Below are positions 1 through 64,000 of a DNA stretch of 64,000 nt, piece by piece; within the stretch, counting starts at the first letter, position 1; each line of letters starts with the position of its first letter. Source of the stretch: Mobula hypostoma (lineage: Eukaryota); the NCBI RefSeq assembly GCF_963921235.1, contig NC_086108.1:63180001-63244000 (forward strand), given 5' to 3'. A model generated the notes under the pieces. The model saw nothing but the letters and a program-made list of their open reading frames with translations, had not been told where the DNA came from and ran no database searches. A program made the position numbers and the translations under genes.

Positions 1-353
1 GTTTTACACCAGACACATCTATTGTGATCCATGTGATTTTGAAATCTGCTTCAGGAATGCTACATAGTTCTAGGCATGACTGCTTACCTTTGTCAGACTC
101 TGTGTTGTATGATTCATTTTCACATTCAGTCATTTTATGCCTTTGTTTAGTTTTGTATTTGAAACATTTCACTATAAGTTGTGTTTTTTTTCTTTAGTTG
201 AGCTTTTTGTCAGACTTGCACAGTCTCTCTATGTGGCCTTGTCTGTGACACTTTCTGCTAACATTTTCTTTGAACTGTTATTTGCATCTTGGGAGGACTT
301 GCCACATCAATAACATTTTTGGCTTATGCATCATACAGGGACATTTTTTGTGT

Positions 354-890
354 TCACATTCTAAACTCTTTTTCTGTAGTTCTGACACATCCTTTGCTGC
401 TGTCTCCATTTATGTTGCTTGCAATGATCAATGCCCATTCTAAGTTTAGGTCGCTTTCTGATAGTAGTCTCTTTTGAGTGCTTTGACCATCCCTGCCACG
501 TACAAATCTGTCCCTTAATGCATCAGAAAGTCCATCTCTAAAGTCACAGTATTGGGAAAGCTTATGCAGTTCTGCAATGTATTCAGAAGTGCTTTCATCC
601 TTTGACTGGTTCCTTTTGTAAAATCTAAATCTATCAGTGATTTCTAGTGGTTTTAAGCTCAAGTGACTATAAACTTTCAACAATTTCATTGAATGACTTG
701 CTGGTTTTTCATGAGTTACTAAGTTGCATAAGAGACTGTACATTTTAGCAACCATTTATCTAAGAAATGTGGAGACTATCTTTTCCTCATCCACATCATT
801 AGCAATACAATACAGTTCAACCCTTTTGATATACAATTCCCAGTCCTTGTTAGCACTATCAAATTTGTCAACTTTCCCGAATAAGGCCAT
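354..890 (-). mobile_element. Decayed Ty3/Gypsy LTR retrotransposon gag fragment
   Basis: Minus strand reads MALFGKVDKFDS..DWELYIKRVELYCIAN..(stop)..DRFRFYKRNQSKDESTSEYIAELHKLSQYCDFRDGLSDALRDRFVRG, typical of fish Gypsy gag. Similar to the fragment at 38105-38570. Confidence 0.8.
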
Positions 891-1013
891 CGATATGTTA
901 GTTTCACTTTAACTTTGTTAGTCGTGCATCTCTCACTTTGTACTCTGCACTGTCAGTCACGCATCCCTGTGCTAGCATCTGTGACTGCCTTCTCTTTACT
1001 GGTTCACTCGTTC

Positions 1014-1040
1014 CTCTCGCTCTCTCTCTCTCTCTCTCCC
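1014..1040. repeat. (CT)n microsatellite
   Basis: Directly visible ctctctctc run. Confidence 0.9.
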
Positions 1041-1554
1041 TTCCTCCAGGTTCTGTCATCTCGTAACTGTCAGTGCAGTCGGTGATATTCGCTGACATTC
1101 AGGTTTGTACTTGTCACCAATTTGTGTGTCTGTACAACTACATATCAAATAAATAAAGGTACACAGAGAGGTAAAGTTAACTTGTATATTCGCTTTTCAA
1201 AGGGAGCAGCAAATCAATGCACATGGGTAAGTTATCAGTCAATAATTAGTGCTGAGGGGTTCATTGTGCTAAAAGTCAGAGAAAATGTCATGGCAGTACT
1301 CAGGACAGACAGGAAAGCTTGTCCAGTGAGGTTTTAATGGATAGAACTGAGGAATAAGAAAGGTATGACCACATTAATGTGATTATATTATATACTATTC
1401 ATCAATCTTGGGGGGAGGGGTGGGTTAGAGGAGCAAATTTGTATGGATTTTTGCATCTGTATTTACCTGGTAGATAGACACAGAGTCTAAGGATGTGAGG
1501 CAATGCAGTAGTGAGGTCATGGATCATATACAGATTACAGAGGCGGTGGTGTTT

Positions 1555-2710
1555 GCTGTCTAAAGGCAATTTAGGATGGATAAATCCCCAGGGACTGACA
1601 ATGGACCCTGTGGGAGGCTAATGCAGAAATTGCAGGTGCCATAGCAGAGATATTTATAACAGCCTTAGCTATGGTGAGGTGCTGGAGGATTGGAGGATAG
1701 CTAATGTTGTTCTGGTGTTTAAGAAAGGCTCTAAGAATAAGCCAGGAAATTATAGGCCAGTGAGCCTGACATCAGTAGTGGGGAAATTTTTGGTATTCTA
1801 AGGGACGGGATATGCTGTATCAGTATTTAGATAGATAGGGACTGATTAGGGATCGTCAACATGGCTTGTGTATGGTAAGTCATATCTAACCAATCTTATA
1901 GAGTTTGTCGAGGAAGTTACCTGGAAAGTTGGTGATGGTAAGGCAGAAGATATTGTCTACATGGGCTTTACCAAGGCCTTAGAAAAGGACCTGCATCAGA
2001 GCTTGATCAAGAAGTTTCAGTCGCTTGCCATTCAAGATGAGGTAGTAAATTGGATTAGACAGTGGCTTCATGGCAGAAGTAAAAGAGTAGTTGTAGATTG
2101 GTTGCCTCTCTGACTGAAGGCCTGTGACTAGTGGTGTGCCACAGGGATCAGTGTTCGGGCCATTGTTGTTTGTCATCTATATCAACAATCTGGATGATAA
2201 TGTGACAATCTTGATCAGCAAATTTGAGGGTGTAAATAAGATTGAAAGACTGCAGAGCAAATTTACAATGATGTTTCCAGGACTTGTGGAAAGGTTGAAT
2301 AGGTTAGGATTTTATTCCCTATAAAGTAGAAGATTGAGGGGAGATTTGATGGAAGTATACAAAACTATGAAGGGTATAGATGGAGTAAAGGCTTTTTCCA
2401 CTGAGGTTGCATGAGGCTTGAACTAGAGTACATGGGTTAAGTGTGAAAGGTGAAATGCTTATGGGGAAAACGAGGAGGAATCTCTTCACTCAGAGGGTGG
2501 TGAGAGTATGGAACAAGATGTCAGCGCAAATTATAGATGCAGGGTTGATTTCAACATTTAAGAGAAATTTGGATAGGTACATGGATGAGAGGGGTATGGA
2601 GGGCTATGGTCTGTGTACAAGTTGATGGGACTAGGCAGCTTAATGGTTTTGCTGGGGCTAGATGGGCTGAGGGGCCTGCTTCTGTGCTGTACTCTTCTAT
2701 TACTCTATAA
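1555..2710 (+). mobile_element. CR1 LINE, 5'-truncated and decayed ORF2 (RT) with 3' end
   Basis: Fragments GNYRPVSLTSVVGK, SYLTNLIEF, TSGVPQGSVFGPLLFVIYINNLD and RNLFTQRVVRVWN, followed by the CR1-type tail tgtgctgtactcttctattactcta. Confidence 0.9.
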
Positions 2711-2785
2711 CACTATACCTATGATCCATTTCCTGTGCTTTCTAATCTTACTACGTCTCCATTTGTAAGTGGTCCTCAACCGATG

Positions 2786-3195
2786 TCAATATGTACATTT
2801 AATGTCAGAGAAATGTATACAATATACATCCTGAAATTCTTTTTCTTCACTGACATCCAGAAAAACAGAGGAGTGCCCCAAAGAATGAATGACAGTTAAA
2901 GCATTAGAACCTGAAAGACCCCCAGCTCCCCCTCCCATGCACAAGCAGTAGCAAGGCAACGACCTCTCCCACACCAGCAAAAAAGCATTGGTGCCCTCCA
3001 CTGAGCATTCAAATGTGCAGCAAAGCGTCAATAAAGACACAGACTTGCAGCACCCCAAAGACTACTCGTTCACCCAGTAATTCGACAAACCATAGACTCT
3101 CTCTCTCCCTAATAAGGGAAAAAGAGTTGTCTCCATTTCACATCAAGAGGGAAGACATAACAAACAACTCTCTGATTTACGATGTTAAAAGGATG
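2786..3195. repeat. Probable interspersed non-coding repeat (unclassified)
   Basis: No credible ORF. Composition resembles the segments at 28945-29405 and 60090-60900. Family not identified. Confidence 0.35.
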
Positions 3196-3375
3196 TAGAG
3201 GACAGCTTGTCACCTCAACATTCCATGAGTAGTAATCCACAGTGAGAAGGCATTTGTCTCCTTTCAGCTTGAAAATGTCTGTGCCTGCAATTTGCCATGG
3301 AAAATCTGCAAACTCTGTGTGACAGAGAGGTTCAGCATGATTTTTGTGCAGTTTTCTGCATGGTTCACTTTAATT

Positions 3376-4446
3376 CTCTACAGGCTCGACAAGAAGCTCA
3401 GAGAACTCGGCCTTCACCCTGCCTTGTGTAGCTGGATCCTGGACTTCCTGTCAGATCGCCAGCAGGTTGTAAGAGTGGGCTCCCTCACCTCTGCCCCTCT
3501 GACCCTTAACACAGGTGCCCCTCAGGGCGGTATACTAAGCCCCCTCTTTGACTCTGTATACCCATGACTGTGTCGCCACCCACAGCTCCAATCTGCTAAT
3601 TAAATTTGCTGACAACACTACACTGATCGGCCAAATCTCAAATAATAGTGAGGCAGTTTACAGAGAGGAAGCCATCACCCTGACACAGTGGTGTCAAGAA
3701 AACAACCTCTCCCTCAATGTCGCAAAAACAAAGGAACTGGTTGTGGACTACAGGAGGAATGGAAACAGTCTAACCCCTATTGACATCAATGGATCTGCGG
3801 TTGAGAGGGCAAACAGCTTTAGGTTCCTCGGCATAAACATCACCGAGGACCTCATGTGGTCTGTACAGATCGGCTGTGTGGTGAAAAAGGCACAACAGCA
3901 CCTCTTTCGCCTCAGATGGTTGAAGAAATTTGGTATGGGCCCCCAGATTCTAAGAACTTTCTATAGGGGAATGATTGAGAGCATCCGGACTGGCTGCATC
4001 GCTGCCTGATATGGGAACTGTACTTCCCGCAATCGCAGGACTCTGCAGAGAGTGGTGCAGGCAGCCTGGCTCATCGGGAGATGTGAACTTCCCACTATTC
4101 AGGACATTTACAAAGACAGGTTTGTAAAAAGGGCCCGAAGGATCATGGGAGACCCCAGTCACCCCAACCATAAATTATTCCATCTGCTACCATCTGGGAA
4201 GCAGTACCGCAGCATAAAAGCCAGGACCAACAGACTCTGGGACAGCTTCTTTCACCAGGCCATCAGACTGATTAACTCATGCTGACACAACTGTATATCT
4301 ATTTTATATTGACTGTCCTGTTATATATAGTATTTATTATAAATTACTATGATTGCACATTGCACATTTGAATGGAGATGTAACGTAAAGATTTTTACTC
4401 CTCATGTATTTGAAGGATGTAAGTAATAAAGACAATTCAATTCAAT
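3376..4446 (+). mobile_element. Rex1/Babar-type LINE, 5'-truncated RT and 3' UTR
   Basis: LCSWILDFLSDRQQVVR, NTGAPQG, LYTHDC..IKFADNTT, WCQENNLSLNVAKTKELVVD, LLPSGKQYRSIKARTNRLWDSFFHQAIRL. Ends aataaa followed by (caatt)n. Confidence 0.9.
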
Positions 4447-4449
4447 TGC

Positions 4450-4670
4450 CTGCCTTCAATTTCTTGATCCTCCAAAGTGATTTACTTGCCACTTTTCCAG
4501 ATTGGGCTCCATGTGCCCTTCTCAAACCAGTTCTGCATCCTATCAATATCTCGCTGTAATCTATGGCTACCCTCACCATCTTCAACACTGCCGATCTTCA
4601 TGCCATTTGCAAATTTACTAACCCACCCTTCCACTTTCTCATCCAAGTCATTTGTAAAATTCACAAAGAG
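4450..4670 (-). mobile_element. CR1 RT fragment
   Basis: FTNDLDEKVEGWVSKFANGMKIG...RLQRDIDRMQNW. Confidence 0.85.
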
Positions 4671-4979
4671 CAGAATAAGAGATTGCCTATTAAGTCAAGA
4701 ATGTGGTAATTGGTTCTTCGAGGGTCATGAGTCTTTGAGGTTCTTCCTCCCAGAGAGCCCTAGAAGGCAGTTTATTCAGGTTATTTACAAACGTTTTATT
4801 TACAAGGGAGTTGAGAGAGAGTGGAAGAGTAGCGTTGGGTAATGGGCGGCATATTTCGATTAGCCACGATTTTATTGAATATGCTTGAGGGCCAGATTGA
4901 CCTATTCCTGCATTTATTTATAATGAAAGAAAGTAGAGACTAAACATTCGTCGTCTGGTAAAGTAACATTTAAATGCTG

Positions 4980-5560
4980 CAGGTCGACGCCGTTGGGTTA
5001 GAGCTTTATTTTTAAATCACTTTCTACGGTATTTTCTCGCCGCTCGGTTTAAGGTTAGACTCTAAACTTTAGAGCCTAAATGTTTGGGGAAGCTGGATGG
5101 AAGGGGGGGACCTGTGTTTTGAATGTTGCGTTTGCTGAGAGTCGCTCGAGGTTTGGCCGTGCTGAGGCACTGTAGTCGCGCTGGCCGCCGCCTCCATCTT
5201 CTAGCGGCTCGGGGGCAACGGGACGCAAATAGAACTGGGAGCTGTGTCTTCACTTCCTCCCGTAACACCGGTAGGCAGGCCTGCCGGCCCTCAAGAGTCT
5301 TCGGTCTCCGGGTAAGATGCCCATTGCCTGGAGTCCCAGGTGCGGAGAAAGCAGTGGTGGGAAACGCCGCCCCCTTACCCTCACTGGGCGGCTGTTGCCG
5401 TCAGAGCGAAGGGGAACCACTGCGGGTGGAGCAAACCGGCACATGCCCCAGATGTTCAGCGTGGCCAACATCAGGGGCCACGCCGATTCAGCAGCTGCTC
5501 GGTCCGTGGAGCATCTCCGCCCTCTGTCTCAATGACAGCTTATTCCCATAATACAGCATC
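4980..5560 (+). promoter_or_regulatory. CpG island: probable promoter and non-coding first exon of the KIAA1958-like gene
   Basis: Only extended GC- and CpG-rich non-repeat stretch in the window. ETS-type CACTTCC at 5251-5257. Candidate donors CCG|gtaggc (GT at 5271) and CGG|gtaaga (GT at 5312). Lies upstream of an acceptor-flanked ATG exon. Confidence 0.7.
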
Positions 5561-6759
5561 ATACCATTGAACGTTTTGTGCTTCCAAAATACAACTTGTG
5601 GGGGTAGATGCACAATGAAGTACCCTAATATCGGGTTTCTTTTTCTGCACGGGACAGTTCCAGACAAGTTTACTTGAGTCATCTCACTGCTAATATGATT
5701 GGGTTGCATAGTTCAGTTATCCATCCAATAAACTTTGCTGCGTGTTTATAAAACCATTTTATTACACAATTCAAAAATTCATTTGATTTTCAGAACGGTA
5801 GTGTAAGATATCACTGAGATTGTTACACATGATATCACTCATTGCCTAAAAACTCCATTCTTATATTTTGGAATTGTTGGCAAGAGTCTGATTAAATCCT
5901 TGCTGAAAGCGAGGAAGTTTGCTGTTTTGCCTTTAGAAACGAGTATAAATGACTTGATCCTTATTTTGATACTGGAACTTTGGTTTTAGACATCCAGCCA
6001 GTGGAAATGCCAACCTGAAACCCACTGAACTTTGTAAATTTCAAAGATTACTGCTGGCTGTTGGAAAAGTTGGAATAAAATTGAGTTTATTGTCAAATTT
6101 ACAAAGATGTGTTGCATAGGTGCAATAGAAAAGAAACTTAATTGAGGCAGCATCACAGGCATTCCCAAAATAAACAGAAACTATAACCAATTTTTACCAG
6201 AAGAAGCAAAGCCTGTTTCAGTGCAAAGTGATCAAAGTGGTCATAGTGTGGTTGTGATTAGGGTTGTGCTAGGTTGTTCAGGAATTAAATGGTTGAAGAA
6301 AAAATAGTTGTTCTTGGGCATGGTGGTGTGGGCCTTCAGATTTCTGTACCTCCTGCTTGATGGCAGTTGTGAGAAGATGGCATGGCTTGGATGGATGTTA
6401 ATTTCTTGAGGGAGTGCCTCGAGTTGATACTACCAATGGTGGGGAGGCTTGTGCATTGGACTGAGTTGACTATTCTCTGCAGCTTCTTGGATTTCTGTGC
6501 AATTGTTAAACCAGATCATGATGTAACCAGTCCGGATACTTTCAACAGTACGTGTGTGGATGTTTGTTAGAATGTTCATGATAAGCTGAATCTCCTTCAC
6601 CTAAGAAAGTAAAGGTGCTGGCAAGCCTTCCTTGTAATAGTATCTATGTGCTGATCCTTAATCTTGGGTGACATAGGAAACTTTCAGAAACTCCTAGTAC
6701 AACACTTACACTAGTTTCCCTCCATTAATTCAATTAATGATGACTTAAAAATATACTTC

Positions 6760-7390
6760 ATACTTTATTGTCACCAAACAATTGATACTAAAATGTAGAA
6801 TCATCACAGCGATTCTGCGCTTCCTGCTCCCTGGATTACAAATATTAAATATTAAAAATAGCAAAAATTAGTAAATATTAAACATTTAAATTATAAATTA
6901 TAAATAGAAAAATAGGAAGTAAGGTAGTGCAAAAAAAAAAACAGAGGCAGGTCCGGATATTTGTAGGTTACGGCCCAGATCCAGGTCAGGATCCGTTCAG
7001 CAGTCTTATCACAGTTGGAAAGAAGCTGTTCCCAAATCTGGCCATATGAGTCTTCAAGCTCCTGAACCTTCTCCCAGAGGGAAGAGGGACGAAAGGTGTG
7101 TTGACTGGGTAGGGCATGTCCTTGATTATCCTGGCAGCACTGCTCCGACAGCGTGCGGTGTTAAGTGATTCCAAGGACGGAAGATTGGTTTGTGTGATGT
7201 GCTGCGCCGTGTTCACGATTTTCTGCAGCTTCTTTCAGTCTTGGACAGGACAATTTCCATACCAGGTTGTGATGCACCCTAGAAGAATGCTTTCTACGGT
7301 GCATCTATAAAAATTAGTGAGGGTTTTAGGGGATAGGCCAAATTTTTTTAGTTTTCTCAGGAACTAAAGGTGCTGGTGGGCCTTCTTGTT
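6760..7390 (-). mobile_element. Rex1/Babar-type LINE 3' fragment
   Basis: AARIIKD..PFVPLPSGRRFRSLKTHMARFGNSFFPTVIRLLN. Similar decayed pieces occur at ~6040-6650, 8420-9010 and 11380-11670. Confidence 0.8.
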
Positions 7391-9589
7391 ATATTCAAAC
7401 ACATTCAAAAAAGATTATATCAGTTTCATAAATTCATGTTGACTTTGCACAATCTCATTATTTCCTTATTTCCCTGTTGTCAATTACCTTTTTTAGCCTT
7501 TTTCTTTTAACATCAGAACATAAAGAACAGGATCAGATGTTGTGTAATTGACCCCTTAAGACTGTTCCACCACCCAGTTAGATCACAGCTTCACTGATCT
7601 TGGTCTGGGCCAACATTCTTGAATTCTGATCCAGACTTTTGGCTCCATTGTAGTTAGATATTTGTTACTTCTTTGACTAGATTTGTTGACTCTGCCTCCG
7701 CATATAGAGAATTCCAATACTATTGGAATAAAGATCAAGTATACAGTTCATTTTGCCAGCATGGCTGAACCATAATGCTGCAGATTACTTTTTGATTTTA
7801 TGTGCCTAAAACTTACCATTATGTCATTTAAAAAAAAAACATTTCTTATCTACTGTCATTATTTTTATGTACCCATTCTACCATAATCATTTTACACATC
7901 ATACTTTTGTAGTTTACTTTGTTTACATTTGAGACTTTGGTTTTGGATTCATCTACATTAGTATCAGCTTTATTGTAAACAATTCTCCAGTTGTGTCACT
8001 CTCTCCTAAAGGTTCCAGATATACAATGTGTAATTACTTCTTCTCAGTGCACAATACTTTGTTCAAGGTGGCTTTTTTGCCTTGTTGAGTGACATATTAA
8101 TCTAGAAAATCAATTTGCATGTATTTCATGAATTCATTTCCATTTTATATCTGCTAATTTGGAAAGAATATGCAGATGTAGGTTGAAAATAGCTTGCCGT
8201 TCCTCAGTTTTCCTGACAATTCTAGTATAATTTGCTTGATTACATTAACAGCAAATTTCATTTTATGTTGCAGCTTCAATGTGTAAATGCTCACATGCTA
8301 CTTTTATAAAAATATAACCAGACAAAATCAACGTGGAATTGACTACAAGTTTGGTCAGAGATCACACTTTAGGAAGGGATAGGTGGAAAGGTGTCCTGTT
8401 GTTTTGAGTATGGATGATTGGAATTTGGAATTGATTTATCATTGTCACATAAGTCGAGGTGCAGTGAAAAATTTGTCTTCACTACTGTTCCCATAGATAG
8501 TTTATTACACAGTGCATCGAGGTAAAACAATAATAGAATGCAGGATAATGTGCAACAGCCACAGAAAAAGTGCAGTGCAAGTAGACATAACGAGGTAGAT
8601 AGTGAGATCAAGAATGTATGTAATTGTACCAGGAACCATTTAGTAATCTTCTAACAATGAGGTGTAAGCACTATTTGAGCCTGGTGATATGTGCTTTTAG
8701 GCTTTTGTATCTTCTGCACGATGGGCAGAAGAGAGAATGTCCAGGGTGAGTGACCGTTTTACTGAGGCCGTGAGAAGTGTAGACAGTCCACTGAGGGGAA
8801 GCTGGTTTCCATGATGTGTCGAGCTATATACTTTTTAGACATGCACAGAGCAGTTGCCATACCTAGCTGTGATACATCCAGATAGGATGCTTTCAATAAA
8901 AGTTGGTAAGCTTCTATTGTGACATGCCGTATTTCTTTAGCCTCCTGAGGAAGTAGAGGCCTTCTTTCTTGGCTATGGCATCTACATGGATGGACCAAGA
9001 CAGGCTGTTTTTGAAAGCATTATTGATGGTACAAAGAATTTTGGTAGTGCACTGTAGTTTTAAAATAATTATAGAAAAAGATAAGATAGATCCACAAGTT
9101 AAAATCCTGAGCTGGACCAACTTTGGGAGTGTACAGCTGGTTCTAACTGGGGTTGACTGGGTGACTATTTAAAGGGAAAGGAATAGTCGGCAAATTGGAG
9201 GCTCTTAAAACAATCATATCAAGAATGCAGGGGTAGCATGTTCCTGTTAAGGTGAAAAGGAGACAGATCAAGTTCAGGGAACCCTGGTTGATGAGTGATA
9301 TTGAGGTTTGAATAATCTTTTACAAAAAAGTTAGTAGGAGCAGTCAGCACATTTTGCATGCCACAGTTCTTAGGGAGACATTGGATTACAAATAATTCAG
9401 AATCAGATTTATTAACACCGGCATATATCATGAAATTTGGCACATAATTAGTTAGGATGAAGTGGACCAGCCATTGTGTGAGTGGGCAGTGTTGGAGAGG
9501 GGAGTTGAGGCTTTGGATCATTGAAGCTTCAGAGAGGGGTAGGCAATAGGTAGATTTTTTTCATTATTTATTATTATTTCTTATTGTAC

Positions 9590-11150
9590 ATTTAGAGCAA
9601 TGGGGATGCCAGGCAGGATAGTGGAATGCTTCTCTTGTGGGATGTTGGAAGGCAGGGACTCCAGTGTCCCTGACAACAATATCAGCAAAAAGCGTATCCA
9701 ACTGCAACTTTGAACAGATCATGTTAAGGAGTTAGAGCTGGAACTGGATGAACTCTGGATATTTGGGAGGCTGGGTGGTTGATAGACAGGACATATGGGG
9801 AGGTAGTTACATCCAAGGTGCAGGACACCTAGTATTGTCATCAGTTTTGGGCCCCATATCTCAGAAAGGATGTGTTGTCATTAGAGAGAATCCAGAGAGG
9901 TTCATGAGGATGATGAGGAGAAAATGTTTCCTGTGATGGGGTAACCAGAACTAGAGGGCACAGCCTCAAAGCTGAGGGGCGACCTTTTAGAACAGAGGTA
10001 AGGAGGAATTTTTTTAAGCCAGAGAGTGGTGAATCTGTGGAATTATCTGCTACAGACTGTCGTGGAGGCCAAGTCTGTGGGTATATTTAAAGCGGAAGTT
10101 GATAGTTTCCTGATTAGTCAGGGCATCAAATAAATATGCTATAAATGGGTTGAATGGGATCTAGGATCAGCCATAATGGACTGGCGGAGCAGACTTGATA
10201 GGCTGAATGGCCTAGTTCTGCTCCTATGTCTTATGGACACAGGTAACTGGGTGACCATCAGGAGAGGGAATGGGGATAGACAGCTAGTGCAGGGTACCTT
10301 ATGGCTGTTCCCTTGAACAACAGGTATACTGCTTTGGATACTGTTGGGAGGGAAGCCACAGCACTGAGGTTTCTCACGCTGTCTGCCTCTGGCTTAGAAG
10401 GGAATCGGGGAGAGAAGAGCCAGGCTGCAGAGATGGGGGATCTGTCGATTAGGGGAACAGAACTAAGGTTCTGTGGATGAGATGAGATTTCTGGATGTTT
10501 TTTTGCCTCCTGGGTGCCAGGGTCAGGAACATCTCGGATTGAGTCCACAGCATTCTTAAGTGGGTGGGTGAGCAGCCAGAGGTTGTGGTCCACATCGGCA
10601 CCAATGCCATGGGTAGGAATAATGATGAGGTCCTGCAAAGTGAGTTCAAGTTGTTAGGTGCTAAGTTAAAGGACAGGATCTCCAGAGTTGTCATCTCAGG
10701 ATCACTACCCGTGCCACATGCGAGAGGCCAGAAATAGGAATAGCATACAATTTAACATATGGCTAAGGAATTGGTGCGGGAGGGAGGGCATTAGATTTTT
10801 GGATCATTGGGCTCTCTTTTAGAGAAGATGGGACCTGTACAGAATGGACAGTTTGCACTTGAAATGGATGGAGGATGAATACCCCAGTAGGAAGGTTTGC
10901 TTGTGTCACATTGGTGGGATAAACTAGAGTTGCAGGGGGATGGAAACCAGAGTGCCAGAACAGTTAGCAGAGAGGTTGTGGAGAAAGATGTTGTTAAACC
11001 TACGTACAAAGTCAGGAATCAAAAGGTCTTGCATGGTTTGATTAATGTTCTGGCCTATGTATATTTCAGTGCAAGGAGTATTGTAGGAAAGGCGGGTGAG
11101 CTTTGGCCATGGATCAACATGTGGAATTATAACATTGTAGCCATTAGCAA
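9590..11150 (+). mobile_element. CR1 ORF1 (zinc finger and SGNH esterase remnant) and start of ORF2, interrupted by a CR1 3' fragment
   Basis: Esterase motif PEVVVHIGTNAMG near 10575-10610 and the ORF2 start motif YFSARSIVGKAGEL. The insert at 9829-10234 is flanked by the direct repeat ggacac (9823-9828 and 10235-10240). Confidence 0.8.
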
Positions 11151-12220
11151 GACTTGTAAGTGGCTGTGCATTGATGTGTTTTGGAATAGAGGGACCTGGG
11201 AGTACAAATGCACAGTGCGTTGAATGGCTGTGCAAGTAAACAGGTATTGAAGAAGGTAGTTCAATCAGAGCAGTGACATTATGTTGCAGTTACAGTATAT
11301 AAGTTGTTGGTGAGGCTGCACTGTGAACAGTTTTGGTCACCCTGTTACAGGAAAGATATTGTCAAACTGGAGAGATGCAGAAGTGAGTTATGGAATCAGT
11401 TCAGTGCTGAGGTGAGTGAAGTTATCCACTCTGGTTCAGGAGTGTAATAACTGTTCCTGAACCTGGTGAACTGGAACCTAAGGCTCCTGTACCTCCTTCC
11501 TAATGCAGCAGCGAGAAAAGAGCATAGCCTGGGTAGGGAGGGCTGGGGTCCTTGATCATAGATCTGCTTTCTTGTGGCAGTGCTTCTTGTAGGTGTGCTC
11601 AGTGGTGGAGAGAGCTTTGTCTGTGTTGGACTGGACTGTATCCACCAGGTTTTTTAACCTTTGCCATTCTTGGGCACTGGGACTTGGAAGGTTATGGGCC
11701 GAAAGCAGGCAACTTGGACTAGAGTGGAGGATGCTGTGGTTGGCAAAGACCAGTTGGGTCAAAGGGCCTGTTTCCATCTGCATTACTCAATGACAGAAGC
11801 AAGCAGAGTTCTCAAAAGATTATAAGGTTAAAGATAACAAGTTATAGTCATGTAAGCATGAAGGGCAGAGTTTTAAATTGGAGGGGTTAATGTCCTGAGC
11901 TAATTTAGCTCTTTGCATAAGGAAGGATGGGTTTATGCTGCTGAAAAATATGGACAGTAAAATGGATGTAGTGTACTTTCTGGAGGATTGACGGATCCGT
12001 CAGGTAGGTTTTAAGATAGTTAAAACTAGAAATGAGTAGGGGTATAAATAAGTTTTGCAGCAGCACGTGACAAAAGTCAGATGGTAGTATAGAGGTGGAT
12101 GTAGAAATGATTATTATGTTTGGATGTTTTTCTGGAGTGAGTTGATTTTTATTTGATATGTAGTTTCTACTTCAGCCTTATGTTTCAATTTGTTGCAGAT
12201 AATACGCAAGTGAACTTAAC

Positions 12221-12248
12221 ATGGAGAATATGGAAGTCAAAGCTAAAG
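12221..12248 (+). CDS. KIAA1958-like gene, first coding exon (exon 12199-12248), MENMEVKAK
   Basis: Acceptor ttgttgcag|12199, in-frame upstream TAA at 12200, strong Kozak aacATGG, donor AAG|gtgagt. Phase 1, joining in frame to 12810. Confidence 0.8.
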
Positions 12249-12259
12249 GTGAGTTAAAT

Positions 12260-12740
12260 TGTGTACAGTTCTGGTTGCATATCTATAGAGCGTATGATAT
12301 TAAGTTGGAAAGGGTGTAGAAAGATTCATAAAGGTGTTATCAAGACTGAGGGTTTCAGTTATAAAGACAGGCTGTATAGGCTGGGCTATTTTCTCTGAAG
12401 CACTGCAGGCTGAGGGGTGACCCTGTATATGTGAATAACATCACAAGGGGCATAGGTAAGGTGAATGGTCACAGTCTTTTTCCTAGGAGAAGGAAAGGCA
12501 TAAGCTGAGAGGGGTAAGATTTCAAGGGGACTTGAAGGTGCAAGTTTTTCTACACATTCAGTGTTTTGTATATGGACTGAACTGCCAGAGACAGAAGTGG
12601 GTGCAGTTAAAATATTTAAATAGTATTTTAACATGTACATGGATAGAAAATGGGTATTGGGACATAAAACTAGCTAAAGTAGGCAACTTCTTTACATGAT
12701 GAATTGGGCCTGTTTCCATGCTGTATAACTCTATGACTTT
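12260..12740 (+). mobile_element. Decayed CR1 3' fragment in intron
   Basis: Remnants tgtgtacagttctgg, aggctgaggggtgacc and the CR1 tail ttccatgctgtataactctatgact. Confidence 0.7.
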
Positions 12741-12809
12741 AATAGTAAGTATATTATAAGCTCAAGTAAATAGTTACATTAATTTTGATCAAGCTAATTT
12801 TTTCCCCAG

Positions 12810-13886
12810 ATTATACATTCCACAAAGAAAGCCATTCCAATTCGGTGTTTCATTTGACACGTGAACACCTTGAACTGTTAGTAATTTGGTCACACTGTCA
12901 TGGCAATCAGTGCACATTTACCCCAATTTGGAGAGAGATTATTGAAGAACAACAAAATGGAGTCCTGGCGATTTTGTGGGAGTGTGAAGCTGGTCATTCT
13001 TACCACTGGTGGACTGGAGGTGTGTGTCAGTTACCATGTGATCAAGAGAAATCCAGAGGTCAGCTGCCTGTAAAATCTAAATATTTGGAAGATGATTTGG
13101 TAATACCTGGACAAATCCGAAAGGCACATAGAATTAAAACTAACAACAATGATTTAGCCAAAGAACCGGATTCATCTGATGGCTCTTCCAAATCTTTTCT
13201 ACCAACCAATGTTAAGGCAGCTCAGAATGGAGCACCAGTTTCACAAGTACTTTCGACCCATCATTCGTGGAGAGAAACAGCAGTTGCTAGTGACAGAGGA
13301 AAATTAGGTGTCAGTGCTACAATTGGTAACACATCAACTGATAATGGAGCTGAAATTGTGCATATAAAAACTGAAAGAGAAGATACCGCAGATTTTACTA
13401 AGCACTGTGATATCAAAGATGAAAATAGAAGTCAAAATCAAGAGCTGAAGAAATATCATGTGAGCAATAGTTCCTTGGCTGCAGGGCAATCTTCCGGACA
13501 TTACCTATCTTCAACTGACACATGCAGTCCATCAAATGGCTGCAGAAAACGATCTTCTTCATTTACTGAAGACCAGTGCTCTGATCCATCACTAATATCT
13601 CACTGTAATAGCAGCAAAGTTCATGTTTCAGAGCACCACTCCCCTCATCCAGTTTCCAGAGGATCTTGTTTAGTGGAGAGCACCATGAAGCCAACAGACG
13701 TATCAGCAGGGCATTACTCTATTGGGTCAGCTAAGCCGACAAATCAGGATCAGAGTGGTGCAAATATGGGGCCGCTGTTAGATTCTGAATATGGTCGTTC
13801 TTTAACCCATAGTCGTATAAATTCTGATGTTCATGAACCTGAATTGCAGTGCGACAGTCCAGTATTTGGGCAGGAGGGCGTAGTAG
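12810..13886 (+). CDS. KIAA1958-like protein, large exon: N-terminal His/Cys domain plus Ser-rich disordered region
   Basis: 1077-nt open exon with acceptor tttccccag and donor TAG|gtaagt. FHLTREHLELLVIWSHCHGNQCTFTPIWREIIEEQQNGVLAILWECEAGHSYHW aligns by eye with the KIAA1958 N-terminus as recalled (LVSWAHSHGTIC...MWGCSAGHAYHW). Also has PVKSK and a SUMO-type IKTE motif. Orthologue versus paralogue is unresolved, so no symbol is given. Confidence 0.88.
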
Positions 13887-13962
13887 GTAAGTGTGTTTTT
13901 CTTTTTGTAACTTTGCACTGTTTCCGGAGAAGTGGAAATACATGATCATAAACTGTACTGTA

Positions 13963-16495
13963 TAGACATAGAACATAGAATAGTACAGCACAGTACAGGC
14001 CCTTTGGCCCGCAATGTTGTGCCGACCCTCAAACCCTGCTTCCCATATAAGCCCCCACCTTGAATTCCTCCATATACCTGTCTAGTAGTCTCTTAAACTT
14101 CACTAGTGTATCTGCCTCCACCAATGACTCAGGCAGTGCATTCCACGCACCAACCACTCTCTGAGTAAAAAACCTTCCTCTAATATCCCCCTTGAACTTC
14201 CCACCCCTTACCTTAAGCCATGTCCTCTTGTATTGAGCAGTGGTGCCCTGGGGAAGAGGTGCTGGCTATCCACTCTATCTATTCCTCTTATTATCTTGTA
14301 CACCTCTATCATGTCTCCTCTCGTCCTCCTTCTCTCCAAAGACTAAAGCCCTAGCTCCCTTAATCTCTGATCATAATGCATACTCTCTAAACCAGGCAGC
14401 ATCCTGGTAAATCTCCTCTGTACCCTTTCCAATGCCTCCACATCCTTCCTATAGTGAGGCAACCAGAACTGGACACAGTACTCCAAGTGTGGCCTAACCA
14501 GAGTTTTATAGAGCTGCAACACACATCAAAGTTGCTGGTGAATGCAGCAGGCCAGGCAGCATCTCTAGGAAGAGGTACAGTCGACGTTTCGGGCCGAGAC
14601 CCTTCGAAGGGTCTCGGCCTGAAACGTCAACTGTACCTCTTCCTAGAGATGCTGCCTGGCCTGCTGCGTTCACCAGCAACTTTGATGTGTGTTGCTTGAA
14701 TTCCCAGCATCTGCAGAATTCCTCGTGTTTGTGTTTTATAGAGCTGCATCATTACATTGCGACTCTTAAACTCTATCCCTCGACTTATGAAAGCTAACAC
14801 CCCATAGGGTTTCTTAACTACCCTATCCACCTGTGAGGCAACTTGCAGGGATCTATGGACATGTACCCCCAGATCACTCTGCTCCTCCACACTACCAAGT
14901 ATCCTGCCATTTACTTTGTACTCTGCCTTGGAGTTTGTCCTTCCAAAGCGTACCACCTCACACTTCTCTGGGTTGAACTCCATCTGCCACTTCTCAGCCC
15001 ACTTCTGCATTCTATCAATGTCTCTCTGCAATCTTTGACAATCCTCTACCCTATCTACAGCACCACCAACCTTTGTGGCGTCTGCGAACTTGCCAACCCA
15101 CCCTTCTACCCCAACATCCAGGTCGTTAATAAAAATCACAAAAAGTAGTGGTCCCAGAACAGATCCTTGTGGGACACCACTAGTCACAATCCTCGAATCT
15201 GAATGTACTCCTTCCACTACGACCCTCTGCCTTCTACAGGCAAGCCAATTTTGAATCCACCTGGCCAAACTTCCCTGGATCCCATGCCTTCTGACTTTCT
15301 GAATAAGCCTACCATGTGGAACCTTGTCAAATGCCTTACTAAAATCCATATAGATCACATCCACTGCACTACCCTCATCTATATGCCTGGTCACCTCCCC
15401 AAAGAACACTATCAGGTTTGTTAGACACGATCTGCCCTTCACAAAGCCATGCTGACTGTCCCTGATCAGACAATGATTCTCTAAATGCCCAGAGTCCTAT
15501 CTCTAAGAATCTTTTCCAACAGCTTTCCCACCACAGACATAAGGCTCACTGGTCTATAATTACCCGGGCCATCTCTACTACCTTTTTTGGACAAGGGGAC
15601 AACATTTGCCTCCCTCCAATCCTCTGGTACCATTCCCGTGGGCAACGAGGACATAAAGATCCTAGCCAGAGGCTCAGCAATCTCCTCCCTCGCCTCGTGG
15701 AGCAGCCTGGGGAAGATTCCGTCAGGCCCCAGGGGCTTATCCGTCCTAATGTATTTTAACAACTCTAACACCTCTTCTCCCTTAATATCAACATGCTCCA
15801 GAACGTCAACCTCACTCATATTGTCCTCACCATCATCAAGTTCCCTCTCATTGGTAAATACCGAAGAGAAGTATTCATTGAGGACCTCGCTCACTTCCAC
15901 AGCCTCCAGGCACATCTTCCCACTTTTATCTCTAATTGGTCCTACCTTCACTCCTGTCATTCTTTTTTTCTTCACATACTTGGGGTTTTCCTTTACCCTA
16001 CTTGCCAAGGCCTTCTCATGCCCCCTTCTTGCTCTTCTCAGCTCCTTCTTTCTTCCCTATATTCCTCAATAGACCCATCTGATCCTTGCTTCCTGAACCT
16101 CATGTATGCTGCCTTCTTCCACCAGACTAGATTTTCCACGTCACCCATGGTTCCTTCACCCTACCATTCTTTATCTTCCTCACCCTACCATTCTTTATCT
16201 TCCTCACCGGAACAGATTTATCCCTAACATCCTGCAAGAGATCTCTAAACATCGACCACATGTCCATAGTACATTTCCCTGCAAAAACATCATCCCAATT
16301 CACACCGGCAAGTTTTAGCCTTAAAGCCTCATAATTTGCCCTTCCCCAATTAAAAATTTTCCTGTCCTCTCTGATTCTATCCTTTTCCATGATATTGCTG
16401 AAGGCCAGGGAGCGGTGGTCACTGTCCCCCAGACACTCACCCACTGAGAGATCTGTGATCTGACCCGGTTCATTATCTAGTACTAGATCTAGTAC
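13963..16495 (-). mobile_element. CR1 LINE, 5'-truncated, relatively young ORF2
   Basis: ORFs 16127-16444, 15481-16008 and 14627-15442 carry LGDSDH, GPDGIFPRLL, NYRPVSL, DFSKAFDKVPH, SGVPQGSVLGPLLF and KFAD. The 3' tail (catagaa)n is at 13965-13980. Confidence 0.95.
14519..14732 (+). mobile_element. Penelope-derived foldback mini-element with 16-bp TSD, inserted in CR1
   Basis: Near-perfect inverted arms centred on ccttcgaagg (~14605). TSD gttttatagagctgca at 14503-14518 and 14733-14748. Sequence matches the terminus of the Penelope-like element at 38572. Confidence 0.9.
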
Positions 16496-16499
16496 TAGT

Positions 16500-16840
16500 A
16501 TGTTATAGTCAGGAATGAAACCCTCTTTATGGGGGAATTAAAGTGTGTTGTAAAAATGATGAGGGGGCGGGGGCGAGTGAAGGACATGTGAGGTGTCACA
16601 GATGTAGGTGGGACTGCTTTGGACACGGGGAGACAGGATGGAGTCAAGGTATGAGGAGGTAAGTTTGGTGGGGCAAGAGCAGACAGAAACAATGGTCCTA
16701 CTACCATGACAATCCTCCTTGTGGATATTAGATAAGAGGTAGAAGTGAGAATAATGGGATTGGGACATTATCAGGTAAGAGGCTGTTGAAGAGAGATCTC
16801 CTGATGTAATGAGATCCATGAAAGTGTGGGAGATGATAAA
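16500..16840 (-). mobile_element. Penelope-like element RT fragment
   Basis: DLITSGDL..FYLLSNIHKEDCHGSRTIVSVCSCPT..SSYLDSILSP resembles the PLE RT motif FYLLPKIHK..PGRPIVS. Confidence 0.8.
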
Positions 16841-17371
16841 ATAACTATACTATATTTGGCAAAGTCTTTGTTGAAAAAGAAAATAACATATAAATTAACT
16901 GCTTTGGATTTGCTTTTCTGTCACTAGGAATGCTTTTATATTAGCATTATAATCAGAAATATATTCAATATGAGATAAATTCATATGGTATATTCAAGAC
17001 GACATTACCTCATAAGTTACATTTTACAAAAAACCTAGACCAAAATTTCAGTTATTGGCTGAACTAGCTTAGGGGTCGGTTTCCTCACTATTTGTCAAAG
17101 TTGCTGTTATTGAAGTAACTTGGATATTGGGCTGCTAATTATCTGTTATAGTGTCAGTAAAGATGATACTTTTTTCTCTTTTTCATGTAACATTGATTGT
17201 GCTCTGAAGAATTTGGGCTACAGCTGGAATAAAAATTTCACATCATTACACATGCACATATCCAGTCTTAATAGGTGAATTATAATGGGCCTTGTGGGAT
17301 TGCAGAGCATTGAGAGTCATAGAGTTGTACAGCGAGGAAAAGGCCCTTCAACCCATGCTGACCAAGATGTA

Positions 17372-20300
17372 CAGTGGCATGCAAAAGTTTGGGCAGCTCT
17401 GATCAAAATTTCTGTTGCTGTGAATAGCTAAGCAAATAAAAGATGAACTGATTTCCAAAAGGCATAAAGTTAAAGATGACACATTTCTTTAATATTTTGA
17501 GCCAGAAATCTTTTTTATTTCCATCTTTTACAGTTTCAAAATACGGTAATAAAAAAGGAAAAGGGCCAGAAGCAAAGGTTTGGGCACCCTGCATGGCAGT
17601 CCTTAGTAACACCCCCTTTGGCAAGTACCACAGCTTGTAAATGCTTTTTGTAGCCAGCTAAGAGTCCTTCAATTCCTGTTTGGGGGATTTCTGCCCACTC
17701 TTCCTTGAAAAAGGCTTCTAGTGGGGTTCCGGTGACATCATCGTTCAGAATGGCAGCTTAAATCAACAGCTCCTCCGGAAAAATGCATATTTTACCCCGT
17801 TAATCCATCGTATAAGATCTTTCGAAAATATCTGAATTGATAAGGGGGCAAGAATGGAGATAAAAAAAGCATCACTGCGGAGCCTATGGAAGAGAGAGGT
17901 ACAGCTCGCGGCTCTCCTACATGTGCGCGTGGCGACGAAGCTGACGATGGGCCTCATGCAGGCAAAGCAGCAAATATGATAAGGATTCTGGAAGAGATAA
18001 GGGAAGTCTAAAGAGATATAAAGCAGCAACTCAAAGATATAAAGTCAGAGCTCGCCAACGTCAATCGGAAAGTAGCAGTTTTTTAGAGACTCGAATTGAG
18101 AAGGTGGATGATCGTGGGCAAAATGTGGAACAGATACTAAGTAAGATGATAAAAATACTAAATCAATAGGAAAGTAAATTGCTTGACCAGGAGGGAAGAT
18201 CTCGACGGAAAAATATCAGGATTTATAATGTTCCTGAAGGAGCGGAGGGATTGTCGATGATGGACTTTGTAGACAAGCTGCTGTGGGAAGCGCTGGAGAT
18301 TTTCCCCAGACTATGGAGATTGAAATTGAGAGGGCGCATTGTTCGCTTGTCCAGCGGCCTTCCGGAGACAGATAAAGTAAACCACGCTCAATAGTACTTA
18401 AATTCTTTCGATTCAAGAACAAGGCAGAGATTCTACGAAGGGCCTGGGGTAAGAAGAGGGTTTTTTGGAACAGGAAGTTAATATACTTCGATCATGATTA
18501 CCCCCCAGCGGTCCTATAGAAACGGAAGGAATATTCCGAAGCGAAACGAATATTAAAGCAAAAAAAGATTAAATTCCAAACCTTGTACTCTGCTAAACTG
18601 AGGGTATTTTACCAAGAAGGGATGCGACTGTACCAGACGGTGGAGGAGGCGACTACAGACATGAACAACCGAGGACTGTCCATTAGCGTGGTCAAACCAA
18701 GGGAAAGTCTGGCTGAGCAGTTGTTCCGAGCTGCTTGGGAAATAGTAAGAGAACCTAGAAAGCAGGGGACGGGAGCAGGACAAGAGAAGGATATTAGGAA
18801 GAGACTGTCAGTTCTCTGAGGGCAGCCCTCACCTCCTCCAGAAGAGCCGTAAGGTTTGGCTAACTTCAAAAGTGCTGATAAACTAAACGGAAGCAAAAAT
18901 AGACGGTGATATACCTATCTCGAGAAATACGTGTTATAATGTGGATTTTATATTACTCAACTTTTTAAAATTCATTTATTCATTCCTTTTTCCCCACCTA
19001 AATGAGAATATATATATGGGAGGAATACACAGGGAAATCATTTCTGTGTAATGGACATAGTTTTTTAAAATTTTATAGGTACTGCAACAGGGTCCCTCAA
19101 CCCACAGGTTGGAGGGGCTATCCCCCATGGCTAGACTTTTCTTCTAACCCAATCCAGGGTCATCTAGAGATCCCAGCCTTGGAATCACACCTTTGTTAAC
19201 TTTTTTTTAATTATTTGTATTTCTTGGCTCTTACTTGTTCAGGGAGTAGATCGATTAAGTTATATTCTGCAAATTTCAATGATATACTAACAGATAAATA
19301 CACATGGCTAAGGACAAAGTAAAATTCATTTCTTTTAATGTTAATGGGCTGTTGAATCCAGTCAAGCGCAGTAAAATTCTATCAAAAATGAAAAAAGAAC
19401 AAGCCCCTGTAGTATATTTACAGGAAACTCACTTAAGTGATAATGAGCATGGAAAATTAAAGAGAATGGGCTTCACTAATTTGTTTTTCTCCTCATATAA
19501 ATCAGGACATAGAAGAGGAGTTGCTATTCTCATCTCAAGTAAGCTAAATTTTGAAAAAGTAGTCGAAATGGGAGATAAGGAGGGCAGATATATTCTGGTA
19601 AGGGGGAATATAAATGGAAATCCAATTACTTTATTGAATATATATGCACCCCAGGAAATGATATTAGTTTCTTCCAGAAAATTACTAATATTATGGTAAC
19701 GAAACAGAAGGTCTCCTGATATGTGGGGGAGACTTAAATTTACAATTACAACCAAAGTTAGACTCTTCCGACAGAAAAACTTATGAAACAAAGTCCTTAC
19801 ATAAAAAAAAGTTAACATTCATTTTGAGGATGTTGGTCTAATTGATATATGGAGGGACCTTTTCCCCGGCAGAAGGGATTACACTCATTATTCTGCTGCC
19901 CATTCCGTATATACAAGAATAGACAATTTCATAACATTTGGAAAAGATAGAGACAAAATAATCACCTGTGGAATTGGGACAATAGATGTAAGTGACCATA
20001 CACCTATATTTTTATCTGTTGATTTTGACCTACATACTATTTGGAAACTAAATTCAAGTCTACTGAACGACCCTATTTTAAGGAACAAATTAAAAAAGAA
20101 ATTGGTCTTTACTTAGAATTCAATGATAATGGAGAGGTTTTACCTCCCATTCTATGGGATACTCTGAAGGCTGTCTTAAGAGGGAAAATTATAGCGATAT
20201 CTTCATATAGAAAAAAATAAGGAATAGAACATTAGAGGAATTACCAAATAAGCTGAAGGAACTAGAAAAAAAACACAAATTGAGTTTGGCACAGGATACA

Positions 20301-22345
20301 CTAGAGGAAATTTAAAAAATTAGGAATGAAATTTATAACTTGGCTACGCAAGAAATTAGAAAAAATTTGATGTTTCTGAAGTAGAGACACTGAAAGTGGA
20401 TCTAAATCTCTGAAAATACTGGTGTGGAAACTGAAAAAAAGATAGCAGAAAATACAATTCATAGAATAAGGGATCCAAGAACAAAAATGATAAAAAATAA
20501 GCTAAGTGAAATTCAAGAAGCTTTTGAAATGTTTTACAAAACTCTATATTCCAAAGTTCCAGGGGGAAGCGTAACCCAAATTGACCTTCCTGAATTCTTT
20601 AGAGTTGCCCTCTTTAAGCAAAGAACAAAATAGAATGATGACTGCTGACATAACTGAAGCTGAACTAAAAACTGCAATTAGTAGGCTTAAATTAAGCAAG
20701 TCACCAGGTTCAGATGGATATACGGCAGAGTGGTATAAAGAGTTTAGAAGTGAGTTAATTCCTGTTTTACTCTCCACATTGAACTGGACCCTAAGAAAGG
20801 CGCAAATGCCACCCAGCTGGAAGGAGGCGATAATCTCAGCTATACTGAAAGAAGGCAAGGATAAAATGGAATGCGGGTCATTTAGACCAATATCTGTTCT
20901 TAATGTGGATTATAGAATATTTACTTCCATCATGGCCAAAGGATTAGAAGAGTTTCTACCCACACTGATACATAATGATTAGATAGATTTTATACAACAA
21001 TGCCAAACACAAGACCATATACGAAGGACACTTCACATTATGGATCATATTTTAAAAATGAAGTTGAAGCAATAGTGATAAGCGTGGACGCTGAAAAGGT
21101 ATTTGATTCAGTTAATTAGAATTTTCTTTACAGAGTTTTACATAGATTTGGTTGACATGACACAATTATTAAAACTATACAGGCACTATACGACAGTCCT
21201 ACTGCCAGGATTAAAATCAATGGATATTTATCTAATAGTTTTACCCCAGAAAGGGGCACGAGACAGAGTTGTGCATGGTCACCGCTACTCTTCGCATTAT
21301 ATCTGGAACCATTAGCTCAATACATTAGAGAGTAAGACCATATATTTTGGGTATATACCTCAAGAATGGTGGAAAAGAGATAAGTATTTAATGAATGTAC
21401 TGCTGACGGCTGGTAAAAGGACCCTTACCAGGAAATGGTTATCTCAGGAGAGCCCCAACTTTAAATGTATGGATGGAAATTACAATGGACATTTACAAAA
21501 TGGAGAAGATAACAGCATCTGTTAATAATAAGTTGGAACAATTTTATTCACACTGGAAAAAATGGTTTAACTACATAACATCTCATAGGCCTGATTTTAT
21601 TCTCACAAGTCAATGAATATGTTGTAAAAAAAAATCACTCCCTACTCTGTACATAGTTTTCTTCTTTCGATTCTTCTTTCTTTCCTCTACTTTCTATAAG
21701 TGTATACCTCAGATAAATATTATGTGGAGATTTGTGACAAATATGATTATATGATATATATGTACAGTATCTGAAATACCTCTTATGGAAATGTTTGTTT
21801 GATGATGAAATTCAATAAAAAATAAATTACAAAAAAAAAGCAAAAAGCTTATAGTTCTGTCAGATTCTTGGGCCGTCTTGCATGCACTGCTCTTTTGAGG
21901 TCTATCCACAGATTCTCAATGATGTTTAGGTCAGGAGACTGTGAGGGCCATGGCAAAACCTTCAGCTGGCGCATCTTGAGGTAGTCCATTGTGGATTTTG
22001 AGGTACGTTTAGGATCATTATCCTGTTGTAGAAGCCATCCTCTTTTCATCTTCAGCTTTTTTACAGACGGTGTGATGTTTGCTTCCAGAATTTGCTGGTA
22101 TTTAATTGAATTCATTCTTTCCTCTACCAGTAAATACTCCCCGTGTCACTGGCTGCAACACAAGCCCAAAACATGATTGATCCACCCCCGTGCTTAACAG
22201 TTGGAGAGGGGTTCTTTTCATGAAATTCTGCACCCTTTTTTCTCCAAACATACCTTTGCTCATTGCAGCCAAGAAGTTCTATTGAAAGGGTTCAAAGGAA
22301 CATCTAAATAAGCCTGATGCATTTTGGAAACAAGTCCTGTGGACT
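17372..22345 (-). mobile_element. Tc1-like DNA transposon (partial), split by an L1 insertion
   Basis: TA followed by TIR cagtggcatgcaaaagtttggg at 17372. Transposase QQDNDPK...WPSQSPDLNIIENLW at 21849-22115 continues at ~17600-17720. The other TIR is not seen. Confidence 0.9.
17723..21839 (+). mobile_element. Decayed L1-clade LINE (ORF1 and ORF2 with internal deletion near 21330)
   Basis: 5' end ggggttccgg. ORF1 DQEGRSRRKNIRIYNVPEG. Endonuclease SFNVNGL..YLQETH. RT region KSPGSDG, FRPISVLNVD. aataaa plus A tail. Degenerate TSD aaaaaggcttctagt / aaaaagcttatagt. Confidence 0.93.
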
Positions 22346-25230
22346 GATGAAGTTAAAATAGAACTTCCCTGATAGTGTGTTCCAGACATCAATCACTCTT
22401 TTTGGGGGAGAAAAAAATTCCCTTTGCATCTCTTACTTTTCACCTTAAAAAAAAAGCTCTATTGCTTTTGATATTCCTACCTTGGGAAAAGAGACCTTGA
22501 ATATCTGCCCTACCTGTGCCTCTCATAATTTTATATACTTCTATCAGCTCACCTTCTAGATCTCTGGTCGTCAGAAAAATAAACCCAGCTTATCCAGTCT
22601 CTCTCCATAATGAAAGTCTATGTATTGTTTCCAGTGCAATGATGTCGACTAGAACTGAACACTATTCTCTTCAGTGCTGTCTTACAAGTGACTTGCGAAG
22701 TTGCAAAGTAACAACCCCACTTGTATATTTTATGCCTGGACACAAAGGTGAGCATGCCATCCACCTCTGTTACCACTTTCGGGGAACTATTTGGACCCCA
22801 GGTCTCTCTTCGTTCATCAACATTTCTTATTTCCCTATCATATTCAATTGTTAAAGGCCTGAACAGATTAGATATGGTAGGGGATTCTAGGACAAGGGGG
22901 CACGACTTCAGGATTGAAGGGCGTTCTTTTAGAACTGAGATGTGGAGAAATTACTTTAGTCAGGGTAGTAAATCTGTGGAATTTGTTGCCACGAGCAGCT
23001 GTGGAGGCCAAGTCATTGGGTGTATTAGTCATAGGTTCTTGATTAGCCAGGGCATCAAAGGGTATGTGGGGATGACTGGAAGAATTGGATCAGCCCATGA
23101 TTGAATGGTGGAGCAGACTTAATGGGCTGAATAGCCTACTTCTGCTCCTATATCTTATGTTCTTATCATATACTGTATATGTCTTACCCCTGTTTGACTG
23201 TCTTGCACTTGTTGGGATTAAATTCCATCTGCCAGTGCTTTGGCATTTATCCTGTTGTAGGCTTGTACAGCCTTTCTTGCTATTTATAACACCACCAGCT
23301 TTTGTGTACTTTGCAAGAATTGGGTCTGCTGCTAGAGGGGAACCAGCATCTGGTAGGTACTTCAATGAAAGATAGTAAGAACTGAGAATCAATGTGTCCC
23401 TGTGAGTGTAAGACACAATAATGGTAAATTTAAGAAACCTTGGGTATTGAATGTTTGTTCAGGAAAAAGGAGGAAATGTATATCAGGTACAGGAAATTGG
23501 CATTGAATGAATCCTTTGAGTTCTATAGGAGAAATAGGGGAGAAGAAAGAAATTGTGAGGGCAAAAATAGAGCATGAAAGATTTAAGAGAATCCTTGAAG
23601 TTTTTAGAAATGTATCAGAAATAAGAGGGTAGCTAAGGAAAGAGTAGGTCTCCTCAGAGACCAAAGAGGTAATCTCTGTGTGGGGCCAGGCAAAATGGCC
23701 AAGGTAATGAACAGTTCTCATTGGTATTCATTAAGCAGAAGGAGTGGAAGCTGGAGAGTTAAGGGAGGGATATGTTTATATTCCAGAACATGTGTGCATC
23801 AGCAAGTATGAATTGTAAGAAATATTGGAGCCAATTAGGGTGGATGAATCCTGAGGGTCTGATGAAATCTGTTCCAGGATGCTGAAGGAAACAAGAAGTG
23901 ATTGCTGGGGCTTTGACAGACACTTCTGCGTCTTCGTTTGTATTATCATGGATAAGTTATTAGAAGACTTTTGGGTAGCTTATATTGTCCCTTTATTCAA
24001 AAAGAGCAGGAGGATAAACCTGAAAACGAACAGCTAGTGAGCCTTAGGTTAGTGTTTGGGAAGTTATTGGAGAAGATTCCCAGGGGTAAGATTTATGTTC
24101 AGTTGTAAAGTTAGAAACTGAATCGAAGGAGTTAGCATAGTTTTGCACAGGAAAGATCATGTCTCACAGATCTCATTGAGCTTTCTGAGGAAGAAAGGAA
24201 AAAGTTAATGAAGTTGGCATGGTAGATATGTTTATATAGACTTAGGCAAGGTTTTTGATGAGGTCGCACTTGGTAGTCTGGTCCAGGGGGTTAAGCCACA
24301 AGAGATTCATGGTATGTCAGCAATAGGTTTGCCAACTTTCTCACTCCCAAATAAGGGACAAAAGTAGCAGTCAAATACGGGACACTTGTGTTTACCCCGA
24401 GAAAGGCTACCATGACCATGAAGCCTTGCGTGGGCACCTGTGTGCGCATGCATGTACGTGCTGATTTTTTTTCTACAAATCAGTTTTGGCGATTTTGTTC
24501 AGTGAAACTACACTGTCCATACATTATTTCTACTTTATATAGGCTGTGTATTTTATCATATCATTCCTGCTTTTACTATATGTTAGTGTTATTTTAGGTT
24601 TTATGTGTTATTTGGTATGATTTGGTAGGTTATTTTTTGGGTCTGGGAGTACTCAAAATTTTTTCCCATATAAATTAATGGTAATTGCTTCTTCACTTTA
24701 CGCCATTTCGGCACGAAAGGTTTCATAGGAACGCTCTACCTTAGAGGGGGAAATACGGGACAAGGGCGGTCCCGTATGGGACAAACCAATTTAGCCCAAT
24801 ATACGGGATGTCCCGGTTAATACGAGACAGTTGGCAACCCTAGTGACGCAAGCTAGATCCAAAATTGGCTTGGTGATAGGTAGAGCATTGTGGTGTATGG
24901 GTGTTTTTCTGATTGGAAGCCTGTAACAAGTGATGTTGAGCAGGGCTTGGTGCTGGGACAATTGTTTCTAAATATATAAATGACTTGGATGAGAATGAAA
25001 GTGGTATAGTTAATATAGTTAATATAGTCTGCAGAAAATTGTGGAGTTGTAGATATCAAAGAAGATTGTCTAAGTATGTAGTAGACATTGATCAGCAAGA
25101 AAGTTGGGTGGAATGGTGGTAGCTGGAATTTAATGCAGATAAATGTGAGGTAATGCAGTTTCGGACATCAAATTCTGGTAGGATATTTCAAAATAAATGG
25201 CCAGGACCTTGGGAGTATTAATGCGCAGAA
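22346..25230. mobile_element. Cluster of decayed CR1 fragments on both strands
   Basis: SRTRGHDFRIEGRSFRTEMWRNYFSQ on + at 22860-23170, minus-strand 3' pieces on either side, and a degraded + strand RT from ~23330 to 25230. Confidence 0.75.
24324..24842. mobile_element. Non-autonomous hAT (Blackjack-like) element carrying a Tigger-like terminal segment
   Basis: TIRs taggtttgccaact / agttggcaacccta with subterminal gggaca repeats. Internal ~24520-24752 is the reverse complement of ~52412-52645. The TSD is degenerate. Confidence 0.75.
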
Positions 25231-25748
25231 GGCCACATTCTTGAAACAGTGGATCCGATAGGCTATGAGTGCCATTTATTCCATGCTGATTCCTGGAGAT
25301 TGCTTTGCAGCTGAGATTATTAAAGCCGATGAGGCTTTTATTTGCTGGAGATTTGTCATGAATCCTTTCAAGGTGGTAAGTTACATAGATACAGATTGGG
25401 CTATTCATGTTACATTTAATACTAGTGGCAGGATACTTGGCTGGGGTGGGGTTGTATTTTTCTGACACTCTTAAAAATTTACTCTTCAAATCAAAGAAAA
25501 TACCCCAGAGGTTATTGAAATGTTCACTCAAGGTGTTTCCTCATTTATTAATTTTCAAAAGAAGCAATAATTTATAAGTTTCATCAATAGCACGCCAGAG
25601 GGTTACGTCCTCATATTTGCAAAACTCTGGAAATTAGGGTTTATTGTAATTGGTAGTGTTATTTGAAAATTCTTTGATTAGTCATATATACATTTACCAC
25701 AGTAGTTTATAAAAGCCTGAGTAGAATCCCTGAATTTTATTTTGCCAG

Positions 25749-25958
25749 AGTTTTTGCATGCTGTTTTGAAACCTGATGTCGTGGACGAGATCTTCTCCAA
25801 TGCTCGATTAGCAAATGAAACTGATGTTGAAGTTTTGACAGACAACCTCATTGGGAAAGAAGCTGTTCTACTAGATCCTGGAATTCAGTCAAATGCACAA
25901 ATGTATTTCAGTGCTGGTGGATGGGCAGCAGTTGCAGCAACACTTGAAGTAATGGGAG
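25749..25958 (+). CDS. KIAA1958-like gene internal exon (70 codons)
   Basis: Acceptor ttttattttgccag, donor GAG|gtgagt, phase 1 at both ends. Open frame EFLHAVLKPDVVDEIF...YFSAGGWAAVAATLEVMG continues from 13886. Confidence 0.85.
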
Positions 25959-26107
25959 GTGAGTGAAACTTCCTGTTCTCTCATTAACAGTGCAATATTA
26001 CTCCAGTTTACAGATTGTAGGCAAAAATGTCTTGCATGGAATGCATTTGACTCATAAATTACTGATCAAATGTCAGGTATTTAAAAAAAAAAATGTTTTC
26101 TCATGAA

Positions 26108-26260
26108 AACAACAGGAATTCTGCAGATGCTGGAAATTCAAGCAACACACATCAAAGTTGCTGGTGAACGCAGCAGGCCAGGCAGCATCTCTAGGAAACG
26201 TCGACTGCGCCTCTTCCTAGAGATGCTGCCTGGCCTGCTACGTTCACCAGCAACTTTGAC
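26108..26260 (-). mobile_element. Penelope-derived foldback mini-element with 15-bp TSD
   Basis: TSD atgttttctcatgaa at 26093-26107 and 26261-26275. Inverted arms join at ctag|gaaacgtcgac. Confidence 0.9.
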
Positions 26261-26493
26261 ATGTTTTCTCATGAATCGTTTTCATTATGGGGAATTGACG
26301 GGCCTTATTTCACATTTTAACCTTTCCTAGTTAGAATCAGAATCAGGTTTATTATCACCAGCACGTGTCGTGAAGTTTGTTAATTTAGCAGCAGCAGTTC
26401 AATGCAATGCATGATAATATAGAAATAAATAAATTACAGTAAGTATATGAGTATAATGAATAGATTAATATAGTACAAAACAGAAATAATATG

Positions 26494-27195
26494 CAGTGCC
26501 TATAAAAAGTATTCACCCCTTGGAAATTTTCATGTTTTGTTGTTTTACAACATTGAATCACAGTGGATTTAATTTGGCTTTTTTGACACCGCTCAATGGA
26601 AAAAGACACTTTCATGTCAAAGTGAAAACAGATTGTGACAAAGTGATCGAACTTAATTACAAATATACAACAAAGTAATTGATGGCATAAGGATTCACCC
26701 TCTTCCAAGTCAGTATTTACTAGTTGCACCTTTGGCAGCAATTATAGCCTTGAGTCTGTGTGGATAGGTCTCTATCAGCTTTATACATCTGGACACTGCA
26801 ATTTTTCCCCATTCTACTTTACAAAACTGGTCAAGCTCCGTCAGATTGCATGGGGGTCATGAGTGAACAGCCCTTTTCAAGTCCAGCCACAAATTCTCAA
26901 TTGGGTTGAGATCTGGAATCTGACTTGTCCACTCCAGGACATTAATTTTGTTGTTTATAAGCCACCTCTGCATAGCTTTGGCTTTATGCTTGAGGTCACT
27001 GTCTTGCTGGTGGATGGTGGATGGGCAGCAGTTCTTCCAAGTTGCAGTTCTCTTGCAGACTGCATCAGGTTTTTCTCTAGAATTCCATGTATTTTACTGC
27101 ATTCATTGTATCCTCCACCTTCACAATCTGTCCGGGGCCTGCTGCAGTGATGCATCCCTACAGCATGATGCAGCTACCACCTTGCTTCATGATAG
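26494..27195 (-). mobile_element. Tc1-like transposon fragment
   Basis: TIR-like cagtgcctataaaaagtattcacccc, internal repeat ggattcaccc, and a decayed [15 protein letters not shown] on the minus strand near 26880-26940. Confidence 0.75.
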
Positions 27196-27196
27196 G

Positions 27197-27345
27197 GAAC
27201 ATACATAAAATTGAGACCCTTCAGCAGGTCTTGGTCCAAAACATCGACTGTACACTTTTCCATAGATGCTGCCTGGCTTGCCGAGTTCCGCCAGCGTTTT
27301 GTGTGTGTGTTGTTTGGATTTCCAGTATCTGCAGATTTTCTTTGA
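27197..27345 (+). mobile_element. Older Penelope-like terminal fragment with short inversion
   Basis: gagacccttcag|caggtcttggtccaaaacatcgactg...gatgctgcctggc...ccagtatctgcag is a diverged relative of the foldback elements. Confidence 0.65.
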
Positions 27346-28214
27346 ATATCTTTGAAAAAGTCTTTGAATACTTCAGCCAGTTGGTTAGAACAGGTTTTTG
27401 AAGCTTTACTCATACTTCATTGGGGCCTGTTGCCTTCTGAGGATTCACCCCCCCACCCCCCAGCAAAAGACAGCCTAACATCTGCCTCTGAAACAGAGAT
27501 CACACAGTCTCTGGGTGTAGCAGGAATCTTCACAGCTGTATTTATATTCTTCCTTTCTTCCTTTCAAAGCGGGCATAGAAGGCATTGAACTAATCTGGCA
27601 GTGAAGTATCGCTGCAGTTCCTGCTACTGTATTTCTCTTTGTAGGAAGTAATGTCTTGCAAATCCTGCTAGAGTTAATGTACATCTGATGTCACCTCCAG
27701 CCTCGCTTGGAATTGTCTTTTTGCCCTGGAAATAGCTCTCCACTAGTCATACTTGGTTTTCTTGTACAGACCTGGGTCACAGACTTAAATGCCACAGATC
27801 TAGCCCTCAGCAGATGATGTACCTCTTAGTTCATGCACAGCTTTTGGTTTGGGAACAGCAAATTTTCGTAGACACACACTCATCCATACAGGTTTTAATC
27901 AAGTTGGTGGTAACTGTGGCATGCTCATCCCGATTCGAAGATGAATCCCTGGAAACAGTCCAGTCCACCAATTCAAAGCAGTCCTGTAAGTGCTCCTGTG
28001 TTTCCTATGTCCATACCTTTCACATTACTTCCTTAATAAAAATTAGTTGTGATACTGATTAGTGACCTAAGAAATCATATGATTCTATTTAACACAGGCT
28101 GCAAGAAGACATTAAAGTCAGGAAGTAAATAGGGCAAAAGATGACAAAAGAACTCAATTTGGAAGAGTAAGAAATGCATTCAACATATAGAGGTATGGTG
28201 AGGAAATACGCGAC

Positions 28215-28512
28215 AGACAGTGTGCGGTAGTGTAGTGGGTAGCACAATACTTTCTGGTACCAGAGACCTAAATTCAATTAATGATGCAGCCTGTAAGGAG
28301 TTTGTACGCTCTCTCCGTGACCACGACAGTTTCCTCCGGGTGCTCCGGTTCCCTCCCACAGTCCAAAGATGCACCGGTTGGTAGGGTAATTGGTCATTGT
28401 AAATTGTCCTGTGACTAGGCTAGGGTTAAACTGGGGGATTGCTGGGCAGTGCGGCTGGAAGGGTCAGAAGGGCCTATTAAATGCTGTATCTCAATAAAAT
28501 AAAAAATAAATA
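28215..28512 (+). mobile_element. tRNA-derived V-SINE (HE1-like)
   Basis: A-box-like ggtagtgtagtgg, V-domain tttcctccgggtgctccggttccctcccacagtccaaagatg, and an (aaata)n tail. Confidence 0.8.
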
Positions 28513-29951
28513 AAATCATTGAAATCTACGGAACACTGAAAGGCACTGGTGATATGCTGAAAAATTTCCAGATTATTTGTTTTTAACTCTTTGGTTTGTG
28601 TGTTCAACCAATTACTTTCTGTGTGTATTCAGAGTTTCTGCCTCCATTACTCTTTCACCCTCTAGGTGAATTATTTTTCTTCCCAATTGTCCTTTAATTC
28701 TCTGGGTTATCTCGAATTGATGACTCTTGATTGTTCATCTCACTGGTATATGAAGCAGGCTGTTCTCATCCATCATATCTGCAACCCCATACTCTCATGT
28801 ACTTTCATTGAAACTCCCTTAACATTCTCTATTCCAAATAAAGGACAGCAGCCAACCAATCTTCTTTCATTTTAACTAAAAATGCCCTTTCTGTTCATTT
28901 GCTCAGAGATCTCTTACTGATTCTCTTTGATACTGTAATTTTTTTTTAAGATTATGAGAACACTCAGATCACAGAAAACAGGACAAACCAAAGACTAACA
29001 CTGACAGAACTACATAATTATAACATATAGTTACGGCAGTGCAGAACAATACCATAATTTGATAAAGAATAGACCATGGGCACGGTAAAAAAAGTCCCGA
29101 TCGACTCCCGAGTCCCCGACAGCAGGCGGCAAAAGGGAGAAACGCCCTGCCATAAACCTCCAGGCACCGACAACTGCCAATGCATTGGAAGCAGCTGACC
29201 ACAGCCGACACTGAGTCTGTCCATCTGAAAACTTCGAGCCTCCGACCAGCCCCTCCGATACAGCCTCCCGAGCGCCATCCTCTGCTGAGCGCCTTCGACC
29301 TAGCCCCAGCCGCCGAAACAAGCAAAGACGAGGATTCGAGGCCTTCTGCTCCGGAGATTCCAGTTACCATACAGTAGCAGCGGCAGCGAAGCGGGCATTT
29401 CATATTTGTTATTTACATAATTGAAACAATATTCTAGCTATGATCCAACTAGAGTTTTGTAACTTTCTCTGTAACCTCATTGCTTTTTTTGGCTTTATCT
29501 GTTAAAGATAAGTCTTCTAGATGCTTTCATAAGCTTCTTATCTACCTGTTTCTCTACCTTTAGGGGTATCTTGACATGTACTCCAGGATTTATCGTTTCC
29601 TCTGTGCTTTAGAGCATCCAGTTGCTTCTTGTGTATTTCCTTGCTATATCTCTATTCCTTGAATGCATTTTCCACTTTTCCAAATTGACTTGGTTTGTCA
29701 TCTTCTGCCCTACTTGGTTCCTGTCTTTGATATCTTCTTGTAGCCTCCGATAAGTAGCATAGTGGCTATGTCCATATGGTTTTTTAGGTCACTAATCTGC
29801 ATCACAACTGATATTATTAAAAAAATAACCAAGTAAAACACCTATTTGGGTGGGGCAATGGGCACTTCAAAAATTAAGTGAAAATGTTTGTTTTAACTTT
29901 AAAATCGAGTTTACAGAATAATATTTTTAATAAAATTGTTCTTAATGACAG

Positions 29952-30005
29952 AGGCCTTGGAAAGGAACAAAAGTTGCCAAGATATGGAAGACTCAGTAAC
30001 AGAAG
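29952..30005 (+). CDS. KIAA1958-like gene internal exon (18 codons)
   Basis: Acceptor tgttcttaatgacag, donor AAG|gtaatt, phase 1 at both ends, open frame EALERNKSCQDMEDSVTE. Confidence 0.72.
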
Positions 30006-30654
30006 GTAATTTGTATCTTCGCAAATATTTTTTATTATTTTAGTCTATTGAATTTTCACTGCAGGTTCTTCCCATTAGGCACGCTAATGTAGGTAACCAA
30101 GTTCATTTAAACAAGCTGAGGTAGAAATTCAAAGTTTACTACTTGCATTATATGTCCTTAAACAGTAACAGTTGCTTATTATACTCTGCTACTGAAATTT
30201 GACCCCAAGGAAGTTAATGAGAACAATTTGCTCTACCTTTGTAACTGCTTTATGAGACCTTGCTGCACTGTCTGTCTGCCATATTTCCCACTATGCAAGT
30301 ATGACTATATTGCAAAATTTGTCATTAAGCACGTTTTGGAAAAGGATGTATATTTACAAACCTTTTAAAATTTGAAATGTATGGTTATTGATTAACAGTA
30401 TTGAATGTGTATCCAATTAAATGTGACACAGGTCTACAGCTCAGAGATAACAGCTTGACAGTTTGAGAATTTGCATTTGGTCTGCTTTAGAAAGTAAAGT
30501 AGTAATACCAATGAATGACTATGAAGCTCAAAGAAAGTCAAGTGGATCAGTAGAGCCCTTTGTGTAAGGGGCTTGAATTTTGACATATAGTGGTGCAAAT
30601 CTGGTTGTCTCCTAACTGCCTTTTGAAGTAATCCTAACCAACTATTCAATTGTA

Positions 30655-31060
30655 TTAAGCAACACACATAAAAGTTGTTTAGCCCATGGCACTTTCAACT
30701 TCTCCTATACATGTATTTATCCAGATGGCTTTTAAACATTGCTAAAGTGCCTGCCTTGCCCACTGTTTCTGACAGTTCGTTCCAAATGCGCACCACCCTT
30801 TGAGTGAAGAAGCTGGCTCTGATTGTCTTTTTAAACCCCCAGCCTCTGATTTTAAGTTTATACCCTCTTGATTTCAGCACCTCCTCCCAGTGAAAAAGAA
30901 TATGTGCTTTTACCATGTCTATGTCTATCATAATCTTATATACCTCTATCAGGTCACTTAGCAGTCTCTTATGTTCCAGGGAATTAAGTCCTGGTCAATG
31001 CAACCTTTCTTTGTAACTCAAGTCCCCAAGTCCAGAGAACATCCTGGTCAATGTGATTGA
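30655..31060 (-). mobile_element. CR1 3' fragment
   Basis: SRGYKLKIRG...FFTQRVVRIWNEL...FKSHLDKYM. Confidence 0.8.
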
Positions 31061-31889
31061 TGATTACTTCACTGAAAAGAAATGTCACGTAGGATCCGTT
31101 CAAGGAAAGTGCCAAAGCTATTGTGGCAAGATGTGTTTTTAAATGAAACTACACTTAAGGACAGCCTCGCTTGACTCACAGTTCCTAGTTCTTAATATGT
31201 AGCTCACCATAACTTATGAGGGTTTTGAATTACGGTGATCCTGTAACTTTTGCACAAAATTGCTAAACACTGTTTCTTTTTATTTGCTAATATAATATAC
31301 CTTTATGAAGAGAGTAGTTAATGGACAATAGTTTTCTTTTTTTTTAATTTTATTTTTATTTGGATAAGGAGTTCACAATTATCATGTACTTTTTTCTCAC
31401 ATATAACCTTTTCCATTTTTTTATATGTATAAAACTACAATTATTTATACATTCTTAAGTACACATTGAGATGATATGAAAGCAAAATAAACATTTAAAT
31501 AGATAATTATGTACTGTGGTAAATTTAACCTATTAGGCTAAGTAATGAAATTAGTTGTTAAGAAAAATGGTAATAATAGTTTCCATACAACCCTTCTGGA
31601 CCATTTCCACTGGTCCAAAATGTTGCATACAAGCCTATATACCAACCATTGTAGGTGTTTATATCCCAATTTGTTCGTGCTTGTTCCTGCCCACAGACAT
31701 AATTATCCAATCCCTATGTACTTATTTACTTAATTTTTTCATTTTTTTTTATCCCTTTCCCAAATCTTTCCCTTTACTTGTGTTAATTCTCTATTTTCCA
31801 AAAAAAAACAACAAACATTTAGACTAGGGGTGCTTACGTTAGCAATATTACTGTGTTGATGAGAAGAGCAATATAAATCATTAGGAGAG

Positions 31890-34800
31890 TCATCTAAAGT
31901 CTGCTCGCATTGGGGTTATATATTCAATCCATTTATTCCAGATTTGATAAAATGTTTCTTTTTGAGTTCTCAGGGAGTAGGTCAACTTTTCCATTTTAAA
32001 TATTTCCAAGATAATTTCGTACCAATCTTCTAATGTAGGTGGTATTGGATTTAGCCATTTTCTAGTGATTGATTTCTTACTTGCCGCTAAGAGGGCCTGC
32101 AGCAACTTTATATCTTCCTTCTGTTCAAGGAACAATACATGCCCCAAATAGAGCGTCTCAAAGTTCAGAGGTATCTGGGACCTAAGTACCTTAACTAATG
32201 TTCTATGAATACCTTCCCAAAATAGACTTAATTTAGGGCAATCCCAGAAAATATGAAAATGATTTGCCTCCTTGGAGCCGCACCTTCTCCAACACATCAC
32301 ATTTGTATCTTTATATTTTTCCTGATATGGGATCTTGAAGTATCTTATAATGTTTTTCCAACAATGTTCTCTCCAAGTCAAAGAATTAGTCGAGGACCAT
32401 TGAAAGCTGCAGCTTTTCCCCCAAGCCTCCTCTGAAAGTACCAACCCCGCTTCTTTCTCCCACTTCTCTTTAATATACAGTGTATTTACATTTTTAGCAT
32501 GGGAGAGTGCATTATATAGGCGAGAAACTGATTTACTAGGTATTGAACTGCAAGCCGAATTCAGAATCTTGAAAAATTCTAATTCTACTGTTGATAGGTC
32601 TGTATATCTACAACTCTGGTTAACATAGTTTCATATTTGAAGGTACCTAAAAAAGTCATTATGTTCTAGGCCATGTTTGTCCTGCAGGATTTGGAAACTT
32701 TGTAATACTCTTTTATCTATAAATGAGAGGTAGGTCGTAAGACCTTTCTTTATCCATAGCTCAAATCTTTTATCTCCTCTGTTGGGAAGGAATTCGGTAT
32801 CATATGCACACCATCTAAAGAGTTTTAGCATGTTATTAATTCCACATGAATTAACCACCTTCTGCCATACTTTTAATGTAAGATTTATCCAAGCATTATT
32901 AAATTTTTCCAACTGGGCCATCAATCCTTTGTCAGCTATTGAGGCCTGAAGAGGAAAACTGTCAACTAATCCAAATTCTATTTCCTTCCATCTAGCCTTA
33001 TATTCCCTATTACACCAATATAACAGAGGGGTTATCTGTGAGGCATAAAAATAATTTCTCAGGCAAGGAAGAACCATACCTCCTCTTTCCTTCCCTAACT
33101 GTAAGGTGTTATATCGAATTCTAGGTTTCCTTCCTTGCCAAATGAAGCGGGAAATCCATTTGTCCCATTCCCTGAATTGATTATCATCCACCTCCACTGG
33201 TAAAGTACGGAAAAGATAAGTAATAACCGAGGAAGAATATTCATTTTTATAGTATTTATCCTTGAATTTAAACTTAAAAAGGGGATAAGATTCCATCTAT
33301 GCATATCTGCTTTTATCTCTGAGATTAATGGCCCATAATTTACCTGTGACAGTGTTGAAAGATCCTTCGGCAGGGTTATTCCTAAATATTTTAATGATTT
33401 AGCTTCCCACTTAAGATCGTATGTATCCTGCAATTTTTTGGATGGTGTATAATTTAGGGACATAACCTGCGTTTTCTTTACATTTATTTTATAACCTGAT
33501 ATTTTCCCAAAGTCATCCAACAGTGTAAACAATCCTATAAATGATTTTTCTGGTTCACTCAGATAGACCAAAACATCATCTGCGAATAACGCCACTTTCT
33601 GTTCAATCCCTGCCACCTTGATACCTTTTACGATTTCGCTCTGTCTTATTAGTTGGGCAAGTGGTTCAATATATAGCGCAAAAAGGAGAGGAGAAATTGG
33701 GTATCCCTGTCTAGTGCCTCTCTCTAAAATGAAGGAGTCAGAGAGGTCCCCATTTATCTTAATTCGGGCTGTTGGGCTGTCATACAGAGTCTGAATTACT
33801 TTAATAAACCTTTCTTGAAAGCCGAATCTTCCTAACACTCTGTATAGGAATGCCCAACTAACCGAATCAAAAGCTTTCTCAGCATCCAATCCTACTACCA
33901 TTGTCTCTGTCTCGTTCTTATTAACCTGTTCTAATATGTGCAGAGTTCTCCTTATGTTGTCCTGTGTTTGTCTTTGTTGAATAAATCCAGTCTGGTCTAA
34001 ATGGATTAGGCCAGGTAAAAGCTTTTCCAATCTGCGCGCTAATATAGATGTAAATAGTTTGTAATCTAAATTAAGAACACTAATTGGCCGATAATTGCCA
34101 CATTCTAGTTTATCTTTACCCTCTTTAGGAATAACTGAAATAATCGCTTCTCTCCAGGAAGGTGGAGTTTCTCCTCTCTGCAAGATCCAATTAAAGGTGT
34201 TAAGTAGTAATGGGGCTAACTGTGTCTTCAGGGACTTGTACCATTCTGAGGTAAACCCATCAGAACCCGGGGACTTTCCAGCCTTTAACCTAGAGATGGC
34301 CACGTTCAGTTCTTTGACAGTTACTGGTTCTAATAAACTTTCATTTTGTAAATCTGTAAGTTTAGGTAGATCTAAAAAATTCAATACACTGTATAGGGCT
34401 CACTGGGGGCCCAGGGTTGGGAGTACAGCTCTCGATAATACGTTTCAAAACTCTCTTGAATTTTCCCTATTGTACTCTCCACAAGCTTTGTCTTATGAAT
34501 TGTATTGTCTGCTTGTTGTTTTCGTAATTTATATGCTAATAATCTAGCTGATTTACCTCCTACTTCATAATTCTTTTGTCTCAGGTAAAGAAAATTTCTT
34601 TGAGTTTCCAACGTATAAATATCATCAATTTCACTTTGCAATTTCCTAATTTCCTGTTTTCGATTTGAATTACTTTTGTTGCTATCTCCAACTTGAAGTT
34701 GTTTTAATTTTCCTTGAAGGTCTGCTAATTTTTGTGCATTGATTTTTTTCATGTGAGTAGTAATGGAAATAATTTTCCCTCTCAGTACAGCTTTCAATGT

Positions 34801-35659
34801 ATCCCATAAAATCACTGGTGATGTTTCTCCCGTGTCATTAAAGTCTAGATATTCTTTGATTTCTCCCCTTAATCTCTCCATTACTTTTGGGTTATTAAGT
34901 ATATGTGAGTTTAGCCTCCATAGTGTTTTCCTCATTTTCCTTTCCAGGATTAGAGACATAGAGACTGGGCTATGATCCGACAGATCAATTGTTGCAATAT
35001 TACAGTTTTTTATCCTGAGTCTATCTGTATTAAAGATAAAGAAATAGTCTATCCTTGAATAGGCTGAATGAGGGAAAGAGTAATATGTATAATCTTTACT
35101 AGTAGGGTGTAATTCCCTCCGGACATCTATAATTCCCAACTCCTCCATCAATGAATTCACTTTCCGAGTCAGACGTTTATTCTGAGTAACTATTCTTGAA
35201 GAATCTAATATAGGATTTAATCTAATATTAAAATCCCCTCCACAAATTACTACCCCTCGAGAACTGACCATTAGGTCAAAAATGTGTCTATAAAATGACC
35301 ATTCACTACCTGGAGGAGCATAAACATTCAGCAATGTTATTTCTGTACCTTCTATTCTTCCTGTGATTTTTACAAACCGTCCTTCTTTGTCTCTAGTCTC
35401 TGAAATATGTTCATAATTAAGAGTACTTGATATTAAAGTAGCTACCCCTCTTTTGTGACTCAATTTATATGATGAATAAAATACATGCTTAAAGCCCATT
35501 CTTTTTAATTTTCCATGTTCAGATTGGCTCATATGTGTTTCCTGGAGGAAAGCTATTTGTGCCCTCTTTTTTCAATTTAGACATAATCTTATTTCTTTTA
35601 ATTGGATTCAAAACCCCATTAACATTATAGGAAATTATTTTTACCAATTCAGTTTGCAT
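31890..35659 (-). pseudogene. L1 ORF2p (APE endonuclease, RT, C-terminal Cys domain), frameshifted
   Basis: Starts MQTELVKIISYNVNG at 35659. Contains GGDFN, SRIDYF, SDH, DAEKAFD, GTRQG, FADD and CWRRC..H..WDC. Broken near ~35570, ~34385, ~33220 and ~32630. Confidence 0.92.
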
Positions 35660-36088
35660 TTTTCTCTAGTAGAAAAAAAGCACTCTCCTTTTCTAACCAA
35701 ACAGTAAGCAATCCCTTCTCAACAGTAAACCAAGACATATAACCACACCCTAGACATTTCTGAACGTATAACATTTGAAAATTTTCCCCGACTTCCCACA
35801 GTGAGGCCTGAGCACCGACCCGCCTCAGTTCAGAGGGATAACCTCTATCTTCACCGTGTTAGAGGGCCCTCAGCAGTTTGAATAATCATAGAGAATTTTC
35901 TCCTATTTATGTCTCGACCATATTGCTATCATTCAAGTTATTCCGCCTAGATTATTTTCAGTTACCAGTTTTCATTTTACTTTTAAGTCCGATTTACTCT
36001 TTTCAGTCATTTCTCTTAATTAATCTGTATTCTCTGTACATTCGCGTCTGAATATTTGCAGCTTTTCCTTGTAGTTTGACACTCTGGT

Positions 36089-37006
36089 TCAAGTGGAGTG
36101 TCCTCGCCCCACTAACTGCCATGACTTCTGCCGAATCCTCTCCAGTAGCGACTCCGGTTGAGTGATAACTTTAATAGGTAGTCCCCGGTCCGCCAGGTCC
36201 GACGTTGCCTCCTCCACCGTAGCGTAAGTTTTTGTCCCTTCGTCGTAAAAGACTCTCAGCCGAGCTGGATACAGGGTCTGGAATCTGATGTTGTTTTCCT
36301 TCAGGACTCTCCGTGTTTCCGTATATTCCTTCCGTCTGGCAAGAATCCCCGGTGCGTAGTCGTGGTCTAAACTGATTTTACAGTTGTTCCACATGAAACC
36401 TTTCTTTTGCCATGCTCTTTTAAGCACCTCTTCCTTCGTTCTGTAACTGAGAAATCTGATCAGAATCGATCTGGGCTGGGCGCCTGCCGGCGGCTGTGGT
36501 GCCAACGCGCGGTGAGCCCTTTCTATCTGTAGGTCTTTTGCGGCCGGTATATCAAGGTTCTCTCTAAGCAGCTTCTCTATGAAGGGAATCATCAATCCGG
36601 GTTTACCTTCGGTTCCTTCGGGAACTCCGTAGATCCTCACATTTTCCCTTCTCGAGCGGCCTTCTTGATCTATTAGTTTCCACTGGAGTTGGTCTTGTAG
36701 CTTCAGCATTTCTGCTATCACTTCCTCTGCATTTTGTAGCTTCTCTTCAATTCCAACAATCCTCGCTTCGGCTTCATCTATCCGCGAGTTAGTTTTTACT
36801 ATTTCTCCTTTAATATCTTCCAGCTGTTTGCTGTTATCTTGTCGGAACTCGCGAATCTCTCCGAGAATCAAAGACAAAGTCACCGATTCCCCCTCATTAT
36901 CTCCGTCCTGGCTTGCCGTGGGAGAGCTAGGCCCGTCGCCTTGCTGCATCTCTTTATGTTTATCAGCCTTCGAAGCGGACTTTTTATTCTTGTTCTTAGA
37001 CATCAT
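36089..37006 (-). CDS. L1 ORF1p (coiled coil, RRM, CTD), uninterrupted 305 aa
   Basis: EGRSRRENVRIYGVPEG, IERAHR, PRSILIRFL, DHDY..ARRKEY, YPARLRV. Confidence 0.92.
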   Translation of the reverse strand: MMSKNKNKKSASKADKHKEMQQGDGPSSPTASQDGDNEGESVTLSLILGEIREFRQDNSKQLEDIKGEIVKTNSRIDEAEARIVGIEEKLQNAEEVIAEMLKLQDQLQWKLIDQEGRSRRENVRIYGVPEGTEGKPGLMIPFIEKLLRENLDIPAAKDLQIERAHRALAPQPPAGAQPRSILIRFLSYRTKEEVLKRAWQKKGFMWNNCKISLDHDYAPGILARRKEYTETRRVLKENNIRFQTLYPARLRVFYDEGTKTYATVEEATSDLADRGLPIKVITQPESLLERIRQKSWQLVGRGHST

Positions 37007-37264
37007 TCTTGCCCCTTTTATTAATATAGTTATGCAGTATTAAGTATTTGTCTAAATTCGATTTTGGGGCAGTTTACCTTCTTTTTTGTCGAGAGACCTT
37101 TTCCTTACGCCGCCATTCCCTTGATGACCCGGAAGTCCCCCCGGACAATAGTTTTCATGTGCTACATTGTTTTGTGCAGGCTCATTCTCACTAGTACCTT
37201 CAATTTCCACAAAAAAAAAACATTTACATGGAATCTGAACAAAAACTAAGAAGCTTCAGGAAAC

Positions 37265-37445
37265 ATGGTTGCGTAATTGTTAACATAACGCTGTTACAGC
37301 AACAGTGACCTGGGTTCCATTTTTGGTGCCGTCTGTAAGGATTTTCGATGTTCTCCCTGTGACTGTGTGGGTTTCCTCCCACATTCCAAAGATGTATGGG
37401 TTGGTAGAAGGACCATGCTGTATCTCTAAATAAATGAAATAAAAT
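37265..37445 (+). mobile_element. Decayed V-SINE (HE1-like)
   Basis: gacctgggttcc...gtctgtaagga...gtgggtttcctcccacattccaaagatg, similar to the copy at 28215. Confidence 0.65.
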
Positions 37446-37668
37446 TATTCAGTGCTTCATGTATGACAGCTTGAGCCATTTTGTTTTCCTTGTCTTGGTG
37501 CTTTTCCTGCCATGACGTTTGATGTCATACCAAAATATACAGGCTTTCCTATCATTTTTGTGCTCTCTTATCTTAAAGATCTTTCCTTCGATGCATTAAA
37601 ATAATCAGTACACCTTTCTCAATGTCATTCCCATGTTGTTGAATCTATCAGAATCTTTGATATCCCAA

Positions 37669-38570
37669 TTGTTGTGTATTTAATATTTCAGTAATATTTG
37701 AGTAACATTGTAAATATATTGACCGATTAGGATTTCTTTGTTTGCTTAAATAATTCATTATGGATTATATGTGAAAGTATGTGAATGGCTTATGTCATCA
37801 TGTCACCATATCATAAGCATGTGCCTCACTAAAGTTAAAAACAAAACTAAATGTACATTATTTATCATCACCTCCATATTTTCTTTCAATTAGCTTTATA
37901 TTTTGGAGTTACAAAATTAATAGTGGGAACAAGTAATTCTTAAAAAGAAGCATGACTCTCTTCCTGTTGAAGTGAGCCCTTGTTTTTTGTTGCAAGGGGA
38001 GAAAGACAGTTGCGCTAAAAAAGGGCAGAAAATGGACAAAATTCATGAGTTCATAAAGAATGAAAACCAGTTAAAAATAATAATACATGCTTGAAAAAGC
38101 AGAAATGGTTGGCTCATTGAAAAGATAGATGTGTATAATTGTACGAAAGATAACTGGGGGATGTATACTGAGCAAATTCAGTAGTATTTTAAAACAAATG
38201 GAATGGCCAATGAAATGAGAAATGAGTGTCAGTGTTGCTGAGTATAATAGGTGGAAAAGCATTCAGTTTGCTTAGAGGTTTGACTGTTCCAACCAAACCA
38301 CCTGAAATGAGCTTTGCTGATATCATGCAAGTCATGCAGGAACATTTAGAAGTGAAAAATTTGTTGATTGTGGAATACTTTAGGTTCCATAAGTGGAATA
38401 CATTTCAGCATATATGGCTGATTGAAGAGATGTCTGAGCATTACCAGTTCAGTGATAGGCTTAATGATGCACTGAGAGATCATTTAGTTTCTTGACACTT
38501 ACAAAAAAGCTTTCAGAAACAGCTCCAAACTGAAGCACAAGTCACATTTAAAAGAACAGTTGAAATTGCT
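37669..38570 (+). mobile_element. Decayed Gypsy element: probable LTR (~37669-37921) and gag remnant
   Basis: TG-initial AT-rich segment followed by gag SVLLSIIGGKAFSLLRGLTVPTKP..EYFRFHK..LNDALRDHLV. Confidence 0.7.
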
Positions 38571-38571
38571 G

Positions 38572-39360
38572 ACAACAGGAATTCTGCAGATGCTGGAAAT
38601 TCAAGCAACACACGTCAAAGTTGCTGGTGAACGCAGCAGGCCAGGCAGCATATCTAGGAAGAGGTGCAGTTGACGTTTCAGGCCGAGACCCTTCGTCAGG
38701 ACTAACTGAAGGAAGAGTGAGTAAGGGATTTGAAAGTTGGAGGGGGAGGGGGAGATCCAAAATGATAGGAGAAGACAGGAGGGGGAGGGATGGAGCCAAG
38801 AGCTGGACAGGTGATAGGCAAAAGGGATACGAGAGGATCATGGGACAGGAGGTCCGGGAAGAAAGACAAGGTGCGGGGGGTCCCAGAGGATGGGTAAGGG
38901 GTATATTCAGAGGGATAGAGGGAGAAAAAGGAGAGTGAGAGAAAGAATGTGTGTATAAAAATAAGTAACAGATGGGGTATGAGGGGGAAGTGGGGCATTA
39001 GCGGAAGTTAGAGAAGTCGATGTTCATGCCATCAGGTTGGAGGCTACCCAGACGGAATATAAGGTGTTGTTCCTCCAACCTGAGTGTGGCTTCATCTTTA
39101 CCAGGAGGCCATGGATAGACATGTCAGAATGGGAATGGGATGTGGAATTAAAACGTGTGGCCATTGGGAGATCCTGCTTTCTCTGGCGGACAGAGCGTAG
39201 GTGTTCAGCAAAGCGGTTTCCCAGTCTGCGTCGGGTCTCGCCAATATATAAAAGGCCACATCGGGAGCACCGGACGCAGTATATCACCCCAGCCGATTCA
39301 CAGGTGAAGTGTTGCCTCACCTGGAAGGACTGTTTGGGGCCCTGAATGGTGGTAAGGGAA
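38572..39360 (-). mobile_element. Penelope-like retroelement 3' portion (GIY-YIG endonuclease and 3' terminal region)
   Basis: FTCESAGVIYCVRCSRCGLLYIGETRRRLGNRFAEH is a GIY-YIG motif with CxxC. The terminal ~130 bp is the sequence found in the foldback mini-elements. Confidence 0.92.
38667..38703 (-). ncRNA. Minimal type I hammerhead ribozyme motif in the PLE terminus (one stem I mismatch)
   Basis: Minus strand reads agtc-CUGACGA-aggGUCUCGGccu-GAAAC-GUC-aacu. Confidence 0.7.
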
Positions 39361-40349
39361 TTCAATTGTATTAAAGAGTTTGCAGGAAAATAGTGGAAAG
39401 GACCCCCTTAGCTGCCATCTAGATATTAAAGCAGAGCATGCTGAAAGCCGTCACTGCATGCAGGATCCTGAATTACTTGGAAACCAGTGCCAAAATTGTT
39501 GGAGTTATTCTGCAGACTAGTTAGTTAATATCTTGACATTCGTGCTGACCATCCTCATGTCCCAGGTTTTACTGACAAGAGTGTTAACTTAAGAGGTGAA
39601 GTTACTGTGATTTATAAGTGAGGAAGGTAGATTTGGGAGTATGGAATTAATCAAAGTTCAAAGTAAATCTATTATTAAAGTACATATATATTACCATATA
39701 CAACCCTGCTAATCATTTTTGCAGGCATTCACGGTAAATATAAAGAAACACAACACTATTGAATCAATCGAAGACCACACATAACAATCCAATGTGCAAA
39801 AACAAGAAACTGCAACTACAAAAATAAATAAATAAATACTGAGAACATGAGATGACGAGAGTGTTGTGAGTGAAGTTGAGTGAAATTATCCCCTCTGATT
39901 CAACAGCCTGATTGTTTAAGGGCAATAACTGTTCCTACAACTGCTTTTGTGGGTCCTGAGGATGCTTCCTAACGGCAGTAGCAAAAATGCGTTTGACAAG
40001 AAAATTTGTAGTTTATCACCTCCTATCCTCCAGTTTGGAGGCAGTTTGCAAATTAGCGAGGACACACTGCAATCGCCTGGAGAATTTCAGTGTTCATCAG
40101 TAGGTCTAGCTTTGTACCTCTATCTTTGATGTGGTACTCACCAAGCTATTTTTGCAGAGTGCACCAGTAGTAGTTAGATGGTATTAGTTGGGAGGGATAC
40201 AATATGTTTCATGTAAATCACATCCTGCTTCAAACAAGGAGACATTAGCGGTGCTCAGTGGTATAGTTTAAGAACAGATTAGTATCTCAAAACTTGGCAA
40301 TCATTAAGAGGTGTTGGCCTTCATCAGAAGTAGAAACATGTACTATGAC

Positions 40350-40784
40350 CAGTGGTGCTGTGCTACTCGGAGTGCATCCGGCACATCTTTAAGAAAAAAG
40401 CCGAAATAAACAAGCTAATTAATTAGGTGCCAGCCAGGGTGATCTGAGTATCTCAGAAACTGCTGATCTCCTGGGATTTTTACGCACAACAGACTCTGGT
40501 GTTTACAAAGAATGGTGCCAAAAACAAAAAAACATCCAGCGAGTAGGTTTAACAAGTTGTTTTCGCTCACAGAACAGCCATTCACTGGATTTTTTTTTGT
40601 TTTTGGCACCATTCTTTGTAAACTCCAGAGTCTGTTGTGTGTAAAAATCCCAGGAGATCAGCAGTTTCTGAGATAACTCAAATCACTCTGGGCAGCACCT
40701 AATTAAATAGCTTGTTTATTTCGGCTTTTTTCTTAAAGATGTGCCAGACGTGCGCAGTGCGCTCTGGCTAGCACTGCACCACTG
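40350..40784. mobile_element. Foldback MITE with hAT-type 8-bp TSD and internal inverted Tc1 fragment
   Basis: Ends cagtggtgc / gcaccactg. TSD actatgac (40342-40349) / attatgac (40785-40792). Almost the whole element is self-complementary. Confidence 0.85.
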
Positions 40785-41722
40785 ATTATGACAGTATGTT
40801 ACATGAGCCACATTAAGTGCAATCATCTACTTTGGTACCCTGTTCCTGTATTTTTTCTCATTGCTCTTGATCCTGTGGGATCAAGAAATATATCTACCTC
40901 TTCTTTTGAATATATTTAATGACTTGGCTTCTATTGCCTTATGTTTTATAAAATTCTGTAGGTTTATTACCTTTGGGGTTTAAAAAAAAATCTACTGATC
41001 TCAGTTTTAAATGGCATATCCAGTAGCCTGAGGATGAAATCCCTGGTTTCGGATGGTTCAGTCATTGGGAATATCCTCCATGTATCTAGTCTCTTTAGTC
41101 CTGTTTGAGGTTAATGGATTTCCAAGAGATCATCTCTCAGTGTCCTGACCTCAAGGTAACATAGGTCTAATTGATTTTCTCTCCTCTGACATTAGTCTGT
41201 CATTAGAAGGATTGGTCTGTTACACCTTGTTGCATTCACTCCACGGCAAGAATGTCCATCCTCAGTTAAGCAGATCAAATCTGCACAAAATTCATTGACG
41301 GCACTGTACAGGTGTAGAACGTCATGCTGGTGGCTTGGGCAGAGACCTGGACTGCCCATCGCTTGGACCCATAGGTGGCCATTTTGGCCAGGCGCAGGAG
41401 TAAACCTACTGGTAGTTCCTTCGAGTGACCCGCCCCTTCATACAGGGTGCCTATATATCAGGAGTATGGGGCTGAAGTGAAGCCAAAACCTGAGGAGCAG
41501 CCTCTTCAAATATTCATATAGGAGCTTCTGCAGAAATTCTCCTGCAGTTAGGGCCAGTTTGCTATTGCCCTTCATTACAACTTGCTGCACCTGAGAATAC
41601 TTGCCTTAAGAAACTGGTATGCAAGGGGACCTGGGTCTCATTATTTTATTAATTTACTTTTATATGCACAAGTACATGTATGCACAGGTACAATGGAAAA
41701 ACTACTTGCAACGGTATCATTA

Positions 41723-42222
41723 ACTCAGTGGCCACTTTATTGGGTTCAGGAGGGGAATCTGGTGTGATCCTCTGCTGCTGTAGCCCATTATCTTGAAGTT
41801 TCAACATGTGTGTTTAGAAATGCTCGTCTGCACACTACTGTTGTAACGTGTGGTTATTTGAGTTACAGTCACCTTCTTGTCAGCTTGATCCAATCTGGCT
41901 ATTCTCTTCTGACCTCACTCATTAACAAGGCGTTTTTGCCATTTTGTGTTTCTCTCATTAATCCCTGTAAACTCTTAGAGACAGTTGTGAAAATCCCAGA
42001 TGATCAGCAGTTTTTGAGATACTCAAACCTTTGTTGGTCTTGCACCAATGATCATTCCAAAGTTACTTAGATCATATTTTGTTCCCATTCGGATGTTTGG
42101 TCTGAACAACAACTGAACCTCTTGACCATGTCTACATCCTTTTATCCATTGAATTGCTGCCATGTGATTGGCTGATTAGATATCTGCATTACGTGGGTGT
42201 ACCTAATAGTAGCCAATGCGTA
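41723..42222 (-). mobile_element. Non-autonomous Tc1-like element
   Basis: TIR-like actcagtggccactttatt / cctaatagtagccaatgcgt. Contains an HTH-coding remnant (LSISKTADHLGFSQ) shared with the 40350 MITE. Confidence 0.7.
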
Positions 42223-42624
42223 TATGAGCGGCATTCATAAGGAAAACATAATTTAAGCAAATTTTACATGAATGAACATAATTAGAACAAAGAGGTCCTT
42301 CTTAGTGTCAAGCGATCAAGGACATCATAGTGTCTGACTTAGTTTGATACTTTGAGCCAACTGACTTAAACTGCATCTGTTATGAATTTTTCCACTCTGC
42401 TAATTAATTTAGGTCACACAGGAACACCTTTGAATTCTCACAGCTGACCTATCATCCCTCTGCATCATATTGTTTACAAAGTTTAGAGATTTTATTACTC
42501 ATTTCCTCTTCTAATTCATTAAGCTGTGTTGTGAATAACTGAGATCCAGGAACTGATCCCTGTAGCTCCCCACTTGTCAGTGCCTGCCTCTGGTAAAAGA
42601 AGCACTCATTCCTGTTATCTTCTT

Positions 42625-42852
42625 GTAAACAACAGGAATTCTGCAGATGCTGGAAATTCAAGCAACACACATCAAAGTTGCTGGTGAACGCAGCAGGCCA
42701 AGCAGCATCTATAGGAAGAGGCGCAGTCGACGTTTCAGGCCGAGACCCTTCGTCAGTCCTGACGAAGGGTCTCGGCCTGAAACGTCGACTGCGCCTCTTC
42801 CTATAGATGCTGCTTGGCCTGCTGCGTTCACCAGCAACTTTGATGTGTGTTG
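42625..42852 (-). mobile_element. Penelope-derived foldback mini-element with 14-bp TSD
   Basis: TSD cctgttatcttctt at 42611-42624 and 42853-42866, around near-perfect inverted arms of ~95 bp. Confidence 0.92.
42754..42791 (+). ncRNA. Minimal type I hammerhead ribozyme motif
   Basis: cagtc-CTGACGA-agg(gtctcgg)cct-GAAAC-GTC-gactg: 5-bp stem I, conserved core, 3-bp stem II and loopless palindromic stem III. Predicted cleavage after C42786. Confidence 0.78.
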
Positions 42853-45800
42853 CCTGTTATCTTCTTCCTGGTTGTCAGTCTATTCTCATTGTAATCACAT
42901 GTGCTTTAATTTTGTTTGTATAAGATCTTATCAAAAGCTGCAAGCCCAAATCCACGGATTCTCCCTCAAAAAAAGTTTCACCCTCAAAAACATTTATTAA
43001 ATTTGTAAGCATGATTTCCCTGCTGACTCTGCTCAATCCAGTTAGATTTCCCGGTGTTTTATTGTTGTGTCTTTTACAAGGACTCCATCATTTTCACCAC
43101 TGTTGATATTTCACTAACTATATTCATAGAGTTATATAGTGTGGAAGAAGCTTTTCGGCCCAACTGTCCTTGATAACCACGATTCCCGTTTAACCATGTT
43201 TGGCCTCTTTGCTTCCTGCCAGTCAGCCACTGCTTTATCCATGCTAGAATCTTTCCTGGAATACCATAGGCTTGGAGTTTGTTAAGCAGCGTCATGTACA
43301 CAACATGAACCCATTCTCTTTTGTCCTTCCTGCTTATTGTTCCTTCAAAGAATTTCAACAGATCTGTCGGGCAAGGATTTCCCTTGAGGAAACCATGTTG
43401 ACTATGGCCTATTTTACCATGTGCCTCCAAGTACCCTGAAACCACATCCTTAACAATCGACTCCAACATCTTCCCAACCACTGACATCAGACTAAATGAC
43501 CTACAGTTTCATTTCTTCTGCCTTTCTCCCTTCTTGAAGAATGGAGTGGCATTTGCAATTTTCCAGTCTTCTGGAACCATTGCAGATTCTAGTGATTCTT
43601 GAAAGATCATTACCAATGCCTCTACAATCTCTTCAGCCACCTCCTTCAGAACCCTGGGGTGTACACCATTTGGTCCAGGTGACTTATCTACCTTCAGATG
43701 TTTCAGTTTCTTCTGAACCTTCTTCCTGGCAATGGTGAATTCACATTCTTTATGACCCCGTCACCTAGAACTTCTGCCATACTGCTAGTGTCTTCCACAG
43801 TGAAGACTGATGCAAGATGTTTAGTTCATCCGCCATTTTTCTTGTCCCCCATTGCTACCTCTCCAGCATGGTTTTCCAGTAGTCCAATATCCATTCTCAA
43901 CTGTCTTTTACACTTCATGTATCTGAAAAAATTTTTGGTATCCTCTTTAATATTATTGGCTAACTTACTTACATATTCTATTTTTACCTGCTTAATGACT
44001 TTTTTTAGTTGCCTTCTGCTGGTATTTGAAAGCTTCCAGTCCTCTAACTTCCCAATAATTTTTGCTCTATCATATGCTTTTATGTTGGCTTTGATTTTTT
44101 TTTTGACTACTGTTGTGTCATCTTGTCCTTGGAACACTTCTTCCGCTTCTGGATGTATATATCCTGTGTCTTCCGAATTACTTCCAGAAATTCCAGACAT
44201 TGCTGCTCTGCTGTCATCTCTTCCAGTGTTCTTTTTCAATCATTTCTGACCAACTTCTCTCTCATGCCTCTGTAATTCCCTTTACTCCACTGTAATACTG
44301 ATACAACTGACTTTAGCTTCTCCTTCTCAAAATTCAGGGAGAATTTGATCATATTATGATAACTTGCCCCAAAGGGTTCTTTTACTTTAAGCTCTCTAAT
44401 CAATTCTGGTTGATTGCACAACACTCAATCCAGAATAGCTGATTCCCTAGTGGAGTCAATCAATAGCTGCTCTAAAAAGCCATCTTTGTCTGCATTCTAG
44501 AAATTCCCCCTCTTGGAATTCAGCACCAACCTGATTTTCCCAATCTACCTGCATAATGAAATCCCCCATGATTATAGTAACATTGCCCTTCTAGTGTGCA
44601 TTTTCTATCTCCCTCATGTTGGAAATCTGTTATCTTCTAATGCTTGGAAGTCTGTTATTTCAGTGCCAGAGCAAGTCTTAGACTTTGTTCAGTAGTATAC
44701 TTAGCAGGAGTACCTTCAAATGCTGCATCCAGCTATTTTCAGCTACCTTAAGATCAGAAATTGAGTTGTTTGGTGCTCAGCATACTGTTTTCAAACTGCA
44801 GTCTCTGAGATAATAAACTACCCATCCATCTAAAAGCACCAGTGTTGACAAATAGTCAGTAACATAAGTGATACAATTACAGTCTCCAAAAGGAAAGTCT
44901 AACAAAATTGCCTTGAATTCATGTCATTGAATTATCTATCCCCACTTATCAACATTCTGAATTAATGGTGATAAGAAACTGAACTTGGCATGCCCCATAT
45001 TTCCAAGGTGACCAGAGTAGGTCATAAGCTGGTATTCTGTGGCAAGGAGGCAGGCTTAGTTTTTAATAATTTACAAGTGTCTTAGCTAGTTTTCTTAAAA
45101 CATTATCTTTAATACTCTATGAAGCAGTTTTAAATGTCTCTGAATGCCATTAAATGACACTGATTTTAGAACCACGCAGTCAAGAAAGGGTTCATCTTGG
45201 CTATCAAGACTGTCAGGGGCTTATGAGACTGAACTTATGGTCATTAGTTGGAGACCCTGCAGTCCTTCAAACTGATGTCGCTGCGGTATAGAACATGGCC
45301 AACAGGATAGACTCTCAGAAACTGGATGTGGTAAAAATGCATTTTGAGATGTACTCTGAGTAGTATATTTAGAGATGATATGTGATCCATTCACGTTCTG
45401 CTGGTAAATTCAAACTATAAGAGGATTCCATGACATACCAGAGACTTCAGAATGTGGGTGCATTGCAGAGTAACAACGATTAACCTGTTTAGTTATGGCA
45501 GTTATCTGAAGATATTATCACATTGCACTCATATAACTCATTTACTGCTTCCTTTCTTTGGGAGGTGGAAGGTATGAAGCAGTTTCTCTGAGATATACAG
45601 CCATTGCAGGTTCAGTCTGTTGACTGGCCTTTTTCCAACGCTACAACTACTTAAACGGCGTGACATCTTGACTCAGCTCACTGTTGACTTGTGTCTCTTT
45701 AGTTGATCCTACTTCCACTCCTGAAATAAATACATCATATATTCCTTCAGCTTGTTCTGATAAGTTTTTCACTACAATTTTGGTATATTGTCAATCTAGG

Positions 45801-46709
45801 CACTTCAGAATTCCAGGTGACGCAGACTTGTTCTATCTTGCCAGTATCCCGCTTATGAGTGTTGTACTTGTGTATTGGTTTTAACACTCCCCTTCTCATT
45901 GTCTGAATTGCTTTATGCATTTTCTCAATGACTTGCTGCAATATAAATCATAATTCTCCTTTTGTTTCAGTTGCTGTCTTTCCACTCTCTACTTAAACTA
46001 GGCTATACCAACTTGGGGCATGTTCAAAGCCTATGATTCATCAACAGCTCTGCTGGGATGAATTTTGTCCTAGAATAAATGTAATTGTATCAAGTTAGCT
46101 AACCAATGATTAAACTGGAACAACTTTGGAAAACTTGCTTTTTCAAGGCTTTTTTCAGAATACAGAGATGGTCTGCCTGCACTGGTAGATGTTCAAATGT
46201 ATGGGAGAAGGTAACAAATCTTTGATACCATTGTATCATGTGAAATGTTCAAGCAAAGATATGGTGAACTGTGGTGCATTGTCTGACATCAATTCTTCAG
46301 GTATATCATATGTCTCAAAAACCAACTCAGCTCCTCAATAATGCAATCTGGTGTTGTACAAAATCCACATATCTACCTTCATTCCATTTTGAGAGTTTAT
46401 CTGTAGGTTTTGTCATTGTCTTTTGTGACAAAAATCAATGCAGACTCTTTAGTAGTCACATTGATGACTTGGACATCTGTTATGACATCTTTAGTGGTTT
46501 TTTTCTGTACTCTTGACAGATTCTAAATGATAACATTAAATCTCCTGGAAATAGTCTTCTTTAGTTACACTGACAGTTCGTTCTAAATGTAATTCTTCCA
46601 AAATCTGTTTTCTTGGAGGCTATGGGGGATAGCTACTGTATTCATTATTATTAAGGAAGTGACAACATGATGATCATTGGAAAATCATGATACAATCTAG
46701 CTGAGTTAG

Positions 46710-48340
46710 CATGGCATTACATGACAAATTGAACAAATTTATTTAGAATGCCGACAGGTACGAGATGTTGCACTTTTGTAGGACCAACTAGGTTAGGTAT
46801 TACACAGTGAATGGTAGGGCCCTGGAGAGTGTGGTAGAACAAATAGATCTGGAATACAGGTCCATAATTCTTTGAAAGTGGTGTCACAGATAGGATCGTA
46901 AAGAAAGCTTTTGGCACATTTCCTTTATAAATCAATTTATTGCGCACAGAGGATAGGATATTATGTTGAAGTTGTGTAAGATGTTGGTGAGGCCTAACTT
47001 GGAATATTGTGTGCAGTTTTGGTCATCTACCTGCAGGAAAGATGGAAATCAGTTTGAAAGAGTACAGAGAAAATTTACAAGGATGTTGCTGGGTCTGAAG
47101 GACCTGAGTTATAAGGAAAGATTGAATAGCATAGGACCTTATTTCTTAGAACTTAGAAGATTGAGAGGAGATTTGATAGAAGTATACAAATTTATAAGGA
47201 GTCTAGATAGGGTAAATCCAAGCAGGCTTTTTCCATTGAGGTTTGGTGGGACTACAACCAGAGGTCATGGGTTAAGGTTGAAAAGTTTAAGGAGAACATG
47301 AGGGGAATCTTCTTCACTCAGAGAGTCGTGAGAATGTGGAATGAGCTGCCAGCACAAGTGCAGCTCGATTTCAATGTTTAATGGAAGTTTGGATAGGTAC
47401 ATAGATGGTAGGTGTATGGAGGGCTAAGGTCTTGTTGCAGGTCGATGGGAATAAGCAGTTTAAATGTTTTCAACATGCATTAGATGGGCAATAGGGTGTA
47501 TTTCTATGCTGTATTTCTCTATGACTTTAATTCCTTATTGATTGTAATGAGCGGGGCAAGTGGAGGGTCAACTCAAGTTTATTGTCATGTGCACAAGGAA
47601 TGTAGCTACAGGCAACATACAGAATATAAATTATGCATAACATTATACCAAACCGTTGGAAAAAAAAGACTGCAAACCAGATTGGACAACCAGTAGATAT
47701 AGTTTTACCAGTAAGCATTCAAGCTGAAAACTCAAGGCATGAGGGGAAATATATTAAAATGGATGGAGGATTGGCTTACTAACTGACAAGAGAGTCTGGA
47801 TGAACAGGTAATTTTCAAGTTGCTAGGCTGTCATTCATGAGATGCTGCAGAGGTCAGTGCTAGTGCCTTAACTGTTTACTATATACTGTGTATTCTTCAA
47901 TCTATAGTTGTCAATCAGATTCTGATTTAGGCATATGCTGATTTATTTTTGTGGGGATATAGTGGTTTGGAGAGGTTGCACTAACTTGAATCCTGGGATG
48001 AAGGGGTTCTTCAATGAAAGATTGAAGACATTGGATTTGTATGCAGTTTAGAAGAATAACCATGTAACATAATCTCAGAATAAGAGGTCATCCATTTAAA
48101 ATGGAGATAGAAATGAATCGTTGGAATCCTTTATCCCAGAGGATTGTGGAGATGAAATTATTAAACATATTCAAGATAAAGCTAGACTAGTATTTGATCA
48201 ATAGGTGATTTGTGAGATTTTGAGAATAGTGGCAAAATAGAACTGAGGCCAAGGTTAGAGCAGCTGGGGGTTGATCTAGTGGCAGAGCAGGCTTAGATGG
48301 TGGGTGGGGGGGGAGGTGGGGGTGGGCATATCCTCCTATT
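46710..48340 (+). mobile_element. Two CR1 3' fragments (~46710-47525 and ~47720-48340)
   Basis: LVRPNLEYCVQFWS...ERVQRKFTRML...RRLRGDLIEVYK...TRGH, with tail ttctatgctgtatttctctatgact. Confidence 0.85.
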
Positions 48341-49029
48341 TGTAATATTTTTTTACTCCCCATTTCAGACATCCTGAGCTGACAGTTTAAGTCATCTATT
48401 ATCAAATCACCATTTTACATATTTATCTGAACCTGTCCAAGCTTTAAGATTACTTATAAACTTGTTTTGGAAGAACATGATGCTCTGTTGTCCAGTGCCT
48501 TAATGGGGCTCTGAAAGTTATCATGTAGTCGTCATGTTAAAATATGTGCTTTCAACTATTTTGTCAATATCTTACTATCTTTATGGTCTTACAGATAAAA
48601 CTTCTGCTTTTAAACAGTTTCGTTAATTGATCTTTGATCTTAACTGGCTCCTACCCAGTAATGTCAGACACTCAGTCAGCAATAAGTATTGGGAATTATT
48701 ATACATTGTATTTGCTTTAGGATCTTAAGTAATTCACCTGAATAGGTCTTGAGTTTAATTGTAATTCCTGTCTAAGGAGGATTATTGAAATTCCTATTAT
48801 GGACACCTCCACCCATGAAAGTCTTCGTCTGTGTCAATCAATGATCAACATTGTAACTTTAAAATCTTCTTTCTTCTTAGCATTGTGATTGTAGGGCAGG
48901 TGTCAATCAGATTAAATTCTGTATTATCTGCATCTGTTCTGATGTTATACAAACTCCCTCTGTACCTTGTTATTAGAAAACGTACCATCTGTGCAACTGC
49001 TATATTGGTATACAGCTGTGGATATGGCT

Positions 49030-52000
49030 GTTGGCCATAAGACCGTAAGACACAGGAGCAAAATTAGGCCATTCAGCCTATCGAGCCTGCTCCACCCCTG
49101 CGTCATGGCTAATCCCAGATCTCACTTAACCCCATACATCTGCCTTCTCACCATATCCTTTGATGCCCTGAGCAATCCGAAAACTATTAACTTCTGGCTT
49201 AAATATACGCACAGACGTGGCTCTACCCCAGTCTGTGCCAGACTTAAATCTGTGGCATTCCACAGATTTACTACTCTCTGGCTAAAAGAATTCCTCCCTA
49301 CCTCTGTTCTAAAGGGTTGCCCTTTAATTTTGAAGCTGTGCCCTCTAGTTCTGGATACCCCTACCATAGGAAGCCTCTTCTCCACATCCACCCTATCTAG
49401 ACCTTTCAACATCAGACAGGTTTCAATGAGATCTCCCCCCCCCCGCCGCATTTTTCTAAATTCCAGTGAGTACAGGCCCAAAGCTACCAAACGTTCCTTA
49501 TATGTTAACCCCTTCATTCCCAGAATCATCCTTGTGACCCTCCTCTGGACTCTCTCCAATGGCAGCACATCTGAGACATGGGGCGCAAAACTGCTGACAA
49601 TACTTCATGTGCGGCCTGACTAGTCTCTTACAAAGGCTCAGCATTATGTCTTTGCTTTTATATTCTATTCCCCTTGAAATACGAGGGGATGCCAACATTG
49701 CATTTGCCGCCTTTACCACAGGCTCAACCTGTAAATTAACCTTCTGGGAGTCTTGCACAGGGACTCCCAAGTCTTTCTGCACCTCTAATGTTTGAACCTT
49801 CTTCCCATTCTAATAATCGTCCCCACTATTGGTCCTTTTACCAAAATGCATTTCCCAATACTGCATTCCTGTGCAATCGCATTGCTTCCTTCGCACTACC
49901 TACCCCTCCACCTGTCTTCATATCACCTGCAAACTTTGTCACAATGTCATCAATTCCATTATCTAAATTACTGACAAACAATGTGAGAAGTAGTGGTCCC
50001 ATTACTGATCCCTGTGGAATACCACTAGTCACTGTGGCCAAACAGATTTCCCTTTACAGAAACCATGCTGACTTTGACTTATTTTATCATTAGTTTCCAA
50101 GTACCTCAAAGCCTCATCTTTAATAATAGACTCCAACCACTGAGGTTAGGTTAAGTGGCCTATAATTTCCTTTCTTTTACCTTCCTCCATTCTTAAAGAG
50201 TGGAGTGACATTTGCAATTTTCCGGTCCTCCAGGATCATGCCAGAATCAAGTGATTCTTGAAGATCATGACCACTGCATCCGTTATCTCTTCAGAGACCT
50301 CTCTCAGGACTCTGGGATGTAGTCCATCCGGTCCAGGTGACTTATGTGCCTTAAGACCTTTGAGTTTGCCTGGCACTTTTTCCTTTGAAATAGCAATGGC
50401 ACTCACTCCTGCTCCCTGACATTCACGGACCTCTGGCACACTGCTAGTGTCTTCCACAGTGAAGACTGAAGCAAAGTACTTACTAAGTTTATCTGTCATT
50501 TCTTTCTCCAGTATTACTACCTCACCAGTATCATTTTTCAGTGGTCCAATATCAATTCTCACCTCCCTTTTACGCTTTATAGAACTGAAAAACATTTTGG
50601 GATCCTGTTTTATATTATTGGCTAGTCTGCCATCATATTTCACCTTTTCCCTTCTTGTAGCTTTTTTAGTTGCCTTTTCTTGGATTTTAAGGCTTCCCAG
50701 TCATCCAACTCCCCATTCACTTTTGCTACCTTATATGCCCTTTCCTTGGCTTATATGCAGTCCTTAACTTCGTTTGTCAGCCACAGTTGCCTATCTCTGC
50801 CACTTGAGATCTTCTTCCCTTGTTGGGACATATCTGTCCTGTGCCTTGTGAGCTATTCTCAGAAACTTAAGCCATCTCGGCTCTGCTGTCATCCCTGCCA
50901 GTATCCTCCTCCAATCCACCTGGGCAAGCTCCTCTCTTATGCCCCTGTAATTCCCTTTATTCCATTGCGATACTGATACATGTGAGTTATGCTTCTTCCT
51001 GTCAAATTGCAGTATCATTTCAATCATATTATGATTACTGCCTTCTAAGGGTTCCATTACGTTAAAGTGACTGATAAAATCTGGTTTATTACACAACACC
51101 CAATCTAAGATAGCCTTTCCTGAGTAAACTCAAGCACAACCTGCTCTCAAAAGCCATCTCGTAGGCACTCAACAAATTCCCTCTCTCAACACCAACCTGA
51201 TTTTCCCAATCGCTTTACATATTGAAGTCCCCCATTACAATTGTTTCGTTACTCTTATTACAGGCCTTATCCAGCTGCCTTTCCAATCTCAACCCCACAT
51301 CTTGGCTACTATTTGGAGGCCTATATATAATTCCTGTAAGGGTTTTTCTTTACCCTTGTAGTTTCTTAACTCCTCCCACAAAGATTCATCATTCTCTGAC
51401 CCTATGTCACCTCTTTCTAAAGATGTAATTCCACTTCTTACCAACAGAGCCACACCACTGTTTGTCCTTCGATACAAAGTATATCCTTCGATGTTAAGCT
51501 CCCAACTATAGCCACCTATCAGCCACGACTCAGTGATGCCCACAACATCATACCGACCAATCTCTATAATTGTGCCCCAAGTTTGTCCACCTTATTCCGA
51601 ATGCTACGTGCATTTAAATACAGCACCTTCAGTCCTACATTCTTCGCTGTTTTGAATTTTGCCTCTGTAGTACAATTTAACTCTTTGCTTTGTCTGCATT
51701 TGTACCCAGTCATTGGCTTGTCCTTTCTTACTTTCATGTTAAACCCATCATCTACTTTTAAGACTGCTGGCACATCTTCAGCTCTATCATATCCATGCTA
51801 TATTAGTTTAAACCACTCCTTACAGCGTTAGTAAATCTGCCTGCAAGAATATTTGTCCCCCACAGATTCAAATGCAATCCTTCCCATTTGTACAGGTCTC
51901 GCCTGTCCTAGAAATGGTCCCAATTAACCAGAAATCTGAATCCCTGCTCCCTGCTTCAAGTCTTCAGCCACACATTTATCTACTACGTCATTCTATTCCT

Positions 52001-54340
52001 ATCCTCACTGTTGCGTGGCAGAGGTAGCAATCCTGAGATTACTACCTTTTGAGGTCCTGCTTCTCAGCTTCCTTCCTAACTCCCTGTATTTTTTTAGAAC
52101 CTCCTCCTTTTTTGTTCCTATGTCATTGGTACCAATATATCCCACGACTTCTGGCTGCTTACCCTCCTTTTACAGGATACTGTGGACGCATCCGGAAACA
52201 TCTTGAATCCTGGCACCTGGGAGGCAAACTACCATCCATGTTTCCTTTTTGCATCCACAAAATCACCTAACTGTCTCCCTGCTAGAGAGTCCCCTATTAC
52301 TGCTGCTATCCTTTTCAGTTCCCTACCCTTCTGAGCCATAGGGCCTGACTCAGTGCCAGAGGCATGGTCGCTGTTGCTTCCCCCAGGTAAGTCATCTCAC
52401 CCAACAGTACAGGTTTCCCCCGCCATCCGAAGGTAGAGCGTTCCTATGAAACGGTTCGTAAGCCGGAATGTCGTAAAGCGAAGAAGCAATTACCATTTAT
52501 TTATATGGGAAAATTTTGTGAGCGTTCGCAGACCCAAAAATAGCCTACCAAATCATGCCAAATAACACATAAAACCTAAAATAACAGTAATATATAGTAA
52601 AAGCAGGAATGATATGATAAATACACAGCTTATATAAAGTAGAAATACTTTTCCATAATCATTGCCTGAACTGTTCTCCGTAGCGAAAATCTCACGCAAG
52701 CGCCATCGGCAAAAACACGGCGCAAGCGCTCTCCAGTAACCTTTAAGCTATGAAGCTGCCAAATCATACCAAATAACACGTAAAAATACACAGCCGTTAT
52801 AAAGTAGAAATATGTATGTACAGTGTAGTATCACTTACCGGAATTGGGAAAGCGCGGAGCACACTGATGGTGGTGTGTTAGACTGAGTCATTGGTGCTTG
52901 GGTGGTGCAGTGGCCCCCACCCTCCGGACAGCAAACCGATACAGATCCGCGAAGCATGCAGGGGTCCACAGCACACCTTTAAGCAAAAAGCCGAAATAAA
53001 CATGCTAATTAATTAGGTGCCGCCTGGCACGTAATTGTCGGCCCAGATCAGTGCCAATTGCCGATTGCATCGCCTCTGATCTGGGCCGATAATTACATGC
53101 CGGACAGTACCTAATTAATTACTATGTTTATTTCAGCTTTTTTCTTAAAGATGTGCTTTGTGTCTCCCGGTTACTGCTGCATTCTCCGTGAATCAGTATC
53201 TGCCTGCTGCCTGGGTGTTGGGGTGGTGGGACACTGGGGTGTCACCTCGTCATTTGTTTCCATTAGAGCAGGCAGCTCATCTTCTCCTATGACTGCCCGC
53301 CTCGATGTGGAAGGTCGAGGTTCGTCGTCTGCTGTGGCTAATGTGGAAGGCTTGCTTGACCGCTGAGCCTCACGCATATTCCTATCATACAGTTCTTTGT
53401 AAGCACTCAAACCATTCTGCAAATATCCCCTAATCCGACGTACCCTTTCAAAATTAAAGTCATCATTACTCATTCGGTTTCGATTGTTATCCTTTCCTCT
53501 TCCAATTGCATCAGCTCTTCATCTATCAGTTCTTGGTCATGAAATGCCTAAACCTCTTCAACATCATCTTCGTCAGCTTCCACAAGCCAAACTCACTTAG
53601 TCCTTACTTCGTTCATCACGATCAAAACGCTTAATTATATCTAGTTTTACGCTAAGTGTAACACCCTTACGAGCTCTTTCAGGCTTTTCCGATACCATAG
53701 AACTCATCTTGCAAACAGCTGCTCACAGGCACGTGTTTAAGCAATGCCGGCAAGAATGCAGTTCCGAATCCGGGGGAGAGCGGCTGCTCGGGGCGCGCGC
53801 TGCTTTTTTCATAACAGGTTTCGTAAAGCGAACGTTTGAAAAGCGGGGGACACCTGTGTTCAAACTGGAGTACATATTGTTCAGGGGAATGGCCACTGGG
53901 GTGCTCTCCACTATCTGATGTTCTCCCTTCCCTCCTCTGACAGTTACTCATTTATCTGTTTCCTGTAGAGTTGGGGTGACTACCCCCTGGAGCTTCTATC
54001 TATCACCCCTTCACTCTCCCTAAGAAGCCAATGGTGATCAAGTGCAGCTCCAGTTCCCTAATACGGTCTTTAAAGAGCTGCATCTTGATGCACCTAGTGC
54101 AGATGTGGTCATTGGGGAGGATGGGCGTCTCTTGGGAATCCCACATCTGACACACAGAACAGAAGCCCTGTTGAGCCAAAGACTTATTACTCTGACTCAA
54201 GACTATGAAGACGACCGCTCTCACGATATCTGCTCCGCTAGCTGGTACCTATCTTTTATAGAGACTGGGTTTTTAAAAGCTCTTCGTTGGATCTGCGTGG
54301 GTTTGCTCCTGTTGCATTTCCAATCAATGACTCCTGTTGG
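49030..54340 (-). mobile_element. Long decayed CR1 (ORF1 and ORF2), interrupted by a Tigger-like element
   Basis: ORF1 CSVCQMW..HICTRC. Endonuclease YLNARSIRNK and GITESWL. RT KSPGPDGLHPRVL and SGIPQGSVMGPLL. 3' region RNSFSQRVVNLWN. Confidence 0.9.
52410..53856 (-). mobile_element. Tigger/pogo-like internally deleted DNA transposon
   Basis: TA|caggtttcccccgc ... gcgggggacacctg|TG termini. Acidic transposase C-terminal remnant (GFVEADEDDVEE..ELIDEELMQLEEE..NFER..YKELYD). The flanks rejoin as CR1 ORF1. Confidence 0.85.
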
Positions 54341-56405
54341 AAAACCTGTTGCCATGTGTCCTTTCTTGTGTTGTGTATAGCACTTTGTCCTCTTTAAAGA
54401 ACAAGCTGATGGTGAATGGCTGACACTAGCGAAGAATTCATGTAACTTGTACTGTACTCACCCTATTTCTAGGAGGTTTTCTCTACTGTTTTTTTAAACT
54501 CTGCATTTCTGTTATGTTTGTGCTTAGTGATGGATGAAATCATCAGTACTTCTCATTTCTATTTGTTTTGATTTTTTAAACCAACACAAAAGTGAAATTT
54601 GTGCCTAATAATCTAGACTGGATTCAGCTGTACACCCTTCATATTTTCAATATATGGTAGTGCAGGTGTAGTCTCACCAATGTCCTTTACAATTGCTTAA
54701 AAGCTTCCTATTTAGCCTGACATTTGACCACCATCTGTCTTATTTGTTTGTTTAATTGCCTCTTTCCTTGTGATTTTTAGCACCTTTGTGACCCAGGAAA
54801 GTCTTCTGACACTTTTGCTGCTTTCTCTCTCCGACTGCAGAGTCTTGAGGTCTCATGGAGAGTGCCGGCAATCGGAAATTTTCTGCAGGTGCATCAAGGA
54901 GTTGTTTTTTAATCTGCATTTTTTTTTTTCTTGAGCAGAAACTCTGTGCCTGTTTGGACTATTCTAATGTGTATTTGAACCGGGTTTGTAAGCCAGTTTT
55001 TTAATGCTGGTAATGCGTATTATAATAATCTTTGGGAGACACTGAGAGCTCTAGAATAAGGGCATATGCTGTACTGCAGACAACAACTAAGGTGTATGCT
55101 TGCATTGTATATGACATTATATTATACACTTATGAAGAATTACCTATCAGTTGCCAAAAGAGATTGATAAATTTATACAATCCCATTGTGGGGAGAACAC
55201 CTATGTAAGAGAAAAAAGGACTATTTAATGCCTTGAGAATGTATTGCTATTCATTGAGGCCATGATTAAATTCTGACTTAATTCCATACACTTAGTTCCT
55301 ATTAACTGTTATTTAAATTAAATTAAAATTAATTATATTTGAAATTCATATTCAAATCAGAATCAGTTGGCATTTCACAGTGCAAGGTTTGCATGTAGAT
55401 TTCTTTTTCTACCCATAATCCTGAAAAGAACAGCTCTAATTTTAGGCTCTGTTCTCATGGTCAAAGCTCTTAATTGCCCTCTGTTCCTGAAGGCTAATTT
55501 CAGCTTTCTCACATCTTTCCTGGGAGGGTTTTAAGAAGTTGGACAAAGTGAAATTTGTAGTTGCCATTTGTATTATGTAAAATTGTTATTCCTGGCAAAT
55601 TATCTGAAACTTGTCAGCTCATTAGCAGTACTTTGAAATGAAGGCAGCTTGGCCCACAGCTCAGACACATGGTTGTAGAATTGGAGCTATTGCATTTGTG
55701 AACTTAATTTTCTTTTTGGAAGGAAGAATTAACAAACATATTTGCTGAACTGATTTACTGGAATCTGAGTGTTTGTTATTTGGAAAAACAAAATTAACTT
55801 TTATAGTGTTAGCATCCCTGCAGTGAAAATAGATACCTCTCAGGATGTTCTAAATGTTATTGGGTGGAACAGAGAAGAGAAGTTCTTTAAACAACTGTCA
55901 TTCTGGATTTTACTGTTTTACTACGACAGTTGAGGTGTGTTTCATTCTAATGAAAGTGTTGGCAGGATGCCTTAAGTAATAGCGTGTCCTTTGTTTTGGA
56001 GAGATTAATATGATGATCCAAATTTTTGGCAAGTTTGAAAGGTGAAGGAATGTGGTGGTGGGGGGGGGCGGAGGTTCTTATCCTTTGATGTATATGAATG
56101 CTATTTCTTTAGCAGGCACCATGAATCAAAACACTTCTGTAACTGCCACTTGGAGCTTTATCATTTGAATGAACAGTTGGACACAGAACCCCTTTCTTAG
56201 AGGCAGAATTTGCAGAAACTGTTGCTATTAGCTGATGAAGTTGGGAGTTCTTTGAAGTACCTCTTGCTAGTGGAATGATTCCTTAACGTCACTCCCCAAT
56301 ATCCACCACATTTTGGGCAAATACATTAGGCTATGAGGGTTATGAATGTGATGTACTTAAGTAAATGGTACCCCACTGATCAAGAGCAATCCCTGTTTTG
56401 TTTTA

Positions 56406-59400
56406 TAGTACTGTGCAGAAGTCTTAGGCATATATAACAAAATTCTGTAAAGTGAAGATGCTTTCAGAAATAATGAAATGCAAAGTTCCCACGTATCAAA
56501 AAAAATTCTATAATTTGCAGTCAACAGGTAAAAAGACAAAATCAAGGCAGTATTTGATGTGACCACCATCTATATACTACTAAAACTCTCATGCTGTGTC
56601 TGTCTGTTTGTGACCTTCAATTAGCGCAAATGGTGCATTACAGCGGCACTTTTTTTGGCTAAATCAAATTAAAATGTGCTAATTTACAGAATGCAGGCAA
56701 AGTTCAGGGTTAGATATTCGTATAAAATTGCTCATTTGCCAAAATCGACAGGCTGCCTTTCACCTGCGACCCGATCGGCCATCATAGAAATCGGGACGCG
56801 ACAGCCCGATGCACGCGTATGTTCAGCCTCCGCAGCAACACCTACTGGAGCAAAAGGGCAGGACAGTTCTATTTTGAGGGGTCACATACTGTTAATCACA
56901 TCAGCATGTGCAGAGTTGGGACAGATCTAACTGCCACCCATCAGTAAGAGATAATTAAAACTTATTGTAATTACGTACTTCGAGACCCCTATAAAACCCT
57001 TTGCTGCAGTCAAAAGACAGCGGTGACTATATCACATCCATTTAGGAGAGCGCCAACCACATCATCAAGAATAATCAGCATCCTTTGGTGTTAGTGCTTC
57101 GTATCTTCTATCCAGCATTAGGGTAAAAAAAAATGGTCAGCCTAATTATGCCGCATGGAAAGGGAATGGGGACATTATGGTCAAGAGATGACGCTAAACG
57201 TCGTCGGGAAGCAGCAAAGAGAGGGAGAGAATAAAAATCGGATGAGGCCAGGGCCGCGCGACTCCAGGATCAAAGAGTCAGGACAAAAAAAGATGAGAGA
57301 AGAAGAGACAGAGGAGGAGAGGCATGCACGTCTCCAGGATCAGAGACAAACAAGAAACAACAGAATAGCTGAAGAGATGGGGGATGAAAGGGCTGCACGT
57401 CTCCAGAATGACAAAAACAGGCACAGAAGGAGGAGAGAGGAAGAGACAAAGGAGCTGAGAAATTCACGTCTCCAGGATCGGAGACAAAGAACAAACAGCA
57501 GAAGAGATGGAGAGATGGGGGACAAAAGGACTGATCGCCTCCAGAATGACAACTAGAGGCATGAGGGTGGCAGATAAACCAGAAATGATGCCATCAAAAG
57601 TGTCCTTCATTAATTGAGGAGCTATATTTGCTTTGCTACATGTCATTCTTCTTTAATAAACTGAGGTTTTCTACTTCAGTTTCCAAAGCAAAGTGATACC
57701 AATAACATACAGGAAAATTTAATATTCATTTTGGTCACATCAGACTGCACTACCCTTCTCTCAAAGGGTGCCCCAACGGGTCACCCCGTTATCTAGTTTG
57801 TCTTTAAAACTGCATAAGTTCCCTTGGGTATACTGTCATGTAGTTCTATAAGACAATCGACTGCTAGGTTGTTCCAACCATCTTGGAGAACTTGCCACAG
57901 TTCTTCTGCAAACTATGGTTGTCTCACTTGCTTCTTTCTCTCTAGGTAATCCCAGACAGCCTTAATGATGTTGAGATCAGGACTCTCTGTTCTCCTTTTC
58001 ACTGATGGTAGTTCTTTATGACCTTCGCCATGTGTGTGGGATCATTCTCTTACTGCAGAATGAAGCTGAGACCAATTAGATGCCTTGCTGATGGCATTGT
58101 GTGAAGAATGAGAATCTGCTGGTACCTCTCAGTGTAAGGATTCTATTAATTCTGGCCAGATCACAAACTCCATTTTCAGAAAAACAGCCCCAATCCTGCA
58201 GGGAACCTTCAATGTTCTTGTTCATTGTCTGCAGACATTCATCCATGTAGTGTTCTCCAGCTCTTTCATGGACAGACCAAATCTGTTTTAAGCCAAAAAT
58301 TTAAAAAATTTGACTCATCAGTACAGAGCACTTGTTGCCATTTTTCATCACCCCAGTCCTTGTGTTTTTGTACATAGGTGAGTTTCTTGGCTTTGCTTCC
58401 ATTTAGGAGGATTGGCTTTTTGGCAGCAACTCTTCCATGAAGACCACTTCTGACAAGACCTTACCATACTGTAGAGGGGTGTGCTTGGGTTCCAGTGGTT
58501 CAGAGCTGATAGCAGTGCTGGACTTCTTCTGATTTAGAAGGGACATCAGTTTGCTGTATCCCTCGTCTGCTGCACTTAGTTTCCATGGCTGACCACTGTG
58601 TTTCTGGTTCTTTACCTGGTCCATTTCTTTGTGCTTCTTCAGAAGAGCTTGGAGAGCACATTTTGAAACTCCTGTTGGCCGCAAAATTTCAAGCTTGGGA
58701 GAGACCTTACTGATGCAGGATGACCACCTTGTTTCTTGTTGCTATGCTTACTCTTGCCATAGTGTAAGAATTAATGATTTGAAAATTAAACTGTCACATC
58801 TGACACACTCTCATCTTTTAGTTTGGTTGTCCATCACCCAGTTTAGTTCATTCAACTCGTGTTGTTGATCATTAGCATCTGTTTGTTATCAACGTTTAAT
58901 CATGCTCTGGGCTATATAAAAACAAAGAAAAATCTATAGCACATTACAGGCCCTTCTATCCATAATGTTGTACTGACCATGTAACCTATTCCAGGAGCTG
59001 CCTAGAATTTCCCTGCTACATAGCTCTCTATTTTTCTAAGCTCCATGTACTTATCTTAGAGTCTCTTGAAAGACCCTATTGTATCCATCTCTGCCACTTT
59101 CACTGGCAGTGCATTCCACGCACCTACCACTCTGTGTGGAAAAACTTATATCCCCCTTGTACCTACCTCCAAGCACCATAAAACTCTGCCCCCTTGTGTT
59201 ATCCATTTCAGCCCTGGGAAAATGGCTCTAGCTATCAATGCCTTTAATCGTCTTATGCACATACTTTATATACCTATAAAGTAATCAACTTTTTATTTGA
59301 GGAATGGTGTATTACTTAATTTGTTACTTTCTTTACAAAGTACAAAAATTGCTCTGTAACGTTTAGTTTTTTTGGAACATGAGTGTTTAGATATCTGAAA

Positions 59401-59523
59401 TTAGCTTGTTTCTCCTTCGTACTAATGCAGAAGACAAAATAAACAGTTTAAACTAAGTATTGTTAAAAAATATAAGTACTCTATATTAAAAATCTAGGTA
59501 CTCTAGACTTCTGCACAGTACTG
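56406..59523 (-). mobile_element. Tc1-like transposon with both TIRs, hosting a Helitron and a CR1 3' fragment (~58918-59240)
   Basis: TA|tagtactgtgcagaagtct ... agacttctgcacagtactg|TA. HTH remnant TGVSKCALQALLKKHKE..SGQPWKLS. Confidence 0.9.
56569..57796 (+). mobile_element. Non-autonomous Helitron with remnant 23-aa repeat ORF
   Basis: A|TCtatatactac 5' end, 3' CTAG|T, subterminal hairpin aacggg-tcac-cccgtt (57775-57790), no TSD, inserted between A and T. Confidence 0.85.
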
Positions 59524-60018
59524 TAGATTAAGTGTACCGGGATGAAAGGGTCAAGCAGGAGGGGAATATTTTGGTCAGTTTTTTTGTTGTAATTATAGTA
59601 CAAGAGTATAGGATATTGTTCGGATGGAGATTTCAGCACTGGGACAGATTGAAAAGGTCAGGGTGGTGAGGAGTGAGCCAGTTCAGATTGGCTGCTTGAA
59701 GCGGCAGAGTCTGATTTTCAGAAGGAGAGTTCAGCGCCAGGCCAGATTGAAAAGGTCAGTGTGTTGGGGCCCGAGGCAAGTGATGTGCCGATTAGGATCA
59801 CTACTCCATGATGTCTACTTGGTCTGCATTGAACTACGGGTCTGGGACTCTCTTTGCAGACTTCAGTTCAGCAACGCTATTTGCTTGCAGTTACTGTTTG
59901 CATGATTTTTTTCCATTGCACGTTGGGTGTTCAATGGTCTTTTTATGGGTTATTTTATTTTCTTATGGGCATGATTTTTGTTGCTCTTTGCACATTGGGT
60001 GTTGGACAGTTTTTTTCA

Positions 60019-60019
<1 letters not shown>

Positions 60020-60081
<62 letters not shown>

Positions 60082-60083
60082 GT
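60020..60083. repeat. (GT)n microsatellite
   Basis: Directly visible. Confidence 0.95.
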
Positions 60084-61868
60084 ATATATTCTTGAATTCT
60101 CTGGGTAGCCATGAAACCAAGGAAGAAAAGTAGGTCAGCGTGATCATCATTGCCCAAATCCCTCCTCTCACACAAACAAAAATGAACAAAACAGATCAAG
60201 CACATCGACCCCGAAATCCCTCTTCCCACACAAAAAAAAATGAGATCGGGCAAGAAAAAACAATATAAAAACCATAAGGCTGAAACAAAGAAGTCCAAAA
60301 TCCAAATCTAAAATGCAGGAAAACCCAGGGAAAATTCTCCAAGCCCAGTGGCAGACATTTCCCTCTCTAGTACCAAGCGATCAAAAGACAGGCAGCGGGC
60401 GCTCACCCTTCCACACTCACTCCAATGTTTCAATCTCCCTCGTTGCTTTAATCAGCAAACAATGGGAGCTTTAATTGGCTTGTGCCTCATCCTGCAACCT
60501 GCCCACCATGGGGTTCCCCACGCTGTCTCTGCCTCCCGGAATCCTCTCAAGAGTGCTGGAACACCCAAACGATTTCTAAACTTACACACTCGCTTTGATA
60601 TTTCAAACTCCTTTGTCACTTTACTCGGCAAATAATGGAAGCTAATATCAGAAAATAGAGTCAAACATTGGCATGCACACCAGCCTTCTTCACACTTCCT
60701 CTGCCTTCCAGAATCCTCTCAGAGAAAGCAGAGCACTGAAGCACCCAAATGATCTCCAAACAATAAAACACAGGCTCCAGCAGTTCCATAATCACATTCA
60801 AGATGAGAAACAAATGTAAAAGTTACAAAAGAAATGAAAAAAAAAATGGTTTCATATCTATCCAGAAGATGTTGACAGAAGGAGAGTTGTATTTAGGTGC
60901 CATCTTGACTGCCTTGACAAAGCATTTACTTATTGTGGTAATAAATGTACTTTGGACAATGGATCTGTAAAGTTCAGCGGTTAAGAATAATGTTAAAAGT
61001 CTATGACTCTGCGTTGGGAGCAAAATGGTTTTCTTGATGGAGCTTAGTTCACAAACTAAGGCTTTGTAGAAATTTTCAAATACACAGTTAGGAACATGCT
61101 TTTTACCTTGGAACTCTGGCATTTGACTGATGCAATTCAAGTTGTTCTTCAGAGGATATTGTAGTTATGATTATTGCTCTGAGAATTGGACAAATGGGAC
61201 GTAATCATGGTATTCTTTCTATGAAGTCTGCTAAATACGCAGAGAGAAGTGTAACTGTATATTTGGGCAGATGTTTTGCAGATTGATTGTGTACTTGTTT
61301 ACACAGGATGTGTTAGAGCAATTTCCCAGATGTGTTTCTACACTGATGGCTATCTAATGCTATCAGCAGACAAATGAGTTCTTCACTATCAGTTTGTCCT
61401 ATGGTTAGAGAAATTATAGCAATAGTAAAAATATAAAGTAAATTGGGGTTGTCTTCATAAATCATCGTACCTTTTCCCCGGAATTCTTATTTTATTCTGA
61501 GAGTGTTGTACCTATACTGTTCAATTGGCAACAGAATCTCGTTTTGTTATTCCTCGGTTTATTATTTATGAACAATTCCTTAGAAACATTTTTCTATTCA
61601 TAATAAACTGAACATTGCCACTACTAGAATAAAATAATTGTTAATGGTGTATCCATCTGTTCAGAAATCCCAGTGGCCTAACCCAGTCCACCTTTCCTTT
61701 AACTTCCCCAGTGCCTTGTTTCCAATACTTGTCATTCATTAGGACTTGTTGCCATGCTCTCCATAAACGAACTAGCAATCTCATCTCCATGCTTTTAAAC
61801 TCACCAGGACAAAGTTCTCCTAGATCATTTAGGCTCAACAAGGCTGTTCCCACTTTCCTGTTATTCTC

Positions 61869-63111
61869 TTTCTTTCTTTTTAAATCTTTTTATTGAGTAA
61901 GTATACAAAAAAGGTAAGCCATATAAACATTAATACAATGTTAAAGTATAATAAAATTCCAAAAGATAACAATACCAAAAAGAAAATACTACAAACAATG
62001 TAATTTAAGCATAAGAAACCAAGATAACATAATAGTATACTAGATTTTATATATATCAATGGAAAAAAAAGAAAAAAAAACCCCCCAAAAAAAACCCACC
62101 GTGCAACTAACTAAAAGCAAAGCAAAGCAATGGGCTAACTTGAAACCAAACAGAGTTAAACTTAAAATCACGTCCTCAATCCCGACCTCCATTAAAACAG
62201 TGAAAAAAAAACAAGAAGGGTAAATATTACATTAAATGAAAATATCGAATAAAAGGTCCCCAAATCTGTTCAAATTTAAATGAAGAATCATAAAGGTTAC
62301 TTCTAATTTTCTCCAGATTCAAACATAAAATCGTCTGAGAAAACCAAAAAAAGGTAGTTGGAGCATTAAGCTCTTTCCAATGTTGTAAAATACATCTTTT
62401 CGCCATTAAAGTAAGAAATGCAATCATTCTACGGGCTGAAGGGGAAAGATTACTAGAAATTTTAGGTAGTCCAAAGATAGCAGTAATAGGGTGAGGAGAG
62501 ATATCTATATTTAATACCTTAGAAATAATATTGAAAATATCTCTCCAAAAAGTTTCCAAAGTAGGGCAAGACCAAAACATATGAGTTAAAGAGGCTATCT
62601 GCCCCGAACATCTATCACAGAAAGGATTAATATGCGAGTAAAAACGCGCTAACTTATCTTTGGACATATGTGCTCTATGAACCACTTTAAATTGAATTAG
62701 GGAATGTTTAGCACAAATAGAGGAAGTATTAACTAATTGTAAAATCTGCCCCCAATCATCCACAGAAATGGTAAGCCCCAATTCCTGTTCCCAATCTACC
62801 CTAATCTTATCAAATGGAGCTTTCCTAAGTTTCATAATAATATTATAAATCATAGCCGATGCACCTTTCTGACATGGATTAAGGTTAATTATCGAATCTA
62901 AAATATATATAGGAGGAAGCATTGGAAAGGAAGAAAGTATAGTGCTTAGGAAATTTCTAACTTGTAAATATCTAAAAAAATGTATTCTTGATAAGTTATA
63001 TTTATTAGATAATTGTTCAAAAGACATAAGGGAACCATCTAAAAATAAATCCAAAAACCGTAAAATACCCTTAGTCTTCCAAGTTTGAAAAGCGCGATCC
63101 GTAAAAGAGGG
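61869..63111 (-). mobile_element. 5'-truncated L1-clade insertion (ORF2 C-terminus), different family, 10-bp TSD
   Basis: TSD tgttattctc at 61859-61868 and 63112-63121. Uninterrupted frame with FFRYLQVR, QFKVVHR and CDRC..HMFWSC. AATAAA and tail near 61870-61895. Confidence 0.92.
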
Positions 63112-63516
63112 TGTTATTCTCAACATAGCCTCTTTCCACGCTGTCTTTAAACTCATGTGATTCACTGAAAAATCTATTATACTACTGTATTGTACAACAA
63201 CTTTAAAAAAAATGTTTGGGTATTGATCGCAGTAATGTATAACAGTCTGGAAAACCTGCCAGTCCAACGCCACCAAAGTTCCAAGGGTTGTGGATTATCA
63301 GTGTTTTACTTTACTGAAAAAAAAGAACAGTTTTCCTCAGCTCCAGATGCATTTGCATTATAAAAACCCTAGTGCAGAATTTGCAGCTCTGCTTTGCTCA
63401 TCTTCTAATTAAGAAGCTTTGAATTTAATTTAGTTTTAAGTTAATCAGACAATATATTTTCACATGTAAACTATCTGAATCCTTTTCCTTCATGTTAATC
63501 AACTTTTAAGTTTCAG

Positions 63517-63591
63517 ATTCAGGACCAGAATTAATGATCACGAATCCATATCCATCTTGTAATCTACTTAATGCTACAGCAATGGATGAAG
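63517..63591 (+). CDS. Probable further exon of the KIAA1958-like gene (25 codons)
   Basis: Acceptor ttttaagtttcag, donor AAG|gtacag, phase 1 at both ends, open frame DSGPELMITNPYPSCNLLNATAMDE, in non-repeat sequence. Confidence 0.55.
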
Positions 63592-63711
63592 GTACAGTTT
63601 ACTTCAATTGAAATTCCTGTATTAACCAAGTTAGAAAATTCCAAATGTACATTTTAAACACAAAATATTTTGCAAATGCTAGAAACTATGTTTCTACGTT
63701 TCTAAACCTTG

Positions 63712-63806
63712 ACAACACACATAAAATGCTGGAGGAACTTAACAAGTCAGGCAGCATCTATGGAGAGACGTAAACAAAGTTTTGGGTGGAGACCCTTCAT
63801 CAGGAT
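63712..63806 (-). mobile_element. Diverged Penelope-like terminal fragment
   Basis: aaaatgctggaggaac...ggcagcatctatgg...gagacccttcatcagg. The minus strand keeps CUGAUGA but GAAA is lost. Confidence 0.7.
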
Positions 63807-64000
63807 ATTTTTTGTTATAACCCTGAAAAGAAACTAAAATTGCAAACTGTGAAATTGTTACTTCAAATAAAATGTTCTTTAACATATTTCTTTAAATAAG
63901 TTGTTTGCAGAATTTAGTAATGTGTAAATACATTTTTTAATTTTAACTTTGTCCCAGTAATTTTTCCATTGCTGTTTTGTTTTACTCATGCTAATTTGTT

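Follow-up and report, generated by a model that had tools for sequence, protein, structure and literature searches.

A 70-codon exon in an AP-2-like gene of cartilaginous fishes is a likely ancient capture from a ZSWIM3-like MULE transposase

The 64,000-nucleotide stretch of the Mobula hypostoma genome analysed here (hereafter, the window) raises the question of where a compact exon at positions 25749-25958 came from, and what kind of gene houses it. A sequence-only reading had proposed that a gene of the Crypton family captured this exon, as a symmetric cassette, from a second transposon family, the exon resembling the segment just before the PHD finger of SWIM/MULE transposase-like proteins. 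As argued below, the host is an undescribed gene of cartilaginous fishes, and the exon was probably captured from a transposon long ago. The features of this gene in the window are as follows, the four coding exons other than 25749-25958 having been placed by tblastn with orthologous proteins.

12199..12248, + strand: first coding exon, with its ATG at 12221
12810..13886, + strand: 359-codon phase-1/1 exon encoding a conserved Cys/His/Trp-rich N-terminal domain and then a long, poorly conserved, low-structure stretch
25730..25748, + strand: splice acceptor, a pyrimidine tract with CAG (ttttgccAG), whose aligned position and phase are those of the last intron of the elements described below
25749..25958, + strand: 70-codon phase-1/phase-1 exon of 210 nt, a putative homologue of the segment that precedes the PHD finger in ZSWIM3-like MULE transposases, without the PHD finger itself
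25959..25964, + strand: splice donor GTGAGT, which cuts the exon a few residues short of the PHD start of the elements
29952..30005, + strand: 18-codon phase-1/1 linker exon, missing from RefSeq isoforms P0028, P0032 and P0034
63511..63591, + strand: 27-codon phase-1/1 linker exon, with a second acceptor 6 nt downstream

When joined, the five coding exons encode 483 residues without a stop, the same as in RefSeq protein P0027 (LOC134355183 of Mobula hypostoma). Phase 1 is found at all coding exons in the window. Since exon 25749-25958 is of phase 1, the stops present in frame 1 from 25749 are expected; its reading frame begins at 25751 and contains the hydrophobic pattern quoted in the sequence-only reading. 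Thus, a 70-residue, AG/GT-flanked exon amid disordered sequence is indeed present, and it is symmetric (phase 1/1), as had been proposed. Read-through past the donor leads to a stop within 1-2 codons.

The exon 25749-25958 is a real spliced exon. In 4/4 sequencing runs (3 studies, 3 organism codes), the 12810..13886 exon was found joined to the 25749 exon within one contig of 2.0-2.9 kb; the RNA status of these runs is a guess on record, and a joint at AG/GT ends is what splicing gives. The contig joint 13884->25747 corresponds to the 13886/25749 junction, with a shared AG slid by 2. The 5′ junction of the exon comes from these contigs and the 3′ junction from RefSeq models. The exon is present in 17 out of 19 orthologous proteins. 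The cassette status that had been claimed is only partly shown: two zebra-shark models, P0034 and P0035, are without the exon, P0034 being shorter than P0013 by exactly those 70 residues, but no exon-skipping joint was present among the joints listed for the four runs, and the evidence for skipping consists of the two zebra-shark models.

Orthologous proteins were retrieved by protein searches from 15 species, which include rays, skate, sharks and chimaera and no other group. The exon is 72-100% identical among sharks, rays and chimaera; the expectation that it would be spliced and conserved held. When protein P0001 was compared to its chimaera orthologue, identity was 83% in the N-terminal domain, 37% in the disordered stretch, 72% in the exon, 35% in the linker and 91% in the AP-2-like domain. 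The excess of identity in the exon (72%) over its flanks (37% and 35%) points to purifying selection at the protein level. The AP-2-like domain (P0001 residues 486-607) is encoded in exons past the window end, downstream of 63511..63591; it is 97-100% identical across elasmobranchs, and it is far from TFAP2A/B. We regard this AP-2-like gene as undescribed and very strongly constrained. In the literature searched, whose coverage excludes subscription papers and Repbase, no paper was found for five of the LOC identifiers of the gene, or on the pre-PHD segment or this gene; the accessible portions of PMC10027918 and PMC10236294 likewise hold no description of either.

Searches started from the exon returned orthologues alone. 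No Pfam family (0) matched it. A word-indexed search for distant relatives yielded orthologues both with a single sequence (14 of 90 candidates) and with a profile (17 of 8000 scored), and phmmer against 1.84 billion representatives yielded 2 orthologues; a third phmmer match, to a repetitive protein, was rejected as chance. The atlas search gave unnamed clusters only, and there was no match in the viral contigs searched. Because database searches returned orthologues alone, the proposed SWIM/MULE-PHD family was fetched by scanning contig collections with a short motif of this family, chosen for its likeness to the exon. A PHD finger followed the motif at 14 of the 25 loci obtained from metagenomes and at 3 of the 9 from the genome collection; the other matches (11/25 and 6/9), which are without a PHD finger and are attributed to chance, being mostly prokaryotic-looking, were left out of the counts. 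Since L001 and L024 are identical and L011 and L018 are 99% identical, these 17 loci represent at most 15 copies.

The PHD finger was above the Pfam cutoff in 9 of 10 loci tested. Upstream ORFs of the elements match ZSWIM1-3_RNaseH-like (3e-40), MULE (2e-17), ZSWIM3_N and SWIM in Pfam, the set used for ZSWIM3-like MULE and PHD being PF21599, PF21056, PF10551, PF21600, PF04434 and PF00628. In two contigs (C281 and C80) of assembly G001, the transposase lies upstream of the segment on the same strand, in broken copies. In L019, the D, D, CxxH and E motifs of the transposase are still present, to which we ascribe their usual roles. As copies are often broken, occur several per assembly and, in the case of L005, are flanked by 109-nt inverted repeats, the fetched loci are taken to be transposons; they bear introns and have the appearance of animal DNA that was assembled together with the rest. 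The L005 piece (4862-6098) is 1.24 kb long, its 109-nt inverted repeats are 93% identical, and its content is limited to the end of the pre-PHD segment plus the PHD finger; it is likely a non-autonomous element, and no target duplication was seen. Assembly G001 (10.4 Mb, filed as prokaryotic) contains several intron-containing MULE elements of animal type, in contigs C281, C199 and C80 (L027, L029 and L033), and so it likely carries eukaryotic contigs.

The exon and the pre-PHD segment of the elements share 13-20 identical residues in 71-76 columns, or about 20-25%. HHalign of the exon against the family gave 63.5% (pairwise E 7e-5) and 43.7% (E 2e-4), which is moderate and not decisive at library scale. 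Of the profile search suggested earlier, then, the direct comparison with the fetched family gave a moderate match (44-64%), and blind searches produced nothing beyond orthologues. A family HMM scored 11 exon rows at 8.6-13.7 bits, the score of the window's exon being reached by 6 of 20000 shuffles, and it ranked the exon first among 2072 window frames (E 0.29). Since the motif was picked for likeness to the exon, the C-terminal half of this match is biased, and for the same reason columns outside the motif were tested separately. When a local HMM was built from upstream columns alone, the signal was weak: the score was reached by 226 of 20000 shuffles, and reversed exons were as high. An anchored test was ungapped, ran from acceptor to acceptor and covered 33 residues, none of them in the scanned motif; it used 5 of 14 loci, chosen for their intact acceptor. 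The score was 23.8 against a shuffle mean of -29 and was reached by 0 of 100000 shuffles, by 1 of 100000 when shuffling was within the 33 residues, and by none of 26277 decoy 33-mers; offset 0 alone was positive among 42. On two later-found, held-out loci, L027 and L029, the same test was matched by 0 and 1 of 20000 shuffles. In the reverse direction, an exon profile scored L027 at 14.4 bits (the best of 20000 shuffles reached 13.6), and in the 10.4 Mb of G001 the L027 segment was its sole match at E<=10 (E 0.98).

Several positions of the family are replaced in the exon. The invariant D44, D55 and A56 are changed, and the exon has Q and G-G-W where the family has its invariant second Asp and D-A-W, F and W being kept; the second-Asp and D-A-W columns were fixed by the scan, which by itself makes them look invariant to some extent. 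The module kept its hydrophobic core and lost the acidic residues of the family. AlphaFold modelled the exon with pLDDT 65 and an element segment with pLDDT 73, the two models diverging in the middle part. The structural check proposed earlier yielded no fold match for either one (Foldseek best E 6.4; VIA best Z 5.0 and 3.0); the models are of low confidence, and this result is uninformative.

The position of the intron provides a further line of comparison. A phase-1 AG directly before the first residues of the segment was found in 9 of 17 loci, that is, in 9 of the 12 with a readable start; three loci (L008 and L011/L018) have no intron there, and five are unreadable. Matching phase-1 donors follow a K-E/K-x motif 58-352 nt upstream in L016, L019, L023, L027 and L029. 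The V27-E28 of the ray exon aligns gap-free with V27-E28 of L004, L019 and L023. Because every coding exon of the gene is of phase 1, the phase match is weak evidence and it is the position that carries the argument. Position and phase suggest that the splice acceptor 25730..25748 was likely inherited from an element, any nucleotide-level trace of such descent having been lost over this time. An AT-hook-like basic motif is located just before the intron of the segment in L015, L016, L019, L023, L027 and L029; it was not captured in the exon.

The anchored test, the held-out loci and the shared acceptor bear out the likeness noticed by eye in the sequence-only reading, and on these comparisons the exon is supported as a homologue of the segment before the PHD finger of animal ZSWIM3-like SWIM/MULE transposases. 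Both its sequence and its start point match the last exon of these transposases, and we consider it quite probable that the exon was captured via the acceptor of the element itself. A ZSWIM3-like MULE would have inserted in sense orientation in a phase-1 intron of the host gene, whose transcript would have taken up the acceptor of the last intron of the element; a new donor would then have removed the PHD finger and the stop, keeping the frame into downstream AP-2-like exons, and the remainder of the element would have decayed. The capture would be older than the chimaera/shark split, ca. 400 million years ago. No transposase or PHD remnant was found at the exon by tblastn of transposase and PHD pieces (best E 0.21), and no TIR or other MULE end is left in the window: no inverted pair around the exon is attributable to a MULE, and survival of such repeats, or of a 9-bp target duplication, is not expected over 400 Myr. 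Because of this lack of TIR, transposase and PHD remnants, direct insertion of the element is a route that we infer. A precedent for the route exists: in a survey of transposase fusions in tetrapods, splice sites came from the transposon in 9/9 fusions according to the part of that work consulted (bioRxiv 2020.05.07.082677).

The same absence of element ends and transposase remnants would be expected if the homology of the exon with the pre-PHD segment is genuine but its arrival was second-hand, as a segmental copy from a domesticated ZSWIM3-like/PHD host gene with the same intron. Such a copy would also keep the intron position, and ZSWIM1/3/9 host genes exist in vertebrates, as stated in the portion of PMC10236294 seen. 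However, no closer host paralogue was found in protein searches (of limited reach), and all the relatives fetched look like multi-copy, often broken elements; we judge this origin unlikely. Less probable still is convergence, in which the exon would be a commonplace amphipathic helical one that resembles the family accidentally and was picked by a reader familiar with many families. The low identity, the moderate HHalign values, the weak local upstream score and the lack of a library match are what one would then see, but chance accounts poorly for the anchored test on unselected columns, its replication on held-out loci, the exact acceptor register and the retrieval of the segment as the only exon-profile match in G001.

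The nature of the host gene was determined from its C-terminal part. In full proteins, the Pfam TF_AP-2 family (PF03299) was matched with 54.5 bits (cutoff 23.4), and among the orthologues PF03299 is the sole domain in 18 of 19, with no domain listed in the remaining one. The best solved relatives of this domain are TFAP2B (8j0q) and TFAP2A (8j0k). TFAP2 factors bind GCC(N3)GGC as dimers. Of the TFAP2 contact residues, the equivalents of K226 and R254 are kept, S247->T and K257->R are conservative changes, and R255->L is a loss; this mapping lays the alignment with the structural relatives on the DNA-contact residues given in the accessible part of PMC10450164, with an inferred numbering offset. 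The protein probably acts as a regulator of the AP-2 type that binds DNA as a dimer.

DUF3504, the domain of Crypton origin, is absent from 3/3 full proteins scanned with Pfam and from 54 further window ORFs, in which the matches are LINE endonuclease, RT and one weak unrelated match; past the window end, the scan covers what the RefSeq proteins contain. These ORFs comprise 52 on the + strand (every non-exonic + frame with a length of at least about 80 aa) and two others, out of 258 frames of at least 65 aa on both strands of the window. A Crypton-family host is thus not supported, since the protein ends in an AP-2-like domain without DUF3504, and neither is a doubly transposon-derived protein. 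That the gene is a Crypton-derived KIAA1958 gene which gained a second transposon domain is the least probable reading of all: NCBI labels the two exon-skipping zebra-shark isoforms "KIAA1958-like", and KIAA1958 has alternative last exons, with isoform a present in chimaera (PMC3212892, as far as available), so there could be a DUF3504 exon, unseen here, beyond the window, but the 0/3 proteins, the 0/54 ORFs, the domain content of the orthologues and the + strand frames after 13945 (the longest of 226 aa, too short for a one-exon DUF3504) all speak against it.

Within this gene, only the N-terminal exon may be related to KIAA1958, judging from the NCBI label and from a motif in 12810..13886 that we take to resemble the KIAA1958 N-terminus. 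A search with residues 8-90 gave no KIAA1958 protein among 20 candidates, the atlas gave unnamed clusters, and there is no Pfam match for the Cys/His/Trp domain (12810-13070). The Crypton-derived part of KIAA1958 is its intronless DUF3504 exon, according to the section of PMC3212892 available, and is not the part that the N-terminal exon resembles; beyond this paper, none tying KIAA1958, chondrichthyans and AP-2 together was found in the literature searched. The atlas weakly ties the Cys/His/Trp domain to small proteins, 17% of one cluster carrying PF20700 (Mutator), which we note as a lead only.

As to function, the retained core and the lost acidic residues suit a role in packing or contacts better than the original task of the segment, and the module could be a small helical packing or protein-contact domain, switchable by skipping, for which we would give somewhat less than an even chance. 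More tentative still is a wider proposal, in which an AP-2-like factor of cartilaginous fishes whose DNA-binding domain stayed 91-100% conserved for ~400 million years would have arisen through the successive joining of phase-1 exons. These would be a 5′ exon of KIAA1958 type, an accessory module of a Mutator transposase that was acquired via a splice site internal to the element, and an AP-2 domain that has diverged. Under this proposal the 5′ exon served repeatedly as a platform (for Crypton exons in KIAA1958, for MULE and AP-2 exons here), is itself maybe Mutator-related, and exon 25749-25958 would represent a new autonomous domain family without a Pfam model or a solved fold.

The window also holds other elements, of which the LINEs are as follows.

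31890-37039, - strand: near full-length LINE with ORF1 at 36089-37039 and a frameshifted ORF2, within a 33-kb intron
14627-16537, 19298-20982 and 62227-63294: further LINE pieces

A charged repeat frame at 57146-57556 (+) is presumably Helitron-like and a remnant at 53171-53518 (-) presumably pogo/Tigger-like; neither has a Pfam match. Positions 27015-27033 repeat 19 nt of the exon (25915-25933) without a mismatch, 1100 nt downstream, inside a repeat remnant that we take to be Tc1-like. For 100 shuffled exons the longest exact copy was 14 nt, and the copy could have been inserted by templated repair. Inverted pairs of a short interspersed repeat, arranged head to head, are found at 14516-14695 (90-nt arms, no spacer), at 26107-26267, 150 nt after the exon, and at 42452-43000; such pairs could form pre-mRNA hairpins.

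If the proposed capture is true, transposase capture by splicing would reach back as far as the origin of cartilaginous fishes and would include Mutator elements. An intron inside an element would then be able to supply one accessory subdomain, which ends up as an internal exon of the host. The case also marks out a domain, so far unnamed, that can occur with no PHD finger next to it, and it draws attention to an AP-2-like gene of extreme conservation in sharks, rays and chimaeras. The development of neural crest and skin is under the control of AP-2 factors, and the expression and binding sites of this gene can be tested in skate or catshark embryos.

Among known systems, the Crypton-derived DUF3504 genes (KIAA1958, KCTD1b, ZMYM2-4, QRICH1) are defined by a tyrosine-recombinase domain that was not found in the proteins and ORFs scanned here. 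KIAA1958/KIAA1958L may share with our gene a long 5′ Cys/His/Trp-rich exon (by NCBI name and a similar motif) joined to foreign-looking domain exons, but KIAA1958 ends in the intronless Crypton-derived DUF3504, whereas our gene ends in a multi-exon AP-2-like domain (PMC3212892, as far as seen). Like TFAP2, the protein matches PF03299 above the cutoff and keeps the K226 and R254 equivalents; it differs in being far diverged (54 bits), in its N-terminus, and in that only 2 of 5 mapped contacts are identical, with 2 conservative and 1 lost. The ZSWIM3-like MULE transposases with a C-terminal PHD finger are the putative source family of the segment, with the same exon start, but the window has the pre-PHD segment only, with no DDE core, SWIM, PHD or element ends. 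Rehavkus, the only group listed with a PHD finger in the available part of PMC6446971, is offered as a comparison for the fetched elements on the strength of that listing.

The closest parallel is provided by host-transposase fusions (Cosby et al., e.g., KRABINER), in which transposon coding sequence is likewise spliced into a host gene, the acceptor is provided by the element, and fusion and parental isoforms can coexist. As in those fusions, sequence that is probably element-derived is joined in frame to host exons here. In the tetrapod set, 8/9 acceptors are situated a short way before the transposase ORF, DNA binding is the activity of 76.5% of the domains captured, and the words "Mutator", "PHD" and "cartilaginous" are absent from the main text, as far as it was accessible (bioRxiv 2020.05.07.082677). 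In our case, by contrast, the acceptor would be that of the last internal intron of the element, and the captured piece is an unnamed accessory segment that forms an internal exon.
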